A stretch of 64,000 nt of DNA, taken from the IMG/VR virus record IMGVR_UViG_3300034374_009547; one strand, written 5' to 3'. The notes below the pieces were generated by a model. The model did no database searches. It saw only the letters and a list, made by a program, of their open reading frames with translations, and was not told where the DNA came from. Shown here one piece after another: positions 1 to 64,000 of the stretch. The stretch comes from a virus. Lineage: Duplodnaviria; Caudoviricetes. The first letter of the stretch is position 1. Every line of letters begins with the position of its first letter. The position numbers and the translations under genes were made by a program.

Positions 1-48
1 CGATTTCTATCGTGTAGTTTTGGGCGTCTATATAGACCTGACCCGTAC

Positions 49-55
49 CTAAATA
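49..55 (+). promoter_or_regulatory. T4-like late promoter core (CTAAATA) followed by SD GGAGG (56-60) for the tail fibre
   Basis: TAAATA motif recurs upstream of most structural genes in the window; GGAGG lies 8 nt before ATG 69. Confidence 0.65.
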
Positions 56-68
56 GGAGGCATGCCGA

Positions 69-3000
69 ATGGCAACAACAATTAGACACAAGCGAAGTGC
101 GGTCGCGGGTAAGCAACCGTTAGTTTCTCAATTAGAATCAGGCGAATTAGCAATTAATACAGCAGATGGTAAAGTATACCTATTGCGTGATGATAATACC
201 GTACAAGATATTACTAAAAGAATTTTTGAAGGTAACTCAGAAGTAAAAGTTGATGACCTTGGCGATAGTACGGTAGCTCAAATTAGTGCTACGGTTAATG
301 GTAATGAAGCATTAACAATCACTAATGCAGGATTTAATTTTAAAAATAATATAGATATTGAAAATGCAGGTACCTTAACTTTTAGAGAACTTACAGCTTC
401 AGGTGAAGACGGTGTAACTTTACAGCCTCCAAGTACACTAGACGCAGGTTATACTTTAACATTGCCACCTAACAAAGGTTCAGTCGGACAAATTTTAGCA
501 GTTAATGCTAGTGGAGAATTGTTTTTTAATGACGCAGATATTTTTGGCGGAAACGTTCTCTATGTTTCGCAAGAGCAAGGTGACGATGAAAACGATGGAC
601 AAAGTGCTCCAGTTAAAACGGTTAAACGTGCATGTCAAATTGCCTCAGGACTAGTTTATAATTCAGATGGTAGTATCAACTTCCGTAGAATCAACATCAA
701 AGTTGCGGTTGGCGATTATACTGAACAAAACCCAATCATTGTTCCTGATAACACGGTTATTAAAGGTGATGGTTTGCGTGGTTGTATTATTCGCCCTGCA
801 AACGCTAACTTAGATATTCTACGTGTCAGAAACGCTTGTTACTTTGGTGAATTTACTTTCCGTGATGGTGTCGACGATAACTTCGTGCCATTGATTACAG
901 GTGATTATTGTGTTGCATTTGATGATCCGGATGCAGTAGATGTGACAGATAGAAATACCTATCCAAACTTACCTAATACTAAACCAACTATTACAACATC
1001 ACCATATATTCAAAACTGCTCTATTCTTTCTTTCCTTGGGTTAAATGGTGCTAAGATCGATGGTAGTAAAGTTGAATCTCCTAACGTTCCTGTTAACCAA
1101 ATTGAAGCAGAAAATCCAGTTGTTGGCGCAATACCTGAACAAGGTAAATCGATGGTTGCCAACGCATTTACCATGCTTTCGTTTGGTGGTACTGGGTGGC
1201 GACTAACTAACGATGCTTATGCACAGATCGTTTCGTGTTTCCAAATTTTCTTGCTTAACGGTGTGTATACACAATCAGGTGGTTATTGTTCAATTACTAA
1301 CTCTGCTACAAACTTTGGTTTGTATGCTCTACGTTCAAGTGGTTATTCTCCAAAAGCATTCTCTTTTGACCGTTCGTTTGTAACTCAAACTGGTTCTAGT
1401 GAAGGTAAACAAACGGTTAGTGTTGTTGGTATTAATAGAGATGCTCCTGTTGAAGAATTTATTTTACGTTTTAGAGATCCAGATTATAAAACTGCTCATG
1501 ATTTACTTCTTTCAAATAAACTATCTATTGCAGAAGATACGGTAACATGGATTAATGCACAAATTGCAGCTTCATCACCTAGTATATGGGCTGGATTTAC
1601 ATATAATGAAGACAAGTGTCGTAGAGATACTAGACTATTAGTTGATTCTATTAGATATGATATTATTTTTAATAGCAATTATAGAACAATCAGTTCTGCA
1701 CTTCGTTATTTTAGTGGAAGTTTTACAAATTTTGCAGACCAAAAAGATCAACATATTGCAGCGTTTGCACAAGCAAAAGCATACACAGCAAATATATTAA
1801 ATGATGCAACTGCAACAAGTAGATCAAATGCACTTTGGGATGAAATTATTGACATTTTAACAAATGGTGATGCAAATACCGTTCCAGGCGATGCTGTTGC
1901 TGATGCTTATAGTTTTCCTGATCCGACTAACTATAACACATCTTACCTAGTAGGATATGGTGATGCAAGAGATCAACTGCAAGCAAACAAACAATTTATT
2001 ATTGATGAAATAACAGCTTGGATCGCTGTTCAAGTTGCTGCTGAAACTCCTCCTTTTGCTGGTTCATTTACATATGACGCAGCAAAATGTGAAAGAGACG
2101 TAGGATTAATTATAGACGCATTAATTTATGATATTACATATGGCGGCAACTTACAAACAAAACGTGCAGCAGAAGCATACTTTGTTGGCACAACTGCACA
2201 ATACGGAGCAAACCAAAAAGAAGAAACTATTGCAGCTTACGAAAGACTTAGAGACGTAATAGCTGATGTTATTTTAGAAGTAGCAGTTACTAAATCAACA
2301 GGTAATGCTCAAACACAAGATACAAGTAATACAGCAGGTAGTGCAGCAAGTAAAACATTTGCAGTGGCTAGAATTCAAGAAATTATTGATTTTATTGATG
2401 GTGGTGGTGTAAACGAAGTAACAACTATCGAGCCAGGCACAGATTGGGTTTCAGGTAATAATGAATTTGAAGCATATAATAGACTTAACAACGAGGGTGC
2501 TGTTAATATTGCTCAAAATACAACTGAATGGATCAATGAACAAATTCAAGCCAATATTTGGTATGGATTTACATACGATCAATCTAAGTGTCAACGTGAT
2601 ACACAATTGATTGTTGAAGCTGTTGCAAAAGATACTTGGGATACTGGTAACAGATATTCACGTAGTGCTGGCCTATCTTATTATACACAAAACTTACAAG
2701 ACTCGACTAGAATAAGCATTAGTGGACAAGAATTACAAACAATTGCAGCTATTGATCAAGCAGCAGTATATGCTAACACGTACATTACTAGTACAAGTAT
2801 TGCTGTACAAGATTTTGTTAATACTAGATTTGGAATCGTTACAACGGTTATTAATGATCCAAATGATTTACCACAACCAACTGAAGTAAGTAGTGAAGGT
2901 GATATTACAAACTCTTACAAAACAACACCAACAGAAACAACGTTTAATGCTGCTACAAACGTAAACGCTGATACAAATATTTTTACTATTACTAGTCATG

Positions 3001-6000
3001 GATTTACTAATGGACAAAAATTAATTTATGATTCTGATGGTAATACTCCTATTGTTGGACTTGATAACGAACAAACATATTATGTTAAAATTTTAGATGC
3101 AAACGAGTTTACTCTTACGTTTGACGAATCAGGAGATTTTGATGTTGATATTAGAGCAGTAGGTGCAAATACTCACAAGTTCTTCTCAAATGTTATTGAA
3201 TTTTTTGTTGAAGAAGTTTTAAGTTCACATCAAACATATCAAACACTTATATTAGAATCGGGCGCAGAAAGTTATAACTTTGTTCCAGGTAGACAAATTT
3301 CAGGTACTACAGGTGCTAACAACAATAGTGCTCTTGTTTATGAATGGGAACCAAGAGATCGCAGACTTGTTGTAAGTGTTGAAGAAGTAAGTGTTGGTGC
3401 GTCTACATTACGAGTTCAATTTGACGAAACAAGTATTATTAGTAGTGACCATTCACCAAGTCCTAACAACACAATTTCAATTAACGAAGTTGCTGCTAAA
3501 ACTGGTTTAGGTACAGCAACATTTAGTATTACAGCTACAGATGGTAGTGCAAGTTTAACTAATCTAGTTAACTTGCCAGAAAAACAATGTTGGTTCCATA
3601 GACCAAGTATTGTTAACTCATCATCGCATACTTGGGAATATGCAGGTTCGGGTACAGACTATAACGCTCTACCACAGAACGGTGGTAATACAAAAGAAGA
3701 ATTTGAACAATTCGAAGAACTGCCAGGGCGTGTGTACTCATCAGGTACAAACGAACTTGGTGACTTTAAAGTTGGTGACTTTATTACAGCGTTCAACAGA
3801 ACTGGTAACATTACATTTAGAAACAAAGTTCAGGTGGATGAACTTGATGCTTTGAGACTGAGCTTGTCAGATGTTGCTATTGAAGAAATCTCAACAAGTG
3901 TTAACTTAGGTGACGACGAACTTGGTGGCCCGAGTGATTCACGCATGGTTACTCAGCTTGCTGTTAGATCGTTTATTTCCAACAGACTAGGTGGCTTTGT
4001 TGATAAGTCAGTTTCAACTGCGGCTGTTCCTGGTGCTATTGTTCAATTGAATACAAACGGTCAGCTTAATCCTGACTTGATTCCAGCAACACGTCAGTTT
4101 ACAAACACAAACTCAAATGGTTATTTAAGTAGACTACTATTGATTAACACTATTCCTGCAACAGACTTAAAAGCTGGTGATATTGGTACTGAAAATTATG
4201 AACAAGTTGAATTAATTCTTAGTGGAAACATCACAGCAGCTGATGGCGCCACAATCACACAACCTGGTGTTGACGGTGCAATTGGTTATGCTAAAGGTTC
4301 GTATAGTGCTAGTGGAAACATTCTTGTTGCAACAATCGGCGAAGCATGGGATGCCAACGAAGATAGTACAGGCGATCCATGGGAAGTAAGCGCAGGAAAC
4401 TTATTTGTGAATGGCGTAGACAGCGGTGTAAATATAAGTTCAAAAGGCGTTAGTAGTGAAATTATTGACAATTTCTTCTTACGTAGTAGTAATTCAAGTC
4501 AGTATCTAGTATTAGATGTAGACGACACATATAACTTTACTACAGGAGTTACTATCAGTAACTTGGCAAGAACTAGTAATGTTGTTACCGTAACAACTAG
4601 CACTGCTCATGGATTTAAAATTGGAAACGTGGCTAGAGTTTATACTAGCGACGACGAAACATTCATACAAAACGGAGAAGTTTTAACCGTTCCTACTAGT
4701 ACTTCATTTACAATTGCAAATACAGGTATAGATGTTAGTAGTTTTGCAGTTACAGATGGAAAGGTTTACACAATTGTTACATCTGCTGATGGAAATGCTC
4801 AAGGTGCTGTTACAGAATCTAGATTTGGCGTATTAACTAATATTGATAATACAAGCATCACAGCTGGTAGTGGTTATCTACCATCTGGAGGTACTCTAGT
4901 GTACAAAGATGTTCCTTTGACTGCAAACACAGGCGTAGGAACTGGTGCTACAGCTGATATTACGGTTACAGCAGGAGCTGTTACAGATGTTGATATTGCA
5001 ACTGGTGGTAGTGGATATGCAGTAGGAGATTTATTAAGTGCAAATAATTCTAATTTAGGAGGCGCAGGCTCTAGCTTCGAATGTGAAGTTGTAAGTGTAG
5101 AAAAACGTGCATATGTTGATATTTTAGGAGGTGAATTATTTGTTGCTAGTGCATCAAGTATTGACTTTGTTGAAGATAATGATAGTGTTGACACAAAGAA
5201 AACTATTAACCTAGATGATACAAGAGGATTTAATTTCTTAGCAGGTACTACAGGCGGCGGCGGTGCTGTTGACTATATTGATTACAGAATTAATATTCCA
5301 AATCATGGATTTACAAGCGGTGATCCTTTAAAATATGATACATTAGGCAATGTTGCAATTGGTGGGTTGTTGAATGGAAATGTATATTATGCAAAAAGTA
5401 TCGACGCAAATAATATAGAATTATACGAAGGATTTTCTCTTTTAAACAAAGTTGAATTTACTAGTACACCTGCAAACAACAACCATAATTTGACTAGATA
5501 TGTAGTTAATGTTGTTGATAATAGTATTTTAGTTGAAGGACATGGATTAACAACAGGCGATGCTATCAGAATTGAAAGTTTAGACGACGGTTCTAGTGCA
5601 AATGTTCTTCCTGATATCACAGGAGACGCAATTACTAGTGGTAGTAGATTCTTTGTAGGATCTGTAACAACTAATTCATTTACTTTGCACGAACTTAGAA
5701 GTGATGCATTGAGCAGTATTAATGACCTAGTAACAAACGCTAAAGATATCGACGATGTAGGTGTAGGTAGTGCAGATATTATTGCAAACAACGTTAGTGT
5801 ACAGGCAGTTGTAAACACATCGAGTAAAACAAAAGATAACTGGAGTACACTTGCTGTCACAAACATTGATGCAGAAAATATTATTTCAGGTACTATTTCT
5901 CCATCACGCTTAGGTGCAAGTGGTACACCAAACAGCGATACAGCATTATTTGGTGATAGTGGATACAAGGTTGTTGTGCAAACACTGAAAAAAGCAACAA

Positions 6001-9000
6001 CAACAGACAATCCAATTACACTTACAGGCTCAAGTATAGGTGCAGAATTCTATGGTGATCCTGTAAACATTGGTATTGCAAACGTTGATTTTGATGCACT
6101 TGCAACATTCTCAAAACTAGGTACAGCAAGATTCTTACAAACACAATTTGATGTTGCAAGTGATGGTAGCGGACAAGTGTTTATCAAAGACGGTGTAGTA
6201 GATGCTGGTACACTTGACGGACTTGATAGTAGTTATTTCTTAAACCCTGCTAACTTAACTAGCCTTGTACCAGTTACAAGAGGTGGTACTGCTATCGGTA
6301 CATATGCTATAGGTGATATACTTTATGCACAATCTTCAGGTTCATTAAATACTCTAAATATAGGTAGAGCAAATAACTTCTTAAAGTCAAATGGTACTAC
6401 ACCAGAATGGGGTACAGCACTTGACTTGTCAGAAGGTTTGGACGTTGGATCTGCAAAACTAAGCTCAACTAGTACAGGTACAGGTAGCTTATATAATGAA
6501 AATGTAACAAGTTTAGATATTGGCGGCGCAGCAACAAATATTAAAATTGGTAGTGTTGATGTAACTAGAAACTTGTTACCATTTATTGATGGGTACGAAG
6601 CTACTATTTCTCAAAGTGTTGTTGTTAATTTAGGAAGTTTAACTGCTAACACAAATGATCCAGTAGCCAACGGTGAAACTGAAGTTCCAATGGCAGACAC
6701 AAGCTCAATACTTGTTGGTATGCTTGTTACTGGCAGTGGTAGTATTCCTGCAAATACAACGGTTAGTGGTGTTACAGATGATTACATTTACTTGAGTGCA
6801 AATACAACAGGAACTATCTTTAGTGGTACTACACTAACCTTTACTTATACACCGTTTACAATTGGTGTACGTGATGGTGATACTATCAACTTAAACGGCA
6901 CAACGGTAACTAATTTAGACGGTAGCTGGCCTGTAATTGGTGCAACAAGTATTGCTACATCATTTACAATTAGAACAACATCTAATGTGACAGCTGATCC
7001 TAATGATGTTGTACAAGGTACAGCTACTATTGATGCTAACATGGTTATTAAAACACCAAAAGTTATTATTGGTGCTGCTGAAGCAAGTACAAGTCCAACA
7101 AATGCATCACTAGAAGGTAGTGATGGTATTGGTACTGATGTTGCTGGCGGATCTATGACAATTGAAGCAGGTATCGGTACAGGTAATTCAACAGGCGCAG
7201 ATATTATCTTTAAAACAGGTGAAGTTTCTACTACAAGCAATAATCCTCAAACATCAACAGAACGTTTGAGAATTGATACTAGTGGTAAAGCAACCTTCAC
7301 TGGTGAAGTAGAAGTTAACAACACTATTAGTACAACTGAAACCACGGTTGCTCTTTTAGACGATACTGCAACTACAATTAATATGGGCGGCGCTGCAACT
7401 ACCGTCGAAATTGGTGCAGCTACAGGTACAACTACAATCCATAACAATGTTGATATTGATTTAGATTTAAATGTAGATGGTAGTGATATAACAACTAATC
7501 AAACAGGTACATTTAATCTGATTAATACAAACGCTACAACACTTAACATAGGTGGTGCAGCTACAACAATTAACATGGGTACAGGTGGTGATGGCGGTGG
7601 TACTACTACTATTGGACATGATTTAGTTGTTACAGGCGATCTTACCGTAAACGGCAATACAACAACAATCAATAGTACAACATTGACCGTTGATGACTTG
7701 AATATCGTTATAGCAAGTGGTGCTGCAAGTGCAGCAGCAGCTAATGGTGCTGGATTAACAATTGATGGTGCAAATGTAACATTTACATATGACAGCGGTC
7801 AAGATAGAATGGATCTTAATGAAGATCTAAACTTAGAATCTGGTAACGCATTCTTTATAAATGATCAAAGTGTGTTAAATGCCACAACACTTGGTGCAGC
7901 AGTAGTAAACTCTAGTTTACAAACTCTAGGTACAATTAGTACAGGTATATGGCAAGGTACAATTATTTCTCCAACCTACGGTGGTACAGGAATAAACAAT
8001 GGTACTAAAACTATTACTTTAGGCGGAAATTTAACAACAAGTGGTGCATTTAATAGTACATTTACTATGACAGGTGCAACAAGTGTTACATTCCCAACAA
8101 GCGGTACACTTGCAATTACAGGTAATCCGTTAAGTCAGTTTGCGTCTACAACAAGTGCTCAATTACGTGGAGTGTTAAGTGACGAAACAGGTACAGGTGT
8201 TGCAGTGTTTGGTACAAGTCCAACATTTACAACAGGTATTAATGCTGCAAGCACAACTATGGCATTGTTTGATACAACAGCAACTACATTAAACTTAGCT
8301 AGAGCTGCAACATCAATTACAATAGGTGCTACAACAGGTACTACAAACATTAGACATAACTTAAATGTTACAGGCGATCTAGACATAGATGGTGGTGACT
8401 TAACATTTAGTGATGCAAGTATTAATATTGCAAACACTACACCAACTACAATTACCATGGGTAATGCAGCAACAACATTTACATTAGGTGCTACAACAGG
8501 TACTTTAACCGTTAGAAATGCTACTACAACACTTAATGGTAATTTGAACGTTAACGGAAACACAATTGATACTGACGAAACAGGTACATTTAATCTTGTA
8601 AAAGATAACGTAACAACGTTAGCATTTGCACAAGCAGCAACTGAAATAGTTGTTGGCGAAACCAAAGCAGCAGCAGATCTTGCTGGTGCGCTAGGTGAAA
8701 TGGTTGTTAGACTAGATTTACGAACCAATAACGACATGTACATTGATGGTGATCTATTTGTTAGCCAAATTAACAACACACCAATTGGTAACGTAACTCC
8801 GAGTACAGGTGCATTTACTACACTTGCTGCAAATAACTTTGTAACATTCACTGATGCAACAAATGCAACAGGTGCAACATTTGCAACAGGAACAGCAGCA
8901 GTAAAAATTACAGGCGGGTTGTACGTTGCAAAAGATATACGTGCAGATAATTTTATTGGTGATATGGATGCTAGTTACTTAACAAGTGGTATAATTCCAG

Positions 9001-10922
9001 ATGCACGTATTCAATCAAGTGGTGTTACACAGCACCAATTGGATATCACAGGTACTGGTGCGCTAAACGCAGGTAGTATTACAAGTGGCTTTGGCAACAT
9101 CAACATTGGTACAAGTATCTTCTCAGGTAATGGTAGTGGATTAACAACGCTAAATGCAAGCAACTTATCAAGTGGTACCGTTGCAGATGCACGTATTCAA
9201 TCAAGCAGTATTACACAACACCAAGGAGATATCACAGGTACTGGCGCACTAAACAGCGGTAGTATTACAAATGGATTTGGTAGCATTGATATTGGTACTG
9301 ACATATTTACTGGTAATGGTAGCGGACTTACAACTCTAAATGCAAGTAACTTGTCAAGCGGTACCGTAAGCGGTAGTAGACTTGGTGGAAATCAGTCAAT
9401 GGCAGGTGTAAAAACATTTAGCGACACAACTGCTTCTACAAGTACTACAACAGGTGCAGTAAAAATTGCAGGCGGTTTAGGTGTTGCAGGCGACTTATAT
9501 GCAGGTACACTTAACGGTAATGGTGCCGGATTAACCAGTCTAAATGCTTCTAATTTAGGTAGTGGAACCGTGCCTAACGCACGTATCAGTGGTACATACA
9601 GCAACATAACTGGTACAGGTGCTCTTAATGCAGGTGAGATTACAAGCGGCTTTGGTAACATCAATATTGGTACAAGTACATTTACTGGTAACGGTAGTGG
9701 ATTGACCAGCGTTAATGCTGCTACACTTGATGGCATTGATAGTTTAAGTTTCCTACGTAGTGACCAAGCAGACACAATGACCGGACTACTTACACTTAAT
9801 CATGCTGGTAATGAAATGTTACGTATGCAAGATACTGCTGCTGATGGATCGCCATATATTACATGGTATCAAGCAGGAACACGTAGAGGTTACATCCAAT
9901 ATGTTGACGGCGGTGATAGAATGTATATTGCTAACGAAGGTGGAAGTACTGCTATCGATCTTGACGGAGGTGTTAACGGACTTATCTTTAGAAATGGCGC
10001 AAATGCCTACACCGTTTGGCACAGCGGTAACGATGGTGCAGGTAGCGGACTAAGTGCTGATAACCTAGATGGTATTAGTTCAGGTAGTTTCTTACGCAGT
10101 GATGCTGATGATAGTTTCTCAGGAACACTTAGTGGTGCCGGTGCTATCAATATTACAGGTAACGTAACTGCTAATGCATTTAGTGGTGACGGTAGTGGAC
10201 TTACTGGTATTAGTGCAGACGATGCTAATACACTAGACGGTATTGATAGCAGTCAGTTCTTACGTAGCGATCAAAATGACACAATGGATGCAGGAGTCAA
10301 CACTACACTAACTATTTTGTCAGACGACACCGGTGCGTCAACTATTCAGTTGTACGGAAACAGCCAAGGTACTGGTAGAGTTTATGTAGGACAAAGTAGT
10401 GCATACGGTGGTGGTATTGAATACAACGGTGATAACTCTCCAGCAACAACTGGCGCTGGTAGTGATTACATCACACTATGGCGTAGAGATAACGGCACAG
10501 ATAGTTGGACAGGTAGAAACCAGTATAACAGCAACAACTGGGAGTTTAGAGGCGAAGTTACAGCGTATGCGTCAGATGCTAGACTCAAAGATGTTACAGG
10601 CAATATTGATAATGCTATAGAAAAAGTCAAAGCACTAAACGGTGTAATTTATACTTGGAATGATACTGCATATGAAAAAGGTTTAAAAACTTACGCAGAT
10701 GATAAAGCACCAGAAGCTGGTTTGCTTGCCCAAGAAGTTCAAAAAGTATTACCAGAAGTAGTTGTACCTGCTCCGTTTGATAAAGAATACCTAACTATCA
10801 AATATGAGCGTGTTGTACCACTACTTGTTGAAGCAATCAAAGAGCAACAAGCACAGATTGATGCTCAAGCAACGGAGATTGCAGAACTACGTGAAATGGT
10901 ACAAAAACTACTGGATAAATAA
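69..10922 (+). CDS. Giant tail fibre / adhesin (3617 aa) with C-terminal Peptidase_S74-type intramolecular chaperone
   Basis: N-terminal Mtd_N-like segment (KRSAVAGKQP...GELAINTADGKVY); beta-helix entry motif (LYVS..GDD.NDG..APVKT); xHGF/LxxG repeats; TLDGxDSxxFLRSD repeats; S/T/G-rich; C-terminal SDARLK...YERVVPLLVEAIKEQQAQI chaperone with coiled coil. Confidence 0.9.
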   Translation: MATTIRHKRSAVAGKQPLVSQLESGELAINTADGKVYLLRDDNTVQDITKRIFEGNSEVKVDDLGDSTVAQISATVNGNEALTITNAGFNFKNNIDIENAGTLTFRELTASGEDGVTLQPPSTLDAGYTLTLPPNKGSVGQILAVNASGELFFNDADIFGGNVLYVSQEQGDDENDGQSAPVKTVKRACQIASGLVYNSDGSINFRRINIKVAVGDYTEQNPIIVPDNTVIKGDGLRGCIIRPANANLDILRVRNACYFGEFTFRDGVDDNFVPLITGDYCVAFDDPDAVDVTDRNTYPNLPNTKPTITTSPYIQNCSILSFLGLNGAKIDGSKVESPNVPVNQIEAENPVVGAIPEQGKSMVANAFTMLSFGGTGWRLTNDAYAQIVSCFQIFLLNGVYTQSGGYCSITNSATNFGLYALRSSGYSPKAFSFDRSFVTQTGSSEGKQTVSVVGINRDAPVEEFILRFRDPDYKTAHDLLLSNKLSIAEDTVTWINAQIAASSPSIWAGFTYNEDKCRRDTRLLVDSIRYDIIFNSNYRTISSALRYFSGSFTNFADQKDQHIAAFAQAKAYTANILNDATATSRSNALWDEIIDILTNGDANTVPGDAVADAYSFPDPTNYNTSYLVGYGDARDQLQANKQFIIDEITAWIAVQVAAETPPFAGSFTYDAAKCERDVGLIIDALIYDITYGGNLQTKRAAEAYFVGTTAQYGANQKEETIAAYERLRDVIADVILEVAVTKSTGNAQTQDTSNTAGSAASKTFAVARIQEIIDFIDGGGVNEVTTIEPGTDWVSGNNEFEAYNRLNNEGAVNIAQNTTEWINEQIQANIWYGFTYDQSKCQRDTQLIVEAVAKDTWDTGNRYSRSAGLSYYTQNLQDSTRISISGQELQTIAAIDQAAVYANTYITSTSIAVQDFVNTRFGIVTTVINDPNDLPQPTEVSSEGDITNSYKTTPTETTFNAATNVNADTNIFTITSHGFTNGQKLIYDSDGNTPIVGLDNEQTYYVKILDANEFTLTFDESGDFDVDIRAVGANTHKFFSNVIEFFVEEVLSSHQTYQTLILESGAESYNFVPGRQISGTTGANNNSALVYEWEPRDRRLVVSVEEVSVGASTLRVQFDETSIISSDHSPSPNNTISINEVAAKTGLGTATFSITATDGSASLTNLVNLPEKQCWFHRPSIVNSSSHTWEYAGSGTDYNALPQNGGNTKEEFEQFEELPGRVYSSGTNELGDFKVGDFITAFNRTGNITFRNKVQVDELDALRLSLSDVAIEEISTSVNLGDDELGGPSDSRMVTQLAVRSFISNRLGGFVDKSVSTAAVPGAIVQLNTNGQLNPDLIPATRQFTNTNSNGYLSRLLLINTIPATDLKAGDIGTENYEQVELILSGNITAADGATITQPGVDGAIGYAKGSYSASGNILVATIGEAWDANEDSTGDPWEVSAGNLFVNGVDSGVNISSKGVSSEIIDNFFLRSSNSSQYLVLDVDDTYNFTTGVTISNLARTSNVVTVTTSTAHGFKIGNVARVYTSDDETFIQNGEVLTVPTSTSFTIANTGIDVSSFAVTDGKVYTIVTSADGNAQGAVTESRFGVLTNIDNTSITAGSGYLPSGGTLVYKDVPLTANTGVGTGATADITVTAGAVTDVDIATGGSGYAVGDLLSANNSNLGGAGSSFECEVVSVEKRAYVDILGGELFVASASSIDFVEDNDSVDTKKTINLDDTRGFNFLAGTTGGGGAVDYIDYRINIPNHGFTSGDPLKYDTLGNVAIGGLLNGNVYYAKSIDANNIELYEGFSLLNKVEFTSTPANNNHNLTRYVVNVVDNSILVEGHGLTTGDAIRIESLDDGSSANVLPDITGDAITSGSRFFVGSVTTNSFTLHELRSDALSSINDLVTNAKDIDDVGVGSADIIANNVSVQAVVNTSSKTKDNWSTLAVTNIDAENIISGTISPSRLGASGTPNSDTALFGDSGYKVVVQTLKKATTTDNPITLTGSSIGAEFYGDPVNIGIANVDFDALATFSKLGTARFLQTQFDVASDGSGQVFIKDGVVDAGTLDGLDSSYFLNPANLTSLVPVTRGGTAIGTYAIGDILYAQSSGSLNTLNIGRANNFLKSNGTTPEWGTALDLSEGLDVGSAKLSSTSTGTGSLYNENVTSLDIGGAATNIKIGSVDVTRNLLPFIDGYEATISQSVVVNLGSLTANTNDPVANGETEVPMADTSSILVGMLVTGSGSIPANTTVSGVTDDYIYLSANTTGTIFSGTTLTFTYTPFTIGVRDGDTINLNGTTVTNLDGSWPVIGATSIATSFTIRTTSNVTADPNDVVQGTATIDANMVIKTPKVIIGAAEASTSPTNASLEGSDGIGTDVAGGSMTIEAGIGTGNSTGADIIFKTGEVSTTSNNPQTSTERLRIDTSGKATFTGEVEVNNTISTTETTVALLDDTATTINMGGAATTVEIGAATGTTTIHNNVDIDLDLNVDGSDITTNQTGTFNLINTNATTLNIGGAATTINMGTGGDGGGTTTIGHDLVVTGDLTVNGNTTTINSTTLTVDDLNIVIASGAASAAAANGAGLTIDGANVTFTYDSGQDRMDLNEDLNLESGNAFFINDQSVLNATTLGAAVVNSSLQTLGTISTGIWQGTIISPTYGGTGINNGTKTITLGGNLTTSGAFNSTFTMTGATSVTFPTSGTLAITGNPLSQFASTTSAQLRGVLSDETGTGVAVFGTSPTFTTGINAASTTMALFDTTATTLNLARAATSITIGATTGTTNIRHNLNVTGDLDIDGGDLTFSDASINIANTTPTTITMGNAATTFTLGATTGTLTVRNATTTLNGNLNVNGNTIDTDETGTFNLVKDNVTTLAFAQAATEIVVGETKAAADLAGALGEMVVRLDLRTNNDMYIDGDLFVSQINNTPIGNVTPSTGAFTTLAANNFVTFTDATNATGATFATGTAAVKITGGLYVAKDIRADNFIGDMDASYLTSGIIPDARIQSSGVTQHQLDITGTGALNAGSITSGFGNINIGTSIFSGNGSGLTTLNASNLSSGTVADARIQSSSITQHQGDITGTGALNSGSITNGFGSIDIGTDIFTGNGSGLTTLNASNLSSGTVSGSRLGGNQSMAGVKTFSDTTASTSTTTGAVKIAGGLGVAGDLYAGTLNGNGAGLTSLNASNLGSGTVPNARISGTYSNITGTGALNAGEITSGFGNINIGTSTFTGNGSGLTSVNAATLDGIDSLSFLRSDQADTMTGLLTLNHAGNEMLRMQDTAADGSPYITWYQAGTRRGYIQYVDGGDRMYIANEGGSTAIDLDGGVNGLIFRNGANAYTVWHSGNDGAGSGLSADNLDGISSGSFLRSDADDSFSGTLSGAGAINITGNVTANAFSGDGSGLTGISADDANTLDGIDSSQFLRSDQNDTMDAGVNTTLTILSDDTGASTIQLYGNSQGTGRVYVGQSSAYGGGIEYNGDNSPATTGAGSDYITLWRRDNGTDSWTGRNQYNSNNWEFRGEVTAYASDARLKDVTGNIDNAIEKVKALNGVIYTWNDTAYEKGLKTYADDKAPEAGLLAQEVQKVLPEVVVPAPFDKEYLTIKYERVVPLLVEAIKEQQAQIDAQATEIAELREMVQKLLDK
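9001..9372 (+). repeat. 186-nt (62-aa) tandem duplication inside the tail fibre
   Basis: atgcacgtattcaatcaag at 9001 and again at 9187; DARIQSSxxTQHQxDITGTGALNxGSIT unit repeated, with a further degenerate copy near 9570-9720. Confidence 0.9.
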
Positions 10923-10927
10923 AATTA

Positions 10928-10956
10928 AGATAGCCGGATTTTTCGGCTATCTATTT
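10928..10956 (+). terminator. Intrinsic terminator after the tail fibre
   Basis: agatagccgg-atttt-tcggctatct hairpin followed by attt (weak U tract). Confidence 0.7.
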
Positions 10957-10983
10957 GACACAATGTAAATAGTATGTTATTAT
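10955..10983 (+). promoter_or_regulatory. Sigma70 promoter with a nested late-promoter core
   Basis: TTGACA(10955)-N17-TATTAT(10978) with extended TGn; GTAAATA lies inside the spacer (10965-10971). Confidence 0.75.
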
Positions 10984-11002
10984 AGAGTAAATAGGAAATA
11001 AT

Positions 11003-11182
11003 ATGGCACTACCAGCAACTGGATCTACGATTAGTATGACAAACATCAACAATTATTTTGTTGCTGGTGGTTTTACATCTTCTTTTGTTTTAAGTGTATT
11101 AGGTACATACATCGGAATTTCTGCTGGTACTACAATAAGTATGAGTAGTTCGTTTGGTGGTTATTATTTCCCAGCAACTTAG
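11003..11182 (+). CDS. 59-aa G/S/T-rich microprotein, probably tail-fibre associated (not in ORF track)
   Basis: Hand translation MALPATGSTISMTNINNYF...FGGYYFPAT*; ggaa SD upstream; stop TAG overlaps the AGGAG SD of the next gene. Confidence 0.8.
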   Translation: MALPATGSTISMTNINNYFVAGGFTSSFVLSVLGTYIGISAGTTISMSSSFGGYYFPAT

Positions 11183-11190
11183 GAGTTACA

Positions 11191-11571
11191 ATGAAATCTT
11201 TATACGAAGTGTTAAACATTGATTTAGCACAAGAATATACTAAAACTAGAAAACTAGCAAAATTACAAACACTAGAAATCAGCGATGCTCAACTAGAAAT
11301 TGAAGTTAAAAAAGCAATTGATAGCATGGATATTCCAGACGACGACGATCGTTATCATTGGATTCAAAAACTAGGTCACGCAGCAGGTGCAGATTTGCTT
11401 ACTATTGGTAAAGTACAACCTGAAAATATGCTTGCAATGGCAGCATTAAATGCTGATGATTTTCAAGAAGCAGTAAAAGTAGCTACAGGTACTGCACGTA
11501 ATTGGAACAAACAAACTATTGAAGCTGAAAAGCAACTAGCAGAAGAATCTATGCCAACAACTATCTTGTAA
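11191..11571 (+). CDS. Hypothetical protein (possible fibre assembly factor)
   Basis: Strong AGGAG SD; helical 126 aa; position downstream of the fibre; function not recognised. Confidence 0.6.
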   Translation: MKSLYEVLNIDLAQEYTKTRKLAKLQTLEISDAQLEIEVKKAIDSMDIPDDDDRYHWIQKLGHAAGADLLTIGKVQPENMLAMAALNADDFQEAVKVATGTARNWNKQTIEAEKQLAEESMPTTIL

Positions 11572-12155
11572 TGAAACTAGCAATTTGTGTTCCAACAAGA
11601 GACACGGTACATACATTATTTGCAGTAAGTTTGTGTAATCTTACAAACACACTTACAAAAAACAATATAGATTTTAATGTCCATATTGTTGCAGGAAGTG
11701 TAATATGCAATAGTCGAACTAGATTAGCCAAAGAAGCATTAGAAACAGGTGCAACACATTTGCTTTGGTTAGATAGTGATATGGCTTTTGCATCAAATGT
11801 TGTAGAACAACTACTAAACCACAACAAAGACATAGTGGCTGCAAATTACAGCACACGGTATGCTCCTTATCAAAGTGTTGCTTTTGTAGACCCTGACGAT
11901 ATGGATTGTAGATTAAATGCAACCAATGGTTTACATAAAGTTTGGGCTGTAGGCATGGGTTGTATGCTTGTAAAATCACAAGTTTACAAAGATTTACCAA
12001 AGCCTTGGTTTGATCACGAATATAATAAAAAATTAGACAACTTCAGCGGCGAGGATATATATTTTTGTAATCAGGCGATGCATCACGGTTATGAAGTATA
12101 TGTTGATGCAGATGTAAAATTATCGCATATAGGAATAAAGGCAAACACATTATGA
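11571..12155 (+). CDS. GT-A fold (GT2-like) glycosyltransferase
   Basis: KLAICVPT N-terminal strand, LLWLDSD DxD motif, GMGCMLVK and GEDIYFC motifs. Confidence 0.8.
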   Translation: MKLAICVPTRDTVHTLFAVSLCNLTNTLTKNNIDFNVHIVAGSVICNSRTRLAKEALETGATHLLWLDSDMAFASNVVEQLLNHNKDIVAANYSTRYAPYQSVAFVDPDDMDCRLNATNGLHKVWAVGMGCMLVKSQVYKDLPKPWFDHEYNKKLDNFSGEDIYFCNQAMHHGYEVYVDADVKLSHIGIKANTL

Positions 12156-14785
12156 CAACAGCTTTTTCAGTTTTTGATAAATTTCAAACTAATCTTCACA
12201 ATGGACAAGATTATTTAAAAAATCACATATTTGATAAATTTCCTATTTTATATACAGATAATCCAAATGATTTAACACAAGTTTGGGATAGAAATCTTGA
12301 TACTGAATATGTTTGGCTTGTTGATAAAAACATAAAAATTTATGATAGTTTTCCTTGGTTTTTTAGACCAAAGCCTGATGCACAAGTAGCAATTCATGCC
12401 TATCCATATGTTTATAAAAAAAGTAGAGATGTTAAAGACTGGAACAGAGTAAGATTAGTTCCTACAAAACCAGGAGAATATGAAGTAACTCAACATCCTC
12501 ACATTTGTGGACATTATGATCCATACAAAGGTGTTGACAAGTTTGATATCTTTTACATTGGAAAAAACAAAGACAATTTAAAGCAACTTGAAGAAAGAGG
12601 TTTGAGTATACAGGTTGTTGAAGACTATGAATCTGCTAGACAACAAAGTTATACTGATATGTTTTGGATTGTTTATGATGACACCGTTGTAAGAGAAACT
12701 TTTAAATTTAGTTATACACCTGACGAATGGAGCACAGATTTTGTTCATGTGTTTGGAAATGGTGATATTGATACATTAGATGGAATTGCTCTGTGTCCAA
12801 AAAGTTACAATCCTAGCAAAAAAGAATTAGACAATAGATTTTTTATTAATAAAAAAGAAATAAGAATTTTAGCAAGTAATCCAAGAAAATACGATAAGTT
12901 TGAAATGGACAACTATCAATCATATCTACATATGATGCGTCATAGTACCACAGATTTATTTTGGGGAATTCCTAAGGATATTGTAATTGATGATAATTTT
13001 AAATTTGATTTTTATATTCCATATCACAATGTTGCAGATAAAAAACAAAATCATGCTTGGCTAAATGGTAACAAATATGACGGAATTTATTTGTTCAGCA
13101 AAGAAGCAATCATTACAGAAAATGAATTTAACTATAGATTTTTAGTTAATAAAATTGAACATGATGTTGTAGCAAGTAAACCAAAAGACTTTGAAAGATT
13201 TACAATCGATACTTACGAACAATATAGAAGTGCAATTGAAAGCTGCGGTACAAGTATGTTTTGGGCTATCCCTAGTGACGTAAAAGTATCACCGGATTTT
13301 GCTTGGGATGAATATATTAACAATCTTGATAGTTTAGATAGAAGTACTAACCATGTATTTTTAAACGGTGATAGTTACGATGGTATTGTGTTAATGAACA
13401 CAAAAGAATTTGTAAATGATAAAGAAATTAGACATAGATTTTATACCAATAAAAAAGAACATGAAGTAATTGCAAGTACACCAAAACCTTACGATAAATT
13501 TACAATTGATACATACGAAGATTACACTACAGCATTGTATCATACAGAATCTGAAATGTTTTGGGGTGTCCCTAGTGATGTTAATGTTGCTGAAGATTTT
13601 GACTTTAGTTTATATTTTAGCTATCATAATCAATACGATCGTAATATGAATCACGTGTTTTTAAATGGAGAAAATTATGATGGTATTGTTTTATATAGTA
13701 AAAACTTATTAGTTAGTGAAAAAGAAATTGAACATAGGTTCTACATTAAGAAAAAAGAATGGGAAGTAATTGCAAGTAATCCTAAACCTTTCCCTGTGTA
13801 TACAATTAATGATTATGAAGATTATTTGAATGTAAAAAATGAAACTAGTGCTGATATGTTTTATATGATTAATGATAATATAAATTTGAAAGATGAATTT
13901 AATTTTGATTTGTATATTAGTCATCATAATCAGTACGAACGTAAAATTAATCATGTTTGGAAAAATGGAGAATTTTATGATGGTGTTGCACTTACAAGTA
14001 AACACATCAATTTAAGTCAAAGAGAAATTGATTATAGATTTTATGCTGTAAAAAAAGAATACGAAGAAATTGCAAGTTTACCTGTGCCTTATGATATTGT
14101 TTTTATTCAAAACGGTGAGCCAAATGCTGACGAAAACTATGCTACACTTTTACAAAGATTTCCCCGTGCTAAACGTGTTCAAAACATCAAAGGTATACAC
14201 CAAGCACACCAACGAGCAGCAGAACTTGTTGACACTGAAATGTTTTGGGTTGTAGACGCAGATGCAGAAATATTAGAAGAATTTGATTTTAATTATTATG
14301 TTCCTGCATACGATATTGATGGTAAGGATACCGTACATGTATGGCGTAGTTTCAACCCTGTTAACGGATTGGTATACGGGTATGGTGGAGTTAAATTATT
14401 GCCAACAAGGCTAACACGTACAATGGATATGACTACAACTGACATGACTACAAGTATCAGTGATAAGTTTAAAAGTATTCCTGCAATGAGTAATGTTACA
14501 AACTTTAATACAGATGCCTATAGTGCATGGCGCAGCGGATTTAGAGAATGCGCAAAGTTAGCAAGTAAAACAATTGCAAGACAGGAAGACGACGAAACTG
14601 AATTTAGACTTAATGCTTGGTGTACCAGAGGCGACGATAAACCGTTTGGTAGAGCAGCAATTGCTGGTGCAAAAGCAGGTCGAGAATTTGGCGAAACTTA
14701 CAAAGACAATAAAGAAGAATTAGAAAAAATTAACAATTTTCATTGGTTACACGACCAGTTTATAAAATTATATCAATCAACTTAA
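12152..14785 (+). CDS. Protein of about 7 tandem glycosyltransferase-like modules
   Basis: Recurring ~100-aa unit (YxxFxIxxYEDY...xMFWxxPxD...HVFLNGxxYDG); the last unit has FWVVDADA and YGGVKLLP. Confidence 0.7.
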   Translation: MTTAFSVFDKFQTNLHNGQDYLKNHIFDKFPILYTDNPNDLTQVWDRNLDTEYVWLVDKNIKIYDSFPWFFRPKPDAQVAIHAYPYVYKKSRDVKDWNRVRLVPTKPGEYEVTQHPHICGHYDPYKGVDKFDIFYIGKNKDNLKQLEERGLSIQVVEDYESARQQSYTDMFWIVYDDTVVRETFKFSYTPDEWSTDFVHVFGNGDIDTLDGIALCPKSYNPSKKELDNRFFINKKEIRILASNPRKYDKFEMDNYQSYLHMMRHSTTDLFWGIPKDIVIDDNFKFDFYIPYHNVADKKQNHAWLNGNKYDGIYLFSKEAIITENEFNYRFLVNKIEHDVVASKPKDFERFTIDTYEQYRSAIESCGTSMFWAIPSDVKVSPDFAWDEYINNLDSLDRSTNHVFLNGDSYDGIVLMNTKEFVNDKEIRHRFYTNKKEHEVIASTPKPYDKFTIDTYEDYTTALYHTESEMFWGVPSDVNVAEDFDFSLYFSYHNQYDRNMNHVFLNGENYDGIVLYSKNLLVSEKEIEHRFYIKKKEWEVIASNPKPFPVYTINDYEDYLNVKNETSADMFYMINDNINLKDEFNFDLYISHHNQYERKINHVWKNGEFYDGVALTSKHINLSQREIDYRFYAVKKEYEEIASLPVPYDIVFIQNGEPNADENYATLLQRFPRAKRVQNIKGIHQAHQRAAELVDTEMFWVVDADAEILEEFDFNYYVPAYDIDGKDTVHVWRSFNPVNGLVYGYGGVKLLPTRLTRTMDMTTTDMTTSISDKFKSIPAMSNVTNFNTDAYSAWRSGFRECAKLASKTIARQEDDETEFRLNAWCTRGDDKPFGRAAIAGAKAGREFGETYKDNKEELEKINNFHWLHDQFIKLYQST

Positions 14786-15194
14786 ACAAATCTAATAATT
14801 TAGTTCTATTTCTTTTAACACGTAATGTATTTTGTAATCCGTGATGCAATGGCTTTGGCCACTTATCAAATGAAGTCCAAGCATATCCATCGTGTTCTCC
14901 GTTTAGCTTAGGCATAAATTCTTCTTGCACTATACACAAATATGTGTGAAAATGGAAGTGTTCGTCATTACTAATAAATGTTTCTAATGGAATAGTTTTT
15001 TTAATATTAGGTATAAAAGATATTTCTTCTTGTATTTCACGTTTCAATCCTTCCCAAGGTGTTTCGGTTCCTTCGTTAGTACCGCCAACTAATCCCCATA
15101 GGTTTTTTGCTTTACCCTGAGTACGATGTAAAAATAAAAAACGTTTTGTTTCTAATGAATAAAATAGTGCACCACTACAAATAATTTTCTGCAT
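14760..15194 (-). CDS. NUDIX hydrolase
   Basis: Nudix box G-x5-E-x7-RE-xx-EE (GTNEGTETPWEGLKREIQEEI); start moved to ATG 15194 because the longer ORF overlaps gp15. Confidence 0.9.
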   Translation of the reverse strand: MQKIICSGALFYSLETKRFLFLHRTQGKAKNLWGLVGGTNEGTETPWEGLKREIQEEISFIPNIKKTIPLETFISNDEHFHFHTYLCIVQEEFMPKLNGEHDGYAWTSFDKWPKPLHHGLQNTLRVKRNRTKLLDLFKLIDIIL

Positions 15195-15207
15195 AAAAAT
15201 AATTATT

Positions 15208-16914
15208 TTATAATTGTATACGCCATGTTCCTCTTGGATAATATCCATCTACACTGCTTTGCCAATAATATTGATTCCAATAATATTGTTGTCCATTATC
15301 TAAATTAGTAATATATGTTTTTCCAGATTCACTAGCATCAAAAACAATATTCCATTTTGATCCGTCCCATTCGATAATGTCATTCGCATCTGCTACAAAG
15401 TCAGAGTTGTCTAAATTTTTCCACGCATCTGCTCCATCTTCGTTTAAGTTTAAGATGTAAACAATTTTGTCATCAACTGATGGCATTTCGTCTAAGTCTA
15501 TTACAAACTTATCATCAATATTACGTGACGTTGAAGAAACAGGAATATCATTAATAACAACTTGCCAACTTGTTACCGTGTCTGCTCTGCGTCCAGGAGT
15601 TGACCCTGATGCAGATTCAGCAACATAATAATCTATATCTGTATCAATTCTTGTTGATGCTGTTTCTACGGTAAAGCGTCTTTCAACTTTGAAACCAATT
15701 GGATCTAGTGTAAGTAATCTATAACCAGCAGTTTTTGTAGATGGATTGAATACTTTAGGATTAATAATTTTGTTAATACTTCCTGATGTAGTAACCGGAC
15801 CTTCTATAATAGTGTCGCTAGGTAAAGTGTCAACATCCCATATTATATCAATTAGTTTATCATTATCAGCATTTAATGTAAATGTTCCTACAATTTCATT
15901 TATTAATTCAGCACGTTTTAATCTAAGCTGACTAATACCAGGTTGGTATCTTGCTGGCAATTCTGCTTCTAAAATATTAAGCCAACTAATATCTCCAACA
16001 CGCAAACTTCTGTTTTTAGCAATTTTACCTGTTTCGTCTTCTACAATTAAGTCAAAATTTCTATAACTTACAACGATAGGATTATTCAAATCAAATCTGC
16101 CATCTTGTCCTGTTGCTACAATTGTATTCAATCTAATTCCATCTTCGTTTACTAGAGTTCCATCTGGTAATACGGTTACTCCACTTGCTGCCCCAACATT
16201 GTTATCTGTTGAAGGATTAAATCCTTCTAAACTAATTGTACCTGCGTCTTGGTTAAAAATACTTGTAATAATATCTGTAATGATTCCAAGTTTTTTAACT
16301 TTGACAGGTGGCGAAATGTAAACAGGCGCAGTAAATCCAAGTGTTGCAACATCAATTTCAGTTTCGGTTCCTGTAGGAATAGTTCTATTACTAAAGTTAA
16401 TATTTTCTAATTGTAATACGCTTAAACTTGTCCAATCGATATAATTGTCTGTGGTTTGAAATTCTAAGTCAGGATTAAACAACATAAAAATTTGTTCAAG
16501 TATTTGTAGTTTTTGATCAGTACTTGTACTCCAAACATCTACATTGACACTTAATGTATATGGTGTTGGATGCAATCTTTCTACGGTATATCCTTTTGCT
16601 TGTTCGGTTGAATACTCACCTGTGGCAGTATCATAAGCTCTTTCTCTAAGATTAATTTTGCTTACATAACTGCTATCACTTAGTCTAGATCTATCCATCT
16701 GGAAGCCAGTAATATAAACACCCATACGCGGAGCACTTGGCAGTTTGTTTTCGCTGTTGTCTCTAATTATACTTGCTACTTGTCTAGTTATATCACCATA
16801 CATAACAGGAACTTCACGTAAATCCCCATCAGCATCTTTGTAACTGAATTTACTAAATGCTCTTACAATTTGAGTTATATACCTACGTATTTGTCCGTCA
16901 TAAAAATATTGCAT
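15208..16914 (-). CDS. Tail terminator / sheath stabiliser (T4 gp15-like) with C-terminal extension
   Basis: YFYDGQIRRYI...VPVMYG...LPSAPRMG...PTPYTLSVNVDVWS...QILEQIFMLFNP pattern; adjacent to gp14/gp13. Confidence 0.8.
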   Translation of the reverse strand: MQYFYDGQIRRYITQIVRAFSKFSYKDADGDLREVPVMYGDITRQVASIIRDNSENKLPSAPRMGVYITGFQMDRSRLSDSSYVSKINLRERAYDTATGEYSTEQAKGYTVERLHPTPYTLSVNVDVWSTSTDQKLQILEQIFMLFNPDLEFQTTDNYIDWTSLSVLQLENINFSNRTIPTGTETEIDVATLGFTAPVYISPPVKVKKLGIITDIITSIFNQDAGTISLEGFNPSTDNNVGAASGVTVLPDGTLVNEDGIRLNTIVATGQDGRFDLNNPIVVSYRNFDLIVEDETGKIAKNRSLRVGDISWLNILEAELPARYQPGISQLRLKRAELINEIVGTFTLNADNDKLIDIIWDVDTLPSDTIIEGPVTTSGSINKIINPKVFNPSTKTAGYRLLTLDPIGFKVERRFTVETASTRIDTDIDYYVAESASGSTPGRRADTVTSWQVVINDIPVSSTSRNIDDKFVIDLDEMPSVDDKIVYILNLNEDGADAWKNLDNSDFVADANDIIEWDGSKWNIVFDASESGKTYITNLDNGQQYYWNQYYWQSSVDGYYPRGTWRIQL

Positions 16915-18068
16915 TAATTATTAGCCTTTGCTCTAAGTGCTTTACTCAATGATTGTCTCTCGACAACTTCTTCTCCAGCAATGGTATTTACATTTGTATT
17001 GTTTATAAACGAACCTTTTAGAGTATCTTTGTCTTTTGTTGGTGTTAGTGTTGTTCTCACTTTATCCTCTACCTTTCTCCAACTATTTCCATCATATCTA
17101 AATAATCTATTTGGAGATAAATCTATACGTAAAAAATAATCACCCTCGCCTGCTTGCGATGGAAAGCCTGTTCCCTGTCCGTACAATGCACCATTTGGTG
17201 GAATACCGTCACCAACTAAATAACCAATATATCCTGTTCCGTTAGGACTTTCAAAAACTTGATCAGATGTTATAAGTTCGTCAGAAATTAATGTTTCTTG
17301 GTCAACGGTAACAATAGCCATTTCTCCATCTTCTGTAACACTTAATGTGTAAAATTGTGTTGTTTCATAACCACTGAGTCTTGCATTTTCTTCTGCTTGT
17401 TGGATGATAGCTTCGTTTATTTGCATTTCTTTTTCGTAAGTGCTTAAAACATCACGTAAAGTATTACTACTACCTTCTTCTGCAGGTAAATCTAAAATAT
17501 CTTTGTATTCTTGTGAATCCATTATTTGTTTGCATTTTAGTCGATACAAATGCGGATACCAAGTTTGTGAAAATCCTTCTGCTGCTCGTGTAACATCTTC
17601 TACAACATAAAATCTTTTTAACGCAACACTGAAGTCATTTAAAGCATATTCATCAATCATATGTGGTAATTCTATAACATCGCCACTCATTATTTTTCTG
17701 CCTAAAGTTTTTACACTGCTGGCAATATGTATTGTCAAAAATATTGTATCATTTTGTAAAAATAAGCCAAATTGACTTAAATCAAAATCAGTATCTTGAA
17801 CATTATAATGACCTCTGAGTGTGTAAATATCGTTGTCATATTTTCTATCTCTGTTTTCTAGAAATAACAAGTCTTGAATGTTTGTTTCTGAAATTACATC
17901 GTATATAGGTTGTTCGATAGTTGCATCATCTGCTGATACATTCTTTGGACCGATATATTTGTGTATATTTAAATCTGTACCGCCAACCGTGAATTGTTCA
18001 TAGATAATACTATCTAAAAAGTCAAAGTCTTTGGATTTTTCCGGTCTATATAAACTTAATCTAGGCAT
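16914..18068 (-). CDS. Neck protein (T4 gp14-like)
   Basis: DLLFLENRDRKYD, FDLSQFGLFLQND and GDVIELP motifs; synteny. Confidence 0.75.
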   Translation of the reverse strand: MPRLSLYRPEKSKDFDFLDSIIYEQFTVGGTDLNIHKYIGPKNVSADDATIEQPIYDVISETNIQDLLFLENRDRKYDNDIYTLRGHYNVQDTDFDLSQFGLFLQNDTIFLTIHIASSVKTLGRKIMSGDVIELPHMIDEYALNDFSVALKRFYVVEDVTRAAEGFSQTWYPHLYRLKCKQIMDSQEYKDILDLPAEEGSSNTLRDVLSTYEKEMQINEAIIQQAEENARLSGYETTQFYTLSVTEDGEMAIVTVDQETLISDELITSDQVFESPNGTGYIGYLVGDGIPPNGALYGQGTGFPSQAGEGDYFLRIDLSPNRLFRYDGNSWRKVEDKVRTTLTPTKDKDTLKGSFINNTNVNTIAGEEVVERQSLSKALRAKANN

Positions 18069-18073
18069 ATGTA

Positions 18074-18094
18074 TATTTATCGTTACGATAAATA
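18074..18094. promoter_or_regulatory. Back-to-back late promoters forming an inverted repeat
   Basis: tatttatcg-tta-cgataaata; GATAAATA on both strands, facing gp14 (minus) and gp13 (plus). Confidence 0.8.
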
Positions 18095-18109
18095 CTAGTG
18101 GAGAACAAT

Positions 18110-18871
18110 ATGGCAGACTTGACTACTGAAAAACAAGAAATTTTTGATTACGTAAATGCATTCCTCGGCGGAGGCATGGTAGATGTTGAACTTGATCCAA
18201 TACACTACGAAACAGCACTTGTAAAAAGTTTAAGTAAATTTAGACAAAGAAGTGAAAATAGTGTAGAAGAAAGTTATTTGGTAATTGCACTAAATCCAGA
18301 TCAAAACGAATATACATTGCCAAATGAAGTTATCGAAGTTAGACAACTATTTAGACGCAATGTAGGTAGTAGATTAGGTGCTAGTGCTGATGGCGGCAGT
18401 TTGTTTGAACCATTTAACTTAGCTTACACAAATACATATTTGTTAGCAGGTAGCGGCATCGGTGGTCTAGCAACTTATGATTTCTTTGCACAACAACAAG
18501 AACTAGTAGGTCGTATGTTTGGTAGTTTTCTTGAATTTTATTGGAATACTAGTACAAAAAAATTAACTATATTACAACGTCCTAGAGCCGATGAAGAAAT
18601 TTTAGCATATTGCTATAATCATAGACCTGACTTTGAACTATTCAAAGATTACAAAGCATATCAGTGGATTAAAGATTATACTTTAGCTAACTGCAAATAT
18701 ATGTTAGGTGAAGCACGTAGCAAATTTGCAACCATAGCTGGACCAGGAGGTGGTACTACACTGAATGGCGATACATTAAAAGCCGAAGCACAAGCCGAAA
18801 TGGAAAAATTAGAAAAAGAACTAGATACAGCAGTTGCAGGCGGTACAGGTTATACGTTCTTAATTGGCTAA
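18110..18871 (+). CDS. Neck protein (T4 gp13-like)
   Basis: LGGGMVDVELD, WIKDYTLANCKYMLGEARSKF and LPGG-like GPGGGTTLNG motifs; start reassigned to ATG 18110 after GGAG. Confidence 0.85.
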   Translation: MADLTTEKQEIFDYVNAFLGGGMVDVELDPIHYETALVKSLSKFRQRSENSVEESYLVIALNPDQNEYTLPNEVIEVRQLFRRNVGSRLGASADGGSLFEPFNLAYTNTYLLAGSGIGGLATYDFFAQQQELVGRMFGSFLEFYWNTSTKKLTILQRPRADEEILAYCYNHRPDFELFKDYKAYQWIKDYTLANCKYMLGEARSKFATIAGPGGGTTLNGDTLKAEAQAEMEKLEKELDTAVAGGTGYTFLIG

Positions 18872-19143
18872 AGATCGTTATCGTGAATGTACAATTGAAT
18901 TAATGCATAATGCAAAATTTTCATTAAATCTTTTCGAGCATCTTCTGCTGTACCTTTTTTTCCATAGCGATTAGAATACTTGTCAACATTGCCCATGCAA
19001 AAACCAGTTCCGTGTCCTCTATCAATAATTACTTCAGTTGATTGAAATTTATTGGTACTATAATGTCCATCATATGTTTTGTCAATGTATGCTTGGAATT
19101 CATCAATGTATTTTTTTTCGTCAAATTTATAATCAATGCTCAT
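18868..19143 (-). CDS. DUF3310 / SaV-like small protein
   Basis: HYS...GFCMGNVDKYSNRYGKKG...DLMKILHY pattern; start at ATG 19143 with aaagga SD. Confidence 0.7.
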   Translation of the reverse strand: MSIDYKFDEKKYIDEFQAYIDKTYDGHYSTNKFQSTEVIIDRGHGTGFCMGNVDKYSNRYGKKGTAEDARKDLMKILHYALIQLYIHDNDL

Positions 19144-19161
19144 AGTAAATCCTTTTCTATT

Positions 19162-19190
19162 ATAATACATGATACAAGTTGTAAAGTCAA
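19162..19190 (-). promoter_or_regulatory. Sigma70 promoter for the DUF3310-like gene
   Basis: Minus strand TTGACT-N17-TATTAT with extended TG. Confidence 0.75.
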
Positions 19191-19241
19191 TAATAAAATG
19201 CGCACATAACGGCTAAAACCCCCTATTTTCTACCATAAGTA

Positions 19242-19249
19242 GATAAATA
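19242..19249 (+). promoter_or_regulatory. Late promoter (GATAAATA) for the sheath gene
   Basis: Motif match; AGGAG SD downstream. Confidence 0.7.
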
Positions 19250-19284
19250 TTATTGATAGACATAATCCATAGGAGAAATAAAAA

Positions 19285-22200
19285 ATGGCATTAACATCAC
19301 CAGGCGTAGAGGTCAGCGTAATTGACGAGAGTTTTTACACTCCGGCTGAACCAGGTACAACACCTATTATTTTTGTTGCAACAGCAGAAAATAAACTAAA
19401 TGGTGCAGGCACAGGAATAGCACCAGGAACAACCGCAGCAAATGCGGGTAAAGTATATCTAATGACATCACAACGTGACTTAGTAGAAACATTTGGTGAT
19501 CCATTATTTTATACAGATACAAATAATAATCCAATACATGGCGGAGAACAGAACGAATATGGCTTACAAGCCGCATATTCATATCTAGGTGTAAGTAACA
19601 GAGCATGGGTAGTTAGAGCTGATATTGATTTATCAGCATTGAATGCAAGTTCAACTGCAACAGCAGCAGATCCTGAAAATGGTACATACTGGTTAGATAC
19701 ACAAACTACATCATGGGGTGTATTTGAATGGAACGGAAGTGCGCTATCAACTTCAAATACATCAGGACAAACATTTACTAACAAGGCTCCTATTGTTATT
19801 ACTGATTCAACAAAAGTTGCAAGTTCAAGTCCTTACACACCAAATGGTAGTGTAGGTCAGCCAGGTGAATATGCTATCGTTGCAATTTCAACAATACCAC
19901 GTTTATGGTACAAAAACTCAAGTGGTACTTGGGTGCAAGTAGGAAGTGCAAACTGGAAGGCATCATGGCCTTCAGTAAGTAGTTCAGGTTCGACTGCACC
20001 AGGCGCAGGCGAAGACTTTACTCTAAATGGTGCAACTATCACAACATCTGGTACAACATTCACAACACTTGCTAGTGATATTGAAGGTGCAGGCGTTACC
20101 GGTGTAACAGCAGCAGTAGTAGATGGTGTATTAGAAATATACAATGACGGAACTGGAACTGATAGTATTATCCTTGTTGACGGTACAGGAACACCGTTAG
20201 CAGATGCAGGTATTTCAGCAGGCACATATTATGCTCCTAAGTTACAAGCATCAAAACATACTAGTGTTCCAGAATACAAAACATCAGATTCAAATCCTCG
20301 TCCAACTGGAAGTATTTGGGTTAAAACAACAGAACCAAACTCAGGCGCACGTTGGAGAACCAAAGTATGGAACGGCGATACAGCAACATGGGATGCAGTT
20401 GATGCACCAATTTTTGATAATGGCGCAAGTGCAATTTATGAATTAGACAAAGCAGGTGGTGGTGCTAACTTACTTCCAGCAAATCTTTATGTAAAAACAA
20501 ACGTAACTGAAGCAGCAACTAATCTTGCTAATTTTACAATTTACAAAAGAGCAGCAGCAGGCCGCACAAAAATTGTAGGTACAGCAGTAAGTTCTGTTGC
20601 AGTAGCAACATATAGTGTAACAATCCAAGAAACTATTAAAAATTCAGCTGCTTATGCATCAGCACGTACGGTATCAATCACAACTACAGGTGCATCAACA
20701 GATGCGGAAGTAGTTGCAACACAAATTAACGCAGCAGGTTTTGCTAACATTGTTGCAAGTGTTGATAGCACAAACAGAGTTGTAATTGAACATACCTTAG
20801 GTGGAGAAATTCGTATTACTGATACAGATGGACTACTACCATTAATTGGTTTTACAAAATACAACTACTCAACTAAAGCTGGAACAGCAAACTTATATGC
20901 TTGGCCAGGTGCAAGTTCTAACCAATATGAAGCAAGTTTGTGGACTGAATTAACATACACAGCAAGCAATGATGCACCAACTGCTCTTGCAGCACAAGGA
21001 GCATTATGGTATAGTAGTGTTGTTGATGAAGTAGATATGCTTGTACACGATGGCACTAAGTGGGTTGGGCTATTACATAGCGATTCTCCATACTATGCAG
21101 GTGGTGTAGCAGCTGATCAACCAGATCCAAAAGGTCCAATTGTAAGTGCAACTGAGCCAGATGAGCAATCAGACGGTACAGCACTTAAAACAGGCGATAT
21201 TTGGATTAGCACAGCAGATTTAGATAATTATCCAACAATTTATCGTTACAATGGTAACTTAGCATCTTGGATTTTACTAGACGCTACAGATCAAACAACT
21301 GAAAACGGTGTACTATTTGCAGATGCACGTTGGAGTATTAACGGCGGTTCATCGTCAGCACATGAAGCAGGAACTATTGCCGATCTGTTAACAAGTTCTT
21401 TTGTTGATCCAGATGCTCCAGATCCAGCACTATATCCAAAAGGTATGTTGTTATGGAACCTACGTAGAAGTGGCTTTAACGTAAAACGTTTTGAGCGCAA
21501 CTATATTGATTTAACAGCTGACAACACACGCTTTGGCGACGAAGATATGTCAACATATTATCCACATCGTTGGGTAACAGAATCAGCTAACGAATCAGAC
21601 GGTAAAGGTAGTTTTGGACGTAAGGCACAGCGTAAAGTTGTTGTACAAAAATTACAATCATTACTAAATGAAAATCAAGACATACGTGATGACGAATCAA
21701 GAACATTTAACTTGATTGCAACACCAGGTTATCCTGAACTAATTGGTGAAATGATCACACTTAACTATGACAGAGGCTTAACAGCATTTGTTGTTGGTGA
21801 TTCGCCGATGCGTTTAACAAGCGATGCAACTTCATTAAACGAATGGGCAACAAACGTTAACACAGCAGTTGAAGACAACGATAATGGATTAGTAAGTAGA
21901 GATGAATATCTAGGCGTTTACTATCCAAGTGGTTTTACAAGTGACAACGCAGGTAACAATGTAGTTGTTCCGGCTTCACATATGGTGCTAAGAACTATTG
22001 CACTTAATGACCAAGTTGCTTATCCATGGTTTGCACCAGCAGGTACAAGACGTGGTGGCGTAACAAACGCAACTTCAACAGGTTACATTAACAGCGAAGG
22101 CGAATTTGTTGCAGCAGCACTTAACGAAGGCACAAGAGATACATTGTATCAAAACAATGTAAACCCAATTACATTCTTGAGCGGAGCAGGCTTAGTTGTG

Positions 22201-22557
22201 TTTGGACAGAAAACTCGTGCAAGAAATGCAAGTGCATTAGACAGAGTTAACGTAGCTAGACTTGTAATTTACTTACGTAGTCAACTTAACACACTAGCTA
22301 AACCATACTTGTTTGAACCAAATGATAAGATTACCCGTGATGAAATTAAACAACAGGTAGAAAGTTTAATGGTTGAACTAGTTGGTCTAAGAGCACTATA
22401 TGACTTCCTAGTTGTATGTGACGAAACAAACAACACTCCTGCTAGAATTGATAGAAATGAGCTTTATGTAGATATTGCTATTGAACCAGTCAAAGCAGTT
22501 GAATTTATTTACATTCCGCTACGTATCAAGAACACAGGAGAGATCGCAGGTCTATAA
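19285..22557 (+). CDS. Tail sheath protein (T4 gp18-like, 1090 aa)
   Basis: SPGVEVSVIDES N-terminus; YPWFAPAGTRRG, NVNPI, FGQKT, DRVNVARL, VVCDETNNT, PVKAVEFIYI C-terminal motifs. Confidence 0.97.
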   Translation: MALTSPGVEVSVIDESFYTPAEPGTTPIIFVATAENKLNGAGTGIAPGTTAANAGKVYLMTSQRDLVETFGDPLFYTDTNNNPIHGGEQNEYGLQAAYSYLGVSNRAWVVRADIDLSALNASSTATAADPENGTYWLDTQTTSWGVFEWNGSALSTSNTSGQTFTNKAPIVITDSTKVASSSPYTPNGSVGQPGEYAIVAISTIPRLWYKNSSGTWVQVGSANWKASWPSVSSSGSTAPGAGEDFTLNGATITTSGTTFTTLASDIEGAGVTGVTAAVVDGVLEIYNDGTGTDSIILVDGTGTPLADAGISAGTYYAPKLQASKHTSVPEYKTSDSNPRPTGSIWVKTTEPNSGARWRTKVWNGDTATWDAVDAPIFDNGASAIYELDKAGGGANLLPANLYVKTNVTEAATNLANFTIYKRAAAGRTKIVGTAVSSVAVATYSVTIQETIKNSAAYASARTVSITTTGASTDAEVVATQINAAGFANIVASVDSTNRVVIEHTLGGEIRITDTDGLLPLIGFTKYNYSTKAGTANLYAWPGASSNQYEASLWTELTYTASNDAPTALAAQGALWYSSVVDEVDMLVHDGTKWVGLLHSDSPYYAGGVAADQPDPKGPIVSATEPDEQSDGTALKTGDIWISTADLDNYPTIYRYNGNLASWILLDATDQTTENGVLFADARWSINGGSSSAHEAGTIADLLTSSFVDPDAPDPALYPKGMLLWNLRRSGFNVKRFERNYIDLTADNTRFGDEDMSTYYPHRWVTESANESDGKGSFGRKAQRKVVVQKLQSLLNENQDIRDDESRTFNLIATPGYPELIGEMITLNYDRGLTAFVVGDSPMRLTSDATSLNEWATNVNTAVEDNDNGLVSRDEYLGVYYPSGFTSDNAGNNVVVPASHMVLRTIALNDQVAYPWFAPAGTRRGGVTNATSTGYINSEGEFVAAALNEGTRDTLYQNNVNPITFLSGAGLVVFGQKTRARNASALDRVNVARLVIYLRSQLNTLAKPYLFEPNDKITRDEIKQQVESLMVELVGLRALYDFLVVCDETNNTPARIDRNELYVDIAIEPVKAVEFIYIPLRIKNTGEIAGL

Positions 22558-22589
22558 AAATTGGGGTCAAGGAAACTTGGCCCTAATTT
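22558..22589 (+). terminator. 14-bp hairpin with GAAA tetraloop after the sheath gene
   Basis: aaattggggtcaag-gaaa-cttggccctaattt, immediately followed by late promoter GATAAATA (22590-22597). Confidence 0.75.
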
Positions 22590-22621
22590 GATAAATACTT
22601 GTGTATTAAGGAGAACAATAG

Positions 22622-23260
22622 ATGGCAATCTCAACACTATTAAATTTAACGGTACCATTAGCTAATGATACAACATCAAGCTCACAAGGCTTGTTGATGC
22701 CTAAGCTACAATATCGTTTCCGTGTTACATTAGAAAACTTTGGTATTTCAGGTGACACTCAAGAACTTACAAAACAAGTTATTGATGCTACTCGTCCTAC
22801 TTTGAGTTTTGATCCAATTGTACTTGAAGTGTACAACTCAAAAATTCATATGGCGGGTAAACACACATGGAACACCGTGTCATTAAACTTACGTGATGAT
22901 GTAAGTGGTAATGTGCAAAAACTAGTTGGTGAACAACTACAGAAACAATTTGACTTTTTTGAACAAGCAAGCGCAGCTACTGGCCAAGATTACAAATTCT
23001 TACAAAGAATTGAAGTCCTTGATGGTGGTAACGGTACAAACACTCCAGCAGTGCTTGAAACTTGGGAACTATATGGATGTTTCCTAACACAAGTTGATTA
23101 CGGCAGCATGTCATATGGTGAATCAAACCCAATGACGGTTGCACTAACAATTCAATACGATAATGCAGTGCAACTTGATCAAGGTGTTGGTACACCAAAT
23201 GGGTTCCAAGATAGAACCATTGATAGCGGCACTGGTGCAACAGGCGCAGCAGCTCTTTAA
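22622..23260 (+). CDS. Tail tube protein (T4 gp19-like)
   Basis: Follows the sheath; PKLQYRFRV, MAGKHTWNTVSLNLRDD, ETWELYGCF, TIQYDNA; AAGGAG SD. Confidence 0.92.
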   Translation: MAISTLLNLTVPLANDTTSSSQGLLMPKLQYRFRVTLENFGISGDTQELTKQVIDATRPTLSFDPIVLEVYNSKIHMAGKHTWNTVSLNLRDDVSGNVQKLVGEQLQKQFDFFEQASAATGQDYKFLQRIEVLDGGNGTNTPAVLETWELYGCFLTQVDYGSMSYGESNPMTVALTIQYDNAVQLDQGVGTPNGFQDRTIDSGTGATGAAAL

Positions 23261-23280
23261 TAATTAAATGAGATTGTCTT

Positions 23281-23313
23281 AAATAAGGAGTCTTTACGGC
23301 TCCTTATTTTTTT
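23281..23313 (+). terminator. Intrinsic terminator after the tail tube
   Basis: aaataaggagtc...ggctccttattt plus T-tract. Confidence 0.85.
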
Positions 23314-23326
23314 GGATAAATACTAT

Positions 23327-24634
23327 ATGGCAAGTAAACTTTATGATAATTTTAGTGGTAGAGGAAATCCTAAAGGTATTTTAGGAGACTTTCAACATGC
23401 TGCCGAGCTTTATAGAAAAAATAACTTTAGACTAAGTCCTAAAGTTAAATTTTTATATCACGTTGTATTGAATATAAATCCAATTGCACTTGCATCGTTA
23501 GGATCGAGTATACAAAGTGCTTTAAGTACAAGAGAGATAAATCTACTTGCACAAACCGTTGACTTGCCAACATATACAACTCAAATGGAAACAAAGAATC
23601 AATACAACAGAAAAAAACTTGTGCAAACAAAACTTAATTATGATCCTGTGTCTTTAATTTTCCATGATGATAATGCAGGATTAACTACACTACTCTGGGA
23701 AGCATATTACAGATATTATTTTCAAGATGGCAACTATTCTACTAGAACATCAACAGGTAGACCAAATTCCTATCGTGTTGGACTATATGATCCTGAACCA
23801 TTAAACTTGTATAGGCACGGTCTTGATAGATATAATTTTACAGAAGCACCGTTTTTTGATAGCATAGTTATACATCAACTACATCCGCAAAATGAAATAT
23901 CAAAATTTACAAGTTATACACTTGTTAATCCATTAATTGAAAGTCATAGACATGATACTTTAGATCAAACATCCGGAAGTGGATTAATGAAAAACACAAT
24001 GTCTATTCAATATGAAACCGTGCTGTATAATAGAGGTACTACTACACAAGATAATCCTGCAGGATTTGGAGATGATGCACATTATGATACAACACCAAGT
24101 CCATATGCTTATAGCTCGGCTAACGAAAGCGATGTAACACCTTTTGAAAATAACAGCATAAGTTTAGAGGGTTGGGCAGGAATATTTTTTGATGCTGTGT
24201 TAAAAACAATTACACAATCTGATTTACAAAATCAACGTAGTGTAATTGACAAGCAAGCAATTACACCTCCTATAACAACTAATCAACCATTGAGTTTGTT
24301 TAATAATGTTATTGTTCCTAGACCAGATACAATAACAGGCACAACTCAAACATCTGCAACAAATACAAACTGGGCATCAGTACTTAATGGCATAGCAAAA
24401 GACAAAAACACTTTAACTAATCAGCAAAAATTAAATGATTTTAGTAGAGTAGCATTTGGACTAGCAGACAACGATAGCGGTAGAAGTATATTTGAAAGTA
24501 AACTTGCATATGATAATCTTTCAGACGCTGCTACTTTACAAGTTCAAACAGCAGTTACTTTAAATGCAAACGAAATTGCAAACGGTAATGTACAAGGACT
24601 TAGAAACGATTTACAAAAACTAGGAATATTATAA
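23327..24634 (+). CDS. Tube-fold baseplate protein (gp54/gp48-like)
   Basis: VDLP...NQYNRK...YDPVSLIFHDD tube-like motif; GATAAATA at 23315 places the start at ATG 23327. Confidence 0.55.
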   Translation: MASKLYDNFSGRGNPKGILGDFQHAAELYRKNNFRLSPKVKFLYHVVLNINPIALASLGSSIQSALSTREINLLAQTVDLPTYTTQMETKNQYNRKKLVQTKLNYDPVSLIFHDDNAGLTTLLWEAYYRYYFQDGNYSTRTSTGRPNSYRVGLYDPEPLNLYRHGLDRYNFTEAPFFDSIVIHQLHPQNEISKFTSYTLVNPLIESHRHDTLDQTSGSGLMKNTMSIQYETVLYNRGTTTQDNPAGFGDDAHYDTTPSPYAYSSANESDVTPFENNSISLEGWAGIFFDAVLKTITQSDLQNQRSVIDKQAITPPITTNQPLSLFNNVIVPRPDTITGTTQTSATNTNWASVLNGIAKDKNTLTNQQKLNDFSRVAFGLADNDSGRSIFESKLAYDNLSDAATLQVQTAVTLNANEIANGNVQGLRNDLQKLGIL

Positions 24635-24635
24635 T

Positions 24636-25010
24636 ATGAGTTCAGTAACAGATGCAAGTATTAATCCATCAACAGATAGTGCAAGTGAAATAAAACAATT
24701 CTTTGATCAGTATTTTTCTAATCCAATACAATATTCTAGTAACGAAGTTGATAGTGTTGTAGGATTTTTTACAAAACGTGGTTTTGATCAACAAGCCAGT
24801 ATCAGTGTAGCAACTACATTATTACAACAAGCAAAAGTAGAAAAGAAACCAATCTTTCAATTATTAGATACACTGAAAGGTTTAGATAGTATACAATTAA
24901 GTAAATTAATTGCAGCAATACTTAATAGTAATCGTAGTTATACAAGTGCTTTAGGATATGTTAATAATGAAAATGGTGAAACAACCGAAAGTAGGAACAT
25001 TATTGTTTAA
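24636..25010 (+). CDS. Hypothetical protein
   Basis: Coupled ORF in the structural operon. Confidence 0.6.
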   Translation: MSSVTDASINPSTDSASEIKQFFDQYFSNPIQYSSNEVDSVVGFFTKRGFDQQASISVATTLLQQAKVEKKPIFQLLDTLKGLDSIQLSKLIAAILNSNRSYTSALGYVNNENGETTESRNIIV

Positions 25011-25447
25011 TGGCACGCTTTGCACAAGGAAAGTATACTTTAAAAAATCCTTCTAAGTACATTGGTGGTAGAACACCGACTTATAGAAGTAGTTGGGAAT
25101 TTGCTTTCATGCGTATGTGTGATACTAATGAAAGTATTACAAAATGGGCCAGTGAAGCAATAAAGATTCCATACAGAAATCCTTTAAGTGGAAAATTTAC
25201 AATCTACGTTCCAGATTTTTTTGTTGTTTACACTGATAGAAATGGCAAGCAACATGTAGAACTTATAGAAGTAAAACCTAGTAATCACACTCTTAAAGAA
25301 AAAACTGGCCGCAGTAGAACTAACCAATTACATTTTGCAGTTAATCAAGCCAAATGGACTGCTGCTAGAGCATATTGTAAACAAAAAGGTATGACGTTTA
25401 GAATAGTTACTGAAAATGAAATGTTTCACCAAGGTAAAAGAAGATGA
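25010..25447 (+). CDS. Head completion nuclease (T4 gp4-like, TnsA-type PD-(D/E)xK)
   Basis: YRSSWE, WASE.IKIPY, YVPDFF, IEVKP, NQAKWTAA motifs. Confidence 0.9.
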   Translation: MARFAQGKYTLKNPSKYIGGRTPTYRSSWEFAFMRMCDTNESITKWASEAIKIPYRNPLSGKFTIYVPDFFVVYTDRNGKQHVELIEVKPSNHTLKEKTGRSRTNQLHFAVNQAKWTAARAYCKQKGMTFRIVTENEMFHQGKRR

Positions 25448-26010
25448 AAATAGCATTTGTTCATATTCCTAAAACAGGAGGTGCAAGTGTTTATCGTTGG
25501 TGGTATAAAAATTTAAGAAATTCTAACTTTCAATTTGTAAGAAACGGACATGAATTCATAGGAAACATAAAAGAAGATTACGATAAAAGTTTTACAATAA
25601 CAAGAAATACATGGAATAGATTAATAAGTCTTTATGTATTTCAAGAACAAAAATGTTATCAAAAAATAAGAAAAAATCACAAAGTAGATTTTTATAAAGA
25701 TATTTTAAATGCATGGAATAAAGGAATAGAATACTATATTGAATATAGTCTTGACAATAATTTTAATGGAACACATTGTCAAATAGAATATACAAAAGGT
25801 GTAGAACATATATTTTCAACTGAAAACTTGAAACAAGATTTTGCTACTATACAACAATGGGCCGATTGTTATATTCCTTTAGAAAAAAATGTGCATGTTG
25901 GAAAATATAATAAAAAAGAATTTATGACAAAAAAATTTATAGACTTTGTGGGTAATAAATTTCAAAAAGAAATAGAATACTTTTCCTATGCTCCTATACT
26001 AGATAAATAA
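25444..26010 (+). CDS. Sulfotransferase family protein (Sulfotransfer_2-like)
   Basis: FVHIPKTGGASV PAPS-binding loop; RNTWNRLISLY second motif. Confidence 0.8.
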   Translation: MKIAFVHIPKTGGASVYRWWYKNLRNSNFQFVRNGHEFIGNIKEDYDKSFTITRNTWNRLISLYVFQEQKCYQKIRKNHKVDFYKDILNAWNKGIEYYIEYSLDNNFNGTHCQIEYTKGVEHIFSTENLKQDFATIQQWADCYIPLEKNVHVGKYNKKEFMTKKFIDFVGNKFQKEIEYFSYAPILDK

Positions 26011-26035
26011 TAGTAGCATATAATGGATAACTACT

Positions 26036-26527
26036 ATGACAAAAAAATTAGAAGAATTGTTAAATTTACCTGATAACCAAGACATTGTTGATGAACAACA
26101 AGAAAAAGCAGAAGCAGCAGTTATTTCACATGAAGATACATTCCGTGATATTGCAGAGTTTGACAAAATAGCAAGTGCATTGCCTGCTGTAAAAGGTTTA
26201 GGTGATTTGGCAGACAAAGAACTAAATGAAGTTGCTGACAAAGCAATGACTGCATATGACGACCTAATGGACTTGGGTATGAATGTTGAAAGTCGTTATA
26301 GTGGCAGAGTTTTTGAAGTTGCAGGTACTATGTTAAAAACCAGTCTTGATGCAAAAGTTGCAAAACTAGATAAAAAACTTAAAATGGTAGAACTACAACT
26401 TAAAAAAGAAAAAATGGATAGAGACAGCGGATCCGGTGATGGCGGTATTACTGAAGGCGAAGGGTTTGTAGTTACAGATAGAAATAGTCTTTTACAAAAG
26501 CTAAAAGGACTTGATAATGATAAATAG
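26036..26527 (+). CDS. Terminase small subunit (gp16-like)
   Basis: DLMDLGMNVESRYSGRVFEVAGTMLK followed by a coiled coil and C-terminal FVVTDRNSLLQKL resemble gp16; late promoter at 26002. Confidence 0.6.
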   Translation: MTKKLEELLNLPDNQDIVDEQQEKAEAAVISHEDTFRDIAEFDKIASALPAVKGLGDLADKELNEVADKAMTAYDDLMDLGMNVESRYSGRVFEVAGTMLKTSLDAKVAKLDKKLKMVELQLKKEKMDRDSGSGDGGITEGEGFVVTDRNSLLQKLKGLDNDK

Positions 26528-26549
26528 TAGTATAGTTTAGGATACGACA

Positions 26550-27104
26550 ATGAAAAAATTTGCAGATTATTTAATTGAATCTAAAAAAACATATGAATTT
26601 AAAATCGGAGTTGCTGGCGAGCTGCCTGAAGATTTTGAAAACCGCATGGAAACTGCACTACAAAAGTTTGCTTGTACAAAGATGAGTGCAGGTAAAAAAA
26701 CACCTATTCAAGAACGTCCGTTGGACTTTCCTCAATTACAAAATACAGACGTTACCTACTATGAAGTAGAATGTTCATATCCTACAACAATACAAGTTTT
26801 ACAAGAATACATTGGTAGTTGCTGTGCTATTCCTCAAAGCCACATTATTGTACGTAATCCAAACGAACCACAAGAACTATATCAGCAAGAAGATACAAAA
26901 GACGAATATGTAGCAAAACTTACACAAGAAGACATGGGCGGAGAAAGCGCACAAGAAGATGCAGGCAGCGCTCGTGTTATGAATTTGTTGAAAGAATTAG
27001 AAACAGCCCGTAAAGAAAGATCAAACGATTATGTTGGTGAGGCTCCTGCAGGAGAGAGCAAAGATATCGGCGATGCTGAAAACAGCAAGGCAGTGTTATC
27101 ATGA
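26550..27104 (+). CDS. Hypothetical, probable internal head protein
   Basis: MKKFADYLIE/S N-terminus; late promoter GATAAATA at 26519. Confidence 0.55.
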   Translation: MKKFADYLIESKKTYEFKIGVAGELPEDFENRMETALQKFACTKMSAGKKTPIQERPLDFPQLQNTDVTYYEVECSYPTTIQVLQEYIGSCCAIPQSHIIVRNPNEPQELYQQEDTKDEYVAKLTQEDMGGESAQEDAGSARVMNLLKELETARKERSNDYVGEAPAGESKDIGDAENSKAVLS

Positions 27105-28555
27105 AACGTAAAGAAATCCTAACAGAAAATCCTCTAGCAATTGCACTTATGGGCGCACTAGTTGGTATGGGACTAGAAAAAGAAAAAGCAAAAAAAGCAG
27201 CAGCACAAGCTGTAAATCAAGCACAATCAGGTAAAGCAGCACCAGCAGCAGCAACAGCACCACAGGGTGCAGATTATAATCAAATTATGAAACGTGGCAG
27301 TAGAGGCGAAGGTGTTAAGCAACTACAAATAAACTTAGGTATGACAGGTCCAGAAGTTGATGGTATTTTTGGTCCTGCTACAGAAAAAGCAGTTAAAACA
27401 TTTCAACAAAATTCAGGTGCAAAGGTTGATGGTATTGTTGGTCCAGAAACTAGAGGCATGATTGAAAAATATGCAGGTAATAATGATGAACCAGCAGCAA
27501 GTTCTCCTCCACAAAGTACAACCCCAAGTTCAACAAAGCCGTGGAGAGCTGTAAATCCTCAACCACCAGGTTATGGACGTCAAGTAAATAAAATTCTAAT
27601 TACAGATGGTAGTAGATATTATTATGTAGGTGCCGAACCAGAAAATGGAAAATATACAGGCGGTGGACCAGTAAAGATAGGTGCCGACGGCAAACCAACT
27701 GGTATTGAAAATTTAAAAGGATTTCAAACTGATGCTGATAACGTAGACATGAGCGGGGTAAAGGAGTCAATTATGACAGACAAAAAACAATTAGACGAAG
27801 CAAGCATTAACATTAATGGTGCTGATGCAAGTGAAGTAGCAGAAATACTACGTATGATGCAACTAGCAGGAGCACCGGGTGCAAAAGTAGTTGAACCAGA
27901 CGATATTAATCCAGGTCCAAAACCTTGCCCAATATGCGGAAAGATTCACGGTCCAAGTCAACCAATGGGCGGCTGTGGTGCAAAACCAAAAGAGCCAGGC
28001 ATGGGCGATATGATCAAATTAATGGCCCCAGAAGAAGCAGTTGCAGAAGGCGAAGATAAAATAAACAATCCAGCATATTTAGATATAATAAAAAATTTAC
28101 TAATGCGAGCAAAAAGCACTGAAGAATTTAAAGATTATCTAAACAATGAAATGGACGAAGATCCTAAATTTGGACAATGGATGAATTATTATGCAAAACA
28201 CACTCCACTAGGTAAAAGAGCAATAAACGTTTATTTCGGTCGTGACGTAATAGGCGAAGAAGAAGATTATGACGGTGATTTTCAAGATGCTAGTACAGAG
28301 CCAGATGAAACATATATGAATGATGTTAGTGCTAGTATTCCAGCAGGAAATGACATGCACAAAGAAAAAGGATCATACCCAGCAACAGCAGGTGGTGACA
28401 ATCCTATGAATACCAAAGAAAGCATCAAGGCAAGATTGTTACAAGCTCTTTCAGAAAAGAAAGCAAAACCAGATTATATTGATATTGACGGTGACGGTGA
28501 CAAAAAAGAGCCAATGAAAAAAGCCATCAAAGATAAAGAGAAAAAGAAGGACTAA
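27101..28555 (+). CDS. Probable internal head protein with PG_binding_1 domain, CxxC motif and DxDGDG motif
   Basis: KRGSRGEGVKQLQ...DGIFGPATEKAVKTFQ...DGIVGPET; CPICGKIH; C-terminal PDYIDIDGDGDKKEPM. Confidence 0.75.
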   Translation: MKRKEILTENPLAIALMGALVGMGLEKEKAKKAAAQAVNQAQSGKAAPAAATAPQGADYNQIMKRGSRGEGVKQLQINLGMTGPEVDGIFGPATEKAVKTFQQNSGAKVDGIVGPETRGMIEKYAGNNDEPAASSPPQSTTPSSTKPWRAVNPQPPGYGRQVNKILITDGSRYYYVGAEPENGKYTGGGPVKIGADGKPTGIENLKGFQTDADNVDMSGVKESIMTDKKQLDEASININGADASEVAEILRMMQLAGAPGAKVVEPDDINPGPKPCPICGKIHGPSQPMGGCGAKPKEPGMGDMIKLMAPEEAVAEGEDKINNPAYLDIIKNLLMRAKSTEEFKDYLNNEMDEDPKFGQWMNYYAKHTPLGKRAINVYFGRDVIGEEEDYDGDFQDASTEPDETYMNDVSASIPAGNDMHKEKGSYPATAGGDNPMNTKESIKARLLQALSEKKAKPDYIDIDGDGDKKEPMKKAIKDKEKKKD

Positions 28556-28573
28556 TTCATCCCCCCAGAACTC

Positions 28574-28600
28574 AATAGCGCCTTAGGGCGCTATTTTTTT
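28574..28600 (+). terminator. Intrinsic terminator
   Basis: aatagcgcc-ttag-ggcgctatt plus T-tract. Confidence 0.9.
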
Positions 28601-28613
28601 GGTTAAATACAAC

Positions 28614-30194
28614 ATGAGTAAAAGTTTAGACGGTGTATTAACAAAAAAAGCAAATCAGAAAGAAACATATACAGAAACACAAATTCAAGATCTATTGAAT
28701 TGTATGGATCCTGATGAAGGTTACTTGTATTTTGCAAAACGATTTGCACACATTCAGCATCCAGTAAAAGGAAAACTTTTGTTTGATCCTTACGAATATC
28801 AGTTGAGGTTGATGCATTCGTATCATAATTTTAGATTTAATATTAATATGATGCCTAGACAAACAGGTAAAACTACATGTGCTAGTATATATTTGTGTTG
28901 GTATGCAATGTTCAATCCAGATCAAACTATTCTTATTGCAGCACACAAATACACAGGTGCGCAGGAGATTATGCAGCGTATACGCTATGTATATGAACTA
29001 TGTCCTGATTACATAAGAGCAGGTGTAACTAGTTATAATAAAGGTAGTATTGAGTTTGAAAATGGGTCACGTATTATCAGTCAAACAACAACAGGCACTA
29101 CTGGACGTGGTTTGTCTATCTCGCTACTATATTGTGACGAGTTTGCGTTTGTGCAACCAAACATTGCTGAAGAATTTTGGACTTCAATTTCGCCTACACT
29201 AGCAACAGGTGGTAGAGCTATTATTACAAGCACACCAAACTCAGACGAAGATACATTTGCAGTTATATGGAAACAAGCTGAACAAAAGTTTGATGAGCAT
29301 GGAAATGAACAAGAAATTGGTATAAATGGTTTTCACGCTTATAGAGCTCATTGGAGTGAACACCCCGACCGTGACGACGAATGGAAAGTTAATGAAATAG
29401 GTCGTATTGGTGAAGAAATGTTTCGTAGAGAATATGGCTGTGAATTTTTAATCTTTGATGAAACACTGATCAATAGTATAAAACTTGCTGCAATGGAAGG
29501 CATTGAACCTACATTGCATATGGGTCAAGTGCGATGGTACAAAAAACCTGATGCAAAAAAATCTTATGTTATAGGATTAGATCCTGCTATGGGAACAGGT
29601 GGAGATTTTGCTGCTATACAAGTGATAGAACTGCCTACATATGAACAAGTTGCTGAGTGGCAACATAACACTACAGCTATTCCAGGACAAATTAGGGTTT
29701 TGCGAGATATTTGTAGTTATATTGCAGAAGAAACAAAAACTACTTCTAATATTTATTGGAGCGTTGAAAACAATGGTATAGGAGAAGCAGCACTACTTGT
29801 AATACAAGATTTTGGCGAAGAAAACATTCCTGGATTATTCATTAGTGAACCAATACGAAAAGGTCATGTAAGAAAATTTAGAAAAGGTTTTAATACTACA
29901 CATGGAAGTAAAACTACAAGTTGTGCTAGATTAAAAACAATGATTGAAAATGATAAACTAATATTAAAAAGTAAGCCTTGTATTAGTGAACTTAAAGCAT
30001 ACATAGCAGCAGGTAGTAGTTTTCAAGCAAAACCAGGACATCATGATGATTTAATTAGCAGTTTAATTTTAACATTAAGAATAATGAGCGTTATGAAAGA
30101 TTGGGATCCTACGGTTTATAATACGTTTAGCCAAATTGAAGCAGATGAAGAATATGAAATGCCCATGCCTATCTTCGTAAGTAGCAGTTATTGA
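28614..30194 (+). CDS. Terminase large subunit (T4 gp17-like)
   Basis: LFDPYEYQ, MPRQTGKTT Walker A, LLYCDEFAF Walker B, GLDPAMG and HHDDL nuclease motifs; start reassigned to ATG 28614. Confidence 0.97.
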   Translation: MSKSLDGVLTKKANQKETYTETQIQDLLNCMDPDEGYLYFAKRFAHIQHPVKGKLLFDPYEYQLRLMHSYHNFRFNINMMPRQTGKTTCASIYLCWYAMFNPDQTILIAAHKYTGAQEIMQRIRYVYELCPDYIRAGVTSYNKGSIEFENGSRIISQTTTGTTGRGLSISLLYCDEFAFVQPNIAEEFWTSISPTLATGGRAIITSTPNSDEDTFAVIWKQAEQKFDEHGNEQEIGINGFHAYRAHWSEHPDRDDEWKVNEIGRIGEEMFRREYGCEFLIFDETLINSIKLAAMEGIEPTLHMGQVRWYKKPDAKKSYVIGLDPAMGTGGDFAAIQVIELPTYEQVAEWQHNTTAIPGQIRVLRDICSYIAEETKTTSNIYWSVENNGIGEAALLVIQDFGEENIPGLFISEPIRKGHVRKFRKGFNTTHGSKTTSCARLKTMIENDKLILKSKPCISELKAYIAAGSSFQAKPGHHDDLISSLILTLRIMSVMKDWDPTVYNTFSQIEADEEYEMPMPIFVSSSY

Positions 30195-30207
30195 TAAATA
30201 GTATACA

Positions 30208-32430
30208 ATGAGAAATTTAAATACCGTAGCAGAACAATTATTTAATGAAATTAGAGGACGTTATTCAAGCGTGTCAATCGGCGATGCTGATGGTAACATT
30301 ACCAATGAACCTAAGCAAGCAAGATTTTATGAATTTGATTTTAAATCAGGAATGCAGGATTTAGGAAAAGTAAGTGTAACACTTGACGAAGAATCTGGTG
30401 TTACAATTATGTATAATAATAATTTTACAGAAAATGCACTAGTAAGTGAAAAACAAGATTGGTATAATTTTTTAAAAAATATTAGAATGTTTGCAAAAAA
30501 ACGTTTATTAAATTTCGAAGTAAGAGATATTAATAAATCAAATCTAACTAAACGTGATTATTCTTATCTAGCTAAAAATCGTAGCGGAGATCAAACTATG
30601 GCTGAGTCTAAAATGTACGGCAGTAATAAAACAAGTTTTCAAAAAATTGGTAATGCAAAATTATCAATTAAACATACAAAACCTATGGAAGAAAGTGAAA
30701 GTAGAACAAAAAATATTGGTTCTATTTACATCGAAAATAACCAAGGTGAAAAATTTAAATATCCTTACAAACATCTTAGTGGTGCAAGAGCTTTAGCTAT
30801 GCATGTTAGCGAAGGTGGCAATCCTTATGACGACTTTGGTAAACACATTACAGGTTTAAGTGAAGAACTATCTAATCTCCGCAAGTTCAAAACTTATATG
30901 GGCCGTAGCAGTGTAATGGCAGAAAGCCTTGCTGAACATATGGATATTGTTAATGAAAGAATTGCAACAATTAAAAAGTCTATACAAAATCTTCAAAAGG
31001 AATCTCATTACAAACAAGCATTTGAAGAATTTGTACCAATTGAAGACATAGAAGTACCAGAAGATATATCAGCTAATTGGATCGACCAATTAACCGTAAA
31101 ACAATTTAATGAAGAATTAAAAGATGTATTTCCATACATTTACAATTTAGTTAGTGAAAATACAAAACCAGAAGAAATAACTTTTGAAGACATTTTTTAT
31201 GAAGCAAAAGATACAATGATAAAAACACAACCTGGTGAAGATTCTGTATCGCAAGTTGCACAAAGATTCAGAGTGCCTGCAGAAAAAATGAAAGATTTTA
31301 TTCAAGACGTCATCGAAGTTAATGGGTTAGATAGTGACAAACTACAACCAGGAATAGATTTGGTTATACCAGCAGGTTATATTCCTGGTAATGTATCATC
31401 GAGTCCAAGACCGCAAATGAGACCAACTAATAATACAAATATCGGCAGTACAGAAATAGCACCAAATGGTCAAGTTACAGGCAGCACAAGAGGCTTCAAT
31501 ACAGAGTCTGCAATTGATGCTGCATTTGATAAATTGTTAGGACAATTTGCAGATAATTTTAGTGCGCAAGTAGAAGGCGATACAGATGAAGGCAACGCAT
31601 ACGCACATGCTGTAAGACAAGCAAAAATGAATGGCGCTAAAAAAGGCGACAAAATAGATCATCCAGATTCAGACGAAGATGATATTGTAATTGAAAAAGA
31701 CAAAACACCATTAGGCGAGTTTATACTAAGTTACTTTGATAGACAAACAGGCCAGTTTCCAAAAGGCGAAACAGCAGTATTGACCAGTGTAGAAAAAGAC
31801 TATGGCGATCAATACGTCAAACCAGCAAGTCAGTTCATAGAACGTCTAGGTCAAGTATACGAAAAATATCAACAGAAAAAACTAGGACAAGTTAATTTAG
31901 ACGAAGCAGGTGCCGGAGACTTTGAATCTCAATTCAGACGTATTCAACAAAGAGGTGGCAACGTAGCAGTTAGTATACATGGACTTCTTAAAGACTCTGG
32001 GTTAGATGCAGATCAAATTATGGGATTTGATCCTAATGTTCCGAGCAACCGTACTAAAGTTAACCAATTTCAACAAGGTAATCAAGAAGAAGTTTTACAA
32101 AAAGCACAGCAGGCATTGGGCAGCGCACAAGGCGGACAAGCACAGCCAGCAGCAGGTAGTGCGCAAGGCGGACAAGATTTAGGCAATGGCTTCCAAAAAA
32201 TAAAACATCCACAATATGGTGATGCTATATTGGATACTCAAAGCGGAAGTGTTATTTTTGTAAATGCAGGAAAATTAAGATCTCCAGGCAAATATGCAGT
32301 TTTACAAAGAAATGGAAAAATTCAAACGACAAACCAATTAGGACCGATGTCTACACAAGCAATGCAAGATGCAGGTTTAGGCGAGTCACAAAATTTAAAC
32401 AGAATTCAAGAGTTAGCCGGTTTAAGATAA
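30208..32430 (+). CDS. Large probable head/core protein with a LysM-like domain
   Basis: Late promoter at 30193; KTQPGEDSVSQVAQRF...IEVNGLDSDKLQPGIDLVIP; C-terminal LNRIQELAGL. Confidence 0.6.
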   Translation: MRNLNTVAEQLFNEIRGRYSSVSIGDADGNITNEPKQARFYEFDFKSGMQDLGKVSVTLDEESGVTIMYNNNFTENALVSEKQDWYNFLKNIRMFAKKRLLNFEVRDINKSNLTKRDYSYLAKNRSGDQTMAESKMYGSNKTSFQKIGNAKLSIKHTKPMEESESRTKNIGSIYIENNQGEKFKYPYKHLSGARALAMHVSEGGNPYDDFGKHITGLSEELSNLRKFKTYMGRSSVMAESLAEHMDIVNERIATIKKSIQNLQKESHYKQAFEEFVPIEDIEVPEDISANWIDQLTVKQFNEELKDVFPYIYNLVSENTKPEEITFEDIFYEAKDTMIKTQPGEDSVSQVAQRFRVPAEKMKDFIQDVIEVNGLDSDKLQPGIDLVIPAGYIPGNVSSSPRPQMRPTNNTNIGSTEIAPNGQVTGSTRGFNTESAIDAAFDKLLGQFADNFSAQVEGDTDEGNAYAHAVRQAKMNGAKKGDKIDHPDSDEDDIVIEKDKTPLGEFILSYFDRQTGQFPKGETAVLTSVEKDYGDQYVKPASQFIERLGQVYEKYQQKKLGQVNLDEAGAGDFESQFRRIQQRGGNVAVSIHGLLKDSGLDADQIMGFDPNVPSNRTKVNQFQQGNQEEVLQKAQQALGSAQGGQAQPAAGSAQGGQDLGNGFQKIKHPQYGDAILDTQSGSVIFVNAGKLRSPGKYAVLQRNGKIQTTNQLGPMSTQAMQDAGLGESQNLNRIQELAGLR

Positions 32431-32439
32431 TCGGCTAAC
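32412..32439 (+). terminator. Hairpin (probable terminator) overlapping the stop codon
   Basis: gttagccg...cggctaac 8-bp stem; no clear U tract. Confidence 0.55.
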
Positions 32440-32466
32440 CATTTGAAAATATTGTCAAAAAAATAG

Positions 32467-32495
32467 TTGACAAGATAAATAACATTGTGTAGTAT
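32467..32495 (+). promoter_or_regulatory. Sigma70 promoter for gp32 with nested late core
   Basis: TTGACA-N17-TAGTAT; GATAAATA at 32474-32481 lies within the spacer. Confidence 0.75.
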
Positions 32496-32554
32496 AGTAA
32501 TTGTGCTGCACACTAAAGGCACATAGAACATAGGCAATATAAGGAGGCATAACT

Positions 32555-33544
32555 ATGGCATCATTAGCAGAAATTAGAGCAAAGCTCAAAGAACAAGAAA
32601 ATCGTTCAAGCGGTGGCAACACAGGCGGCGATAACGCAATTTACCCATTTTGGAATATGAAAGAAGGCGATCAGGCAACCCTGCGCTTCTTGCCTGACGG
32701 CGATGATTCAAACACTTTCTTTTGGAAAGAGCGTTTGATGATTAAACTTCCATTTGCTGGTGTAAAAGGCGAAACTGACTCACGTCCAGTACAAGTACAA
32801 GTACCATGCATGGAAATGTATGGCGAATCTTGCCCAATCTTGCAAGAAGTACGTGGCTGGTTTAAAGATCCAAGTTTAGAAGATATGGGTCGTAAGTATT
32901 GGAAGAAACGTAGTTATATCTTCCAAGGTTTTGTTGTAGATGATCCATTGAAAGAAGATTCACAACCAGAAAATCCTATTCGTAGATTTATTATTGGTCC
33001 GCAAATCTTCCAACTAATCAAAGCAGCACTAATGGACCCAGATATGGAAGAACTGCCAACAGATTATACTGCTGGTGTAGACTTCCGTCTTGCTAAAGGT
33101 TCAAAAGGTGGTTATGCAGATTACGGCGCAAGTAATTGGGCACGTAGAGAGCGTCCACTAGGTGATGCAGAGATGGCAGCAGTGAACACACACGGGTTGT
33201 TTAATCTAAATGATTTCCTTCCTAAAAAGCCAGGCGAAGTAGAACTTAAAGTTCTTACTGAAATGTTTGAAGCAAGTGTTGACGGTGAAGCATATGATGC
33301 AGAGCGTTGGAGTAATTACTTCCGTCCTGCAGGTATGGCAGCACGTACAGGTGATCCAAACACAGCACCTGCTCCGACACCTGCTCCACAACCAGCAGCA
33401 CCTGCACCTGCACCAGCAGCAGTTGAAGATGATATTCCTTTTAAATCAAATGAGGAAGTAGCAGCTGAAGCAGCACCAGCAGAAAACGCCGGCGGCGGCG
33501 CACAAGACATCCTAGCGATGATTCGTGCTCGTCAAGGACAATAA
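32555..33544 (+). CDS. Single-stranded DNA-binding protein (T4 gp32-like)
   Basis: ATLRFLPD, CMEMYGESCP, KYWKKRSYIFQGFVV, FIIGPQIF; Ala/Pro linker and acidic tail; AAGGAGG SD. Confidence 0.93.
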   Translation: MASLAEIRAKLKEQENRSSGGNTGGDNAIYPFWNMKEGDQATLRFLPDGDDSNTFFWKERLMIKLPFAGVKGETDSRPVQVQVPCMEMYGESCPILQEVRGWFKDPSLEDMGRKYWKKRSYIFQGFVVDDPLKEDSQPENPIRRFIIGPQIFQLIKAALMDPDMEELPTDYTAGVDFRLAKGSKGGYADYGASNWARRERPLGDAEMAAVNTHGLFNLNDFLPKKPGEVELKVLTEMFEASVDGEAYDAERWSNYFRPAGMAARTGDPNTAPAPTPAPQPAAPAPAPAAVEDDIPFKSNEEVAAEAAPAENAGGGAQDILAMIRARQGQ

Positions 33545-33546
33545 TA

Positions 33547-33576
33547 GAAAGGGCTTCGGCCCTTTCCTTTGCTTTT
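33547..33576 (+). terminator. Intrinsic terminator with cUUCGg loop
   Basis: gaaagggc-ttcg-gccctttc followed by a T-rich tail. Confidence 0.9.
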
Positions 33577-33593
33577 TAGAATAGGAGATATGT

Positions 33594-34688
33594 ATGGCTA
33601 CTAAAGCATTCGATCCTTCAAAGTTTCGAAACTCATTAACAAAATCTATTAAAGGTATGAGTGCAGGCTTTAATGATCCACAAGATTGGATCAGCACAGG
33701 CAACTATGCACTTAACTATCTGCTAAGTGGTGATTTCCGCAAAGGTATTCCGCTAGGTAAAGTAAGCGTGTTTGCAGGCGAATCAGGCGCAGGCAAGTCT
33801 TACATTGTGTCTGGTAATATTGTAAAGTCAGCACAAGAGCAAGACATCTTTGTGGTGCTTATTGACTCAGAAAACGCACTAGATCAAACATGGCTAGAAG
33901 CATTAGGTGTTGACTGCGATGACAGCAAACTACTAAAACTTAACATGGCAATGATTGACGATGTTGCTAAAACTATTAGCACATTTATGGATGATTATAA
34001 ATCAATGAACGAAGAAGATCGTCCTAAAGTATTGTTTGTTGTTGACTCATTAGGTATGCTTATGTCACCAACTGAAGTAAATCAGTTTGAAGCAGGTGAT
34101 ATGAAGGGTGATATGGGTCGTAAGGCAAAAGCACTGAAGGCATTGGTTACTAACTGCGTAAATATGTTTGGTAGTTACAATGTTGGTATGTGTGTTACTA
34201 ACCACACTTATGCATCGCAGGATATGTTTGATCCAGATGATAAGATTTCAGGTGGTAGTGGCTTTGTGTATGCAAGTTCAATGGTTGTAGCAATGAAAAA
34301 GCTGAAACTAAAAGAAGATGCAGACGGCAACAAAACATCACAAGTACACGGTATTAGAGCAGCGTGTAAGGTTATGAAAACACGTTACGCTAAACCGTTT
34401 GAAGCAGTACAAGTGAAGATTCCTTATGAAACAGGAATGGATCCATATTCAGGCATGTTTGATTTGCTTGAAGCAAAAGGACTGCTTGAAAAACAAGGTA
34501 ATCGCTACAAGTATGTTGATAGCGAAGGAAATGAAACACTAGAATATCGTAAAAACTGGACAGGTGAACTACTCGAAATGATTATGGCCGATTTACCGGC
34601 AAAAGAAGCACAAATGGTAAATATCGCTAACGCAACCGACGAAGAAGTTGTGATTGATCATAACGAGGAGTTAGCTGAGAATGAATGA
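33594..34688 (+). CDS. uvsX: UvsX / RecA-like recombinase
   Basis: WISTGNYALN, AGESGAGKS Walker A, IDSENALD, VVDSLGML, TNHTY, SGGSGFVYASS. Confidence 0.95.
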   Translation: MATKAFDPSKFRNSLTKSIKGMSAGFNDPQDWISTGNYALNYLLSGDFRKGIPLGKVSVFAGESGAGKSYIVSGNIVKSAQEQDIFVVLIDSENALDQTWLEALGVDCDDSKLLKLNMAMIDDVAKTISTFMDDYKSMNEEDRPKVLFVVDSLGMLMSPTEVNQFEAGDMKGDMGRKAKALKALVTNCVNMFGSYNVGMCVTNHTYASQDMFDPDDKISGGSGFVYASSMVVAMKKLKLKEDADGNKTSQVHGIRAACKVMKTRYAKPFEAVQVKIPYETGMDPYSGMFDLLEAKGLLEKQGNRYKYVDSEGNETLEYRKNWTGELLEMIMADLPAKEAQMVNIANATDEEVVIDHNEELAENE

Positions 34689-34905
34689 AGAATTTGTTTC
34701 TGATCTATGGAACTTGTTTAAAGAATATTTGGATAAAAAGCATATTGAATTAGCAGCAGAAAGATATGTAGATACTCTTATTGATTACGGAGTTTCGGAT
34801 ATTCAGTTGCAAGAAATGTTAGGCGGTGATAAAACACTTGATGCTGCAATTCAATATTACTTAGAGTTAGACGACGATAACGATGACGACGATTGGGATG
34901 AATAA
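34681..34905 (+). CDS. Small acidic hypothetical protein
   Basis: Coupled between uvsX and uvsY. Confidence 0.65.
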   Translation: MNEEFVSDLWNLFKEYLDKKHIELAAERYVDTLIDYGVSDIQLQEMLGGDKTLDAAIQYYLELDDDNDDDDWDE

Positions 34906-35360
34906 TGGGTTGGTACAGCCAAGTAAGCAGAGATATATCACAAATTCCTTCTGCTATACAATACTTTGAAACTGAACTAGTTCAAGCAAAACAAGAATGT
35001 AAGTTACACGGTAATGTTGAAAAACAAGCATCAATGATGCCAGGTATTGTCGAGCATAGATTTAATCAGTTACAAGAAATTGAAGCCATATTAGAATTCT
35101 TAAACATTGAACTGCGTAAACTACGCAGTTCTTTTTTCAAAAAATATCTTGAAAATTATCAAAGAGCATTATCAAGCCGAGATGTAGAAAAGTATGTTGA
35201 TGGCGAACAAGATGTATGTGATTATGAAAAAATTATAAACGAATTTGCACTTATGCGTAACAAATGGTTAGGTGTGTTAAAAGCACTAGATCAGAAACAA
35301 TGGCAGATAACTAATATTGTAAAACTAAGAGTAGCAGGTATGGAAGATGCAAGTTTATAA
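34905..35360 (+). CDS. uvsY: UvsY recombination mediator
   Basis: Helical; KKYLENYQRALSSRDVEKYVDGE; position after uvsX. Confidence 0.8.
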   Translation: MGWYSQVSRDISQIPSAIQYFETELVQAKQECKLHGNVEKQASMMPGIVEHRFNQLQEIEAILEFLNIELRKLRSSFFKKYLENYQRALSSRDVEKYVDGEQDVCDYEKIINEFALMRNKWLGVLKALDQKQWQITNIVKLRVAGMEDASL

Positions 35361-35385
35361 ATAACTTACGGAGTATAAAATATAT

Positions 35386-36327
35386 ATGGGAAAATATCGT
35401 GTTTCTGGGGTACTTAATCCAACAGAAAGTATTAAAGCAAGTAACATTACTAAATGGCACAAAGGTGATAGAGTTGACTATTGGCCAAAAGATATGATGG
35501 CTGAAAATAATGTTAACGGAGTGTTAAATGAATTGTTTTCTGCATACGGACCTCCAAAACCTATTTTTAGACCACAAGATAAAGTTTTGACTATGGGAAG
35601 TTGCTTTGCATTACGCATTAGAGAATGGATGGAAAAGAACGGAAGAGGCACAGAAGCACTTTTTATTCCAGAAGGATTAAACAATAGTTTTGCAGTAAGA
35701 CAATTTATAGAATGGGCATTAACAGGTAATCGTAGTCACGATGCTTATTGGTATGATGAATTAGCAGACGGTGTAGGTAAATGGGAATCTCCTGAAGAGC
35801 AAGAACAAATAAAAAAACATTTTATCAATCACAACGGATTTGTTATTACTTTTGGTTTAGCAGAAGTTTGGAAAGACAAAGAAACCGGAGGCGTATTTTG
35901 GAGAGGTGTGCCTAATGATATGTTTGATCCCAACAAACACGAATCTGTTGTTAGTACCGTAGAAGAAAATATTGCAAATATAAAAACAATTGTTGAGTTG
36001 TTAAGAAAATACTGCGGCAATAAACCTATTATTATTACACTAAGTCCTGTACCACTTAATGCTACATTTCAAGAAAGACCATGTGTAGTTAGTGATTGTG
36101 TAAGCAAAAGTATATTACGTGTTTCAATAGACGAAGCATTAAGAAACATTAATGATAAAAATGTATATTACTGGCCTAGTTTTGAATATGTTAAATGGAT
36201 TCCTAGCCATATGCCAATTGTAACATTTGGTGGCAAAAAAGGAAAGAAAATTACTGATAGTAGACATGTAGCAGAGACTGCTGTATCAAACATTATTAGT
36301 AATTTTGCTAAAAAGTTTTTTATATAA
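35386..36327 (+). CDS. GSCFA-family (SGNH-like) protein
   Basis: LTMGSCFA, ITFGLAEVW, TLSPVPL, SKSILR, YWPSFE, DSRHV motifs; TATAAATA at 35356. Confidence 0.85.
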   Translation: MGKYRVSGVLNPTESIKASNITKWHKGDRVDYWPKDMMAENNVNGVLNELFSAYGPPKPIFRPQDKVLTMGSCFALRIREWMEKNGRGTEALFIPEGLNNSFAVRQFIEWALTGNRSHDAYWYDELADGVGKWESPEEQEQIKKHFINHNGFVITFGLAEVWKDKETGGVFWRGVPNDMFDPNKHESVVSTVEENIANIKTIVELLRKYCGNKPIIITLSPVPLNATFQERPCVVSDCVSKSILRVSIDEALRNINDKNVYYWPSFEYVKWIPSHMPIVTFGGKKGKKITDSRHVAETAVSNIISNFAKKFFI

Positions 36328-36337
36328 GGTGTAAGAA

Positions 36338-37000
36338 ATGGATACTGATCTCCTTTATGGTTGGCATGTATTACAAGGTGATAGTACTCTAGAGAGAGCT
36401 TTTAATAAATCTAAAATTTCAACTATTTTAGATTATCAAAAAGATCAATTAGATACAGCAATATCTTTTTGTAAAAACTTTAGACATACTATTGACATTG
36501 GAGCCAATTATGGACTAATGTCGGCTAATATGTCTAATATATTTAAAAAAGTTTCTGCATTTGAAATAGTTCCTGAAATTAATGCTTGCTTTAAAATGAA
36601 TGCAAAAAAATTTAATTTACAAAATGTAGAAATATATGACTGCGGATTAGGCGACAAAAAAGAAAAAGTTTCTATAAATTTTAATCCTAAAAGTACCTTT
36701 TCAACTCATATTAGTACAAATCAAGAAAATACTACCAAGGTAAAAATTTCTACATTAGATTCATTTAATTTTACAAATGTAGATTTTATTAAAATTGATG
36801 CAGAAGGGTTTGAACCTTTTATTATCAAAGGTGGTTTAAAAACAATTTTAAAATATAAACCTGTAATTCTTTATGAAAGAAAAGGACATGAAAAAAGATA
36901 TGGATTTCAAAAAAATTCAGTACTAGATATTTTATCTCGCCATGGATATACAGAGTTAGCTAATATAGGAAGCAAAAATGCTTTGATAGGTGTGAAATGA
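36338..37000 (+). CDS. FkbM-family SAM-dependent methyltransferase
   Basis: IDIGANYG, DFIKIDAEGFE, KYKPVILYE. Confidence 0.88.
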   Translation: MDTDLLYGWHVLQGDSTLERAFNKSKISTILDYQKDQLDTAISFCKNFRHTIDIGANYGLMSANMSNIFKKVSAFEIVPEINACFKMNAKKFNLQNVEIYDCGLGDKKEKVSINFNPKSTFSTHISTNQENTTKVKISTLDSFNFTNVDFIKIDAEGFEPFIIKGGLKTILKYKPVILYERKGHEKRYGFQKNSVLDILSRHGYTELANIGSKNALIGVK

Positions 37001-37617
37001 AAAAAGTATTTGAATACTGGATGCCAGATACAGATGAACACTTTGAAAGATTAATTGCAAAAAGAGTTAAAAATGGTGGCCCGCCGCAGTATCAAGATGA
37101 TGTAAGAGATGAAGCATACAAGTATGTAAGTGACTTTAACATTGCAGTTGACATAGGTGCTAATGTTGGTCTGTGGTCTAAACCTCTTACAGAAAAGTTT
37201 AACCAAGTAATAGCTTACGAACCTCTTGAGCAAGTATATTCGTGCTTAGAAAGAAATGTAAGTGGACTGCCTGTACAAATTCATAAACACGCATTAGGCA
37301 GTGTTAATGATGTAGTTGAAATGGTATTTGACGAAGAAAACACAGGCGGCAGTTTTGTTAGTGAAATTGGCACCGGTAGTATTCAAATTAAAAGATTAGA
37401 TGATTTAAATTTACCAAAGTTTGGATTATTAAAAATTGATTGTGAAAGACATGAATTAGAAGTGTTAAAAGGCGCAATGGATACTATCCTTAGATACAAA
37501 CCAATTATAGTATGTGAACAGCAAGCTGACACAGATCAATGTGCAGGTATGTATTTGAAATCTTTTGGCGCCAGAGAAATAACAAACGTAAGGAAAGACT
37601 ATATCTTTGGATGGTAA
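36997..37617 (+). CDS. FkbM-family SAM-dependent methyltransferase (paralog)
   Basis: VDIGANVG, LLKIDCERHE, RYKPIIVCE. Confidence 0.85.
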   Translation: MKKVFEYWMPDTDEHFERLIAKRVKNGGPPQYQDDVRDEAYKYVSDFNIAVDIGANVGLWSKPLTEKFNQVIAYEPLEQVYSCLERNVSGLPVQIHKHALGSVNDVVEMVFDEENTGGSFVSEIGTGSIQIKRLDDLNLPKFGLLKIDCERHELEVLKGAMDTILRYKPIIVCEQQADTDQCAGMYLKSFGAREITNVRKDYIFGW

Positions 37618-38476
37618 AATTTTATTAACTGGTTCACACGGATTTATTGGCAGTCATTACTACAAACATTTACAAAAACAAAATGCATATGTAGTACCTT
37701 ACGATAAAAAAATCCGCGGTGAAGATTTATCAGATAAAAATACTACACAATTATTACCTGACTATGATATTGTAGTACACCTTGCTGCAACTAATGGCAC
37801 TAAATTATTTTATGAACAGCCAACTGATGTACTAATAAATAATACACTACCAACAATAAATTTAATTGAACGTTATAAAAATACCAATACTAAATTTGTT
37901 TTTGCTAGTACTTGTGAAATATTTAATGGAGCAATTGATGCAGGTTATTACCATGTGCCAACTGATGAGCAAGTACCGGTTGTGTTTAACGACATTACGA
38001 ATCCAAGATGGAGTTATAGCATTCCGAAAGCTCTAGGTGAAAACCTAGTAGCAAACAGCGGATTAGATTATTTAATTATTAGATATTTTAATGTTTATGG
38101 TCCAGGACAAGTAGATCATTTCGTCAACGAATTTGTAGAACGCTGTAAACGTGGCGAGTATTATATTAAAGGCGATGATACTAGAAGTTTTTGTTATATA
38201 GATGATGCAGTGCAAATGACTGACATTCTTATCAAAAAATCTTGTAGTAACATAGTGCATGTTGGAAATGACAACGAAGTAAAGATAAGCGTAGTAGCAA
38301 AACTTATTATGGGCTTTATGGGTATAAATCCTGACAAGTTACAAATACTACCAGGTCCAGAAGGCAGTGCAAAACGTAGATGTCCTGATACAACACTAGT
38401 ACAAATGCTAACAGGATTTACTAATTATACTCCTTTAGACGTTGGACTTAAAAAAACAATAGAAAGTTTATTATGA
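37607..38476 (+). CDS. NAD-dependent epimerase/dehydratase (UDP-glucuronate decarboxylase-like)
   Basis: TGSHGFIG, HLAA, ASTCE, RWSYSIPK (YxxxK), RYFNVYGP. Confidence 0.88.
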   Translation: MDGKILLTGSHGFIGSHYYKHLQKQNAYVVPYDKKIRGEDLSDKNTTQLLPDYDIVVHLAATNGTKLFYEQPTDVLINNTLPTINLIERYKNTNTKFVFASTCEIFNGAIDAGYYHVPTDEQVPVVFNDITNPRWSYSIPKALGENLVANSGLDYLIIRYFNVYGPGQVDHFVNEFVERCKRGEYYIKGDDTRSFCYIDDAVQMTDILIKKSCSNIVHVGNDNEVKISVVAKLIMGFMGINPDKLQILPGPEGSAKRRCPDTTLVQMLTGFTNYTPLDVGLKKTIESLL

Positions 38477-39216
38477 TTATAGGTGTAGTAGGTATAGGTG
38501 TTGTTGGAAAAGCAAATGTTAACGGCTTTAAAAGGTTAGGACACACCGTACTTGAGCACGATGTCAAATATAATACAGCTTTAAGAGATGTGTTGACTGC
38601 AGAAATTATTTTTATTTGCACTCCTGAAGACCAAGTTAATAATGTTGTAAAAGATATTAGCCTGTATGATTATAAAGGAGTAGTAGCAATTCGAAGCACA
38701 ACTACTCCGGGTACTACAGATGAACTAATAAAAAAACATAACATAGATATTTGTTTTGTACCTGAATTTCTTAGACAAAATTATGCTGACAAAGATTTTG
38801 AACAATGTGATTTATTAGCTATTGGTACAAATAATTTAAAAATAGGACGTAAAGTAAGAAACGCTTTTGGTAAGTTACCTAAAAATGTAGATTATATGAT
38901 GCCAGCAGAAGCAGAAATATTGAAATTATATAATAACTCTTATGCAGCACTTAGAGTTGTGTTTGCTAATATTATGTACGATATTGCCAACAAATATGAT
39001 GCAGATTATAGTGTTATAAAAAATGCGTATAAAAAAACAAATAAAACAAGTGGAAATTATTTAGATGTAAATAAAAATTTACGTGGTTATAGCGGTGCCT
39101 GTTTACCTAAAGACACTTTAGCTCTTTCTAAATTAATTAATGATCTTAAATTAGATTACACACTTGTACAATCGATTCATAACGATAATTTAAAATTACC
39201 AAAAAATAAAACTTAG
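38473..39216 (+). CDS. ugd: UDP-glucose/GDP-mannose 6-dehydrogenase family, lacking the C-terminal domain
   Basis: GIGVVG, RSTTTPG, PEFLR, AEILKLYNNSY, GYSGACLPKD catalytic Cys. Confidence 0.8.
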   Translation: MIIGVVGIGVVGKANVNGFKRLGHTVLEHDVKYNTALRDVLTAEIIFICTPEDQVNNVVKDISLYDYKGVVAIRSTTTPGTTDELIKKHNIDICFVPEFLRQNYADKDFEQCDLLAIGTNNLKIGRKVRNAFGKLPKNVDYMMPAEAEILKLYNNSYAALRVVFANIMYDIANKYDADYSVIKNAYKKTNKTSGNYLDVNKNLRGYSGACLPKDTLALSKLINDLKLDYTLVQSIHNDNLKLPKNKT

Positions 39217-39239
39217 TAAAGTACGCATATAAATACTAC

Positions 39240-40007
39240 ATGAAAGTAGTACTAGTTACAGGTGGATTTGATCCTCTACATTCCGGGCACATTGCCTATT
39301 TTAAAGCAGCACGAGAACTTGGAGATCACTTAGTAGTTGGTCTTAATTCTGATGCTTGGCTTACACGCAAAAAGGGTCGTCCGTTTATGTCAATTGATGA
39401 ACGGGCTGCCATTGTTAAAGAACTAGAATGTGTAGATGAAGTTATAGCATTTGACGATAACGACAACACAGCATGTCTTGCTATAGGGCAAGTTTTATCT
39501 ACAAAGGCAAGTAGTTGGAAACTTATCTTTGCTAATGGCGGTGATAGAACAAATAAAACAACACCAGAATTTGAAACTTGGGGCAATCATCCTGATGTTG
39601 AATTTGCCTGGGGTGTTGGCGGTAAAGATAAGAAAAACTCAAGCAGTTGGATACTCAAAGATTGGAGTCAACCTACAACAGAACGTGCTTGGGGCAAATA
39701 CACTATATTAGATAAAGGTGAAGGTTGGCAAGTTAAACAACTTGAGTTTGCAGCAGGTAAAGCACTTAGTGATCAACGACACTTTAAACGCAGCGAACAC
39801 TGGCACGTTGTTAATGGCGTTATCAATATGTTCCTTGAAGATAAAATAGGAAGAAGAACTAGCACACTATTAACGCCAGGTGATAGTATTGACATTCCAA
39901 TAGGCTATTGGCATAAGGCTGTAAATTTAGATAACAAAGCAGCAAAAGTTATAGAAGTCTGGATGGGTAAAGAATTAAGTGAAGAAGATATAGAAAGAAG
40001 AGATTAA
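39240..40007 (+). CDS. Cytidylyltransferase-like domain (HldE/TagD type) fused to a cupin (mannose-6-P isomerase C-terminal-like)
   Basis: TGGFDPLHSGH, ANGGDR, NSSSWIL; then RAWGKY...SDQRHFKRSEHWHVV...IPIGYWH. Confidence 0.88.
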   Translation: MKVVLVTGGFDPLHSGHIAYFKAARELGDHLVVGLNSDAWLTRKKGRPFMSIDERAAIVKELECVDEVIAFDDNDNTACLAIGQVLSTKASSWKLIFANGGDRTNKTTPEFETWGNHPDVEFAWGVGGKDKKNSSSWILKDWSQPTTERAWGKYTILDKGEGWQVKQLEFAAGKALSDQRHFKRSEHWHVVNGVINMFLEDKIGRRTSTLLTPGDSIDIPIGYWHKAVNLDNKAAKVIEVWMGKELSEEDIERRD

Positions 40008-41686
40008 TGAAAGTATTTGTAGGATGGGATAGCAGAGAAGATATTGCTTATCAAGTTTGTAAAAGTAGTATTGAAGAAACAAGTAGTGTACCTGTAGAAA
40101 TTATTCCATTGAAACAAAAGTCACTGAGAGGTGACGGTGTATACACTCGTGAAATAGATCAACTCGCAAGCACAGAATTTACATTTACAAGATTTTTAAT
40201 TCCGCATTTGTGTAACTATGAAGGTTGGGCATTGTTTATTGACTGCGATTTTGTTTTTCTAGAAGATATTAAACTGCTTTGGGATCAACGTGACGAAAGC
40301 AAAGCTGTAATGTGTGCTCATCATGATTATACACCTAAACCTGGGTCAACTAAAATGGATGGACAAGTACAACACGCTTATCCAAGAAAAAATTGGTCGA
40401 GTATGATGCTAATAAATTGTGGTCATCCTGGTAATGCTAAATTAACTTTAGATGTAGTAAATGACATGGCAAGAACTGGTGCATACTTTCATAGATTTAG
40501 CTGGTTAAAAGACGAAGAAGTAGGTGAGCTTAGTCATGAATGGAATTGGCTAGTAGGTTGGTATGAAGAACCGGTTGATGGAAAGCCAAAAGCACTACAT
40601 TACACAGAAGGCGGACCTTGGTTTGATGATTATGCTACCTGTGAATATAATATAGAATGGTATAGAGCTCATATTCAATATGCTAAAAAAATGGAGCAAA
40701 GTTATCAATATAAGTTATATAGGGAACGTAACAAAGAAATAGATGTCGACGATTTATCCTATACGGAGTCAAAAAAAAAATTAATTAAGCAATTTTTAAA
40801 TAACTTAATTGATCCTACCCAAGTTTATTTTAAAAATGAAACAATAGAGAATGATGATGATATGGGAATAAAAACTGCTGCAATTGCTGTGCAAAAAGAA
40901 GAATTTAATTTAGAAAAAAAGGGATTAGAATACGATCCTTATCTGAAAGCATTTATAAATGGCAGCGGCGGTTTTATTAGCGACTTTGATAGAGAACAAT
41001 ATACAGATAACACTCTTGTTATTAGAGGCTTAGGCGGCGGTGGACAAAAAGCAATAAAATATTGTTTAGAAAATAAAAGAGATTTCTACGCAATTGATAC
41101 TGGTTATATCCAACCAGGAACAAAAAAAGAATACCATCGTATTACAAAAAATAGTTTACAAGCATTAAATTTTAAACCTATGGCAAGCGATCGTTTAGCA
41201 AAATTAAATTGGAAACCTGGCAAACCAAAAACTGGAAGTAAAATTTTAGTTGTTCCTCCGAGCGAAAAAGTTATGAAATTTTACGATCAAGATCTTGATG
41301 CTTGGATGAAATTAACAATTGAAAACATCAAAAAACATACTGATCGTCCTATTGAAGTTAGATTAAAACCAGGAAGATCAGAAAGAGTTACAAAAAACAC
41401 AATTTGGGATGCTATGGCTAATGATGTGTATTGCCTAGTAACATTTAATAGTATTGCTGCATCAGAAGCATTCTTATTTGGATTGCCTGCTATTGCACTA
41501 GCACCAAATGCTGCTAGTGCATTTTGCAATACTAGTATTGCAGACATTGAAAACAATTTACGTATACCTCATAGATCAACACAAGTAGAACTTGCAAATT
41601 TTTTAAGTTATAATCAATTTACACAAGCAGAAATGAAAGACGGAACAGCATGGAGAATTCTCACAGAAAATTATGAAAGTAGTTAG
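40007..41686 (+). CDS. Fusion of a GT8-like glycosyltransferase and a capsule-synthesis (KpsC/KpsS-like) GT-B domain
   Basis: N-terminal STEFTFTRF, FIDCDF, YPRKNWSS, HYTEGGPW; C-terminal YAIDTGY, RLKP, VTFNSIAASEAFLFGLP. Confidence 0.75.
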   Translation: MKVFVGWDSREDIAYQVCKSSIEETSSVPVEIIPLKQKSLRGDGVYTREIDQLASTEFTFTRFLIPHLCNYEGWALFIDCDFVFLEDIKLLWDQRDESKAVMCAHHDYTPKPGSTKMDGQVQHAYPRKNWSSMMLINCGHPGNAKLTLDVVNDMARTGAYFHRFSWLKDEEVGELSHEWNWLVGWYEEPVDGKPKALHYTEGGPWFDDYATCEYNIEWYRAHIQYAKKMEQSYQYKLYRERNKEIDVDDLSYTESKKKLIKQFLNNLIDPTQVYFKNETIENDDDMGIKTAAIAVQKEEFNLEKKGLEYDPYLKAFINGSGGFISDFDREQYTDNTLVIRGLGGGGQKAIKYCLENKRDFYAIDTGYIQPGTKKEYHRITKNSLQALNFKPMASDRLAKLNWKPGKPKTGSKILVVPPSEKVMKFYDQDLDAWMKLTIENIKKHTDRPIEVRLKPGRSERVTKNTIWDAMANDVYCLVTFNSIAASEAFLFGLPAIALAPNAASAFCNTSIADIENNLRIPHRSTQVELANFLSYNQFTQAEMKDGTAWRILTENYESS

Positions 41687-42602
41687 TTATCTAAGTGTTG
41701 TTCCTACTAAAAACAGCAATCAACAAAAAACAGAATTACTAAGAAGGTATGTAGAAGGCGTTCAAAAAAATGGTGACACTGGTATACTACACACAGGCTA
41801 TCAACTTATCCCTGCAGATGTAGCAGTAATTCAAGGATGGGTGTATGAAAATAAAGCACCTGTACATTTAAAGTTACGTAATGATGTTATAGAATATCAA
41901 AAATTGCGAGACAGGTATACGTGTGCTGCTGATGCAAATTTATTAAATTATGCAAACAAACAAAATCCATTAGGATATCTACGGTATAGTTTTAATGGAG
42001 TTTTCCCTCATACTGGAATATATTGTGATAATAACATAGATGTTCAACGATGGAATAAAATTTCTGCAAATTATAAGATAAAGATAGAACCAACAAAAAG
42101 AAAAGGTAAATGGATTATACTTATGCTCCAACGAAACGGAGGTTGGAGTATGCAAGGAGAAGATGTACAAGATTGGGCATTAAAAACTATAAAAAGAATA
42201 CGCAAATACACAGATAGACCTATTCTAATAAGAGCACATCCTGGCGACCAAAAAGCACAGCATTATCTAAATGAAAGACGCACTAGACTAAAAAATTTAC
42301 CAGGAGTAAAAATATCTCCAATTGGCAGAAGTTTAGAAGAAGATTTAACTAAATGTTGGGCAGTTGTAAATCATAATAGTAGTGCAGTAGTTGGTCCTAT
42401 GATACAAGGCTATCATACATTTATTACAGATGCAGGAGCAAGTCAATGTAGAGACGCTGCAAATACCGAATTGCAGTATATCGAGAATCCTTTAGAATTT
42501 GATAGAGAAAAATGGGCTCAACGAATAAGTATGTTTACTTGGAACTTTGCAGAATTATCATCTGGTGAATGCTGGTCACATATGAAAAATTATTGCCAAT
42601 AA
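41673..42602 (+). CDS. KpsC/KpsS-like GT-B glycosyltransferase
   Basis: LQRNGGWS, ILIRAHPGD, AVVNHNSSAVVGPMIQG pattern. Confidence 0.6.
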   Translation: MKVVSYLSVVPTKNSNQQKTELLRRYVEGVQKNGDTGILHTGYQLIPADVAVIQGWVYENKAPVHLKLRNDVIEYQKLRDRYTCAADANLLNYANKQNPLGYLRYSFNGVFPHTGIYCDNNIDVQRWNKISANYKIKIEPTKRKGKWIILMLQRNGGWSMQGEDVQDWALKTIKRIRKYTDRPILIRAHPGDQKAQHYLNERRTRLKNLPGVKISPIGRSLEEDLTKCWAVVNHNSSAVVGPMIQGYHTFITDAGASQCRDAANTELQYIENPLEFDREKWAQRISMFTWNFAELSSGECWSHMKNYCQ

Positions 42603-43414
42603 GATTCATTGCGTTGCACAATTAAATCTTTAGGTTTGTTACTTTTACCTACTTCTTTTCTGTCACCTTTTAGGTGATCAAAATATTTTCCTAAATCGCT
42701 ATTAATCATAGGATGTCCTTCACCGTTAATCAAGTTACCACTTATATTGTAATACTTGCTTTGAGGACTTTTACTTTGTATTGTTTTTCTAACTTCTTCA
42801 AATACATAACTATCGTGCCATTCTTCCATTTTGAAAATTCCGTTTTCTGCATCTTCGTAAACACGTTCAAATTCTTTTAAAAAGTTTTGCCCAATTTTAG
42901 TTTTCAAATTAATACCGTAGAAGCCGCACTCTGGCCATTTCTTACCTCTACCCAAATAGCTCATCCATGCTTGTTCTGGACAAAATCTTGCAATGTCGTT
43001 GTATGTTGCAGGTGAATGTACATATGTATCTGCATCTAACCAAATTAACCAATCTGTATTACAACGTTGTGCAGCATCAAACACAGCATACACTTTGTTA
43101 GCAAAACGTATGGCATGCCATTTAAATTCTTTATGCCAGTCTCTTGGTCTACGTGCTTTTATCTCAGGTGGACATTTACCATTTGCTTTTGGTACATTTT
43201 TCCATCGTTCCTTAAACGCAACAAGTTTTGGAAGTTCTGCTTTTTGATCTAAAATTATAATACGACTATCATTTGTTTGCGGTACGCAATCTTCTGCATA
43301 TAAGTACAATGTAAATTGTTTATCAATGTTTTTACTAAAACTATCGATAAATCGTTGCCCGTACAAGTCAAGTACAGGTTTATGAAAAGTTGAAACAAAT
43401 GAAATAGTTTGCAC
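42590..43414 (-). CDS. GT-A fold glycosyltransferase
   Basis: FANKVYA, WLIWLDADT, ECGFY, WHDSYVF, DHLKG. Confidence 0.7.
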   Translation of the reverse strand: MQTISFVSTFHKPVLDLYGQRFIDSFSKNIDKQFTLYLYAEDCVPQTNDSRIIILDQKAELPKLVAFKERWKNVPKANGKCPPEIKARRPRDWHKEFKWHAIRFANKVYAVFDAAQRCNTDWLIWLDADTYVHSPATYNDIARFCPEQAWMSYLGRGKKWPECGFYGINLKTKIGQNFLKEFERVYEDAENGIFKMEEWHDSYVFEEVRKTIQSKSPQSKYYNISGNLINGEGHPMINSDLGKYFDHLKGDRKEVGKSNKPKDLIVQRNESYWQ

Positions 43415-43426
43415 AATAAAGTCCTT

Positions 43427-43450
43427 GTTAAATAATACTGGAGTATTTAC
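43427..43450. promoter_or_regulatory. Overlapping opposite late promoters for two glycosyltransferases
   Basis: GTTAAATA on plus (43427-43434) and GTAAATA on minus (43444-43450). Confidence 0.6.
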
Positions 43451-43452
43451 AA

Positions 43453-44298
43453 ATGAGATTTAGTTTATTTCCGCAATTTGGTGCAATGAACAGCAAACCT
43501 GTCTTTGAAGCATTTGAACACAGCTTACGCAAAGCTGGCCATATGGTAGAATACGATAGTATGCACGCCGATGTAGCTGTTATATGGAGCGTGTTATTTC
43601 ACGGCAGAATGGCTGCAAATAAACCTATTTGGGATTACTATACAAAGACAGGTAAAAAAGTTATTGTATTAGAAGTTGGCGGAATCAAAAGAGGAACAAC
43701 ATGGAAGGTAGGACTTAATGGTATTAATCGTGATGGTTATTTTGGCAATACTGGTGCCAGCGGTGATCGTGCTACTGCGCTCGAAATAAATCTTAAACAA
43801 TGGAAAGACGAAGGCGAGTATATATTAATATGCGGCCAACATGATAAAAGTCTACAATGGCAGAATATGCCACGTATGAGTCATTGGATAATGAATATAA
43901 TAGATGAAGTACAAAGGTATTGTGATAAACCAATTGTTTTTAGACCACATCCAAGATGTAGATTAGATCACATTGAAAGACAATACAAAAATGTTTATAG
44001 AGACGATCCTATAAAACTTGATAATACATACGACGACTATAATTTAAGTTTTAAAGATTGTCATGCTGTAATAAGTTGGAGTAGTAATCCAGGACCGCAA
44101 GCTATATTAGCAGGTGTTCCAGTTTTTTGTGGTCCAAGTAGTTTAGCATATGATGTAGGTAACAAAGATATTAGTACAATAAAATATCCATTAAAACCAA
44201 ATAGAAAACAATGGCTTAACGATTACGCTTGGACTGAATTTACTATAGAAGAAATAGCCAACGGTATCCCTTTGAAAAGATTGACTTCTCGCTTATAA
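43453..44298 (+). CDS. KpsC/KpsS-like GT-B glycosyltransferase
   Basis: VLEVGG, ILICGQHDKS, IVFRPHP, AVISWSSNPGPQAILAGVPVF. Confidence 0.65.
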   Translation: MRFSLFPQFGAMNSKPVFEAFEHSLRKAGHMVEYDSMHADVAVIWSVLFHGRMAANKPIWDYYTKTGKKVIVLEVGGIKRGTTWKVGLNGINRDGYFGNTGASGDRATALEINLKQWKDEGEYILICGQHDKSLQWQNMPRMSHWIMNIIDEVQRYCDKPIVFRPHPRCRLDHIERQYKNVYRDDPIKLDNTYDDYNLSFKDCHAVISWSSNPGPQAILAGVPVFCGPSSLAYDVGNKDISTIKYPLKPNRKQWLNDYAWTEFTIEEIANGIPLKRLTSRL

Positions 44299-44309
44299 TT
44301 TGTTATACT
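44281..44309 (+). promoter_or_regulatory. Sigma70 promoter heading the UvsW-MetK-Kds operon (leaderless first gene)
   Basis: TTGACT-N17-TATACT with TGn; ATG 6 nt after the -10 box; no SD. Confidence 0.8.
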
Positions 44310-44315
44310 TAACGT

Positions 44316-45500
44316 ATGGAATTTATAGAAGATTATCTACAACATATTTGTGAAAAAAAGCTAGATAGCTTTAACAGGGTTGATTCAATTTACTTTAGTA
44401 TTTACAAACAAGTTACTAAAGGAATTGGATTGACAGATAGGCAATACAATCTTATACACAAAAAAATAAGTGAATATTTTGACATTAGCGTAGATGTACA
44501 AACAAAAATACCTATGCGCAAAATTGATAGAAGCAAGTATATAAAGTTAGTTGATACATCAGATGTCTATGGACACGATAATGTTTATGAAAGTTACAAA
44601 TCTAAATGGACATGGATTAAAGTACGGTTTCCTTTTAGTAAAAAAGATATTTGTAAAATTGAAAAATTAAAATATGATGTTGGCATAAGTGAATACTATC
44701 ATAGTAAAGGTTCTCACGAACACTATTTTAAATTGTCTTACATTAATGCATTTCATGTTTGTAAATATTTTAAAAATACAGAATTTGATATTGCAGATGA
44801 TATTTTATTATATGCAGATGAAACAAAAAAAGTATTAGAAAACAGAGACAATCATGTTCCTATGCTTAGTGGAAATACAATAATCAATGTACATGATAAC
44901 ATTACTAATCTAACAAAAAATTTAACTTACATACAAAAAGTTGATCAACATATAAGATACGGTTATGAAATACAAAGAATTAAACCACGCTATCTTATAG
45001 AAAAAATTGCATATAGAAATAATCGTATTGTTCCTGTTGATCCAAATGAAAACAGCCTGTATGATATTGCAAAAGCAATAAATACTTTGCAAAGATTTCC
45101 TTTGCTTGTATTAATTGATACTGATTTACCAAATTCTAGTATGTATGAACAAATAGTAGAATGGCACACTGCTTTTTCTAATTTTGTTGAAGTTAAACAA
45201 CAAAGTGTTTTGTTTAGAGTAGAAACAAAAGATATTGAAAATAATTCATTAAATGATTTTGTAAAAGATAAACAACTAAACAATTGGGTTGACGAAAACA
45301 CAAAAGTAGTGTATATTAAAAAGAACAAATTACCTAAATTACTAATCGATAGTTTTAAACCAATTTGTGCTGTTAGTAAAACTGCTACAAGATGGGGTGG
45401 TAATTTAGGTGCGTATGTAGATCATAATTGTGATTGTGTTATTGTACATGAAACAATCGATTATGGATTTTACAAAGGAAGATTTAGTGACAACCTGTAA
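44316..45500 (+). CDS. Hypothetical protein
   Basis: 394-aa ORF directly after a consensus promoter. Confidence 0.65.
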   Translation: MEFIEDYLQHICEKKLDSFNRVDSIYFSIYKQVTKGIGLTDRQYNLIHKKISEYFDISVDVQTKIPMRKIDRSKYIKLVDTSDVYGHDNVYESYKSKWTWIKVRFPFSKKDICKIEKLKYDVGISEYYHSKGSHEHYFKLSYINAFHVCKYFKNTEFDIADDILLYADETKKVLENRDNHVPMLSGNTIINVHDNITNLTKNLTYIQKVDQHIRYGYEIQRIKPRYLIEKIAYRNNRIVPVDPNENSLYDIAKAINTLQRFPLLVLIDTDLPNSSMYEQIVEWHTAFSNFVEVKQQSVLFRVETKDIENNSLNDFVKDKQLNNWVDENTKVVYIKKNKLPKLLIDSFKPICAVSKTATRWGGNLGAYVDHNCDCVIVHETIDYGFYKGRFSDNL

Positions 45501-46950
45501 ACTTATTATCGAGGATGAAGTAAACATCAAACTAGAAGGATTAGATGTAGATGTACGGAGAAAGTTATCAAATGCTCTCAAGTTCGATGTGCCATACGCA
45601 CGATATATGCCGCAGTATAAACTTGGACGTTGGGACGGCAAAGTTGCTTTTTTTGGTATTGGGGGTACAGGCTATGTTAATCATCTTGACGTCATTGTGG
45701 ATGTACTTGAAAAAAACAGAGTAAGCATTGTAGACATTGAAGACAATCGTCATCCTATTCAACTTGACTTTCCACAAGTAACTGAACGCTATTGGGCAGA
45801 TCAAGGTGTATGTTGGCCTAAAGGACATCCAGCCGAAGGCGAAGAAATCATTCTGCGTGACTATCAAGTAGAAGCAATCAATAACTTTGCAAACAATCCA
45901 CAGAGTCTACAACAGATTGCTACAGGTGCAGGCAAGACTATTACTACTGCTACACTATCACATATGAGTGAAAAGTATGGACGCAGTTTGGTTATTGTCC
46001 CCAATAAGTCGCTAGTTGAGCAAACTGAAGAAGACTATATTAACTGCGGCTTAGATGTAGGTGTATACTTTGGTGATAGAAAGATGTTAAACAAAACACA
46101 TACTATTTGTACATGGCAAAGTTTAAACATACTTGACAAACGACACAAAGATGGCGAAGCAGTATTATCACTAGCAGAGTTTTTAGAAGGTGTTAGCACG
46201 GTAATTGTAGACGAGGTACACCAAGCAAAAGCAGAAGTATTAAAAAACTTACTAACACGCAACTTGCGTAATGCTCCAATACGTTGGGGATTAACTGGCA
46301 CCATACCTAAAGAGAAGTTTGAATTTGAATCAATACATGCAAGTTTAGGTCCAGTTATTGGAGAAATTACAGCAAAAGAATTACAAGACAAAGGTGTACT
46401 ATCGCAATGTCATGTTAATATTGTACAACTTATTGATACGGTAGCACATAATAATTATCAAGAAGAATTAAAATACTTAACAACAAATAAAGCAAGAATT
46501 GAATATATAGGCAAATTATTAAACACGGTAAAACAATCAGGCAATACTCTAATACTTGTTGATAGGATTTCAGCAGGCGAGATCCTACAAGAACTTATTC
46601 CAGGATCTACTTTTGTTAAAGGTGATGTTAAACTAAAGGATAGAAAAGATGCATATGACGAAATTAACACGGCAGATAATCAAGTGGTTATTGCCACTTA
46701 TGGTGTTGCTGCTGTTGGTATTAATATCCCTCGCATCTTTAATTTGGTTCTTATTGAACCCGGAAAATCTTTTGTTAGAGTTATTCAAAGTATAGGCAGA
46801 GGCGTAAGAAAGGCAAAGGACAAAGACTTCGTACAAATATGGGATCTTACAAGCACTTGTAAGTTTGCGAAGCGGCACCTTACTCAACGTAAAAAGTTTT
46901 ACAAAGAGGCGCAGTATCCATTTACAATAGAAAAAGTAGATTGGAATTAA
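45487..46950 (+). CDS. uvsW: UvsW-like SF2 DNA helicase
   Basis: LRDYQ, IATGAGKT, IVDEVH, GLTGT, ATYGVAAVGINIP, QSIGRGVR; likely GTG start at 45487 after aaagga. Confidence 0.92.
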   Translation: MTTCKLIIEDEVNIKLEGLDVDVRRKLSNALKFDVPYARYMPQYKLGRWDGKVAFFGIGGTGYVNHLDVIVDVLEKNRVSIVDIEDNRHPIQLDFPQVTERYWADQGVCWPKGHPAEGEEIILRDYQVEAINNFANNPQSLQQIATGAGKTITTATLSHMSEKYGRSLVIVPNKSLVEQTEEDYINCGLDVGVYFGDRKMLNKTHTICTWQSLNILDKRHKDGEAVLSLAEFLEGVSTVIVDEVHQAKAEVLKNLLTRNLRNAPIRWGLTGTIPKEKFEFESIHASLGPVIGEITAKELQDKGVLSQCHVNIVQLIDTVAHNNYQEELKYLTTNKARIEYIGKLLNTVKQSGNTLILVDRISAGEILQELIPGSTFVKGDVKLKDRKDAYDEINTADNQVVIATYGVAAVGINIPRIFNLVLIEPGKSFVRVIQSIGRGVRKAKDKDFVQIWDLTSTCKFAKRHLTQRKKFYKEAQYPFTIEKVDWN

Positions 46951-47457
46951 ATGAATATACTTACACTAGAAAACAAAAGTTTTAATTTAAATCAATTACC
47001 GGACGAAGTTGACGATACAATGAGGTTTAGTGTACTAGATAATAGCAATCCTCAAGATCCTGATTTCTTTTTTAATCCATTAATATTTTTAGAAAGTTTT
47101 AACTCACCAGCAGCAGTAATTGAAATCAACGGTAATGAAATTGTAATGCCTTTAGATTGGTGTATTGCAGTTGGTTGTAGTCATGCAGGAAGTGACTTAG
47201 AAGTACTACCTTTAACAAGTTTAAATGAAAGAGGTTTTGAAGCATTCCTTTTTAATCCACTTACAGGTTATCAACCAAAATTTGGTACAATTGAAATAGT
47301 TAATTTTTATAATGATGTTAAATGGTATTTTCCAAAAATGAAAAACGGGCAATTGTTAAGTGTGCCAATTACAGAAGGTGAAAATCCTTTCTGTGCATAC
47401 TTTGTTAAAGATATTAGTAGACAATGCGAAATTGTTGACTTTGGTAAATTATTATAG
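46951..47457 (+). CDS. Hypothetical protein
   Basis: Directly abuts uvsW. Confidence 0.65.
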   Translation: MNILTLENKSFNLNQLPDEVDDTMRFSVLDNSNPQDPDFFFNPLIFLESFNSPAAVIEINGNEIVMPLDWCIAVGCSHAGSDLEVLPLTSLNERGFEAFLFNPLTGYQPKFGTIEIVNFYNDVKWYFPKMKNGQLLSVPITEGENPFCAYFVKDISRQCEIVDFGKLL

Positions 47458-47466
47458 GAGAACAAA

Positions 47467-47811
47467 ATGAAAGCAGGAAAGATTTGGGGACAAACTGAAC
47501 TTATCCACGCTAACGGTGTGTTAGAGTTTCACCGTATTGAATTCAAAGGTGGCTACAAGTGTAGCGAACACGAACACAGATTCAAGTGGAATGGTTTCTT
47601 TGTTGAATCAGGCAAAATGCTAGTGCGTGTATGGCAAAAGGATTATAATCTAGTTGATGAAACTATTTTAGGCCCAGGCGATTTTACACAAGTAAAGCCA
47701 GGTGTTATTCATCAGTTTGAAGGACTTGAAGACGGTGTAGCATTTGAACTATACTGGGCAGAGTTTAACCATAATGATATAGTGAGAAGGACCGTTGGAT
47801 CTGCAACATGA
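47467..47811 (+). CDS. Cupin-fold protein (sugar isomerase-like)
   Basis: KIWG, CSEHEH, GDFTQVKPGVIHQF; AGGAG SD. Confidence 0.8.
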   Translation: MKAGKIWGQTELIHANGVLEFHRIEFKGGYKCSEHEHRFKWNGFFVESGKMLVRVWQKDYNLVDETILGPGDFTQVKPGVIHQFEGLEDGVAFELYWAEFNHNDIVRRTVGSAT

Positions 47812-48080
47812 GAGCACCAGATCTGATACCCGGCCAGCCACTAATATATGAACGTGCTGATGGCGTAGTTTACGCTAGGTATCGAGATCCTCCATACAAT
47901 GAGCTATATGACAGATGGATAATCGGCGGAGATGCAGATGCTGTAAGTAGAGCAACAGGTAACCTATTTAGTTATGCAGATTGGCAAGAAATGATGGAAC
48001 TAGCAAAAGAATATCCAACATTAAAAAAACAAATGCAGAAACTAGTAACAACATATTATATGGTAAAGGAAAATAAATGA
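47808..48080 (+). CDS. Hypothetical protein
   Basis: ATGA-coupled ORF. Confidence 0.6.
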   Translation: MRAPDLIPGQPLIYERADGVVYARYRDPPYNELYDRWIIGGDADAVSRATGNLFSYADWQEMMELAKEYPTLKKQMQKLVTTYYMVKENK

Positions 48081-49153
48081 ACAATTACATTTTTACTAGC
48101 GAAAGTGTTAGTGATGGTCACCCAGATAAGGTTGCAGACCAAATCTCAGATGCACTAGTTGATGCTGGGTTGAAAGCAGGAGACGAGACAACTCGTGTTG
48201 CTGTTGAAACACTTGTAACTACCAATCATGTAACATTGGCGGGCGAAGTAAAAAACTTTAATGTGAGCAAAGAAGAAGTCAAAGAAATTGTGCGCAATAA
48301 AGTTAAAGAGATTGGTTATGAGCAGAGAGGTTTTCATTGGGACAAATTAAATATTTACAATGAGATCCACAGCCAAAGTGCTGACATTGCACTAGGAACT
48401 GATGACTTCGGTGCAGGCGACCAAGGCATTATGTTTGGCTATGCTTGTAATGATAATGAAGCATATCTGCCTGCACCTATTTACTACGCTCACGAAATAC
48501 TAAAAAAACTTAAAAACTTTTCTCCTTGCTTGCGTCCAGATGCAAAATCTCAAGTTAGTGTCGAATACGAAGGTGGCAAAGTTAAGCGCATTGATCAAGT
48601 TGTGATAAGTACACAGCACGAACTAGATAAAAACACACAAGCAAAAAATTGTGCAAGACATGTGGCAAAAGAAGTACTAGGAGACTTAGTTGATAAAGAT
48701 ACTATATGGCATCTTAATCCTACTGGCAACTTTGTTATTGGTGGGCCTGATGGTGACGCTGGTGTTACTGGACGTAAGATTATCGTTGATACTTATGGCG
48801 GTTTTGCTCCTCACGGCGGCGGTGCTTTTAGTGGCAAAGATCCCACCAAAGTAGATAGAAGTGCAGCCTATATGGCTCGTTGGTTAGCAAAGAATGTTGT
48901 AGCAGATGATATGGCAGACTGGTGTCAAATTCAGTTATCGTATGCTATCGGTGTAAAAGAACCTACTAGTATCTATGTTGATTCAAATGGACACAATCGT
49001 AGTATACAACGTTTTATTCGTGAAAACATTGATCTAACACCAAAAGGCATTATTGATAGATTTGACTTGTTTAACTTTCACCAGTATAGTAGTAATTGTA
49101 CATACGGACACTTTGGCAACAAAGATGTACCTTGGGAAAGGATTGGTTGGTAA
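48077..49153 (+). CDS. metK: S-adenosylmethionine synthetase
   Basis: FTSESVSDGHPDK, GAGDQG, GRKIIVDTYGG, GGGAFSGKDPTKVDRS. Confidence 0.98.
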   Translation: MNNYIFTSESVSDGHPDKVADQISDALVDAGLKAGDETTRVAVETLVTTNHVTLAGEVKNFNVSKEEVKEIVRNKVKEIGYEQRGFHWDKLNIYNEIHSQSADIALGTDDFGAGDQGIMFGYACNDNEAYLPAPIYYAHEILKKLKNFSPCLRPDAKSQVSVEYEGGKVKRIDQVVISTQHELDKNTQAKNCARHVAKEVLGDLVDKDTIWHLNPTGNFVIGGPDGDAGVTGRKIIVDTYGGFAPHGGGAFSGKDPTKVDRSAAYMARWLAKNVVADDMADWCQIQLSYAIGVKEPTSIYVDSNGHNRSIQRFIRENIDLTPKGIIDRFDLFNFHQYSSNCTYGHFGNKDVPWERIGW

Positions 49154-49938
49154 TGCGTATTATTGCAGGACCGTGTCAACACGAAACACTAGAACAAAGT
49201 TTAGAGATTGCATCGGAGTGCAAACGTGTATGTGACTTGTTTGACATTGAATATATTTTTAAAGCAAGTTTTGACAAAGCAAATAGAACAAGCATAGCAG
49301 GCAAACGTGGAGTAGGAATGCCTGCAACTATGCAAGACTTTATTGATATTAAAGAAAAAATAAATGTTAAAACATTAACAGACGTACATGATGTTATGCA
49401 GATAAAAGCAATATGTAATCAATTCAATTATGCAATCGACGTGTTACAGATTCCTGCATTTTTGTGTAGACAAACAGATTTAATTCAAGCAGCATGTAAA
49501 ACAAATAAAATTGTAAATATCAAAAAAGGGCAATTCTTGGCACCTTGGGATGTTAAAGGTATACTAAGTAAAACTGAAGGTGCTAGAGAAGTTTGGATAA
49601 CCGAAAGGGGTACTAGTTTTGGGTATAATACTTTGGTCACTGATTTTACTGGCATCCAGTATATGCGTGACAATTTTTCTGTTCCTGTGGTATTTGACGT
49701 CACACACTCAGTCCAGAAGCCAGGAGGCCAAGGTGACAGCAGTGGTGGGAATAGGGATTATGTTCCAGCTCTTGCTCGTGCTGCTGCTGGCATGGGCGTT
49801 GATAACTTTTTCTTAGAAGTACATGTTGATCCAGATAACGCTCCAAGTGATGGACCTAATATGTTACGCTTAGAAGACTTTGTCGAAACCGTACGACAAT
49901 TATATCATATCAATAAAACCGTAAAAGGATTCGAATGA
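49153..49938 (+). CDS. kdsA: Kdo-8-phosphate synthase
   Basis: IIAGPC, KASFDKANRTS, QIPAFLCRQTDL, KKGQFLAP, ERGTSFGY, FDVTHSVQ, EVHVDP..APSDG; start coupled (TAATG). Confidence 0.96.
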   Translation: MRIIAGPCQHETLEQSLEIASECKRVCDLFDIEYIFKASFDKANRTSIAGKRGVGMPATMQDFIDIKEKINVKTLTDVHDVMQIKAICNQFNYAIDVLQIPAFLCRQTDLIQAACKTNKIVNIKKGQFLAPWDVKGILSKTEGAREVWITERGTSFGYNTLVTDFTGIQYMRDNFSVPVVFDVTHSVQKPGGQGDSSGGNRDYVPALARAAAGMGVDNFFLEVHVDPDNAPSDGPNMLRLEDFVETVRQLYHINKTVKGFE

Positions 49939-50603
49939 CAACAGCAATACTAATACCTGCACGATATGCCAGTAGTAGATTTCCTGGTAAAATGATGGCC
50001 AAATTAAATGGCGTGCCACTAGTAGAACACGTTTATAACAAGTGTGCTGCTACAGGACTAGATACATATGTACTTACAGATCATCAAGACATTTACAACT
50101 ATATGGGTGCTAATAGATGTCTTATGACAGGTGAAGCAGAAAATGGCACAGAACGTTGTATGCAGGTTATTGACAAAGTACTACAATATGATAGATATAT
50201 TAACGTACAAGGTGACATGCCTGATATCACTGAAGATATCATACGTGCAGTAGAAGGCGAACTACAACGTAGTGATATTGCAACCGCATATACGCCCATG
50301 GATTTTAACTTGCGAAATGATCCAAATAGTGTTAAAATGATACATAGTAGAGGTAGAGCACATTGGTTTTTACGTGCAAGTCTTACATACGGTGATCACC
50401 ACTTAGGTGTGTATGGCTACAACAGAGAAGCAAAGATTGTTTATACCACAAGCATTAAATACACAGAGGAAGATATCGAACAACTAGAACAACTGCGTTG
50501 GATACAAAACGGACATAAAATTGGTGTAGTAGAAGTTGAGTTTGACGGTATTGAAATTAACACGCCAGAGGATTTAGAAAAGTGGGAAAAAAATAATGGC
50601 TAG
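49935..50603 (+). CDS. kdsB: CMP-Kdo synthetase (3-deoxy-manno-octulosonate cytidylyltransferase)
   Basis: IPARYASSRFPGK, NGTER, NVQGD, HLGVYGY, EQLEQLRWI, INTPED. Confidence 0.95.
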   Translation: MTTAILIPARYASSRFPGKMMAKLNGVPLVEHVYNKCAATGLDTYVLTDHQDIYNYMGANRCLMTGEAENGTERCMQVIDKVLQYDRYINVQGDMPDITEDIIRAVEGELQRSDIATAYTPMDFNLRNDPNSVKMIHSRGRAHWFLRASLTYGDHHLGVYGYNREAKIVYTTSIKYTEEDIEQLEQLRWIQNGHKIGVVEVEFDGIEINTPEDLEKWEKNNG

Positions 50604-50751
50604 AGAACTAATAGACAATAAAGATAAAAAGTTAATCGAACAATGGTTAAAAAATAATAAAATTACAATTTGTGAAGCAGGTGCTATCACCGAAGATATT
50701 GTATATACATTTGGTTCAAAGAAAAAGAAAAAAACAACAAATGCCAAATAA
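50596..50751 (+). CDS. 51-aa basic microprotein (not in ORF track)
   Basis: Hand translation MARELIDNKDKKLIEQWLKNNKITIC...KKKKKTTNAK*; overlaps both neighbours in coupled fashion. Confidence 0.6.
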   Translation: MARELIDNKDKKLIEQWLKNNKITICEAGAITEDIVYTFGSKKKKKTTNAK

Positions 50752-51211
50752 AGAACTAGACTTGTTTAAAGAACTTATCCCTGCTATCGATATGGGCATC
50801 AAAGAGTTGTATGACGCTGCTGGAGATGATGGCAAGAAGGATATAAAACTTGACTTATGGAACTTGAACCGTTATATTAGTAGTGTAAAAGGCAACTATG
50901 AAAAAACTGCACTAGCAGTGTTCAAGGTTAATGAATACTACAACAAGAACTGGAATGTGCTAGGCGGCACTAATCATGTAAAACTGCAATGGCAATTATT
51001 ATGTGTTGCTGGCAAAACAGGTAAAACACAATTCCATCCGTGGATTGGACTAAAAAAGAAAAAAGACGATAGCAGCAAAGCAGTAAATTTGTTATCACAA
51101 ATATATCCAGATATGAAAATGGACGAGGTAGAAACACTTGCTAGAATATCTACAAAAAAAGAAATTAAAGAACTCGCCCGAGAACACGGTTACGAAAAAG
51201 TTGACATCTAA
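50741..51211 (+). CDS. Possible clamp-loader small subunit (gp62-like)
   Basis: NRYISS, LQWQLLC, QFHPWIGLKKKK, helical C-terminus resembling gp62; start reassigned to ATG 50741. Confidence 0.4.
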   Translation: MPNKELDLFKELIPAIDMGIKELYDAAGDDGKKDIKLDLWNLNRYISSVKGNYEKTALAVFKVNEYYNKNWNVLGGTNHVKLQWQLLCVAGKTGKTQFHPWIGLKKKKDDSSKAVNLLSQIYPDMKMDEVETLARISTKKEIKELAREHGYEKVDI

Positions 51212-51881
51212 ATACACTTGTGAATATTGTTCAAAAAGTTATATGAAAGAAAGTACATTGTTAGCGCATATGTGCGAGCCAAAGAGACGTTGGCTACAAA
51301 AAGATGAAAAACGTGTACAGGTTGGCTTTTATGCATTTCAAAGATTTTACAAGCTGAGTGCAGGACACAAGAAAGATAAGACATATGAAGAATTTGTTAA
51401 GTCATCCTTCTACAATGCGTTTGTTAAGTTTGGTAGTTTTGTTAACAATGTACGGCCTCTCTATCCTGACAAGTATATTGATTACGTAGTTACTAGCAAC
51501 GTAAAACTAGATCACTGGTGTAGAGAAGAAATGTATGAAAAATACGCCATTGAACTTATTCGCAAAGAAGGTGTAGAAACTGCATTAGAGCGTTCAATAA
51601 ATACAATGACCGAATGGGCTAAAGAAAAGAATAGTATGTATAATCATTATTTCTTGTATGCTTCACCAAATAGAATTACATGGGATATTAAAGATGGAAA
51701 AATTTCGCCTTGGTTAGTATTGAATTGTACAAGTGGAAAAACTGCATTAAGTAATTTTAATGACGAACAATTAAGCATGTTGAATGCTGTTTTAGATCCA
51801 AGTCATTGGGCATTACGTTTTAAAAGACAACCGAAAGATGTTGAATTAGTTAAAACAATAGTCGAGAAAGCAAATATATGA
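51201..51881 (+). CDS. Hypothetical protein with N-terminal C2H2-like zinc finger (start uncertain)
   Basis: CEYCSKSYMKESTLLAHMC. Confidence 0.6.
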   Translation: MTSKYTCEYCSKSYMKESTLLAHMCEPKRRWLQKDEKRVQVGFYAFQRFYKLSAGHKKDKTYEEFVKSSFYNAFVKFGSFVNNVRPLYPDKYIDYVVTSNVKLDHWCREEMYEKYAIELIRKEGVETALERSINTMTEWAKEKNSMYNHYFLYASPNRITWDIKDGKISPWLVLNCTSGKTALSNFNDEQLSMLNAVLDPSHWALRFKRQPKDVELVKTIVEKANI

Positions 51882-52096
51882 ATTTTAGAAAATTGCAAGA
51901 TGATGTACAAGTTTACGAACTTGATGAACCTGTTGAACTGATTGTTAAAACCAAAGCACCAGCAAAGTGGTTATTGATTGACAGAGAGACAGGAGAGCAG
52001 TATATTGGTGCTACGCCTAAAGAAGGCGAAAAGCATTGGAATCGTGTACCTGATAGTGAAATGTGGAGATATGCAATGGAGCGTGAAGATGCCTGA
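51878..52096 (+). CDS. Small hypothetical protein
   Basis: ATGA-coupled; KTKAPAKWLLIDRETGEQY. Confidence 0.6.
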   Translation: MNFRKLQDDVQVYELDEPVELIVKTKAPAKWLLIDRETGEQYIGATPKEGEKHWNRVPDSEMWRYAMEREDA

Positions 52097-52664
52097 TATT
52101 GACATCGACTTTGCTGATCGCAGTGTTATATTAGACAAGATACAACACCGTGTAGCAAAATTAGATACAGGTAAAAAACACAATACTGGTGTGTATGTAA
52201 CCGAGTGTCCGCACAACCCTGTTGACAACTTGGCTACTATTGATTACAAGACAGCAGAAGATAGAGGCTACTTCAAACTAGACTTTCTTAATGTTAGCAT
52301 TTACAATGATGTTAAGGACGAAGAACATTTACAACGTTTAATGAACAAGGAACCAGAATGGAGTCTTTTACAACACGACGATTTCACCGATCTTATCTTT
52401 CATATCTCCGGACACGGAGAAATATTACGCAAAACAAAGCCGACAAACGTAGAACAATTAGCAGCAGTACTAGCGATGATACGGCCGGCCAAACGCCATC
52501 TTGTTAACGAAACTTGGCCAACGATATTAGAAAAAGTGTGGGTCGCTCCCACTGACGGTGGTTACTATTTTAAGAAAGCACATGCTATTGCATATGCTGT
52601 TAGTGTTGTAGTTCATATGAATTTAATTTGTGAACAACTTAACGAACAGCAGACCGTCTCATAA
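52089..52664 (+). CDS. Miniature C-family (DnaE-like) polymerase core fragment, 191 aa
   Basis: MPDIDIDF, KKHNTGVYV, GYFKLDFL, LAMIRP, GYYFKKAHAIAYA collinear with DnaE motifs; ggag SD before ATG 52089. Confidence 0.85.
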   Translation: MPDIDIDFADRSVILDKIQHRVAKLDTGKKHNTGVYVTECPHNPVDNLATIDYKTAEDRGYFKLDFLNVSIYNDVKDEEHLQRLMNKEPEWSLLQHDDFTDLIFHISGHGEILRKTKPTNVEQLAAVLAMIRPAKRHLVNETWPTILEKVWVAPTDGGYYFKKAHAIAYAVSVVVHMNLICEQLNEQQTVS

Positions 52665-53013
52665 CTTGCACACTTTTACGTTTTACTCTTTTTATTGTCA
52701 AGTTATTTAAATTAACACAATGACCCATTACTACTTTAACATCTTTAGAATTCATAGTCATCATACTATAACTTAATTCATGAATCTCACTACGTAGAAA
52801 AATGTTTATAGGAATCATTCTATTAGATTCCCACCACCAAATTTCACCTAGTTCTAATAATAAACATTTGTGTTCTTCGGTACGTAATTTGGTGTAAACA
52901 TACATAGTTGTTACAATACTATCTTGATTTACAATAATACCCACGTATTCGTTGCCGCCATAGGCGACTACGCTCAAATAAGGAAATTTTGTTTCAATAT
53001 CTTTTAATAACAT
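52639..53013 (-). CDS. Hypothetical protein
   Basis: ORF convergent with mini-DnaE; start reassigned to ATG 53013. Confidence 0.6.
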   Translation of the reverse strand: MLLKDIETKFPYLSVVAYGGNEYVGIIVNQDSIVTTMYVYTKLRTEEHKCLLLELGEIWWWESNRMIPINIFLRSEIHELSYSMMTMNSKDVKVVMGHCVNLNNLTIKRVKRKSVQVMRRSAVR

Positions 53014-53049
53014 ATTACCATAAATACTTATATAAAAAGGTTCCAGCCA

Positions 53050-54030
53050 ATGCAAAAAATGTATAGATATTTAGCAAATAACAAAGTTGTTGTTCTAGCC
53101 AATTTGGCAGGTTACGTGACGGAGTATAGACCAGTGTATCAAAAAAATTTACAAGTATATAGAGGCATTGATAATGTAGTACATTTTGAAGTACGTAATC
53201 ATGATCAAAAGCCTATAAATTTAAGTGGGTATACACCAAAGATTATGGTGTTTACTGAAAACAATGTTCTTGTATTAGAAAAAGAAGGCAACGTTTTAGA
53301 CGATGCAATTACAAGAACAACTAGTGCAGTAGAAACTGCACCCGATAAAACATTAACATTTTCAAGTACAAGTAATATTACAGCAGGTATGTTTGTAAGT
53401 GGAACCTACATCAAAAATAACACACTGGTAACTGATGTAACTGACAACACCGTGACTATGAATAAATCTGCTACTGACGCTGTTCCTACTGGAACTGAAA
53501 TTACTTTCCAAACAAAAAGTAAAAAAGGCGTGTTTACAATTACATTAACAGAAAATGAATTGTTAGATCTAAAACAACAATATTTAAAATATGCAATTTA
53601 TCTAGTTAACAGCACTGGAGAAAAAGTTTTAACATACAGCAGTGACCATTTTGAAGCAAAAGGAACTATGTACTTAGATGGAATGACATTTCCTGGACCT
53701 TTAGCAAGTTATAATTTACAATCGTTTACAGCAGACAACGATGTTTGGTATACTGAATCAATTGATGCTCAACCAGGAATAAACGGAAATAGTGCATTAC
53801 ACACAGCAGCATTTTATACAGATACTTTTTCTGGTGATATAGTTGTTGAAGGTACATTAGAAAATTTAGTTACATTGGATACAAACTGGGCAGAAGTTGC
53901 TACTCTTACACTTACAGGATCTGAATCAGAGCCAACTCCTTTAAATTTTAACGGCGTATTTACTTTTTTAAGATTTAAAACTGCAACTGATCCTACGGAC
54001 AAAATATCAAAAATATTAATTAGAAATTAA
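53050..54030 (+). CDS. Hypothetical, probable virion structural protein
   Basis: Late core CATAAATA at 53019; beta-rich, T-rich. Confidence 0.55.
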   Translation: MQKMYRYLANNKVVVLANLAGYVTEYRPVYQKNLQVYRGIDNVVHFEVRNHDQKPINLSGYTPKIMVFTENNVLVLEKEGNVLDDAITRTTSAVETAPDKTLTFSSTSNITAGMFVSGTYIKNNTLVTDVTDNTVTMNKSATDAVPTGTEITFQTKSKKGVFTITLTENELLDLKQQYLKYAIYLVNSTGEKVLTYSSDHFEAKGTMYLDGMTFPGPLASYNLQSFTADNDVWYTESIDAQPGINGNSALHTAAFYTDTFSGDIVVEGTLENLVTLDTNWAEVATLTLTGSESEPTPLNFNGVFTFLRFKTATDPTDKISKILIRN

Positions 54031-54042
54031 GGTAAATACGTT

Positions 54043-54402
54043 ATGGCATTTAGTGAAACAATATTATCAAATCAAACTCATCCAGGTGATAGTACAACAG
54101 AAACCGTAACAGGTGACAAGTACAAAGGCGACGGCTATTATGGACGTAGCGATGGATTTCACACGGTGCAATATTCAGTAAATGGCTTTATAGGATCAAT
54201 TGACATGGAAGCAACACTTGCAGTAGAACCTACTGCTGATGATTGGTTTACTTTAAACACAAATCTAACAAGTGCAGATGATTCTAGTAGTTATGCAACA
54301 GGAAGTTTTATATACAACTTCACAGGTAACTATGTTTGGGTAAGAGCTAAAGTTACAAACTGGACTGATGGCGACATAACACGTATACAATTAAACCATT
54401 GA
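54043..54402 (+). CDS. Hypothetical, probable virion structural protein
   Basis: GTAAATA at 54032; similar to the C-terminal domain of the upstream gene (F.G.I..E.TL...W, F.G...W/F.R.K). Confidence 0.55.
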   Translation: MAFSETILSNQTHPGDSTTETVTGDKYKGDGYYGRSDGFHTVQYSVNGFIGSIDMEATLAVEPTADDWFTLNTNLTSADDSSSYATGSFIYNFTGNYVWVRAKVTNWTDGDITRIQLNH

Positions 54403-54427
54403 CAATACTATAATACGATGCTAATAT
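54399..54427 (+). promoter_or_regulatory. Sigma70 promoter for primase (leaderless)
   Basis: TTGACA-N17-TAATAT with TGn; ATG 6 nt downstream. Confidence 0.8.
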
Positions 54428-54433
54428 ATATGT

Positions 54434-55426
54434 ATGAGCATCGTATCTGACACCTTGACACTATATCTGCCTGCAAAGCGCAAAACTACTCCTAGTGGGT
54501 GGACCAGTTTCAATGCGCCTTGTTGTGTTCACAATAATGAAAATGCAGATACAAGAGGCAGAGGCGGTATCATATATGAAGGCGAAGTTATTTCATATCA
54601 TTGTTTTAACTGCGGCTTCAAAGCAAGTTGGCAACCAGGACGTAATCTTAGTTACAAACTCAAAAAACTTTTGGAATGGTTAAACGTTCCTGATCAAGAT
54701 ATTACAAAACTTGCACTGGATGTAATGCGTGAAAACGAAGGCGTCGAAGTTCAAAAATATTCTGTTGAACTGCCAGAGTTTGCAACTACACAATTACCAG
54801 AAGGTGCAGAGCCATTGTCCAAACACATGTGGGCAGAGGCTGGTCATTTAGACGAAAGAATCACACGTTGCTTTCAATATATGTTAGAACGTGATTTAAG
54901 TATCGAGGACATAGATTATCACTGGTCGCCAACACTTGCTTATCGTGACAGACTTATTATACCTTTCTACTACGAGGGTCGTATAGTTGGATATACAGCC
55001 CGTACAATTAAGGATAACAAGGTTAAGTATCTAACTGACTCGCAACCTGGGTATGTGTTTAACTTAGACGCACAAGGTCCTAATAAAGTGTTTTGTATAG
55101 TATGCGAAGGTCCTATTGATGCACTGCACGTAGAAGGTTGCGCACTTACAGGAAGCGATATTAATGACGCACAAGCACTATTACTTAACAGGCTTAACAA
55201 AGATATATATGTTGTTCCAGACAGAGATAAAGCCGGAAGCAAGTTGGTGGAGCAGGCTATCGATAGAGGTTGGCATGTTAGTTTACCAGACTGGGATACA
55301 GAAGTAAATGACATCGGTGATGCAGTAGCAAAATATGGAAGGCTATATACATTGTATAGTATTGCAAGTGCTGCTGAAAGCAGCCCATTAAAAATAAGAT
55401 TAAAGGCGAAAAAATGGTTTGGTTAA
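54434..55426 (+). CDS. DNA primase (T4 gp61-like)
   Basis: Zn motif CCVH...YHCFNCGF; RLIIPF, GYTAR; TOPRIM VCEGPIDA and PDRDKAG. Confidence 0.93.
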   Translation: MSIVSDTLTLYLPAKRKTTPSGWTSFNAPCCVHNNENADTRGRGGIIYEGEVISYHCFNCGFKASWQPGRNLSYKLKKLLEWLNVPDQDITKLALDVMRENEGVEVQKYSVELPEFATTQLPEGAEPLSKHMWAEAGHLDERITRCFQYMLERDLSIEDIDYHWSPTLAYRDRLIIPFYYEGRIVGYTARTIKDNKVKYLTDSQPGYVFNLDAQGPNKVFCIVCEGPIDALHVEGCALTGSDINDAQALLLNRLNKDIYVVPDRDKAGSKLVEQAIDRGWHVSLPDWDTEVNDIGDAVAKYGRLYTLYSIASAAESSPLKIRLKAKKWFG

Positions 55427-55536
55427 AAAGACTATGGAGTTGGATTTTATATCCGTATAGATATATCAAAGAAGAACGTGAATTCAAAAAGCGTATAAAA
55501 AAACTTAGAGAACAGGACCCGTTTATCTACAAATGA
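55414..55536 (+). CDS. 40-aa microprotein (not in ORF track)
   Basis: MVWLKRLWSWILYPYRYIKEEREFKKRIKKLREQDPFIYK*; overlaps the primase stop and the next ATG (ATGA). Confidence 0.7.
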   Translation: MVWLKRLWSWILYPYRYIKEEREFKKRIKKLREQDPFIYK

Positions 55537-55706
55537 AGAAATGGTTAATGGGTACAAAGTTGTTTTGGCGACTATACTTTTGGTGGGGTATTCGTCAAGC
55601 ACGTAAACGTAGAATAGCACGAGAAGCAGAACTAGCAAAGCGTCCACTAATGACAAATGATGAGTATTGGGAGAAAGTTCACAATGATAGAACTAATAAT
55701 CTATAA
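55533..55706 (+). CDS. 57-aa Trp/Arg-rich microprotein (not in ORF track)
   Basis: MKKWLMGTKLFWRLYFWWGIRQARKRR...NNL*; coupled to neighbours. Confidence 0.65.
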   Translation: MKKWLMGTKLFWRLYFWWGIRQARKRRIAREAELAKRPLMTNDEYWEKVHNDRTNNL

Positions 55707-55785
55707 CATTCTATTTTGGGTACCGTATATTTGGTTATGCAGTTTACCAGAAAAACTAATGCAGGCGGCCATTGACGCAGCATGA
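55684..55785 (+). CDS. 33-aa single-TM microprotein (not in ORF track)
   Basis: MIELIIYNILFWVPYIWLCSLPEKLMQAAIDAA*; ATGA overlap with 55782. Confidence 0.6.
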   Translation: MIELIIYNILFWVPYIWLCSLPEKLMQAAIDAA

Positions 55786-56909
55786 TATCAATAATTCAAC
55801 ACCCAAGTAATTTAGAAGGTACTAATGAATTTTGGCTGTCTAGTTATTTAGGTATGCAAAAGATTAAGTACGAATTAATATCATTTGAAGATATAAAAAA
55901 TAATCTTGTTTTATATGAAATAAGTTGTAATGGAAATATTAAAAAGTATCATTCTAAAGTTTTGCCAACTATTCCAAATAATGTTATTCAACAACTTGTT
56001 GAAAACAAAAACTTTTATTTGATACTAGGTGCTGCAACCGAGGGTTACAACACTGACATAAATCTATTAGAGAAATTTTGTAATGACAAAAATATATCTC
56101 ATCACAAAGTGATTTTACTTACTGGTAATTGTAGACACATTGATTACTACAAAACTTCGATACCTGTGATATATATTCCTTGGTTTGAAAAAAAATCTAA
56201 GAACGAAGCAATACAAACTTTAAATGTTCCGTTTGATTTAAAAAGGCAGTATACATGGCTTAGTTTAAATCGTATTCCTCGTCCTCATCGTGTTGTGCAT
56301 GTAAGTCATTTACTTAATAACAATCTAGCAGATAAATTCCTATGGAGTTTAGATAATCATCCAAAAGGTTTAAAATTTATTTTTGAGTCTACAAAGAATG
56401 CGTTTAATAATGAATTAACAAAAGACATCGGAGTGTTACGTAAACATCCTTTGCCTAAAGTTTTAGATATACCAGATTTTAATTTATTTACATCAACTAA
56501 CCCTAACCTATATCACTTATACAAACAAGCATATTTTAGTGTTGTAACTGAAACAAGTGTAGCAAATGACACTACTTTTATATCAGAAAAAACATTTAAA
56601 CCAATTATAAATGGTCATCCTTTTATTATTATTGGCAATCCAAAAACACTTGATACTTTGCATAATTGGGGATATAAAACCTATCATGGGTTATTCAATG
56701 AAGCATATGATAAGATAGAAGATAAAAATGCACGTATACAATTTATTAATAATGAAATAGAAAGAATAAGTGCATTATCTTTAGACGAAATACACGAGCT
56801 GTACAACAACGTAAAAGACATAATTGTGTATAATCAACAAAGATTCTTTATGGAAAAAACATTCAAAGAAGATAAAATATTTTTAAGTAGTATAGGATAT
56901 ACAACATGA
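55782..56909 (+). CDS. Putative glycosyltransferase (GT10/exostosin-like C-terminus)
   Basis: LSLNRIPRPHR; FSVVTET...FISEKTFKPIINGHPFIIIG...GYKTY. Confidence 0.55.
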   Translation: MISIIQHPSNLEGTNEFWLSSYLGMQKIKYELISFEDIKNNLVLYEISCNGNIKKYHSKVLPTIPNNVIQQLVENKNFYLILGAATEGYNTDINLLEKFCNDKNISHHKVILLTGNCRHIDYYKTSIPVIYIPWFEKKSKNEAIQTLNVPFDLKRQYTWLSLNRIPRPHRVVHVSHLLNNNLADKFLWSLDNHPKGLKFIFESTKNAFNNELTKDIGVLRKHPLPKVLDIPDFNLFTSTNPNLYHLYKQAYFSVVTETSVANDTTFISEKTFKPIINGHPFIIIGNPKTLDTLHNWGYKTYHGLFNEAYDKIEDKNARIQFINNEIERISALSLDEIHELYNNVKDIIVYNQQRFFMEKTFKEDKIFLSSIGYTT

Positions 56910-58414
56910 TTACGTGGGGTATAAGTGCTAACAGCCACGATGCAGCGTTAGCTGTATTTTATCATAGACCGTGGGCTAATGGTAGTATAGAGCTACTATT
57001 TGCCAGTCATAGCGAACGCTATAGTGGTGTAAAAAACGATGCACATTTAAATGATAAATTAATAAGTGAAGCAAAAAAATATGGAGAGCCAGATGAAATT
57101 ATTTGGTATGAAAGACCCTTTGTCAAAACTCTTAGACAACTTAGAGCAGGGCAAGGATTCAAATACTTGGGTAAAAACAACATTAGTCGGTATCTTCGAT
57201 CTTATGGTATATCTGCTCCTATTCGCTATACTGATCATCACCTTGCCCATGCTGCTGCCGGTTATTATACTTCGCCTTTTACTGACGCCAGCGTTGTTGT
57301 TATCGACAGCATTGGAGAATTTGATACACTCACTATCTGGAATGCGTCAGAAGAAAAAGGCCTTAAGCGTGTATTTTGTCAACGGTATCCCCATTCAATC
57401 GGACTCTGGTACTCGGCGTTTACGCAAAGAATAGGCCTAAAGCCACAGGAGGATGAATACATACTTATGGGTATGGCAGCGTATGGTGACCCCCTACGTT
57501 TTTTTGACGAAATAATGAAAGAATTTATTCACGTTGTTGATCAGGATAACAGCCCACGTATAAAATTTAAACATAACTTACATAGGGGCTGCATGTGGTG
57601 GCGACCAGAACTTAATAGCCCCCAGGATCTTATGGACATAGCGGCTGCTGTACAAGCAATATATGCGTACTTATTGAAAGTGATAAGTAACTGGGCTAGG
57701 TGGAAATCGCCATCGGGTAACCTTGTGTTAATGGGTGGGTGTGCTTTAAATTGTGCAGCTAATAGTACAATCTACAAAGATTGGAATGATGTTTGGATTA
57801 TGCCCAACCCGGGTGATGCAGGCAGTGCTATAGGTGCTCCTCTTGCTCATTGGCGTCAACACATTTCGTGGCCGGGTCCATATTTAGGACATACTATTCA
57901 AGGAGACTATCCAGTTGAAGAAGCATTACAGGAACTACTTACTACTGGTATTGTTGGTGTTGCCAATGGGGCTGCTGAATTCGGCCCCAGAGCACTTGGA
58001 CACCGTTCCCTCCTTGCAGACCCTAGAGGACCCGACATCAAAGACCGAGTCAACAACATCAAAAAGAGACAGCTTTTCAGACCTTTTGCTCCAGCGGTCC
58101 TTGCCGAACATGCCCGAGATTACTTTGACGGACCAACAGGACCCTTTATGCAATACACTTCTACTTGCACAGATCCTGGACTACCTGCAATCGTCCACGG
58201 GGACGGCACCTCTCGGGTACAGGCAGTTTCTGCAGATCAAAGCGTGGGCTTTAGAAAATTGCTAGAACGTTGGTACGAAGAAACAGGTTGTCCTATACTG
58301 CTAAACACTAGCCTAAACATCAAAGGCAAACCTATTGTAAATACCGTTGAAGACGCACAAGAATTTGAAAAACACTACGGAGTTAAAGTATGTACGGCTG
58401 CTGCAAAAACGTAA
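56906..58414 (+). CDS. Carbamoyltransferase (NodU/CmcH family)
   Basis: HDAALA, SERYS..KND, DHHLAHAA, IDSIGE, GGCALNC, GDAGSAIG, EFGPRALGHRS, KRQLFRPFAP, LNTSLN. Confidence 0.95.
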   Translation: MITWGISANSHDAALAVFYHRPWANGSIELLFASHSERYSGVKNDAHLNDKLISEAKKYGEPDEIIWYERPFVKTLRQLRAGQGFKYLGKNNISRYLRSYGISAPIRYTDHHLAHAAAGYYTSPFTDASVVVIDSIGEFDTLTIWNASEEKGLKRVFCQRYPHSIGLWYSAFTQRIGLKPQEDEYILMGMAAYGDPLRFFDEIMKEFIHVVDQDNSPRIKFKHNLHRGCMWWRPELNSPQDLMDIAAAVQAIYAYLLKVISNWARWKSPSGNLVLMGGCALNCAANSTIYKDWNDVWIMPNPGDAGSAIGAPLAHWRQHISWPGPYLGHTIQGDYPVEEALQELLTTGIVGVANGAAEFGPRALGHRSLLADPRGPDIKDRVNNIKKRQLFRPFAPAVLAEHARDYFDGPTGPFMQYTSTCTDPGLPAIVHGDGTSRVQAVSADQSVGFRKLLERWYEETGCPILLNTSLNIKGKPIVNTVEDAQEFEKHYGVKVCTAAAKT

Positions 58415-58444
58415 TACAAGAGCAACATAAAGAAATAATTGAAA

Positions 58445-58472
58445 TTGACAACCACAAGTTTTGTGTTATAAT
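58445..58472 (+). promoter_or_regulatory. Consensus sigma70 promoter for helicase
   Basis: TTGACA-N16-TATAAT with TGn. Confidence 0.85.
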
Positions 58473-58531
58473 TAGATATTGCAAGACATGCGGACAAGTA
58501 AAAGCACAATCTCATATCACGGAAGTAAAGA

Positions 58532-59947
58532 ATGGCAACTAGACAAAATACAGATTATGGATATGATATACAAAAAGTATATTTAGAAATGTTTATGACA
58601 GACGCAGAAAGTTTTGTGCGCTGTCAAGGTGTGTTTGATCCGCAAACATTTGATAGACGCTTACAAGATCCAGCAAAATTTGTAAAGGATTATGTGGAAG
58701 AACACAATGCACTTCCAACATTTGATATGGTTAATGCTGCTACTAACAGCGACTTAAAAGATCCAGGGCAACTGCAAGAGAATCATTATGATTGGTTGTT
58801 GCAGGACTTTGAAACATTTAGCAAACATAAAGCATTAGAAGCAGCTATTCTTAAAAGTGCAGACTTGTTGGAAAAAGGGCAGTATGGTGCGTGTGAGGAC
58901 TTGGTTAAACAGGCTGTACAAATTGGGTTGCAAAAAGACTTGGGCACAGATTACTTTGCAGATCCAAGGGCTAGACTAGAAGGTATTAAAGACAAAAACG
59001 GACAAGTTAGCACAGGCTGGCCAGCACTAGATAAGAAATTGTTTGGTGGATTTAACAGAGGCGAACTAAACATTTTTGCAGGTGGTTCGGGTTCAGGTAA
59101 GAGTTTGTTCTTGGCTAATTTGGGTGTGAACTGGTGCTTGCTAGGTATGAACGTGTTGTATCTAACATTTGAACTTAGTGAAGCATTGGTTAGTATGCGT
59201 GTAGATTCAATGACAACTGATATTGCAAGTCGTGACATTTTTAAAAGCATTGACGATGTTGAAATGAAAGTCAAGATGATTGGCAAGAAAGCAGGTGCAT
59301 TCCAAGTCAAGTATATGCCCACAGGTAAGAACGCAAACGATTTAAGAGCATACATCAAAGAGTATGAAATCAAAACAGGACGCAAACTTGATGTTGTGCT
59401 AGTAGACTATTTGGATTTGATGCATCCAAATGCTGTTAAGATTTCAGCAGAGAACTTGTTTGTTAAGGACAAGTATGTATCAGAAGAACTGCGTAACTTG
59501 GCTATGGAACTTAATACGGTGTTTGTTACAGCATCGCAGTTGAACAGAAGTTCAGTTGAAGAAATTGAATTTGACCATAGTCACATATCTGGTGGTATTT
59601 CAAAGATCAATACAGCAGATAATTTGATTGGTATCTTTACAAGTAGAGCAATGCGTGAGCGTGGACGTTATCAAATACAACTTATGAAAACACGTAGTAG
59701 TAGTGGTGTTGGACAAAAGATTGATTTAGAATTTGATGTAGATAGTTTACGTATACGTGATTTAGGCGAGGATGAAGAATACAAAGAATTTGAGAAACGC
59801 AAGTCAACCGTATTTGATCAAATCAAGCGCAATAATACACCCGCAGTTGAAAAAGAAGATCCCAGCGAAGGCGACACGGTAGGCAAAATTCGTGCAGAAG
59901 CAGACAGCACACAATTAAGAAACTTTTTGAGTAATTTAGGATCTTAA
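58532..59947 (+). CDS. Replicative DnaB-like helicase (T4 gp41-like)
   Basis: STGWPALD, AGGSGSGKS, YLTFELSE, VDYLDL, TASQLNR, QLMKTR. Confidence 0.95.
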   Translation: MATRQNTDYGYDIQKVYLEMFMTDAESFVRCQGVFDPQTFDRRLQDPAKFVKDYVEEHNALPTFDMVNAATNSDLKDPGQLQENHYDWLLQDFETFSKHKALEAAILKSADLLEKGQYGACEDLVKQAVQIGLQKDLGTDYFADPRARLEGIKDKNGQVSTGWPALDKKLFGGFNRGELNIFAGGSGSGKSLFLANLGVNWCLLGMNVLYLTFELSEALVSMRVDSMTTDIASRDIFKSIDDVEMKVKMIGKKAGAFQVKYMPTGKNANDLRAYIKEYEIKTGRKLDVVLVDYLDLMHPNAVKISAENLFVKDKYVSEELRNLAMELNTVFVTASQLNRSSVEEIEFDHSHISGGISKINTADNLIGIFTSRAMRERGRYQIQLMKTRSSSGVGQKIDLEFDVDSLRIRDLGEDEEYKEFEKRKSTVFDQIKRNNTPAVEKEDPSEGDTVGKIRAEADSTQLRNFLSNLGS

Positions 59948-59957
59948 TCAAAAATTA

Positions 59958-60037
59958 TTTTTGCCAACGAATCTTGAGACTAAATAACTTGCGTTTAAAA
60001 AACGCTAGGCAAAATATTTAGACTACAAGAGGCTAAC
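59958..60037 (+). promoter_or_regulatory. Structured leader containing a late promoter and an SD-sequestering inverted repeat
   Basis: tcttgagactaaata(59972-86) pairs with tatttagactacaaga(60015-30); inner gcgttt-aaa-aaacgc hairpin; SD aagagg 60027-32. Confidence 0.55.
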
Positions 60038-61684
60038 ATGAAAACAGATTTAGAAAATATACAAAGGCTTTATGACAGATTTAAAAGGCCAGTACCTGAA
60101 GGTACAGAATATCAAGAGAGACTAGTTGAAGAGTTTGAGTTAATACTAGACCTACGCTTCACAGAATACTTCCTACAAATTTGTGACATTATAGATCTTA
60201 CCACTGATATCAAACACATGACACGTGGATCAGCGGGCAGTAGTCTAGTGTGTTACTTGCTTGGGATTACAGACGTGGATCCCATCAAGTGGAAGATACC
60301 TGTGGCGAGGTTTATGAACCCACTGCGTGATGACCTACCGGATGTTGATATCGATTTTGAACATTGGCGACAAGGTGAAGTTATGAATCGCATATTCAAA
60401 AAGTGGCCCGGCATGACGGCAAGGTTGAGCAACTATGTCACGTACAAACCAAAAAGTGCCAAACGTGAGGCAGCCAAACGATTGGGCGCCACAGGTAGAC
60501 TTCCTAGAAACTTTACATATGAATCAGTAGGTGTAGATCCTACAGAAGCAAAACGCATAGAGCGTAAATTACTAGGCAAAAAAAGAGCAATATCAAAACA
60601 TTGTGGAGGCATCGTTATGTTCACTAGAAAACTACCTAAATCACTTATCTCAGAAGACAACCAAATATTATTAGACAAACACGAAGTTGAGGATCTTGAA
60701 CACCTCAAAGTTGACATACTGGCCAATAGAGGCTTGAGTCAACTACTGGAAATAGACCCGCATACAGCATTAGAAGACTATCCTGAAGAGGATGCAGCAA
60801 CAGCAGCATTGCTTGCTAGAGGCGATGTACTAGGTGTTACACAAGGGGAAAGCCCTGCTATGCGTAGACTATTCCGTGCAATACAACCTACCTGTGTACA
60901 GGATTGTGTGTTTGCTACAGCCCTTGTACGACCTGTTGCTATGAGCGGAAGACAAAAAGCAGCAGTGTTCCAAGACTGGTCGCAAGAAGCAACACAAGAC
61001 AGCATTGTATTTGAAGACGATGCTATAGAAATTATAAGTAGCATTATAGGAGTAGATGCATATGAAGCTGATTCATACCGTAGGGCGTTTGCCAAAAAGA
61101 ATGATGAAAAGATTTTGGAGTTTGTGGAACGCTTGGGAAACAACCCTCAACGAGCACAGGCCATGGCTGCACTACAGGAGTTATCCGGTTTCGGACTATG
61201 CCGCGCTCATGCTGTTAATCTCGGAAGACTCATCTGGGCACTGGCATACCAAAAAGCACACAACCCAGAAGCCTTCTGGAGAGCCAACCTCCGTCACTGC
61301 CAAGGAAGCTATAGAAGCTGGGTGTATCAAACAGAAGCACACAGACGAAACATACTAACTGAACCTGGTTGGTGGCACAGAGGATTTCCACGTGGACTAG
61401 GTGTACAACAGCGTTTCTTAGAACGTGTAAACTTTGCTGGTGTTATTGCCAACGGTAGAACATTCCGTGGCCGCAACGGACGCTATGTTACATTCCTCAC
61501 ACTGGGCACCAACTATGGTGAATACGTAGATGTAACCATACAAAAGCCGTTTCAGTATAGAGACGGCGACATAGTCAGTGGTAGCGGAGTTGTTAGACAC
61601 CAAAACAACTCAGATTACATCAATTGTACAGATGCAAGATTGTTTACTTTTGCGCAATGGCGACAGGAGACATATGACGTCTAA
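60038..61684 (+). CDS. dnaE: PHP-less DNA polymerase III alpha-like protein (548 aa) with C-terminal OB fold
   Basis: RGSAGSSLVCYLLGITDVDP, RFMNPLR..LPDVDIDF, KHCGG, LKVDIL, QGES, ALVRP, GFGLCRAHA, FAGVIANGR..VTFLTL. Confidence 0.9.
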   Translation: MKTDLENIQRLYDRFKRPVPEGTEYQERLVEEFELILDLRFTEYFLQICDIIDLTTDIKHMTRGSAGSSLVCYLLGITDVDPIKWKIPVARFMNPLRDDLPDVDIDFEHWRQGEVMNRIFKKWPGMTARLSNYVTYKPKSAKREAAKRLGATGRLPRNFTYESVGVDPTEAKRIERKLLGKKRAISKHCGGIVMFTRKLPKSLISEDNQILLDKHEVEDLEHLKVDILANRGLSQLLEIDPHTALEDYPEEDAATAALLARGDVLGVTQGESPAMRRLFRAIQPTCVQDCVFATALVRPVAMSGRQKAAVFQDWSQEATQDSIVFEDDAIEIISSIIGVDAYEADSYRRAFAKKNDEKILEFVERLGNNPQRAQAMAALQELSGFGLCRAHAVNLGRLIWALAYQKAHNPEAFWRANLRHCQGSYRSWVYQTEAHRRNILTEPGWWHRGFPRGLGVQQRFLERVNFAGVIANGRTFRGRNGRYVTFLTLGTNYGEYVDVTIQKPFQYRDGDIVSGSGVVRHQNNSDYINCTDARLFTFAQWRQETYDV

Positions 61685-62147
61685 TACCAATTGCTCTGTG
61701 AGGATCAAACAAATCATAACGCACACGGTTTTCTTGATTGCCTCCTAGTATTACCCAGTATTCTCGATCGTTGTGTGTTTGTGTTTTGACATAAAATCCA
61801 ACATGTCCTTGCCAACCTTGATTTCCTCGAGGAAAAACAACTACATCTCCACGCTGTATATCAACACGTTCTACACGAGTTCCCCAATACAGAAAACTAC
61901 GTGCCATCAACGGTGGATAACGTGTTTGATCATTTAAACTGGGAATACCGTCTAGTTCTAGTACAGCATTGGCAAAGGCTGCACACCATTCTGTACGCAC
62001 AGGATCAACGCCTACAAATGCACGTATCTCTGATCTATCTGCACGTTCTTCTAATCCTATATACGGTTGCGCTGTTACAACCGAGTCTTTTGTGTCAATG
62101 GTCCCACAGGCACCCAAGAACACGAATATTGCAATCGAACCCCTCAT
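61644..62147 (-). CDS. NlpC/P60-CHAP superfamily peptidase (TIGR02594-like), predicted lipoprotein
   Basis: MRGSIAIFVFLGAC lipobox; WCAAFAN, ARSFL, GDVVVF.R, GHVGFY, LGGNQ; late core 4 nt upstream. Confidence 0.85.
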   Translation of the reverse strand: MRGSIAIFVFLGACGTIDTKDSVVTAQPYIGLEERADRSEIRAFVGVDPVRTEWCAAFANAVLELDGIPSLNDQTRYPPLMARSFLYWGTRVERVDIQRGDVVVFPRGNQGWQGHVGFYVKTQTHNDREYWVILGGNQENRVRYDLFDPHRAIGIRRHMSPVAIAQK

Positions 62148-62154
62148 GTAATAT

Positions 62155-62673
62155 TTAGTCGTCGTATATCCTGGTAAATGTTTGCCCCACAAGAGGATGT
62201 CGCAACTGCCAAGTTGTGCCCCAATTATCCGTGCCTACAGCAGTGTATTGTATAGTAAAGAAATTGGTATTCAACAACACAGCTTGTAAACCTGCATGAT
62301 CATCAGTGACGCATCTATTGACTAGATCCAAGTGTATGCTGTGTTGATTGGGCAAAGCACACAATTCATCAATGCCTTCCCACCAACTATGATGTGTATC
62401 AGGTGGTTTGAACAGATCGTTAACTGCATGTAATACCTGTGCATCTCCTGGTCTCAAATGTTGTCGCAACAAATCCCATTGCCAAAAATGCCCACACTTG
62501 AAGTCTATGTACACAGGATCTGGTATATCCCATGTGCGTTCCACATGACCTACTTCACTGCAAAGTCTATTGTAACCTTGTTCAGCAGTGTATTGATCTA
62601 TAACTATACAATGATCTGGTGAATAATCCAGTGGCAGCAAACCTGTGGCCATCCAAGCGGGTAATACGTTCAT
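62155..62673 (-). CDS. Hypothetical protein
   Basis: Start reassigned to ATG 62673, 5 nt after TATAAATA on the minus strand. Confidence 0.55.
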   Translation of the reverse strand: MNVLPAWMATGLLPLDYSPDHCIVIDQYTAEQGYNRLCSEVGHVERTWDIPDPVYIDFKCGHFWQWDLLRQHLRPGDAQVLHAVNDLFKPPDTHHSWWEGIDELCALPNQHSIHLDLVNRCVTDDHAGLQAVLLNTNFFTIQYTAVGTDNWGTTWQLRHPLVGQTFTRIYDD

Positions 62674-62689
62674 CTTGATATTTATAATA

Positions 62690-62999
62690 CACGAGTGAAA
62701 CAGCCCAAAAGCCTGAAAGGTCTGCGCCGCCAAAAAGCCGCTTGCGGTAAACGCATTTTCCTAACAGCAGCGTAGCTGCTTGCGGTTTTAGCACCCACAC
62801 TACTATTTGGATATATAAAATAAAAAAATCCCTTACCGTGTCATACGGTGCCTAACGACACGTCATATGGTATCTAACGAAGCGGTGAAGTGTTTTACTG
62901 GTATACAGCGTAGATCTCACAATGCTTTTATAATAACATAGCGACTATATCCTACGCAAAAAGACTATACCGTCCATTGGGTCTATAACGCTGTATACC
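62690..62999. other. Structured non-coding region (hairpins, AT tract, 22-bp-period direct repeat)
   Basis: agcagc-gta-gctgct; accgtg-tca-tacggt; 12-bp perfect stem 62900-62911/62988-62999; gtcataYggtRYctaacga twice. Confidence 0.6.
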
Positions 63000-63238
63000 T
63001 AAAGGTATTTATAAGAAAAATCAACATCCGTATACTTTAATGCTACATAACTTATCATTGACCGTTTACTATGTAATGCTATGAATCTTGCTCTATATGG
63101 TCCTGGAAAGTCTGGATGCTCTATCAATCGAAATCCATGATATATTAACTCTACTTTGAAATACTGAACCTTACCCAAATGTGGGTAATTGAATGGATCT
63201 AGCGATGCTCTGTGTACTTGAACAAAGTATTGATTCAT
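62999..63238 (-). CDS. Hypothetical protein
   Basis: 79 aa, preceded by TATAAATA 5 nt upstream. Confidence 0.55.
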   Translation of the reverse strand: MNQYFVQVHRASLDPFNYPHLGKVQYFKVELIYHGFRLIEHPDFPGPYRARFIALHSKRSMISYVALKYTDVDFSYKYL

Positions 63239-63251
63239 ACAAATATTTATA

Positions 63252-63553
63252 CACGTTGAATGTCCAGCATACGCTGTACAGCTCGAGCACTCCGTGAACT
63301 CGCAGTAGATCGGATCGAGTACGTTAATACAAGAGTGATATCACTCTTCTGATAGAGGACAAAAAGACTTTTGTCCCCAAATGGGTCTACAGGGTAAAAA
63401 AATTTGCTGCGCAAAAAATTATAGGGAAGTACTTATAGTTTCAGGGTGGTGAATTCTACACCCCATTAAGCTACTGCTAAGTCATTGTTTTTATTACATT
63501 TATTACGCCGGCCGGCCTCGATCGTTTTTTTATTTTTTCTCTACCGACCTGCC
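63252..63553. other. Palindrome-dense non-coding region
   Basis: gctgtacagc, gctcgagc, aagagtgatatcactctt (63331-63348), ggacaaaa-agac-ttttgtcc, gccggccggc, cgatcg. Confidence 0.65.
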
Positions 63554-63581
63554 AAAAAAAAATGGCCGCCCGAGCGACCAT
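63554..63581 (-). terminator. Intrinsic terminator (minus strand)
   Basis: atggtcgc-tcgg-gcggccat followed by T-tract on the minus strand. Confidence 0.85.
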
Positions 63582-63606
63582 AGTTCTTGACCAACGCCAA
63601 CACAAA

Positions 63607-63963
63607 TTAATCTAATCTTGAACCTGCATATGCTGTGAAGCCATAGCGTTTGAACACTGCCGCTGCTGCTCGTGCACCTGCTTCTAGTGTATCTACGTTC
63701 TGTGTAGGATACTTGCTAGGATTCCAAATGCTAAAGGTACGAGTCCAGTCCTGTGTAACACCTGCTGCCTTTAGCGCACGGCCCAGCTTGCTGTTGCCTT
63801 TCAGCTTTGTATCATTGTGTGAGTAGATGTTTACCCAAGCAAAGCCACACGCACCCCAGCCACTATTGGGAAAGTGTTTGTTTTCATATTGTTCTGCGGC
63901 AGCGGCTGCTTCTGCTTGTGCTTCAGCTACGATGTTCTTGAGTTCTGTTACGGTGTAAGACAT
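63607..63963 (-). CDS. Hypothetical protein with CGFAWV motif, probably an early gene
   Basis: WGACGFAWVNIY...QNVDTLEAGARAAAAVFKRYG; ggag SD; own terminator. Confidence 0.75.
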   Translation of the reverse strand: MSYTVTELKNIVAEAQAEAAAAAEQYENKHFPNSGWGACGFAWVNIYSHNDTKLKGNSKLGRALKAAGVTQDWTRTFSIWNPSKYPTQNVDTLEAGARAAAAVFKRYGFTAYAGSRLD

Positions 63964-64000
63964 GTGTTGCTCCTCTATGTCTATGTTGCCCTATGTGTTA

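Follow-up and report, generated by a model that had tools for sequence, protein, structure and literature searches.

The 64,000-nucleotide stretch of viral DNA analyzed here (IMG/VR record IMGVR_UViG_3300034374_009547; hereafter, the window) opens with a giant tail-fibre gene, a single open reading frame (ORF) whose product matched tail-fibre PHROGs (phrog_5342 [E 2e-106], 17885, and 4527) and whose neighbours include T4-like gp15, gp13, and sheath genes. Ahead of the modules described below, phrog_3442 and phrog_29752 cover aa 1 to 80, and aa 304 to 485 were matched by phrog_5342, 17885, 529, and 9851; a Pfam search of the scaffold (aa 1 to 470) returned no match. C-terminal S74 chaperone domains are typical of trimeric fibres, and the product combines such a domain (Peptidase_S74) with tail-fibre PHROGs and a position in the tail block. 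Judging from the S74 domain alone, the fibre is probably trimeric, so the units would probably stand three abreast along the proximal shaft. Its source is a freshwater jumbo phage; the metagenomes of origin are freshwater, aquatic, and salt marsh, and not marine as a first reading made without database searches (the sequence-only reading) had implied. A paralogous fibre gene lies directly upstream, outside the window (L001:502-9891, 3129 aa), and carries about 12 more units, 10 of which keep C-x-R-D.

Table 1. Features of the giant tail-fibre gene in the window
Feature	Coordinates	Strand	Basis or remark
Giant tail-fibre gene	69..10922	+	Single ORF, 3617 aa, P0001
N-terminal anchor and tail-fibre scaffold, aa 1-470, preceding the modules	69..1478	+	PHROG matches
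Phycobiliprotein-like unit 1, aa 475-620	1491..1928	+	Family profile E 4.5e-47; 35% identical to unit 2
C-R-R-D motif of unit 1, Cys517	1617..1628	+	Read directly
Phycobiliprotein-like unit 2, aa 623-797	1935..2459	+	Family profile E 3.7e-56; AF2, Foldseek, VIA
C-E-R-D motif of unit 2, Cys674	2088..2099	+	Read directly
Phycobiliprotein-like unit 3, aa 801-930, folded part	2469..2858	+	Family profile E 5.3e-31; AF2, VIA
C-Q-R-D motif of unit 3, Cys841	2589..2600	+	Read directly
C-terminal intramolecular chaperone region (Peptidase_S74), coordinates approximate	10500..10919	+	PF13884, precomputed Pfam for the product

The sequence-only reading had described three helical units at positions 1488 to 2862, with motif cysteines spaced 157 and 167 aa apart and a Cys, an Arg, and an Asp kept in every copy. 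All of this was borne out: these positions correspond to residues 474 to 932 of the ORF, the strings KCRRDTRLLVDSIRYDII, KCERDVGLIIDALIYDITYGG, and KCQRDTQLIVEAVAKD occur exactly in the translation, the spacing is as described, and the three motifs align to Cys84/Arg86/Asp87 of phycocyanin alpha. The units are helical, about 150 aa long, and 34 to 35% identical in pairwise comparisons, with 26 invariant columns. A profile of the wider family (739 units) matched each of them far past chance (Table 1), and no further unit was found in the window.

Models of units 2 and 3 were made with AF2 (unit 2, pLDDT 92.4 and pTM 0.88; unit 3, pLDDT 86.8, with helices up to model residue 130). In a Foldseek search against the PDB, the best 50 matches of unit 2 were all phycobiliproteins (E 5.6e-3 and weaker). 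A wide PDB search with VIA placed phycobiliprotein or ApcE chains in the best 8 positions for unit 2 (Z 14.1 to 11.9) and phycobiliproteins in all of the best 8 for unit 3 (Z 14.3 to 11.5, rmsd 1.9 to 3.4 Å), with sensor globins ranking below (Z 11.4 and lower); all-helical models can reach a best Z near 14 without homology. The structural matches of the two units to phycobiliproteins span 111 to 146 residues and begin at chain residues 26 to 54 of the phycobiliproteins, so that the X-Y hairpin is absent from the units. Foldseek against AFDB clusters gave weak matches only (E above 0.1); globin-sensor domains made up most of them, and one was a phycocyanin alpha. An ESM Atlas search by features gave no usable match.

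Sequence comparison reached phycobiliproteins by profile only; phmmer with the 521-aa region found no match among PDB sequences. A profile of an 82-unit family sample had phycobiliproteins as 28 of its 30 matches among PDB sequences, phycocyanin alpha chains among them (best E 0.0066), and in this alignment the C-x-R-D of the units falls on the K-C-x-R-D that holds the three phycocyanin alpha residues named above. PF00502 was matched by 12 of the 82 units (best E 1.7e-7) and by the giant ORF of S-PM2 (30 bits with neighbouring stretches summed, against a cutoff of 22.2). When the unit profile was aligned by hhalign with four real CpcA/CpcB sequences (Prob 87%, P 3.9e-6), C-x-R-D met the K-C-x-R-D of Acaryochloris marina CpcB, and the match began at template column 39, consistent with units that have no X-Y hairpin. 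Residues of about 475 to 930 are thus three tandem phycobiliprotein-type globin domains (helices A to H) without the N-terminal X-Y hairpin, and we are highly confident that they share both homology and fold with phycobiliproteins; this fold is the one that the sequence-only reading had proposed. That the likeness is convergent or a helical-bundle artefact, the units being an unrelated helical repeat, we consider very improbable: the Z scores attainable by all-helical models, the modest Foldseek E values, and a Pfam search in which the window's own three units matched no family would allow it, but four independent lines (the PDB profile, PF00502, hhalign, and structure) point to one family in one register.

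The family set comprised 739 units from 150 giant proteins. At a mean column identity of 20% (82-unit sample), the Cys is conserved in 96% of the 739 units, the Arg in 94%, and the Asp in 99%. The conserved site reads K-C-x-R-D-[VI]-G-Y, with further acidic and aromatic invariants and a G-G-N; two invariants are the module's own, a D at +14 from the Cys and a Y at +30, and both are better conserved than the Cys. From these sequences, we infer that strong purifying selection acts on the helix E bilin site.

Within 1.84 billion proteins, the family has 1232 cluster representatives, with 3 to about 35 units per protein and always in giant fibre ORFs. Among 50,697 isolate phage records, the module occurs in 185, of which 184 are named Synechococcus, Prochlorococcus, or Cyanophage and 1 is named "Marine." A search for stand-alone units of 98 to 313 aa gave seven matches, likely fragments of giant proteins since they lie mostly on contigs of about 1 kb. 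A scan of genome contigs found five loci, all within metagenome bins; three share one bin with very different coverage, so these apparent cellular copies are probably mis-binned phage contigs. Almost all of the family lies in giant proteins of the fibres and virions of aquatic phages. Among viral contigs, nothing matched a degenerate DNA pattern for EKCFRDLGYIIDA, and our literature search found no paper describing a phycobiliprotein-like module in phage fibres.

To our knowledge, the sole ligand known for CXRD in the phycobiliprotein fold is a linear tetrapyrrole, bound to the Cys by a thioether and held by the Arg and Asp. CXRD is a bilin-binding motif, and BBAG globins carrying it attach bilins themselves without a lyase, as published for BBAG-1 and BBAG-3 (PMC10151467). 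Given the strong selection on the helix E site, the pocket of the units most likely still accommodates a ligand. The reading that we put forward, which we rate as not quite an even prospect, is that the three homologous units retain such a ligand and that a bilin-bearing fibre would act as a light-responsive or photoprotective element. Bilin binding by the jumbo-phage units in particular, as their motif suggests, is a tentative proposal that we place somewhat short of even.

Bilin genes of the kinds for which the sequence-only reading had proposed a search (hemO, pcyX/pebS/pcyA, and CpcT/CpeT) did not turn up. Neither heme oxygenase (HO), FDBR, CpeT, nor psbA was found among the window's 53 ORFs; HO, FDBR, and CpeT were found in 0 of 40 related jumbo-phage contigs (up to 270 kb, all fragments, CheckV completeness 10 to 71%), from which psbA was also absent. 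The clade is therefore probably not a cyanophage clade and is without an evident pigment supply, and with no bilin enzyme found in the jumbo phage, the units would need host-made bilin, attached autocatalytically as in BBAG globins or by a host lyase.

Other points also speak against a bilin. The invariant D and Y, the most conserved residues of the module, are not classic phycobiliprotein site residues, and the module pocket may have been refilled or repurposed; chains of up to 35 units would require many bilins per virion, and we know of no report of coloured virions. Heme binding was rejected because the profile has no conserved His. An interchain disulphide role for the Cys is unlikely in a protein folded in the cytoplasm and leaves the conserved Arg and Asp unexplained.

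A phycobiliprotein-derived globin may instead have been recruited as a compact, duplicable, ligand-free spacer for long trimeric fibres, with C, R, D, D, and Y retained as a buried polar network or folding nucleus and not as a pigment site. We regard this as a serious possibility, though one rather below even. The copy numbers and the restriction to giant fibre ORFs are as a length-setting spacer predicts, the two paralogous fibres are set apart mainly by how many repeats they have (3 versus about 12), the module's own D and Y outdo the Cys in conservation, and neither the window nor the 40 related contigs yielded bilin genes. Yet CXRD serves bilin binding in known relatives (PMC10151467), the non-bilin globins that match the models share only 4 to 11% identity and are absent from the sequence searches, and conservation of 94 to 99% at three ligand-contact residues is hard to explain by structure alone at such low overall identity. 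A spacer also leaves unexplained the cyanophage-restricted isolate matches and the co-occurrence with cpeT reported below.

In our estimate, it is improbable that the pocket holds another ligand or group in place of a bilin, either a metal on Cys/Asp/Asp/Tyr or a modification of the Cys (S-glycosylation, or a thioether made by a phage tailoring enzyme). Many metal and sugar ligands occur in the invariant set (C, D, D, D, Y, and N), and the fibre genes have glycosyltransferase, sugar-nucleotide, methyltransferase, and radical SAM/SPASM genes around them in a phage that encodes many tailoring enzymes; however, no precedent is known in the phycobiliprotein fold, T4-like cyanophages retain the motif yet are not known to carry such tailoring islands, and the nitroreductase family (PF00881) did not occur in the 40 related contigs.

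Among 17 cyanomyovirus genomes, 11 had both module and cpeT, 2 had the module only (S-ShM2 and P-SSM7), none had cpeT only, and 4 had neither (Fisher p 0.006, confounded by the shared ancestry and synteny of T4-like cyanophages). In 11 records, cpeT lies 1.3 to 4.9 kb upstream of the first module. Neither S-SM2 nor S-SSM7 has the module, and P-SSM2 lacks it despite having ho1 and an FDBR. Dark adsorption is absent in S-PM2, P-HM1, and P-HM2 and was seen for P-SSM2 and P-SSP7 (PMC6628666), and the module follows the same division in these five phages, being present in the first three and absent from the last two. For a bound chromophore, the cyanomyoviruses provide the only indirect support, namely the co-occurrence with cpeT, its nearness to the module, and the agreement with the dark-adsorption phenotypes. 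Bilin binding by the cyanomyovirus copies seems to us evenly balanced. In the most far-reaching version of this idea, the phage T-type lyase CpeT, encoded just upstream of the fibre gene in cyanomyoviruses, would chromophorylate their modules during assembly; the normal target of T-type lyases is Cys153/155 and not the Cys84-type site (PMC10452541). In freshwater jumbo phages without a lyase, of which this is one, the modules would take up host biliverdin and attach it themselves. Light absorbed by the bilin would then shift the fibre conformation so that adsorption takes place in light only. That virions carry their own photoreceptor in this full sense is unlikely, but it would explain why adsorption of S-PM2, P-HM1, and P-HM2 depends on light, what phage cpeT is for, and, in part, what phage bilin genes are for.

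The usual view of phycobiliproteins is that they harvest light in cyanobacteria, red algae, and cryptophytes; BBAG and photoglobin relatives occur in some bacteria. A large, unannotated branch of the phycobiliprotein family resides in phage tail fibres with the pigment-attachment residues kept. Going by these residues, phage particles may carry bilin pigment, which could explain the light-only attachment of some cyanophages. If the site is used, virions bear bilins: phage CpeT would have a substrate (an open question in PMC11480375), the products of phage bilin genes would have somewhere to go, and cyanophage adsorption that depends on light would have a concrete candidate molecule behind it. 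If it is not, the family clearly exemplifies the recruitment of a pigment protein into a structural, repeated role.

Compared with known systems, the units are closest to phycobiliprotein alpha and beta subunits (PF00502), with which they share the globin core (helices A to H) and profile-level homology; the best sequence match is C-phycocyanin alpha, and the best structural matches are phycoerythrin and allophycocyanin. In both, K-C-x-R-D-[IV]-G-Y opens helix E at the bilin site, and G-G follows the helix. Unlike phycobiliproteins, which are free subunits of 160 to 170 aa, the phage units are tandem copies inside a virion fibre, form no alpha-beta protomer because they have no X-Y hairpin, add the invariant Asp and Tyr, and have no bilin, lyase, or linker genes in the window or the related contigs searched. 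The core-membrane linker ApcE, which was among the best structural matches (4xxi_A, Z 13.2 and 13.8; 7eyd, 7sc7, and 9wg7), likewise embeds a phycobiliprotein domain in a large multidomain polypeptide; it has a single such domain, with linker repeats after it, and belongs to the phycobilisome, whereas the phage fibres carry 3 to about 35 tandem copies. BBAGs are phycobiliprotein paralogues that occur outside cyanobacteria and do not harvest light (Rockwell, Martin, and Lagarias 2023, PMC10151467), and some have CXRD and the lyase-free attachment that a lyase-less phage would need; they are single-domain cellular proteins, unlike the multi-unit fibres, and their defining feature is a genomic cluster shared with HO and pre-PcyA genes, none of which was found near the phage modules. 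Photoglobins/photocobilins and globin-coupled sensors have the same globin-like superfold (Z 8 to 11.4), and photocobilins also bind bilin, but their structural match to the units is weaker, with no sequence signal and with CXQD or no motif. Whereas the freshwater jumbo-phage window and its relatives' contigs have no cpeT, cyanomyoviruses infect bilin-rich hosts, mostly have cpeT, and carry the same module, with KC[KR]RDIGYF[VI]DA, in giant fibres (S-PM2 p091, the T4-like GC 734 protein, Syn1_032, and a 6076-aa ORF of Syn9) that are annotated only as tail fiber, short tail fiber, or structural protein.

P0001, the giant tail fibre encoded by the first ORF of the window, carries three helical units that are very probably homologous to bilin-binding globins. 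The sequence-only reading had placed three phycobiliprotein-like modules here (residues 474 to 932 of P0001), and the three motif strings that it quoted were matched exactly, with Cys517, Cys674 and Cys841 (units 1, 2 and 3) spaced 157 and 167 aa apart. Pairwise identity among the three was 34 to 35%, and a family profile recovered units 1, 2 and 3 at E values of 4.5e-47, 3.7e-56 and 5.3e-31, respectively; the unit was absent from every other ORF of the window. P0001 matched tail-fibre families of PHROG and ended C-terminally in a Peptidase_S74 intramolecular chaperone domain, which is typical of trimeric fibres. Its gene adjoins T4-like gp15, gp13 and sheath genes; terminase, gp32 and UvsX come next. 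The fibre-like gene at L001, directly upstream of the window, encodes a paralogue: over 440 aa, three of its consecutive units align with the three of P0001 at 39% identity.

Locations of the fibre genes and of other features observed in the window, upstream of it and in cyanophage records
Feature	Location	Strand	Remarks
P0001 tail-fibre ORF	window 69..10922	+	10.9 kb, 3617 aa
Paralogous fibre-like gene	L001:502-9891		directly upstream of window; 3129 aa, ~12 units, 10 with C-x-R-D
Anp1-like glycosyltransferase gene	window 11571-12155		PF03452, E 2.2e-8; ~650 bases 3' of fibre gene, one 126-aa ORF between
TnsA-like endonuclease domain gene	window 25010-25447		PF08722, E 7e-24; amid tail and packaging genes
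Sugar/tailoring cluster	window 35386-42602 and 48077-50603		GSCFA, two FkbM methyltransferases, epimerase/dehydratase, UDP-glucose dehydrogenase-like, cytidylyltransferase-cupin fusion, GT8, SAM synthetase, KdsA-like, KdsB-like
Carbamoyltransferase	window 56906-58414		both Pfam halves
548-aa ORF	window 60038-61684		from DNA polymerase III alpha, only NTPase and finger domains
Tryptophan-halogenase-like gene; radical SAM/SPASM gene	L138:1126-2769 and L137:6418-7257		~12-26 kb upstream of window; the former between Sbc-like nuclease genes and portal gene, the latter directly 3' of gp23 major capsid gene
4637-aa gene	L140:15119 onward		~46 kb upstream of window; weak CBM_5_12 and FG-GAP matches; no phycobiliprotein-like unit in first 2015 aa
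2OG-Fe(II) oxygenase gene (T4-like GC 104), S-PM2	NC_006820.1 165307-165888		between cpeT and module-bearing giant fibre
2OG-Fe(II) oxygenase gene (T4-like GC 104), Syn1	NC_015288.1 20572-21144		between cpeT and module-bearing giant fibre
16 annotated tRNA features, S-PM2	NC_006820.1 168556-173383		within 11.3-kb 'short tail fiber' CDS

Searching 1.84 billion proteins with a profile built from the three units retrieved 1,232 cluster representatives at E up to 0.001. The best 150 of these were almost all giant proteins (900 to 6,400 aa, up to 35 matched stretches), from which 739 full units were cut. The motif cysteine, whose conservation in homologues the sequence-only reading had set as a test, was present in 96% of these units, with R at 94% and D at 99%; Asp at +14 from Cys (100%), Tyr at +30 (99%), Tyr at −5 (85%) and the N of G-G-N (81%) were also conserved, at a mean column identity of only 20% in a diverse 82-unit alignment. 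The module was found in 185 isolate-phage records, all named Synechococcus, Prochlorococcus or Cyanophage except for one "Marine," and one 8-residue version of the motif occurred in at least 599 IMG/VR stretches. The prokaryote genome collection yielded only five module loci, all from metagenome bins.

Searched against all PDB sequences, the 82-unit profile gave 30 matches, 28 of them phycobiliproteins, chiefly C-phycocyanin alpha (best E, 0.0066); in the alignments, akCkRDvglIvdAvayDllygGn of the profile faced a 22-residue phycobiliprotein stretch, with C-R-D on Cys84/Arg86/Asp87. A 739-unit profile was aligned (hhalign) with four CpcA and CpcB genes from Acaryochloris plasmid pREB3 at 87% probability (P, 3.9e-6; 96 columns), with C-R-D in register. 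Compared singly with Pfam, 12 of the 82 units matched PF00502 (best E, 1.7e-7), and every other family had at most two matches. In cyanophage S-PM2, PF00502 matched two giant ORFs, one of which passed the curated cut-off when neighbouring stretches were summed. The window's own three units, taken singly, had no PF00502 match in the Pfam scan, so their place in the family depends on the family profile.

Unit 2, modelled with AlphaFold2 from the 82-unit alignment (pLDDT, 92.4; pTM, 0.88), was nearly all helix with one short hairpin. Its best 50 Foldseek matches in the PDB were all phycobiliproteins or proteins engineered from them (E, 5.6e-3 to 3.6e-2; TM, 0.44 to 0.61), and the best eight of an exhaustive VIA search were phycobiliprotein or ApcE chains (Z, 14.1 to 11.9; rmsd, 2.3 to 3.3 Å; 121 to 146 residues aligned), followed by sensor globins and photocobilins (Z, ~10). 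The most divergent unit, unit 3 (pLDDT, 86.8), gave the same outcome (best eight, Z of 14.3 to 11.5). Because chance can take helical models to a Z of 14, the fold match is no proof by itself; together, the models, structure searches, profile homology and C-R-D register support the proposed phycobiliprotein fold and motif.

Module and CpeT were scored in 17 isolate genomes. Both were present in 11 (S-PM2, P-HM1, P-HM2, S-SM1, P-RSM4, Syn33, Syn19, S-SSM5, P-SSM4, Syn9 and Syn1), the module only in S-ShM2 and P-SSM7, CpeT only in none, and neither in P-SSM2, P-SSP7, S-SM2 and S-SSM7 (one-sided Fisher P, 0.006, or 0.022 with the podovirus removed and P-HM1 and P-HM2 merged, both uncorrected for phylogeny). 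In 11 records, from about ten species, cpeT and the first module shared a strand, with cpeT 1.3 to 4.9 kb upstream; the gene order in both S-PM2 and Syn1 was GC730, cpeT, 2OG-Fe(II) oxygenase, giant fibre, gp12. Synteny is conserved among these phages anyway, and the usual targets of T-type lyases are Cys153/155 (PMC10452541). Heme oxygenase and FDBR did not track with the module: P-SSM2 has both and no module, S-PM2 the module and neither enzyme. The tRNA/fibre overlap in the S-PM2 record looks like a coordinate offset, not a real overlap.

According to Liu et al. 2019 (PMC6628666), P-HM1 and P-HM2 fail to adsorb in darkness, as does S-PM2, for which they cite Jia et al. 2010; P-SSM2 and the podovirus P-SSP7 do, and the effect is independent of host photosynthesis (PMC6628666). 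Module matches numbered nine in S-PM2 and five each in P-HM1 and P-HM2, and genome scoring found none in P-SSM2 or P-SSP7. This agreement serves as a lead rather than a test, because it covers five phages, at most four of them effectively independent.

The window's terminase was nearest to those of jumbo phages such as PA5oct (~65% DNA identity). The best related IMG/VR contigs (41 to 270 kb, 10 to 71% complete) imply genomes of ~370 kb, and window DNA was present in runs from freshwater, aquatic and salt-marsh metagenomes (17 studies). The remaining window genes encode sugar-nucleotide and KDO enzymes, FkbM methyltransferases, SAM synthetase, glycosyltransferases, a carbamoyltransferase and replication proteins; a possible role of the sugar/tailoring cluster is decoration of virion proteins or of the host surface.

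Chromophorylation of the units, which the sequence-only reading had raised, is a plausible hypothesis. Counting for site use is the retention of C, R and D at 94 to 99% in a family otherwise down to ~20% identity. Counting against it in this phage, heme oxygenase, FDBR, CpeT and psbA were found in 0 of 40 related contigs, where the module was always confined to giant ORFs, several per genome; the bilin enzymes and lyases for which a search had been proposed (heme oxygenase, bilin reductase, lyase) did not appear in the window either. Chromophorylation is less likely in this lyase-less freshwater jumbo phage than in cyanomyoviruses. Where the bilins made by non-cyanophages end up is left open by PMC11480375, and full-text literature searches turned up no description of these fibre domains.

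Structural alignments of the units begin at phycobiliprotein residues 26 to 54; the X-Y hairpin of phycobiliproteins is therefore missing from the phage units. CXRD, the bilin-binding motif of phycobiliproteins, is shared by the phage units with some BBAG globins, and the BBAGs that have it attach bilin without a lyase (PMC10151467), which also counts for use of the site in the phage units.

Follow-up and report, generated by a model that had tools for sequence, protein, structure and literature searches.

The gene under study lies at positions 52089–52664 on the + strand of a 64 kb stretch of phage DNA, the whole of which is referred to below as the window. It is an intact open reading frame of 191 aa followed by a stop codon, and its ATG overlaps the stop codon (TGA) of the preceding 72-aa ORF (51878–52096) by 8 nt, which suggests translational coupling. 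The following features of the window were used in the analysis:

45430..46950, + strand: UvsW-like helicase, upstream edge of the conserved replication/recombination module
50741..51211, + strand: 156-aa protein (phrog_11758), whose upstream position is shared with Phosso, PAC2 and Atu_ph07
51243..51881, + strand: C2H2-type zinc-finger protein (phrog_11058), 212 aa
51878..52096, + strand: 72-aa ORF, variable; absent here in PAC2, replaced in some metagenomic contigs
52089..52664, + strand: C-unit (P0001), 191 aa, the probable C-terminal (Mg2+/template-binding) unit of a split minimal Pol III alpha
52639..53055, − strand: convergent gene (phrog_11637, 117–138 aa)
54434..55426, + strand: Toprim primase, conserved downstream module member
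58532..59947, + strand: DnaB-like replicative helicase, conserved downstream module member
60038..61684, + strand: one-piece PHP-less DnaE core (P0002), 548 aa, with its own RGS, PDVDIDF and KVD motifs

When the proteins of the window were compared by tblastn with four distant jumbo phages, one module was found to be conserved in five lineages. Its first part comprises, in this order, UvsW, a 168-aa protein, the 156-aa protein, the C2H2 zinc-finger protein, variable small genes and the C-unit; the convergent gene, one or two structural-like proteins, the primase and DnaB follow. The C2H2 gene was located upstream of the C-unit gene and on the same strand in 5/5 lineages compared; it directly adjoins the C-unit gene in PAC2, and one or two small genes lie between the two in the window, 121Q, Atu_ph07 and Phosso. 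Phages that are otherwise identical differ in the small genes occupying this slot. The 72-aa ORF of the window matches the C-terminal end of phrog_4098, and other contigs carry an additional 98–104-aa DUF6626-like ORF between the C2H2 gene and the C-unit gene. On the downstream side, the 3′ ends of the phrog_11637 gene and the C-unit gene overlap by 4–26 nt. This layout shows striking conservation, being found in the window as well as in Phosso, PAC2, 121Q and Atu_ph07. A gp62-like protein and a zinc-finger protein had been named as neighbours in a preliminary description of this DNA. The zinc-finger assignment is carried by a sub-threshold C2H2 Pfam match (E 0.004) together with the deposited annotation of the PAC2 ortholog; the gp62-like assignment (small subunit of a clamp loader, 156-aa protein) was kept as a lead only, with an atlas match to clusters of which 13% of the members carry PF16790 and with no HMM match. 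Atlas searches with the C2H2 protein and with the convergent gene gave nothing usable.

Several further observations were made in the window and its relatives. Genes for an S-adenosylmethionine synthetase, a KdsA-like protein (DAHP_synth_1) and a KdsB-like protein (CTP_transf_3) at 48077–50603 (+) form an insertion in the replication module that separates the UvsW-side genes from the C-unit operon, a place from which they are absent in the cultured relatives compared. A single 3617-aa ORF (69–10922, +) is located among tail-sheath and gp15-like structural genes. A PolB Pfam run on relatives identified a family B polymerase in Phosso, PAC2 and the IMG/VR genomes G001 and G002; no PolB match was obtained among the part of the large window ORFs that was scanned. 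Scanning for promoters and terminators gave counts near the shuffled expectation. Short contigs 100% identical to 52203–52415 were present in two metatranscriptomic runs at a depth of ~3, for which DNA carry-over is possible. Contigs from four metatranscriptomic runs of different studies were identical to a ~480-nt stretch at about 54444–54977, in the 5′ third of the primase ORF, with depths of 25–109 versus 2–10 for the adjacent genes; Illumina adapter sequence was present at the end of two of them. The stretch may represent either an abundant, discrete RNA species or an artefact of the libraries.

The motifs of the C-unit were assigned on E. coli DnaE (2hnh numbering) by alignment with a profile of 76 homologs. 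Five motifs are present in DnaE order: PDIDIDF (residues 2–8), KH (30–31), KLDFL (63–67), IRP (131–133) and GYYFKKAHAIAY (158–169). Residues 1–68 comprise palm strands with D3, D5 and D65, and residues 70–190 comprise reduced helical fingers with R132-P133 and the helix bearing K163, H165 and Y169. In the alignment, M1-P2-D3-I4-D5 is placed on M399-P400-D401-F402-D403, K63 and D65 correspond to K553 and D555, R132-P133 to R639-P640 (the RP of the RPG motif), and F161..A170 to F756..A765, putting H165 on H760. The active-site residues of E. coli DnaE are D401, D403 and D555, and H760 is its proposed steric gate, reported to be invariant in Pol III alpha (PMC8485763). The thumb is missing from the C-unit, with 56 residues between D7 and K63 versus 148 between D405 and K553 in E. 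coli, and the fingers have lost ~80 residues that in DnaE separate the RP motif from the FNKSH helix. Pfam scan and profile alignment to DnaE revealed neither a PHP domain nor an OB fold nor an RGS segment, and no other family exceeded the cut-off in the Pfam scan, in which a weak DUF2000 match (E 0.16) was the only other one; phrog_11778 (“DNA polymerase”) was matched with E 7e-60. The preliminary description had claimed an ORF starting exactly at PDIDIDF, the motifs KH, KLDFL, IRP and GY.F.K.HA..Y in order, three catalytic aspartates equivalent to D401, D403 and D555, a deleted thumb, and the absence of PHP domain, RGS segment and OB fold, and it proved correct on all of these points.

The fold of the C-unit was modelled with AlphaFold2 from the 76-sequence alignment (pLDDT 96.4, pTM 0.89). 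Foldseek matches of the model at E ≤ 1e-3 were Pol III alpha chains only. Structures were superimposed with VIA-align: residues 1–187 of the model were placed on residues 461–841 of the Taq enzyme (3e0d; Z 9.5, rmsd 3.8, 185 aligned), residues 1–191 on residues 419–856 of the M. tuberculosis enzyme (5lew; Z 9.5, rmsd 4.0, 189 aligned) and residues 1–186 on residues 400–781 of the E. coli enzyme (2hnh; Z 8.8, rmsd 4.4, 180 aligned), and the best unrelated structure reached Z 3.3. According to these alignments, ~380–440 residues of DnaE are covered by the 191 residues of the C-unit, which is thus a homolog of DnaE residues 399 to ~781 minus the thumb and ~80 finger residues.

The C-unit belongs to a large family, with at least 8000 clusters at 90% identity (E ≤ 1e-3); an exhaustive search of representatives gave 422 clusters at 50% identity (E ≤ 1e-3), nearly all of 180–220 aa. 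Homologs were found in 109 phage records of the PA5oct, Rak2/121Q, Atu_ph07 and Phosso groups, and a protein identical to the C-unit occurs in 40 blocks of the assembly collection. Among 76 diverse homologs with a mean column identity of 28%, invariance is confined to the columns D3, D5, K63, D65, R132 and P133, and at least 90% of the sequences share D7, H31, G34, Y36, K162, H165 and A170. All of the 80 homolog loci taken from IMG/VR are intact ORFs with the same MPD start and the same length. Pairwise dN/dS values versus the C-unit gene of the window (Nei–Gojobori, 42 pairs with unsaturated dS) had a median of 0.13, and the highest value was 0.25. The catalytic residues, H165 included, are kept under strong purifying selection. 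Eroding catalytic aspartates, neutral evolution or an upstream frameshift restoring a normal-length DnaE had been named beforehand as signs that would speak against a functional short gene; the aspartates are invariant in the 76 homologs, dN/dS gives no pseudogene signal, and no such frameshift was found, the only tblastn match to the N-terminal half in the window lying inside the unrelated 548-aa gene. A word search for longer, fused relatives of the C-unit found none and was a weak search, and a DNA-level search of the C-unit region against cultured phages gave no match.

The N-terminal half of the polymerase was sought with Pfam PF07733 over whole records, and a separate ORF, referred to as the N-unit, was found in Phosso, PAC2, G001, G002, 121Q and Atu_ph07, that is, in every related large genome examined (6). 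It lies 31–182 kb from the C-unit gene (31 kb in 121Q, 122 kb in G001, 182 kb in Atu_ph07). Where it was read out (Phosso, PAC2, G001, G002), the N-unit is 169–185 aa long and ends in ...GVGRGSSVASY...(D/K/R)EF(L/I)x-stop, thereby carrying the GRGS triphosphate motif; the arginine of the DnaE ERF motif (R390) is not conserved at this end, at which E-F is invariant. The short ORFs of the six records match only positions about 19–97 of PF07733. In the direct comparison, positions 19–95 are covered by the N-unit and positions 96–196 by the C-unit of G001, which is 88% identical to that of the window; the coverage being complementary, the two genes tile the domain without overlap. Consistent with this division, the N-unit profile matches E. 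coli DnaE 264–392 (E 1.5e-6), and the C-unit begins at 399. N-units form at least 8000 clusters at 90% identity, and their conserved neighbours are a Cpn10-like gene and MazG-, NT5C- or PRA-PH-like genes. Counts of C-units and N-units per host genus in the phage collection were 34/34 for Escherichia, 8/8 for Salmonella, 8/8 for Erwinia, 4/4 for Xanthomonas, 4/4 for Yersinia and 11/10 for Klebsiella.

An N-unit belonging to the window's own phage would lie outside the 64 kb analysed. When the N-units of Phosso and PAC2 served as tblastn queries, the only match in the window was the N-terminus of P0002; the long contigs with an identical C-unit stop ~11–13 kb downstream of it. Ten near clusters, together with exact look-ups of three proteins (P0140, P0137 and P0409), led to no contig or sample with an identical C-unit, and a metagenome scan for the N-unit likewise gave no such sample, and yielded a 343-kb contig of an 88%-identical relative. 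The search for a separate ORF with an RGS segment, which the preliminary description had proposed, was thus successful in six related genomes and without result inside the window. Its first suggestion, that the gene encodes one half of a split polymerase, with the N-terminal palm supplied by another locus, gains support from the N-units of the relatives, from a natural fusion and from predicted binding.

The natural fusion (P0381, 375 aa; ENA ERZ28653423 scaffold_211374, 1066–2193) is one uninterrupted ORF and is known from a single 2.4-kb contig. Its residues 15–180 are 31% identical to an N-unit (E 9e-23), its residues 190–370 match residues 2–173 of the C-unit in the exhaustive representative search, and the linker between the two parts has only about ten residues. 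A joint MAFFT alignment of P0381 with both unit families forced the N-units onto the C-half. For the prediction of a complex, the G001 N-unit (35-row alignment) was combined with the window C-unit (76 rows). An ipSAE of 0.92 was obtained in 3/3 runs, versus 0.41 for the best of three controls; in calibration, the mark applied to ipSAE was reached by 58/80 solved complexes and by 2/110 mismatched pairs. The runs share at least 90% of the contacts, and the partner pLDDT is at least 91; folded alone, the N-unit gave a pLDDT of 67, with its N-terminal 76 residues and the GRGS strand poorly predicted. The tightest predicted contacts are those of N-unit residues 150–151, just before GRGS, with C-unit residues 6–8 on the DxD strand. 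The GRGS strand of the N-unit and the DxD strand of the C-unit are accordingly predicted to share one palm sheet, such that a single Pol-beta-like palm would be formed from two chains. Since one-piece DnaE structures have been solved, the high ipSAE may largely reflect likeness to, or memory of, DnaE; with this qualification, the model supports binding of the N-unit and the C-unit to each other.

The second DnaE-like gene of the window, P0002, had been suggested as a partner of the C-unit; this was not confirmed, the gene being a complete one-piece DnaE core and not a missing half. P0002 adjoins DnaB, matches PF07733 positions 10–260 together with the finger domain, and has its best relative (36% identity) in the 484-kb uncultured huge phage LR756508.1. 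It occurs on at least four contigs with an identical C-unit and is missing from the 70–88% relatives G001 and G002. It is also missing from ENA contig k141_17347, which has an identical C-unit: the proteins compared there, which extend from 43453 up to and including that of the 375-aa gene at 55782, are 100% identical to those of the window, DnaB is only 83% identical, and the genes downstream differ. The variable presence of P0002 in near-identical phages indicates a mosaic, variable region. As it is complete alone and variably present, P0002 is a separate polymerase gene and not the partner of the C-unit; on these two grounds, and with an identity of ~20% to the C-unit, it was also rejected as a recent paralog.

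With good confidence, P0001 can be assigned to the split minimal DNA polymerase III alpha known from T4-like jumbo phages of group 2.2, as its C-terminal unit. The C-unit is a member of a split-enzyme family already described in silico, which was proposed for the group 2.2 jumbo phages by Iyer et al. (2021, Viruses 13:63; PMC7824862). The polymerase activity is wholly inferred, as no biochemical work on the family was found in the literature. The heterodimer of N-unit and C-unit, ~376 aa in all, would be an active, dNTP-selective, template-directed DNA polymerase. On its own it would probably be distributive, because thumb, PHP domain, clamp-binding motif and OB fold are lacking, and its binding to DNA may be too weak without a further partner, because the thumb and ~80 finger residues are missing. 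It would probably work beside the family B replicase of the phage, in primer extension, lagging-strand synthesis or recombination-linked repair; such a role is suggested by the fixed position of the C-unit gene between the UvsW/UvsY and primase/DnaB genes, and possible cooperation of the split enzyme with the family B enzyme was suggested by Iyer et al. (PMC7824862). A more far-reaching version appears rather unlikely, namely that the pair is the smallest working C-family polymerase (~376 aa) and thumbless, that the C2H2 or phrog_11637 neighbour grips the duplex, and that such a phage has three polymerases (family B, the split mini-Pol III and the one-piece 548-aa core).

Other functions of the C-unit were weighed against this assignment. 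The heterodimer might be catalytic without being a template-directed DNA polymerase, acting as an untemplated or terminal nucleotidyltransferase, as a maker of a nucleotide signal or as an enzyme for RNA primers only. Many members of the Pol-beta-like superfamily are not polymerases, the C-unit has lost its thumb and a large part of its fingers, and the N-unit adjoins nucleotide-metabolism genes (MazG-, NT5C- and PRA-PH-like). This reading is nevertheless unlikely: the conserved finger helix with its steric-gate histidine and K/Y residues is needed only for templated dNTP selection, and the C-unit gene resides in a fixed primase/helicase/UvsW module. The preliminary description had offered, as its alternative, a repurposed minimal nucleotidyltransferase, formed by the C-unit alone or together with window neighbours (the C2H2 protein or the 548-aa core), for which an N-unit would be unneeded. 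All three aspartates do lie in one chain, the window holds no N-unit and the C2H2 neighbour is conserved; however, the C-unit has no GRGS motif, which completes a Pol-beta-like site, N-units co-occur with C-units across phage groups, and the natural fusion joins the C-unit to an N-unit and to nothing else. Pairing with P0002 in particular is contradicted by the low similarity (only ~20%) and by the absence of P0002 from G001, G002 and a contig with an identical C-unit. Independent action of the C-unit is thus not supported and is considered very improbable.

The extreme reduction of the C-unit could also be taken as the mark of a non-catalytic remnant of a polymerase with a structural or regulatory task, for example as a tether or modulator of the family B replicase, the primase or the helicase. 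In this family, whose mean column identity is 28%, it is exactly the catalytic residues that have remained invariant, the steric-gate histidine is conserved and dN/dS is ~0.13, so that this explanation is hardly credible. Only the small size of the gene would point to a pseudogene or to a piece of a full-length dnaE created by assembly. The gene has a clean start that is coupled to the stop of the upstream ORF, the 80/80 intact homolog loci share start and length, the identical protein recurs in 40 collection blocks, and the flanking frames encode unrelated conserved proteins; given also the invariant residues, the low dN/dS and the size of the family, decay or fragmentation is practically excluded. 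The assignment as the catalytic-aspartate half of a split Pol III alpha was retained.

Both halves of the split mini-Pol III occur in great abundance in viromes from aquatic samples. An active two-chain enzyme would mark the minimal catalytic core within the bacterial replicase family and would be a natural example of a polymerase whose active site is put together from two polypeptides; it would then also offer a candidate model for an ancestral Pol III, as argued by Iyer et al. (PMC7824862). Weinheimer and Aylward (2022, PMC9123017) reported PF07733 as the single gene that sets the largest cluster of marine jumbo phages apart. For annotation, the label “split Pol III alpha, C-terminal unit” is to be preferred over “DNA polymerase” or “hypothetical”, and the gene needs to be kept distinct from P0002, the one-piece DnaE core at a distance of 7 kb.

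Among known systems, the closest are the orthologs from the split Pol III alpha of group 2.2 phages (PA5oct/PAC2, 121Q/Rak2, Atu_ph07, Phosso), which belong to the same family with 39–49% identity, have the same split point and a distant N-unit, and share the module of UvsW, C2H2 protein, C-unit, convergent gene, primase and DnaB. The phage of the window differs from these relatives in being uncultured and derived from estuarine or freshwater samples, in having a 72-aa gene wedged before the C-unit gene, and in carrying an extra one-piece 548-aa DnaE core ~7 kb downstream, which the relatives are without. This core, P0002, is likewise a phage-encoded PHP-less C-family protein, but it is a single chain of a different lineage. 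In comparison with bacterial DnaE (2HNH, 2HPI/3E0D, 5LEW), the C-unit keeps the aspartates of the Pol-beta-like palm and the equivalents of K553, the RP motif and the FNKSH steric-gate helix, whereas PHP domain, thumb, clamp-binding motif, OB fold, tau-binding C-terminus and ~80 finger residues are lacking and the triphosphate-binding half of the palm is, in the relatives of the C-unit, a separate polypeptide. Cyanobacterial DnaE (DnaE-n and DnaE-c of Synechocystis) is also encoded by two distant genes, and split inteins splice its halves into a full-length DnaE. Two distant genes for a C-family polymerase are common to both systems, but the split site differs; moreover, the N-unit ends in EF(L/I)x and the C-unit starts with MPDxD, which leaves no room for an intein, so that the halves of the phage enzyme must stay non-covalent.

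Follow-up and report, generated by a model that had tools for sequence, protein, structure and literature searches.

A compact, PHP-less family C DNA polymerase encoded beside the gp41 helicase of an uncultured T4-like jumbo phage

Family C DNA polymerases are viewed as bacterial replicases, of which phages hold a few host-like copies that keep the PHP domain (PMC3201878, PMC11348598). The family is treated as the rarest polymerase class among phages (PMC11348598), and its viral members have been surveyed as PHP-bearing, E. coli-like enzymes (PMC3201878). A split minimal Pol III alpha has been described in the group 2.2 jumbo phages (Iyer, Anantharaman, Krishnan, Burroughs and Aravind 2021, Viruses 13:63; PMC7824862), and the phages that have this split form are said to carry no further Pol III domains. 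Our literature search, outside of which most subscription journals lay, returned no description of a single-chain, PHP-less DnaE joined to an OB fold, nor of fusions of such a protein to a helicase.

Here we analyse a single-chain gene of this kind in a 64,000-nucleotide stretch of viral DNA (IMGVR_UViG_3300034374_009547; hereafter the window). The window is a segment of an uncultured T4-like marine jumbo myophage and includes structural genes for the tail sheath, the tail tube and the terminase.

Architecture of the compact polymerase

The polymerase ORF begins with ATG, is intact and translates as 548 codons (Table 1). All four motifs named in the original prediction are present in it: RGSAGSS at residues 63–69, RFMNPLR at 91–97, PDVDIDF at 101–107 and KVDIL at 224–228. 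Pfam assigns DNA_pol3_alpha (PF07733) to residues 10–229 (E 2.5e-42, 145.8 bits against a cut-off of 23.9) and DNA_pol3_finger (PF17657) to residues 243–364 (E 5e-17, 62.1 bits, cut-off 22). The same scan of the 548-residue protein returned no PHP domain (PF02811), no HHH_6 and no further domain. Positions 358–844 of PHROG 405, a 1190-position phage DnaE profile, align to residues 19–439.

Domain limits were set from the published E. coli DnaE structure (Lamers et al. 2006). Profile alignment pairs residues 18–419 with E. coli DnaE 314–788, with two 20-residue deletions, one in the thumb and one in the fingers. Residue 1 corresponds to about E. coli 284–300 in the profile and structure alignments, and the structural match stops at about E. 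coli 817, with the distal fingers and the beta-binding/HhH domain absent. No residues precede the polymerase core, and 96 (about 100) follow it, against 360 in E. coli.

Table 1. Positions of the polymerase gene, its domains and neighbouring features in the window
Feature	Coordinates	Strand	Basis
gp32-like SSB	32555–33544		
UvsX	33594–34688		
UvsY	34905–35360		
UvsW-like SF2 helicase	45430–46950		
C-terminal (metal-binding) half of split mini-Pol III, 191 aa	52089–52664	+	PHROG 11778, E 7e-60
gp61-like primase, part of conserved block	54434–55426	+	Toprim, PHROG 47; synteny
Perfect sigma70 promoter before helicase: TTGACA, 16-nt spacer, TG, TATAAT (12/12)	58445–58472	+	Consensus scan
gp41/DnaB-like replicative helicase, conserved upstream neighbour of polymerase	58532–59947	+	Pfam DnaB_C, PHROG 19
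Shine-Dalgarno AAGAGG of polymerase gene, 5 nt before ATG	60027–60032	+	Sequence read directly
Compact PHP-less family C polymerase gene (P0001), 548 aa	60038–61684	+	ORF list, translation, Pfam, fold match, dN/dS
Palm, first part, residues 1–133; RGS motif R63 G64 S65, R91, catalytic D102 and D104 (PDVDIDF)	60038–60436	+	Map to E. coli DnaE; invariant in 43 homologues
Shortened thumb, residues about 134–187; 20 fewer than E. coli 451–472	60437–60598	+	Profile alignment to E. coli DnaE
Palm, second part, residues 188–231; K224 and third catalytic Asp D226 (KVDIL)	60599–60730	+	Equivalent to E. coli K553/D555; invariant
Fingers, proximal part only, residues 232–445; R298-P299, R348, H391, K406 conserved	60731–61372	+	PF17657; profile and structural match
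C-terminal OB fold, residues 455–537	61400–61648	+	AlphaFold2 strands 455–536; PriB/SSB match; co-alignment with Taq and M. tuberculosis DnaE OB

An AlphaFold2 model built from 43 diverse homologues (pLDDT 89.6, pTM 0.88) was compared with known structures by VIA-align. The model matches M. tuberculosis DnaE1 (5lew) with Z 35.7 over 439 residues, model residues 1–445 lying on chain residues 313–842. It also matches the Thermus aquaticus Pol III alpha ternary complex (3e0d) with Z 33.6 over 501 residues, 3–546 on 300–1126, OB fold included. Matches to PolC (3f2c) and to E. coli DnaE reach Z 29.7 and Z 26–27, respectively, and the DnaE and PolC matches together cover about 420–500 residues. In the model, the OB fold starts about 10 residues past the last fingers helix, and residues 460–538 taken alone match the OB folds of PriB and SSB (Z 8.0–8.7, rmsd about 2.2 Å), bearing out the earlier description of an OB fold joined almost directly to the core. 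A short, family-specific helix follows the OB fold at residues 538–546. The architecture is therefore confirmed as a palm, a short thumb, proximal fingers and a directly attached OB fold, without PHP, HhH/beta-binding or tau-binding regions; the Pfam scan and the E. coli alignment agree with the predicted length of about half that of DnaE and with the predicted lack of PHP and HhH/beta-binding domains.

The catalytic apparatus is complete. In the profile alignment, D102, D104 and D226 correspond to E. coli D401, D403 and D555; R63/G64/S65, R91 and K224 to R362/G363/S364, R390 and K553; and R298, R348, H391 and K406 to R639, R709, H760 and K775. Among 43 aligned compact homologues, the majority only 28–48% identical to the 548-residue protein, R63/G64/S65, R91, D102, D104, K224, D226, R298 and H391 are invariant, and R348 is also listed as such. 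Pairwise dN/dS against the window copy is 0.05–0.11 overall and in the core, and about 0.1–0.2 in the OB part. IMG/VR holds 254 relatives of the polymerase at at least 75% identity, and a metagenome collection holds more than 500; in 79 of the 80 IMG/VR copies that were extracted the frame is uninterrupted, and all but one encode 542–556 residues. More than 250 intact copies in IMG/VR and more than 500 in metagenomes, 541–556 residues long, argue that the ORF is not a product of chance. Together, the intact site, the invariant residues and the purifying selection indicate that the gene is functional. Its GC content is 0.438, where the window has 0.359, and its GC3 is 0.353 against about 0.30; we did not take these somewhat raised values as a sign of recent horizontal transfer because the difference is small, the carbamoyltransferase gene is alike and the relatives are inconsistent.

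Relatives and phylogeny

A homologue search across 1.8 billion representatives returned three layers of relatives. The first comprises about 40 clusters of compact proteins (540–630 residues, 35–65% identity). The second comprises about 18 clusters of proteins of roughly 1000 residues in which an SF2 helicase stands in place of the PHP domain and an OB tail of ~95 residues follows the core, and the third consists of ordinary PHP-bearing enzymes. The helicase of the second layer is an N-terminal ResIII/DEAD/Helicase_C motor of 370–620 residues, and one of the fusions contains an intein. The core-then-OB layout of the window protein is that of 43 compact and 18 helicase-fused cluster representatives.

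The nearest clusters in a protein atlas belong to Uroviricota and Nucleocytoviricota. When IMG/VR was queried with one fusion (P0154), a single truncated contig (L092) was returned, from a giant-virus MAG (GVMAG), and a query with another (P0166) returned no locus. The best PHROG of the fused helicase, phrog_16, is also that of the UvsW-like helicase of the window, and BLASTP finds only motif-level matches between the two proteins (E 0.2).

Trees were inferred from 130 cores with FastTree and from 58 with IQ-TREE, and they agree on the main split; the sample held three DnaE2 sequences (Burkholderia, Rhizobium, Tsukamurella; plasmid) and was without DnaE3 and PolC, and the root was assumed. One long branch (length 1.27, SH-aLRT 100) parts all PHP-bearing sequences from a clade made up solely of PHP-less ones. 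On the PHP-bearing side are E. coli DnaE1, the three DnaE2 sequences, which form one clade there, and the DnaE proteins of phages Goby, StarPlatinum and Ss1. On the other side are stand-alone phage proteins and SF2-helicase fusions only. When the tree is rooted on the long branch, the window group diverges first and the helicase fusions form one nested clade (SH-aLRT 100). The phylogeny thus gives no sign that the comparison with DnaE2 reflects kinship, since the three DnaE2 sequences group with E. coli DnaE1, across the long branch from the window protein.

Curated profiles point the same way. The best-scoring NCBIfam model is that of DnaE2 (NF004225), with 179.4 bits against a cut-off of 939, followed by that of DnaE1 (NF004226), with 156.9 bits against 1002; both scores lie far below their cut-offs, and the polymerase is a member of neither group. 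Judged by its sequence, it is a member of a PHP-less DnaE–OB clade, which we propose here, having found no published definition of it.

Genomic context and proposed role

The gene lies in the setting that the original prediction had described, with the gp41 helicase directly upstream and the SSB, UvsX, UvsY, UvsW-like helicase and primase of a T4-like replisome found in the window (Table 1). The second, differently minimised DnaE is the 191-residue protein encoded 7.4 kb upstream. A lysozyme-like gene is the downstream neighbour. In about 25 long IMG/VR loci of the window lineage the order is fixed as mini-DnaE, primase, carbamoyltransferase, gp41 helicase and compact DnaE, and the helicase adjoins the polymerase in all of them. 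The perfect sigma70 promoter before the helicase, together with the finding of no + strand terminator between the helicase and polymerase genes, suggests that the two may be co-transcribed early. In a sister lineage (63–65% identity), the polymerase gene is still next to the helicase block, but the two converge and so are not co-transcribed there, and in two distant lineages, represented by LR756508.1 and a 96 kb contig (G006), the neighbours of the polymerase gene are unrelated. The association with the helicase is real, yet confined to the window lineage and its sister.

The co-occurrence of other polymerases was examined in three relatives. LR756508.1, an uncultured genome of 484 kb, encodes PolB and a compact DnaE that is 36% identical to that of the window; it is the best tblastn match among phages. 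A megablast of positions 51000–62000 against phages returned no match, indicating that there is no cultured relative among the phages searched. G006, estimated to be 52% complete, carries PolB and a compact DnaE. The third, a 203 kb contig of the sister lineage (G009), carries PolB (an 899-aa frame), both halves of the split mini-Pol III (the N-terminal half matching PHROG 11127, E 3e-45) and the compact DnaE. PolB is thus present on every one of the three contigs long enough to show it. A search for PHP domains found none in LR756508.1, G006, G009 or the other contigs and found one in 14 of 14 control genomes; a weak match in a further contig, G001 (E 0.008, 12.5 bits), coincides with a KdsB-like gene and was treated as chance. 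No DnaQ-type exonuclease was found in the window-lineage contigs or in G009. In LR756508.1 and G006 the compact form occurs with no split mini-Pol III beside it, and the likeness between the two types does not go beyond motifs; by these signs, the compact polymerase is independent of the split enzyme.

The C termini of these proteins were also compared. No tail motif is conserved across the PHP-less clade. One subclade (P0124, P0136 and LR756508.1) ends in a QLxxF(W)- or QFFW-like sequence that resembles the tail of the LR756508.1 PolB, and close to the end of the window-family proteins, within a few residues, lies L[WYF]T[FL]xxW, loosely like the ...TLFSFE tail of the G009 PolB. These resemblances are too weak to claim a clamp-binding tail in the polymerase.

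We infer that the protein would polymerise DNA, would be coupled to a helicase, would be expressed early and would serve repair or recombination. These components differ in strength. That the gene encodes an active, non-proofreading accessory polymerase is very probable. The compact enzyme is unlikely to be the bulk replicase because a T4-type replisome, with the proofreading PolB seen in the relatives, would do that job. It would instead act as an accessory enzyme inside the replication and recombination module, where the helicase would expose a single-stranded template and the polymerase would synthesise on the exposed strand. The OB fold would hold the template, which is the part that the OB fold of Pol III alpha plays. 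Synthesis would be distributive, by an enzyme that neither carries its own exonuclease nor has a domain for clamp binding. Its most likely task would be short-patch or recombination-linked synthesis, such as D-loop extension, gap filling or synthesis past template damage. The position of the gene among early replication and recombination genes, taken with the helicase fusions in the clade, favours helicase-coupled synthesis over an SOS-type mutasome. The specific helicase-coupled repair or recombination role is nevertheless a tentative assignment, a shade short of even. As the best explanation of the whole, an accessory PHP-less family C polymerase performing helicase-linked repair or recombination synthesis is a proposal that we regard as evenly poised.

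The main rival to this repair or recombination reading is primer extension within the primosome. The enzyme would dock on the gp41 helicase–primase primosome as a primer-extension or lagging-strand polymerase of the replisome, extend RNA primers briefly and hand over to PolB, in parallel with B. subtilis DnaE acting with DnaC and DnaG, or with eukaryotic Pol alpha. Such a role would suit the conserved block that the gene forms with those of the primase and the gp41 helicase, which an early sigma70 promoter apparently precedes. B. subtilis DnaE extends RNA primers in a ternary complex with helicase and primase (PMC3664799), and strand-specific cooperation with PolB was proposed by Iyer et al. 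for the other mini-Pol III (PMC7824862). However, adjacency to the helicase is lost in the distant lineages, and the relatives are fused to SF2 helicases and not to DnaB-type ones. Moreover, T4-type PolB holoenzymes extend primase products directly. We therefore consider primer extension unlikely.

Somewhat less likely again is that the enzyme is a counterpart of DnaE2/ImuC, dedicated to translesion synthesis or to a mutator role. The window protein has no proofreading module, and its best NCBIfam model is the error-prone one, which scores 179 bits where that of DnaE1 scores 157. The chain stops after the OB fold, and DnaE2, likewise, is not known to have a tau-binding tail. Phages of surface waters are, in addition, exposed to UV. 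By contrast, the score is far under the DnaE2 cut-off, the DnaE2 references stand with DnaE1 and apart from the polymerase in the tree, and they keep the PHP and beta-binding regions that it does not have. A scan of roughly 40 ORFs in the window found no partners of the ImuA/ImuB type, neither an ImuB-like Y-family gene nor an ImuA-like one. The original prediction of a non-proofreading enzyme comparable to DnaE2 thus holds in part: a second polymerase without a proofreading module, beside PolB as seen in the relatives, stands, but kinship to DnaE2 finds no support, and the repair or recombination role favoured here is more likely than a mutasome function in the strict DnaE2 sense.

Far less probable than either is that the protein is one subunit of a split main replicase with its PHP/exonuclease subunit encoded elsewhere. 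The lineage already divides another Pol III-like enzyme between two genes, so split polymerases do occur here. The separate PHP gene and the lack of PolB that the original prediction associated with such a replicase were, however, found in none of LR756508.1, G009 and G006; the co-occurrence of PolB with no PHP domain in these relatives argues against a split replicase, as does the lack of both a domain and a conserved tail for clamp binding. The unusual truncated architecture would also fit a protein that is no polymerase, such as a nucleotidyltransferase acting on a different substrate, or a relic in the course of being lost, but either is highly improbable given a dN/dS of about 0.1 over hundreds of copies, invariant catalytic and dNTP-binding residues, and conserved fingers and OB fold.

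Comparison with known systems

What is new here is the structure model, the selection analysis, the presence of three polymerase systems on one contig, and a tree in which stand-alone and fused forms unite, separate from DnaE1 and DnaE2. This virus-only branch is large and abundant; it has shed its PHP, clamp-binding and tau-binding domains and is yet under strong selection, and the compact polymerase offers a natural minimal Pol III core for structure–function work. The PHP-less clade links the replication gene pools of jumbo phages and giant viruses, and it raises the question of why marine T4-type replisomes need one or two extra C-family enzymes. T4-type phages are known to lack a polymerase for lesion tolerance or recombination, a gap that the compact enzyme would fill if it proved to be one.

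More broadly, the clade may rank as a fifth major group within family C, specific to viruses (PHP-less, palm–thumb–fingers–OB) and absent from published classifications, a suggestion for and against which we see equal weight. Aquatic jumbo phages would share the group with the giant viruses of eukaryotes, in which it would take the shape of SF2-helicase fusions that arose from the stand-alone form. Everywhere the enzyme would be coupled to a helicase and would serve as second polymerase to a replicase of family B, and the window and sister lineages would then have three systems, namely PolB, the split mini-Pol III and the compact DnaE–OB.

The compact polymerase shares the palm, thumb and fingers, the catalytic residues and the kind of OB fold found in bacterial DnaE1 (E. 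coli) and in PHP-bearing phage DnaE (Streptomyces phages Goby and StarPlatinum, Cronobacter phage Ss1). It differs from DnaE1 in being about half as long and in having no PHP domain, distal fingers, HhH/beta-binding domain or tau-binding domain. With DnaE2/ImuC it has in common membership of family C, the absence of working proofreading and, by a weak margin, the best curated model. DnaE2 is a bacterial enzyme that works with ImuA and ImuB, and the DnaE2 references keep, outside the core, an N-terminal region at the PHP position (about 290–360 residues) and a beta-binding C-terminal region (about 230–290).

Eukaryotic Pol theta, an SF2 helicase joined to a family A polymerase that functions in repair, offers an analogy with the fused relatives only: in each, an SF2 helicase and a non-proofreading polymerase are combined, and Pol theta acts in repair beside family B replicases. 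Its polymerase domain is of an unrelated fold with no homology to family C, and there is no evidence of end joining for the compact polymerase. The giant-virus SF2 helicase–DnaE fusions themselves have the PHP-less core and a directly attached OB fold of about 90–100 residues and fall in one clade with the stand-alone forms. They differ in the helicase motor fused at the N terminus, whereas any helicase partner of the compact polymerase is the product of a separate gene.

The split mini-Pol III (PMC7824862) resembles the compact polymerase as a phage-specific, PHP-less and reduced Pol III alpha core that accompanies PolB in T4-like jumbo phages. It is divided, however, between two widely separated genes, whose products of about 175 and 190 residues form the NTP-binding half and the Mg- and template-binding half, with almost no thumb and no OB fold, whereas the compact enzyme is a single chain of 548 residues that has both of these as well as proximal fingers. 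The statement that phages with the split form carry no other Pol III domain does not hold for the window and sister lineages, in which the split and compact forms occur together.

Genes and promoter around the replication block

The carbamoyltransferase lying between the primase and the gp41-like helicase is an odd occupant of the replication block, and its position between these two genes is conserved in nearly all relatives. For the 375-aa open reading frame that precedes it, no match was found in Pfam and only a faint one in PHROG. None of the related loci examined carries an equivalent of this frame, which therefore looks like a lineage-specific insertion. The gp41-like helicase gene starts 60 nt past a σ70 promoter of exact consensus. 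Directly upstream of the mini-DnaE block stands a run of three genes, the first of them for SAM synthetase.

Features flanking and within the replication block (window coordinates)
Feature	Position	Strand	Description
SAM synthetase, KDO-8-phosphate-synthase-like (DAHP_synth_1) and KdsB-like cytidylyltransferase genes	48077-50603		Consecutive
375-aa ORF	55782-56909		Between primase and carbamoyltransferase
Nol/NodU-like carbamoyltransferase gene	56906-58414		Between primase and helicase
σ70 promoter	58445-58472		TTGACA, 16-nt spacer, TG, TATAAT; 12/12
Lysozyme/baseplate-hub-like gene	61644-62192	-	Opposite strand to polymerase gene

3′ end and orientation of the polymerase gene

The plus-strand block of the window ends with the polymerase gene, the 3′ end of which overlaps the lysozyme/baseplate-hub-like gene by 41 nt. 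In the sister lineage (loci L212, L269 and L270), the gene for the compact DnaE runs opposite to the helicase–primase–mini-DnaE block and lies tail-to-tail with gp41, still directly adjoining it.

Extra regions and C-terminal tails in related polymerases

Within the PHP-less clade, a helicase–DnaE fusion of 1184 aa (P0178) carries a Hint/homing-endonuclease intein in its helicase part. About 20 cluster representatives of this clade, including P0143, P0152, P0167 and P0144, either carry 40-145 additional residues at the N-terminus or have a longer C-terminal region, and these extra regions gave zero matches in Pfam and PHROG.

In the 484-kb huge phage LR756508.1, the Pfam model for PolB is matched by two separate open frames, one of 1022 aa and the other of 625 aa, with about 4 kb between them (L082-L084, about 260-267 kb), and this PolB may be split or interrupted. 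The C-termini of one compact DnaE subclade (L085, P0124 and P0136) form QLxxF(W)- or QFFW-like tails. This type of tail may be a clamp-binding peptide, of a kind that the window protein lacks; it is similar to the C-terminal tail of the LR756508.1 PolB (...QKFFSM).
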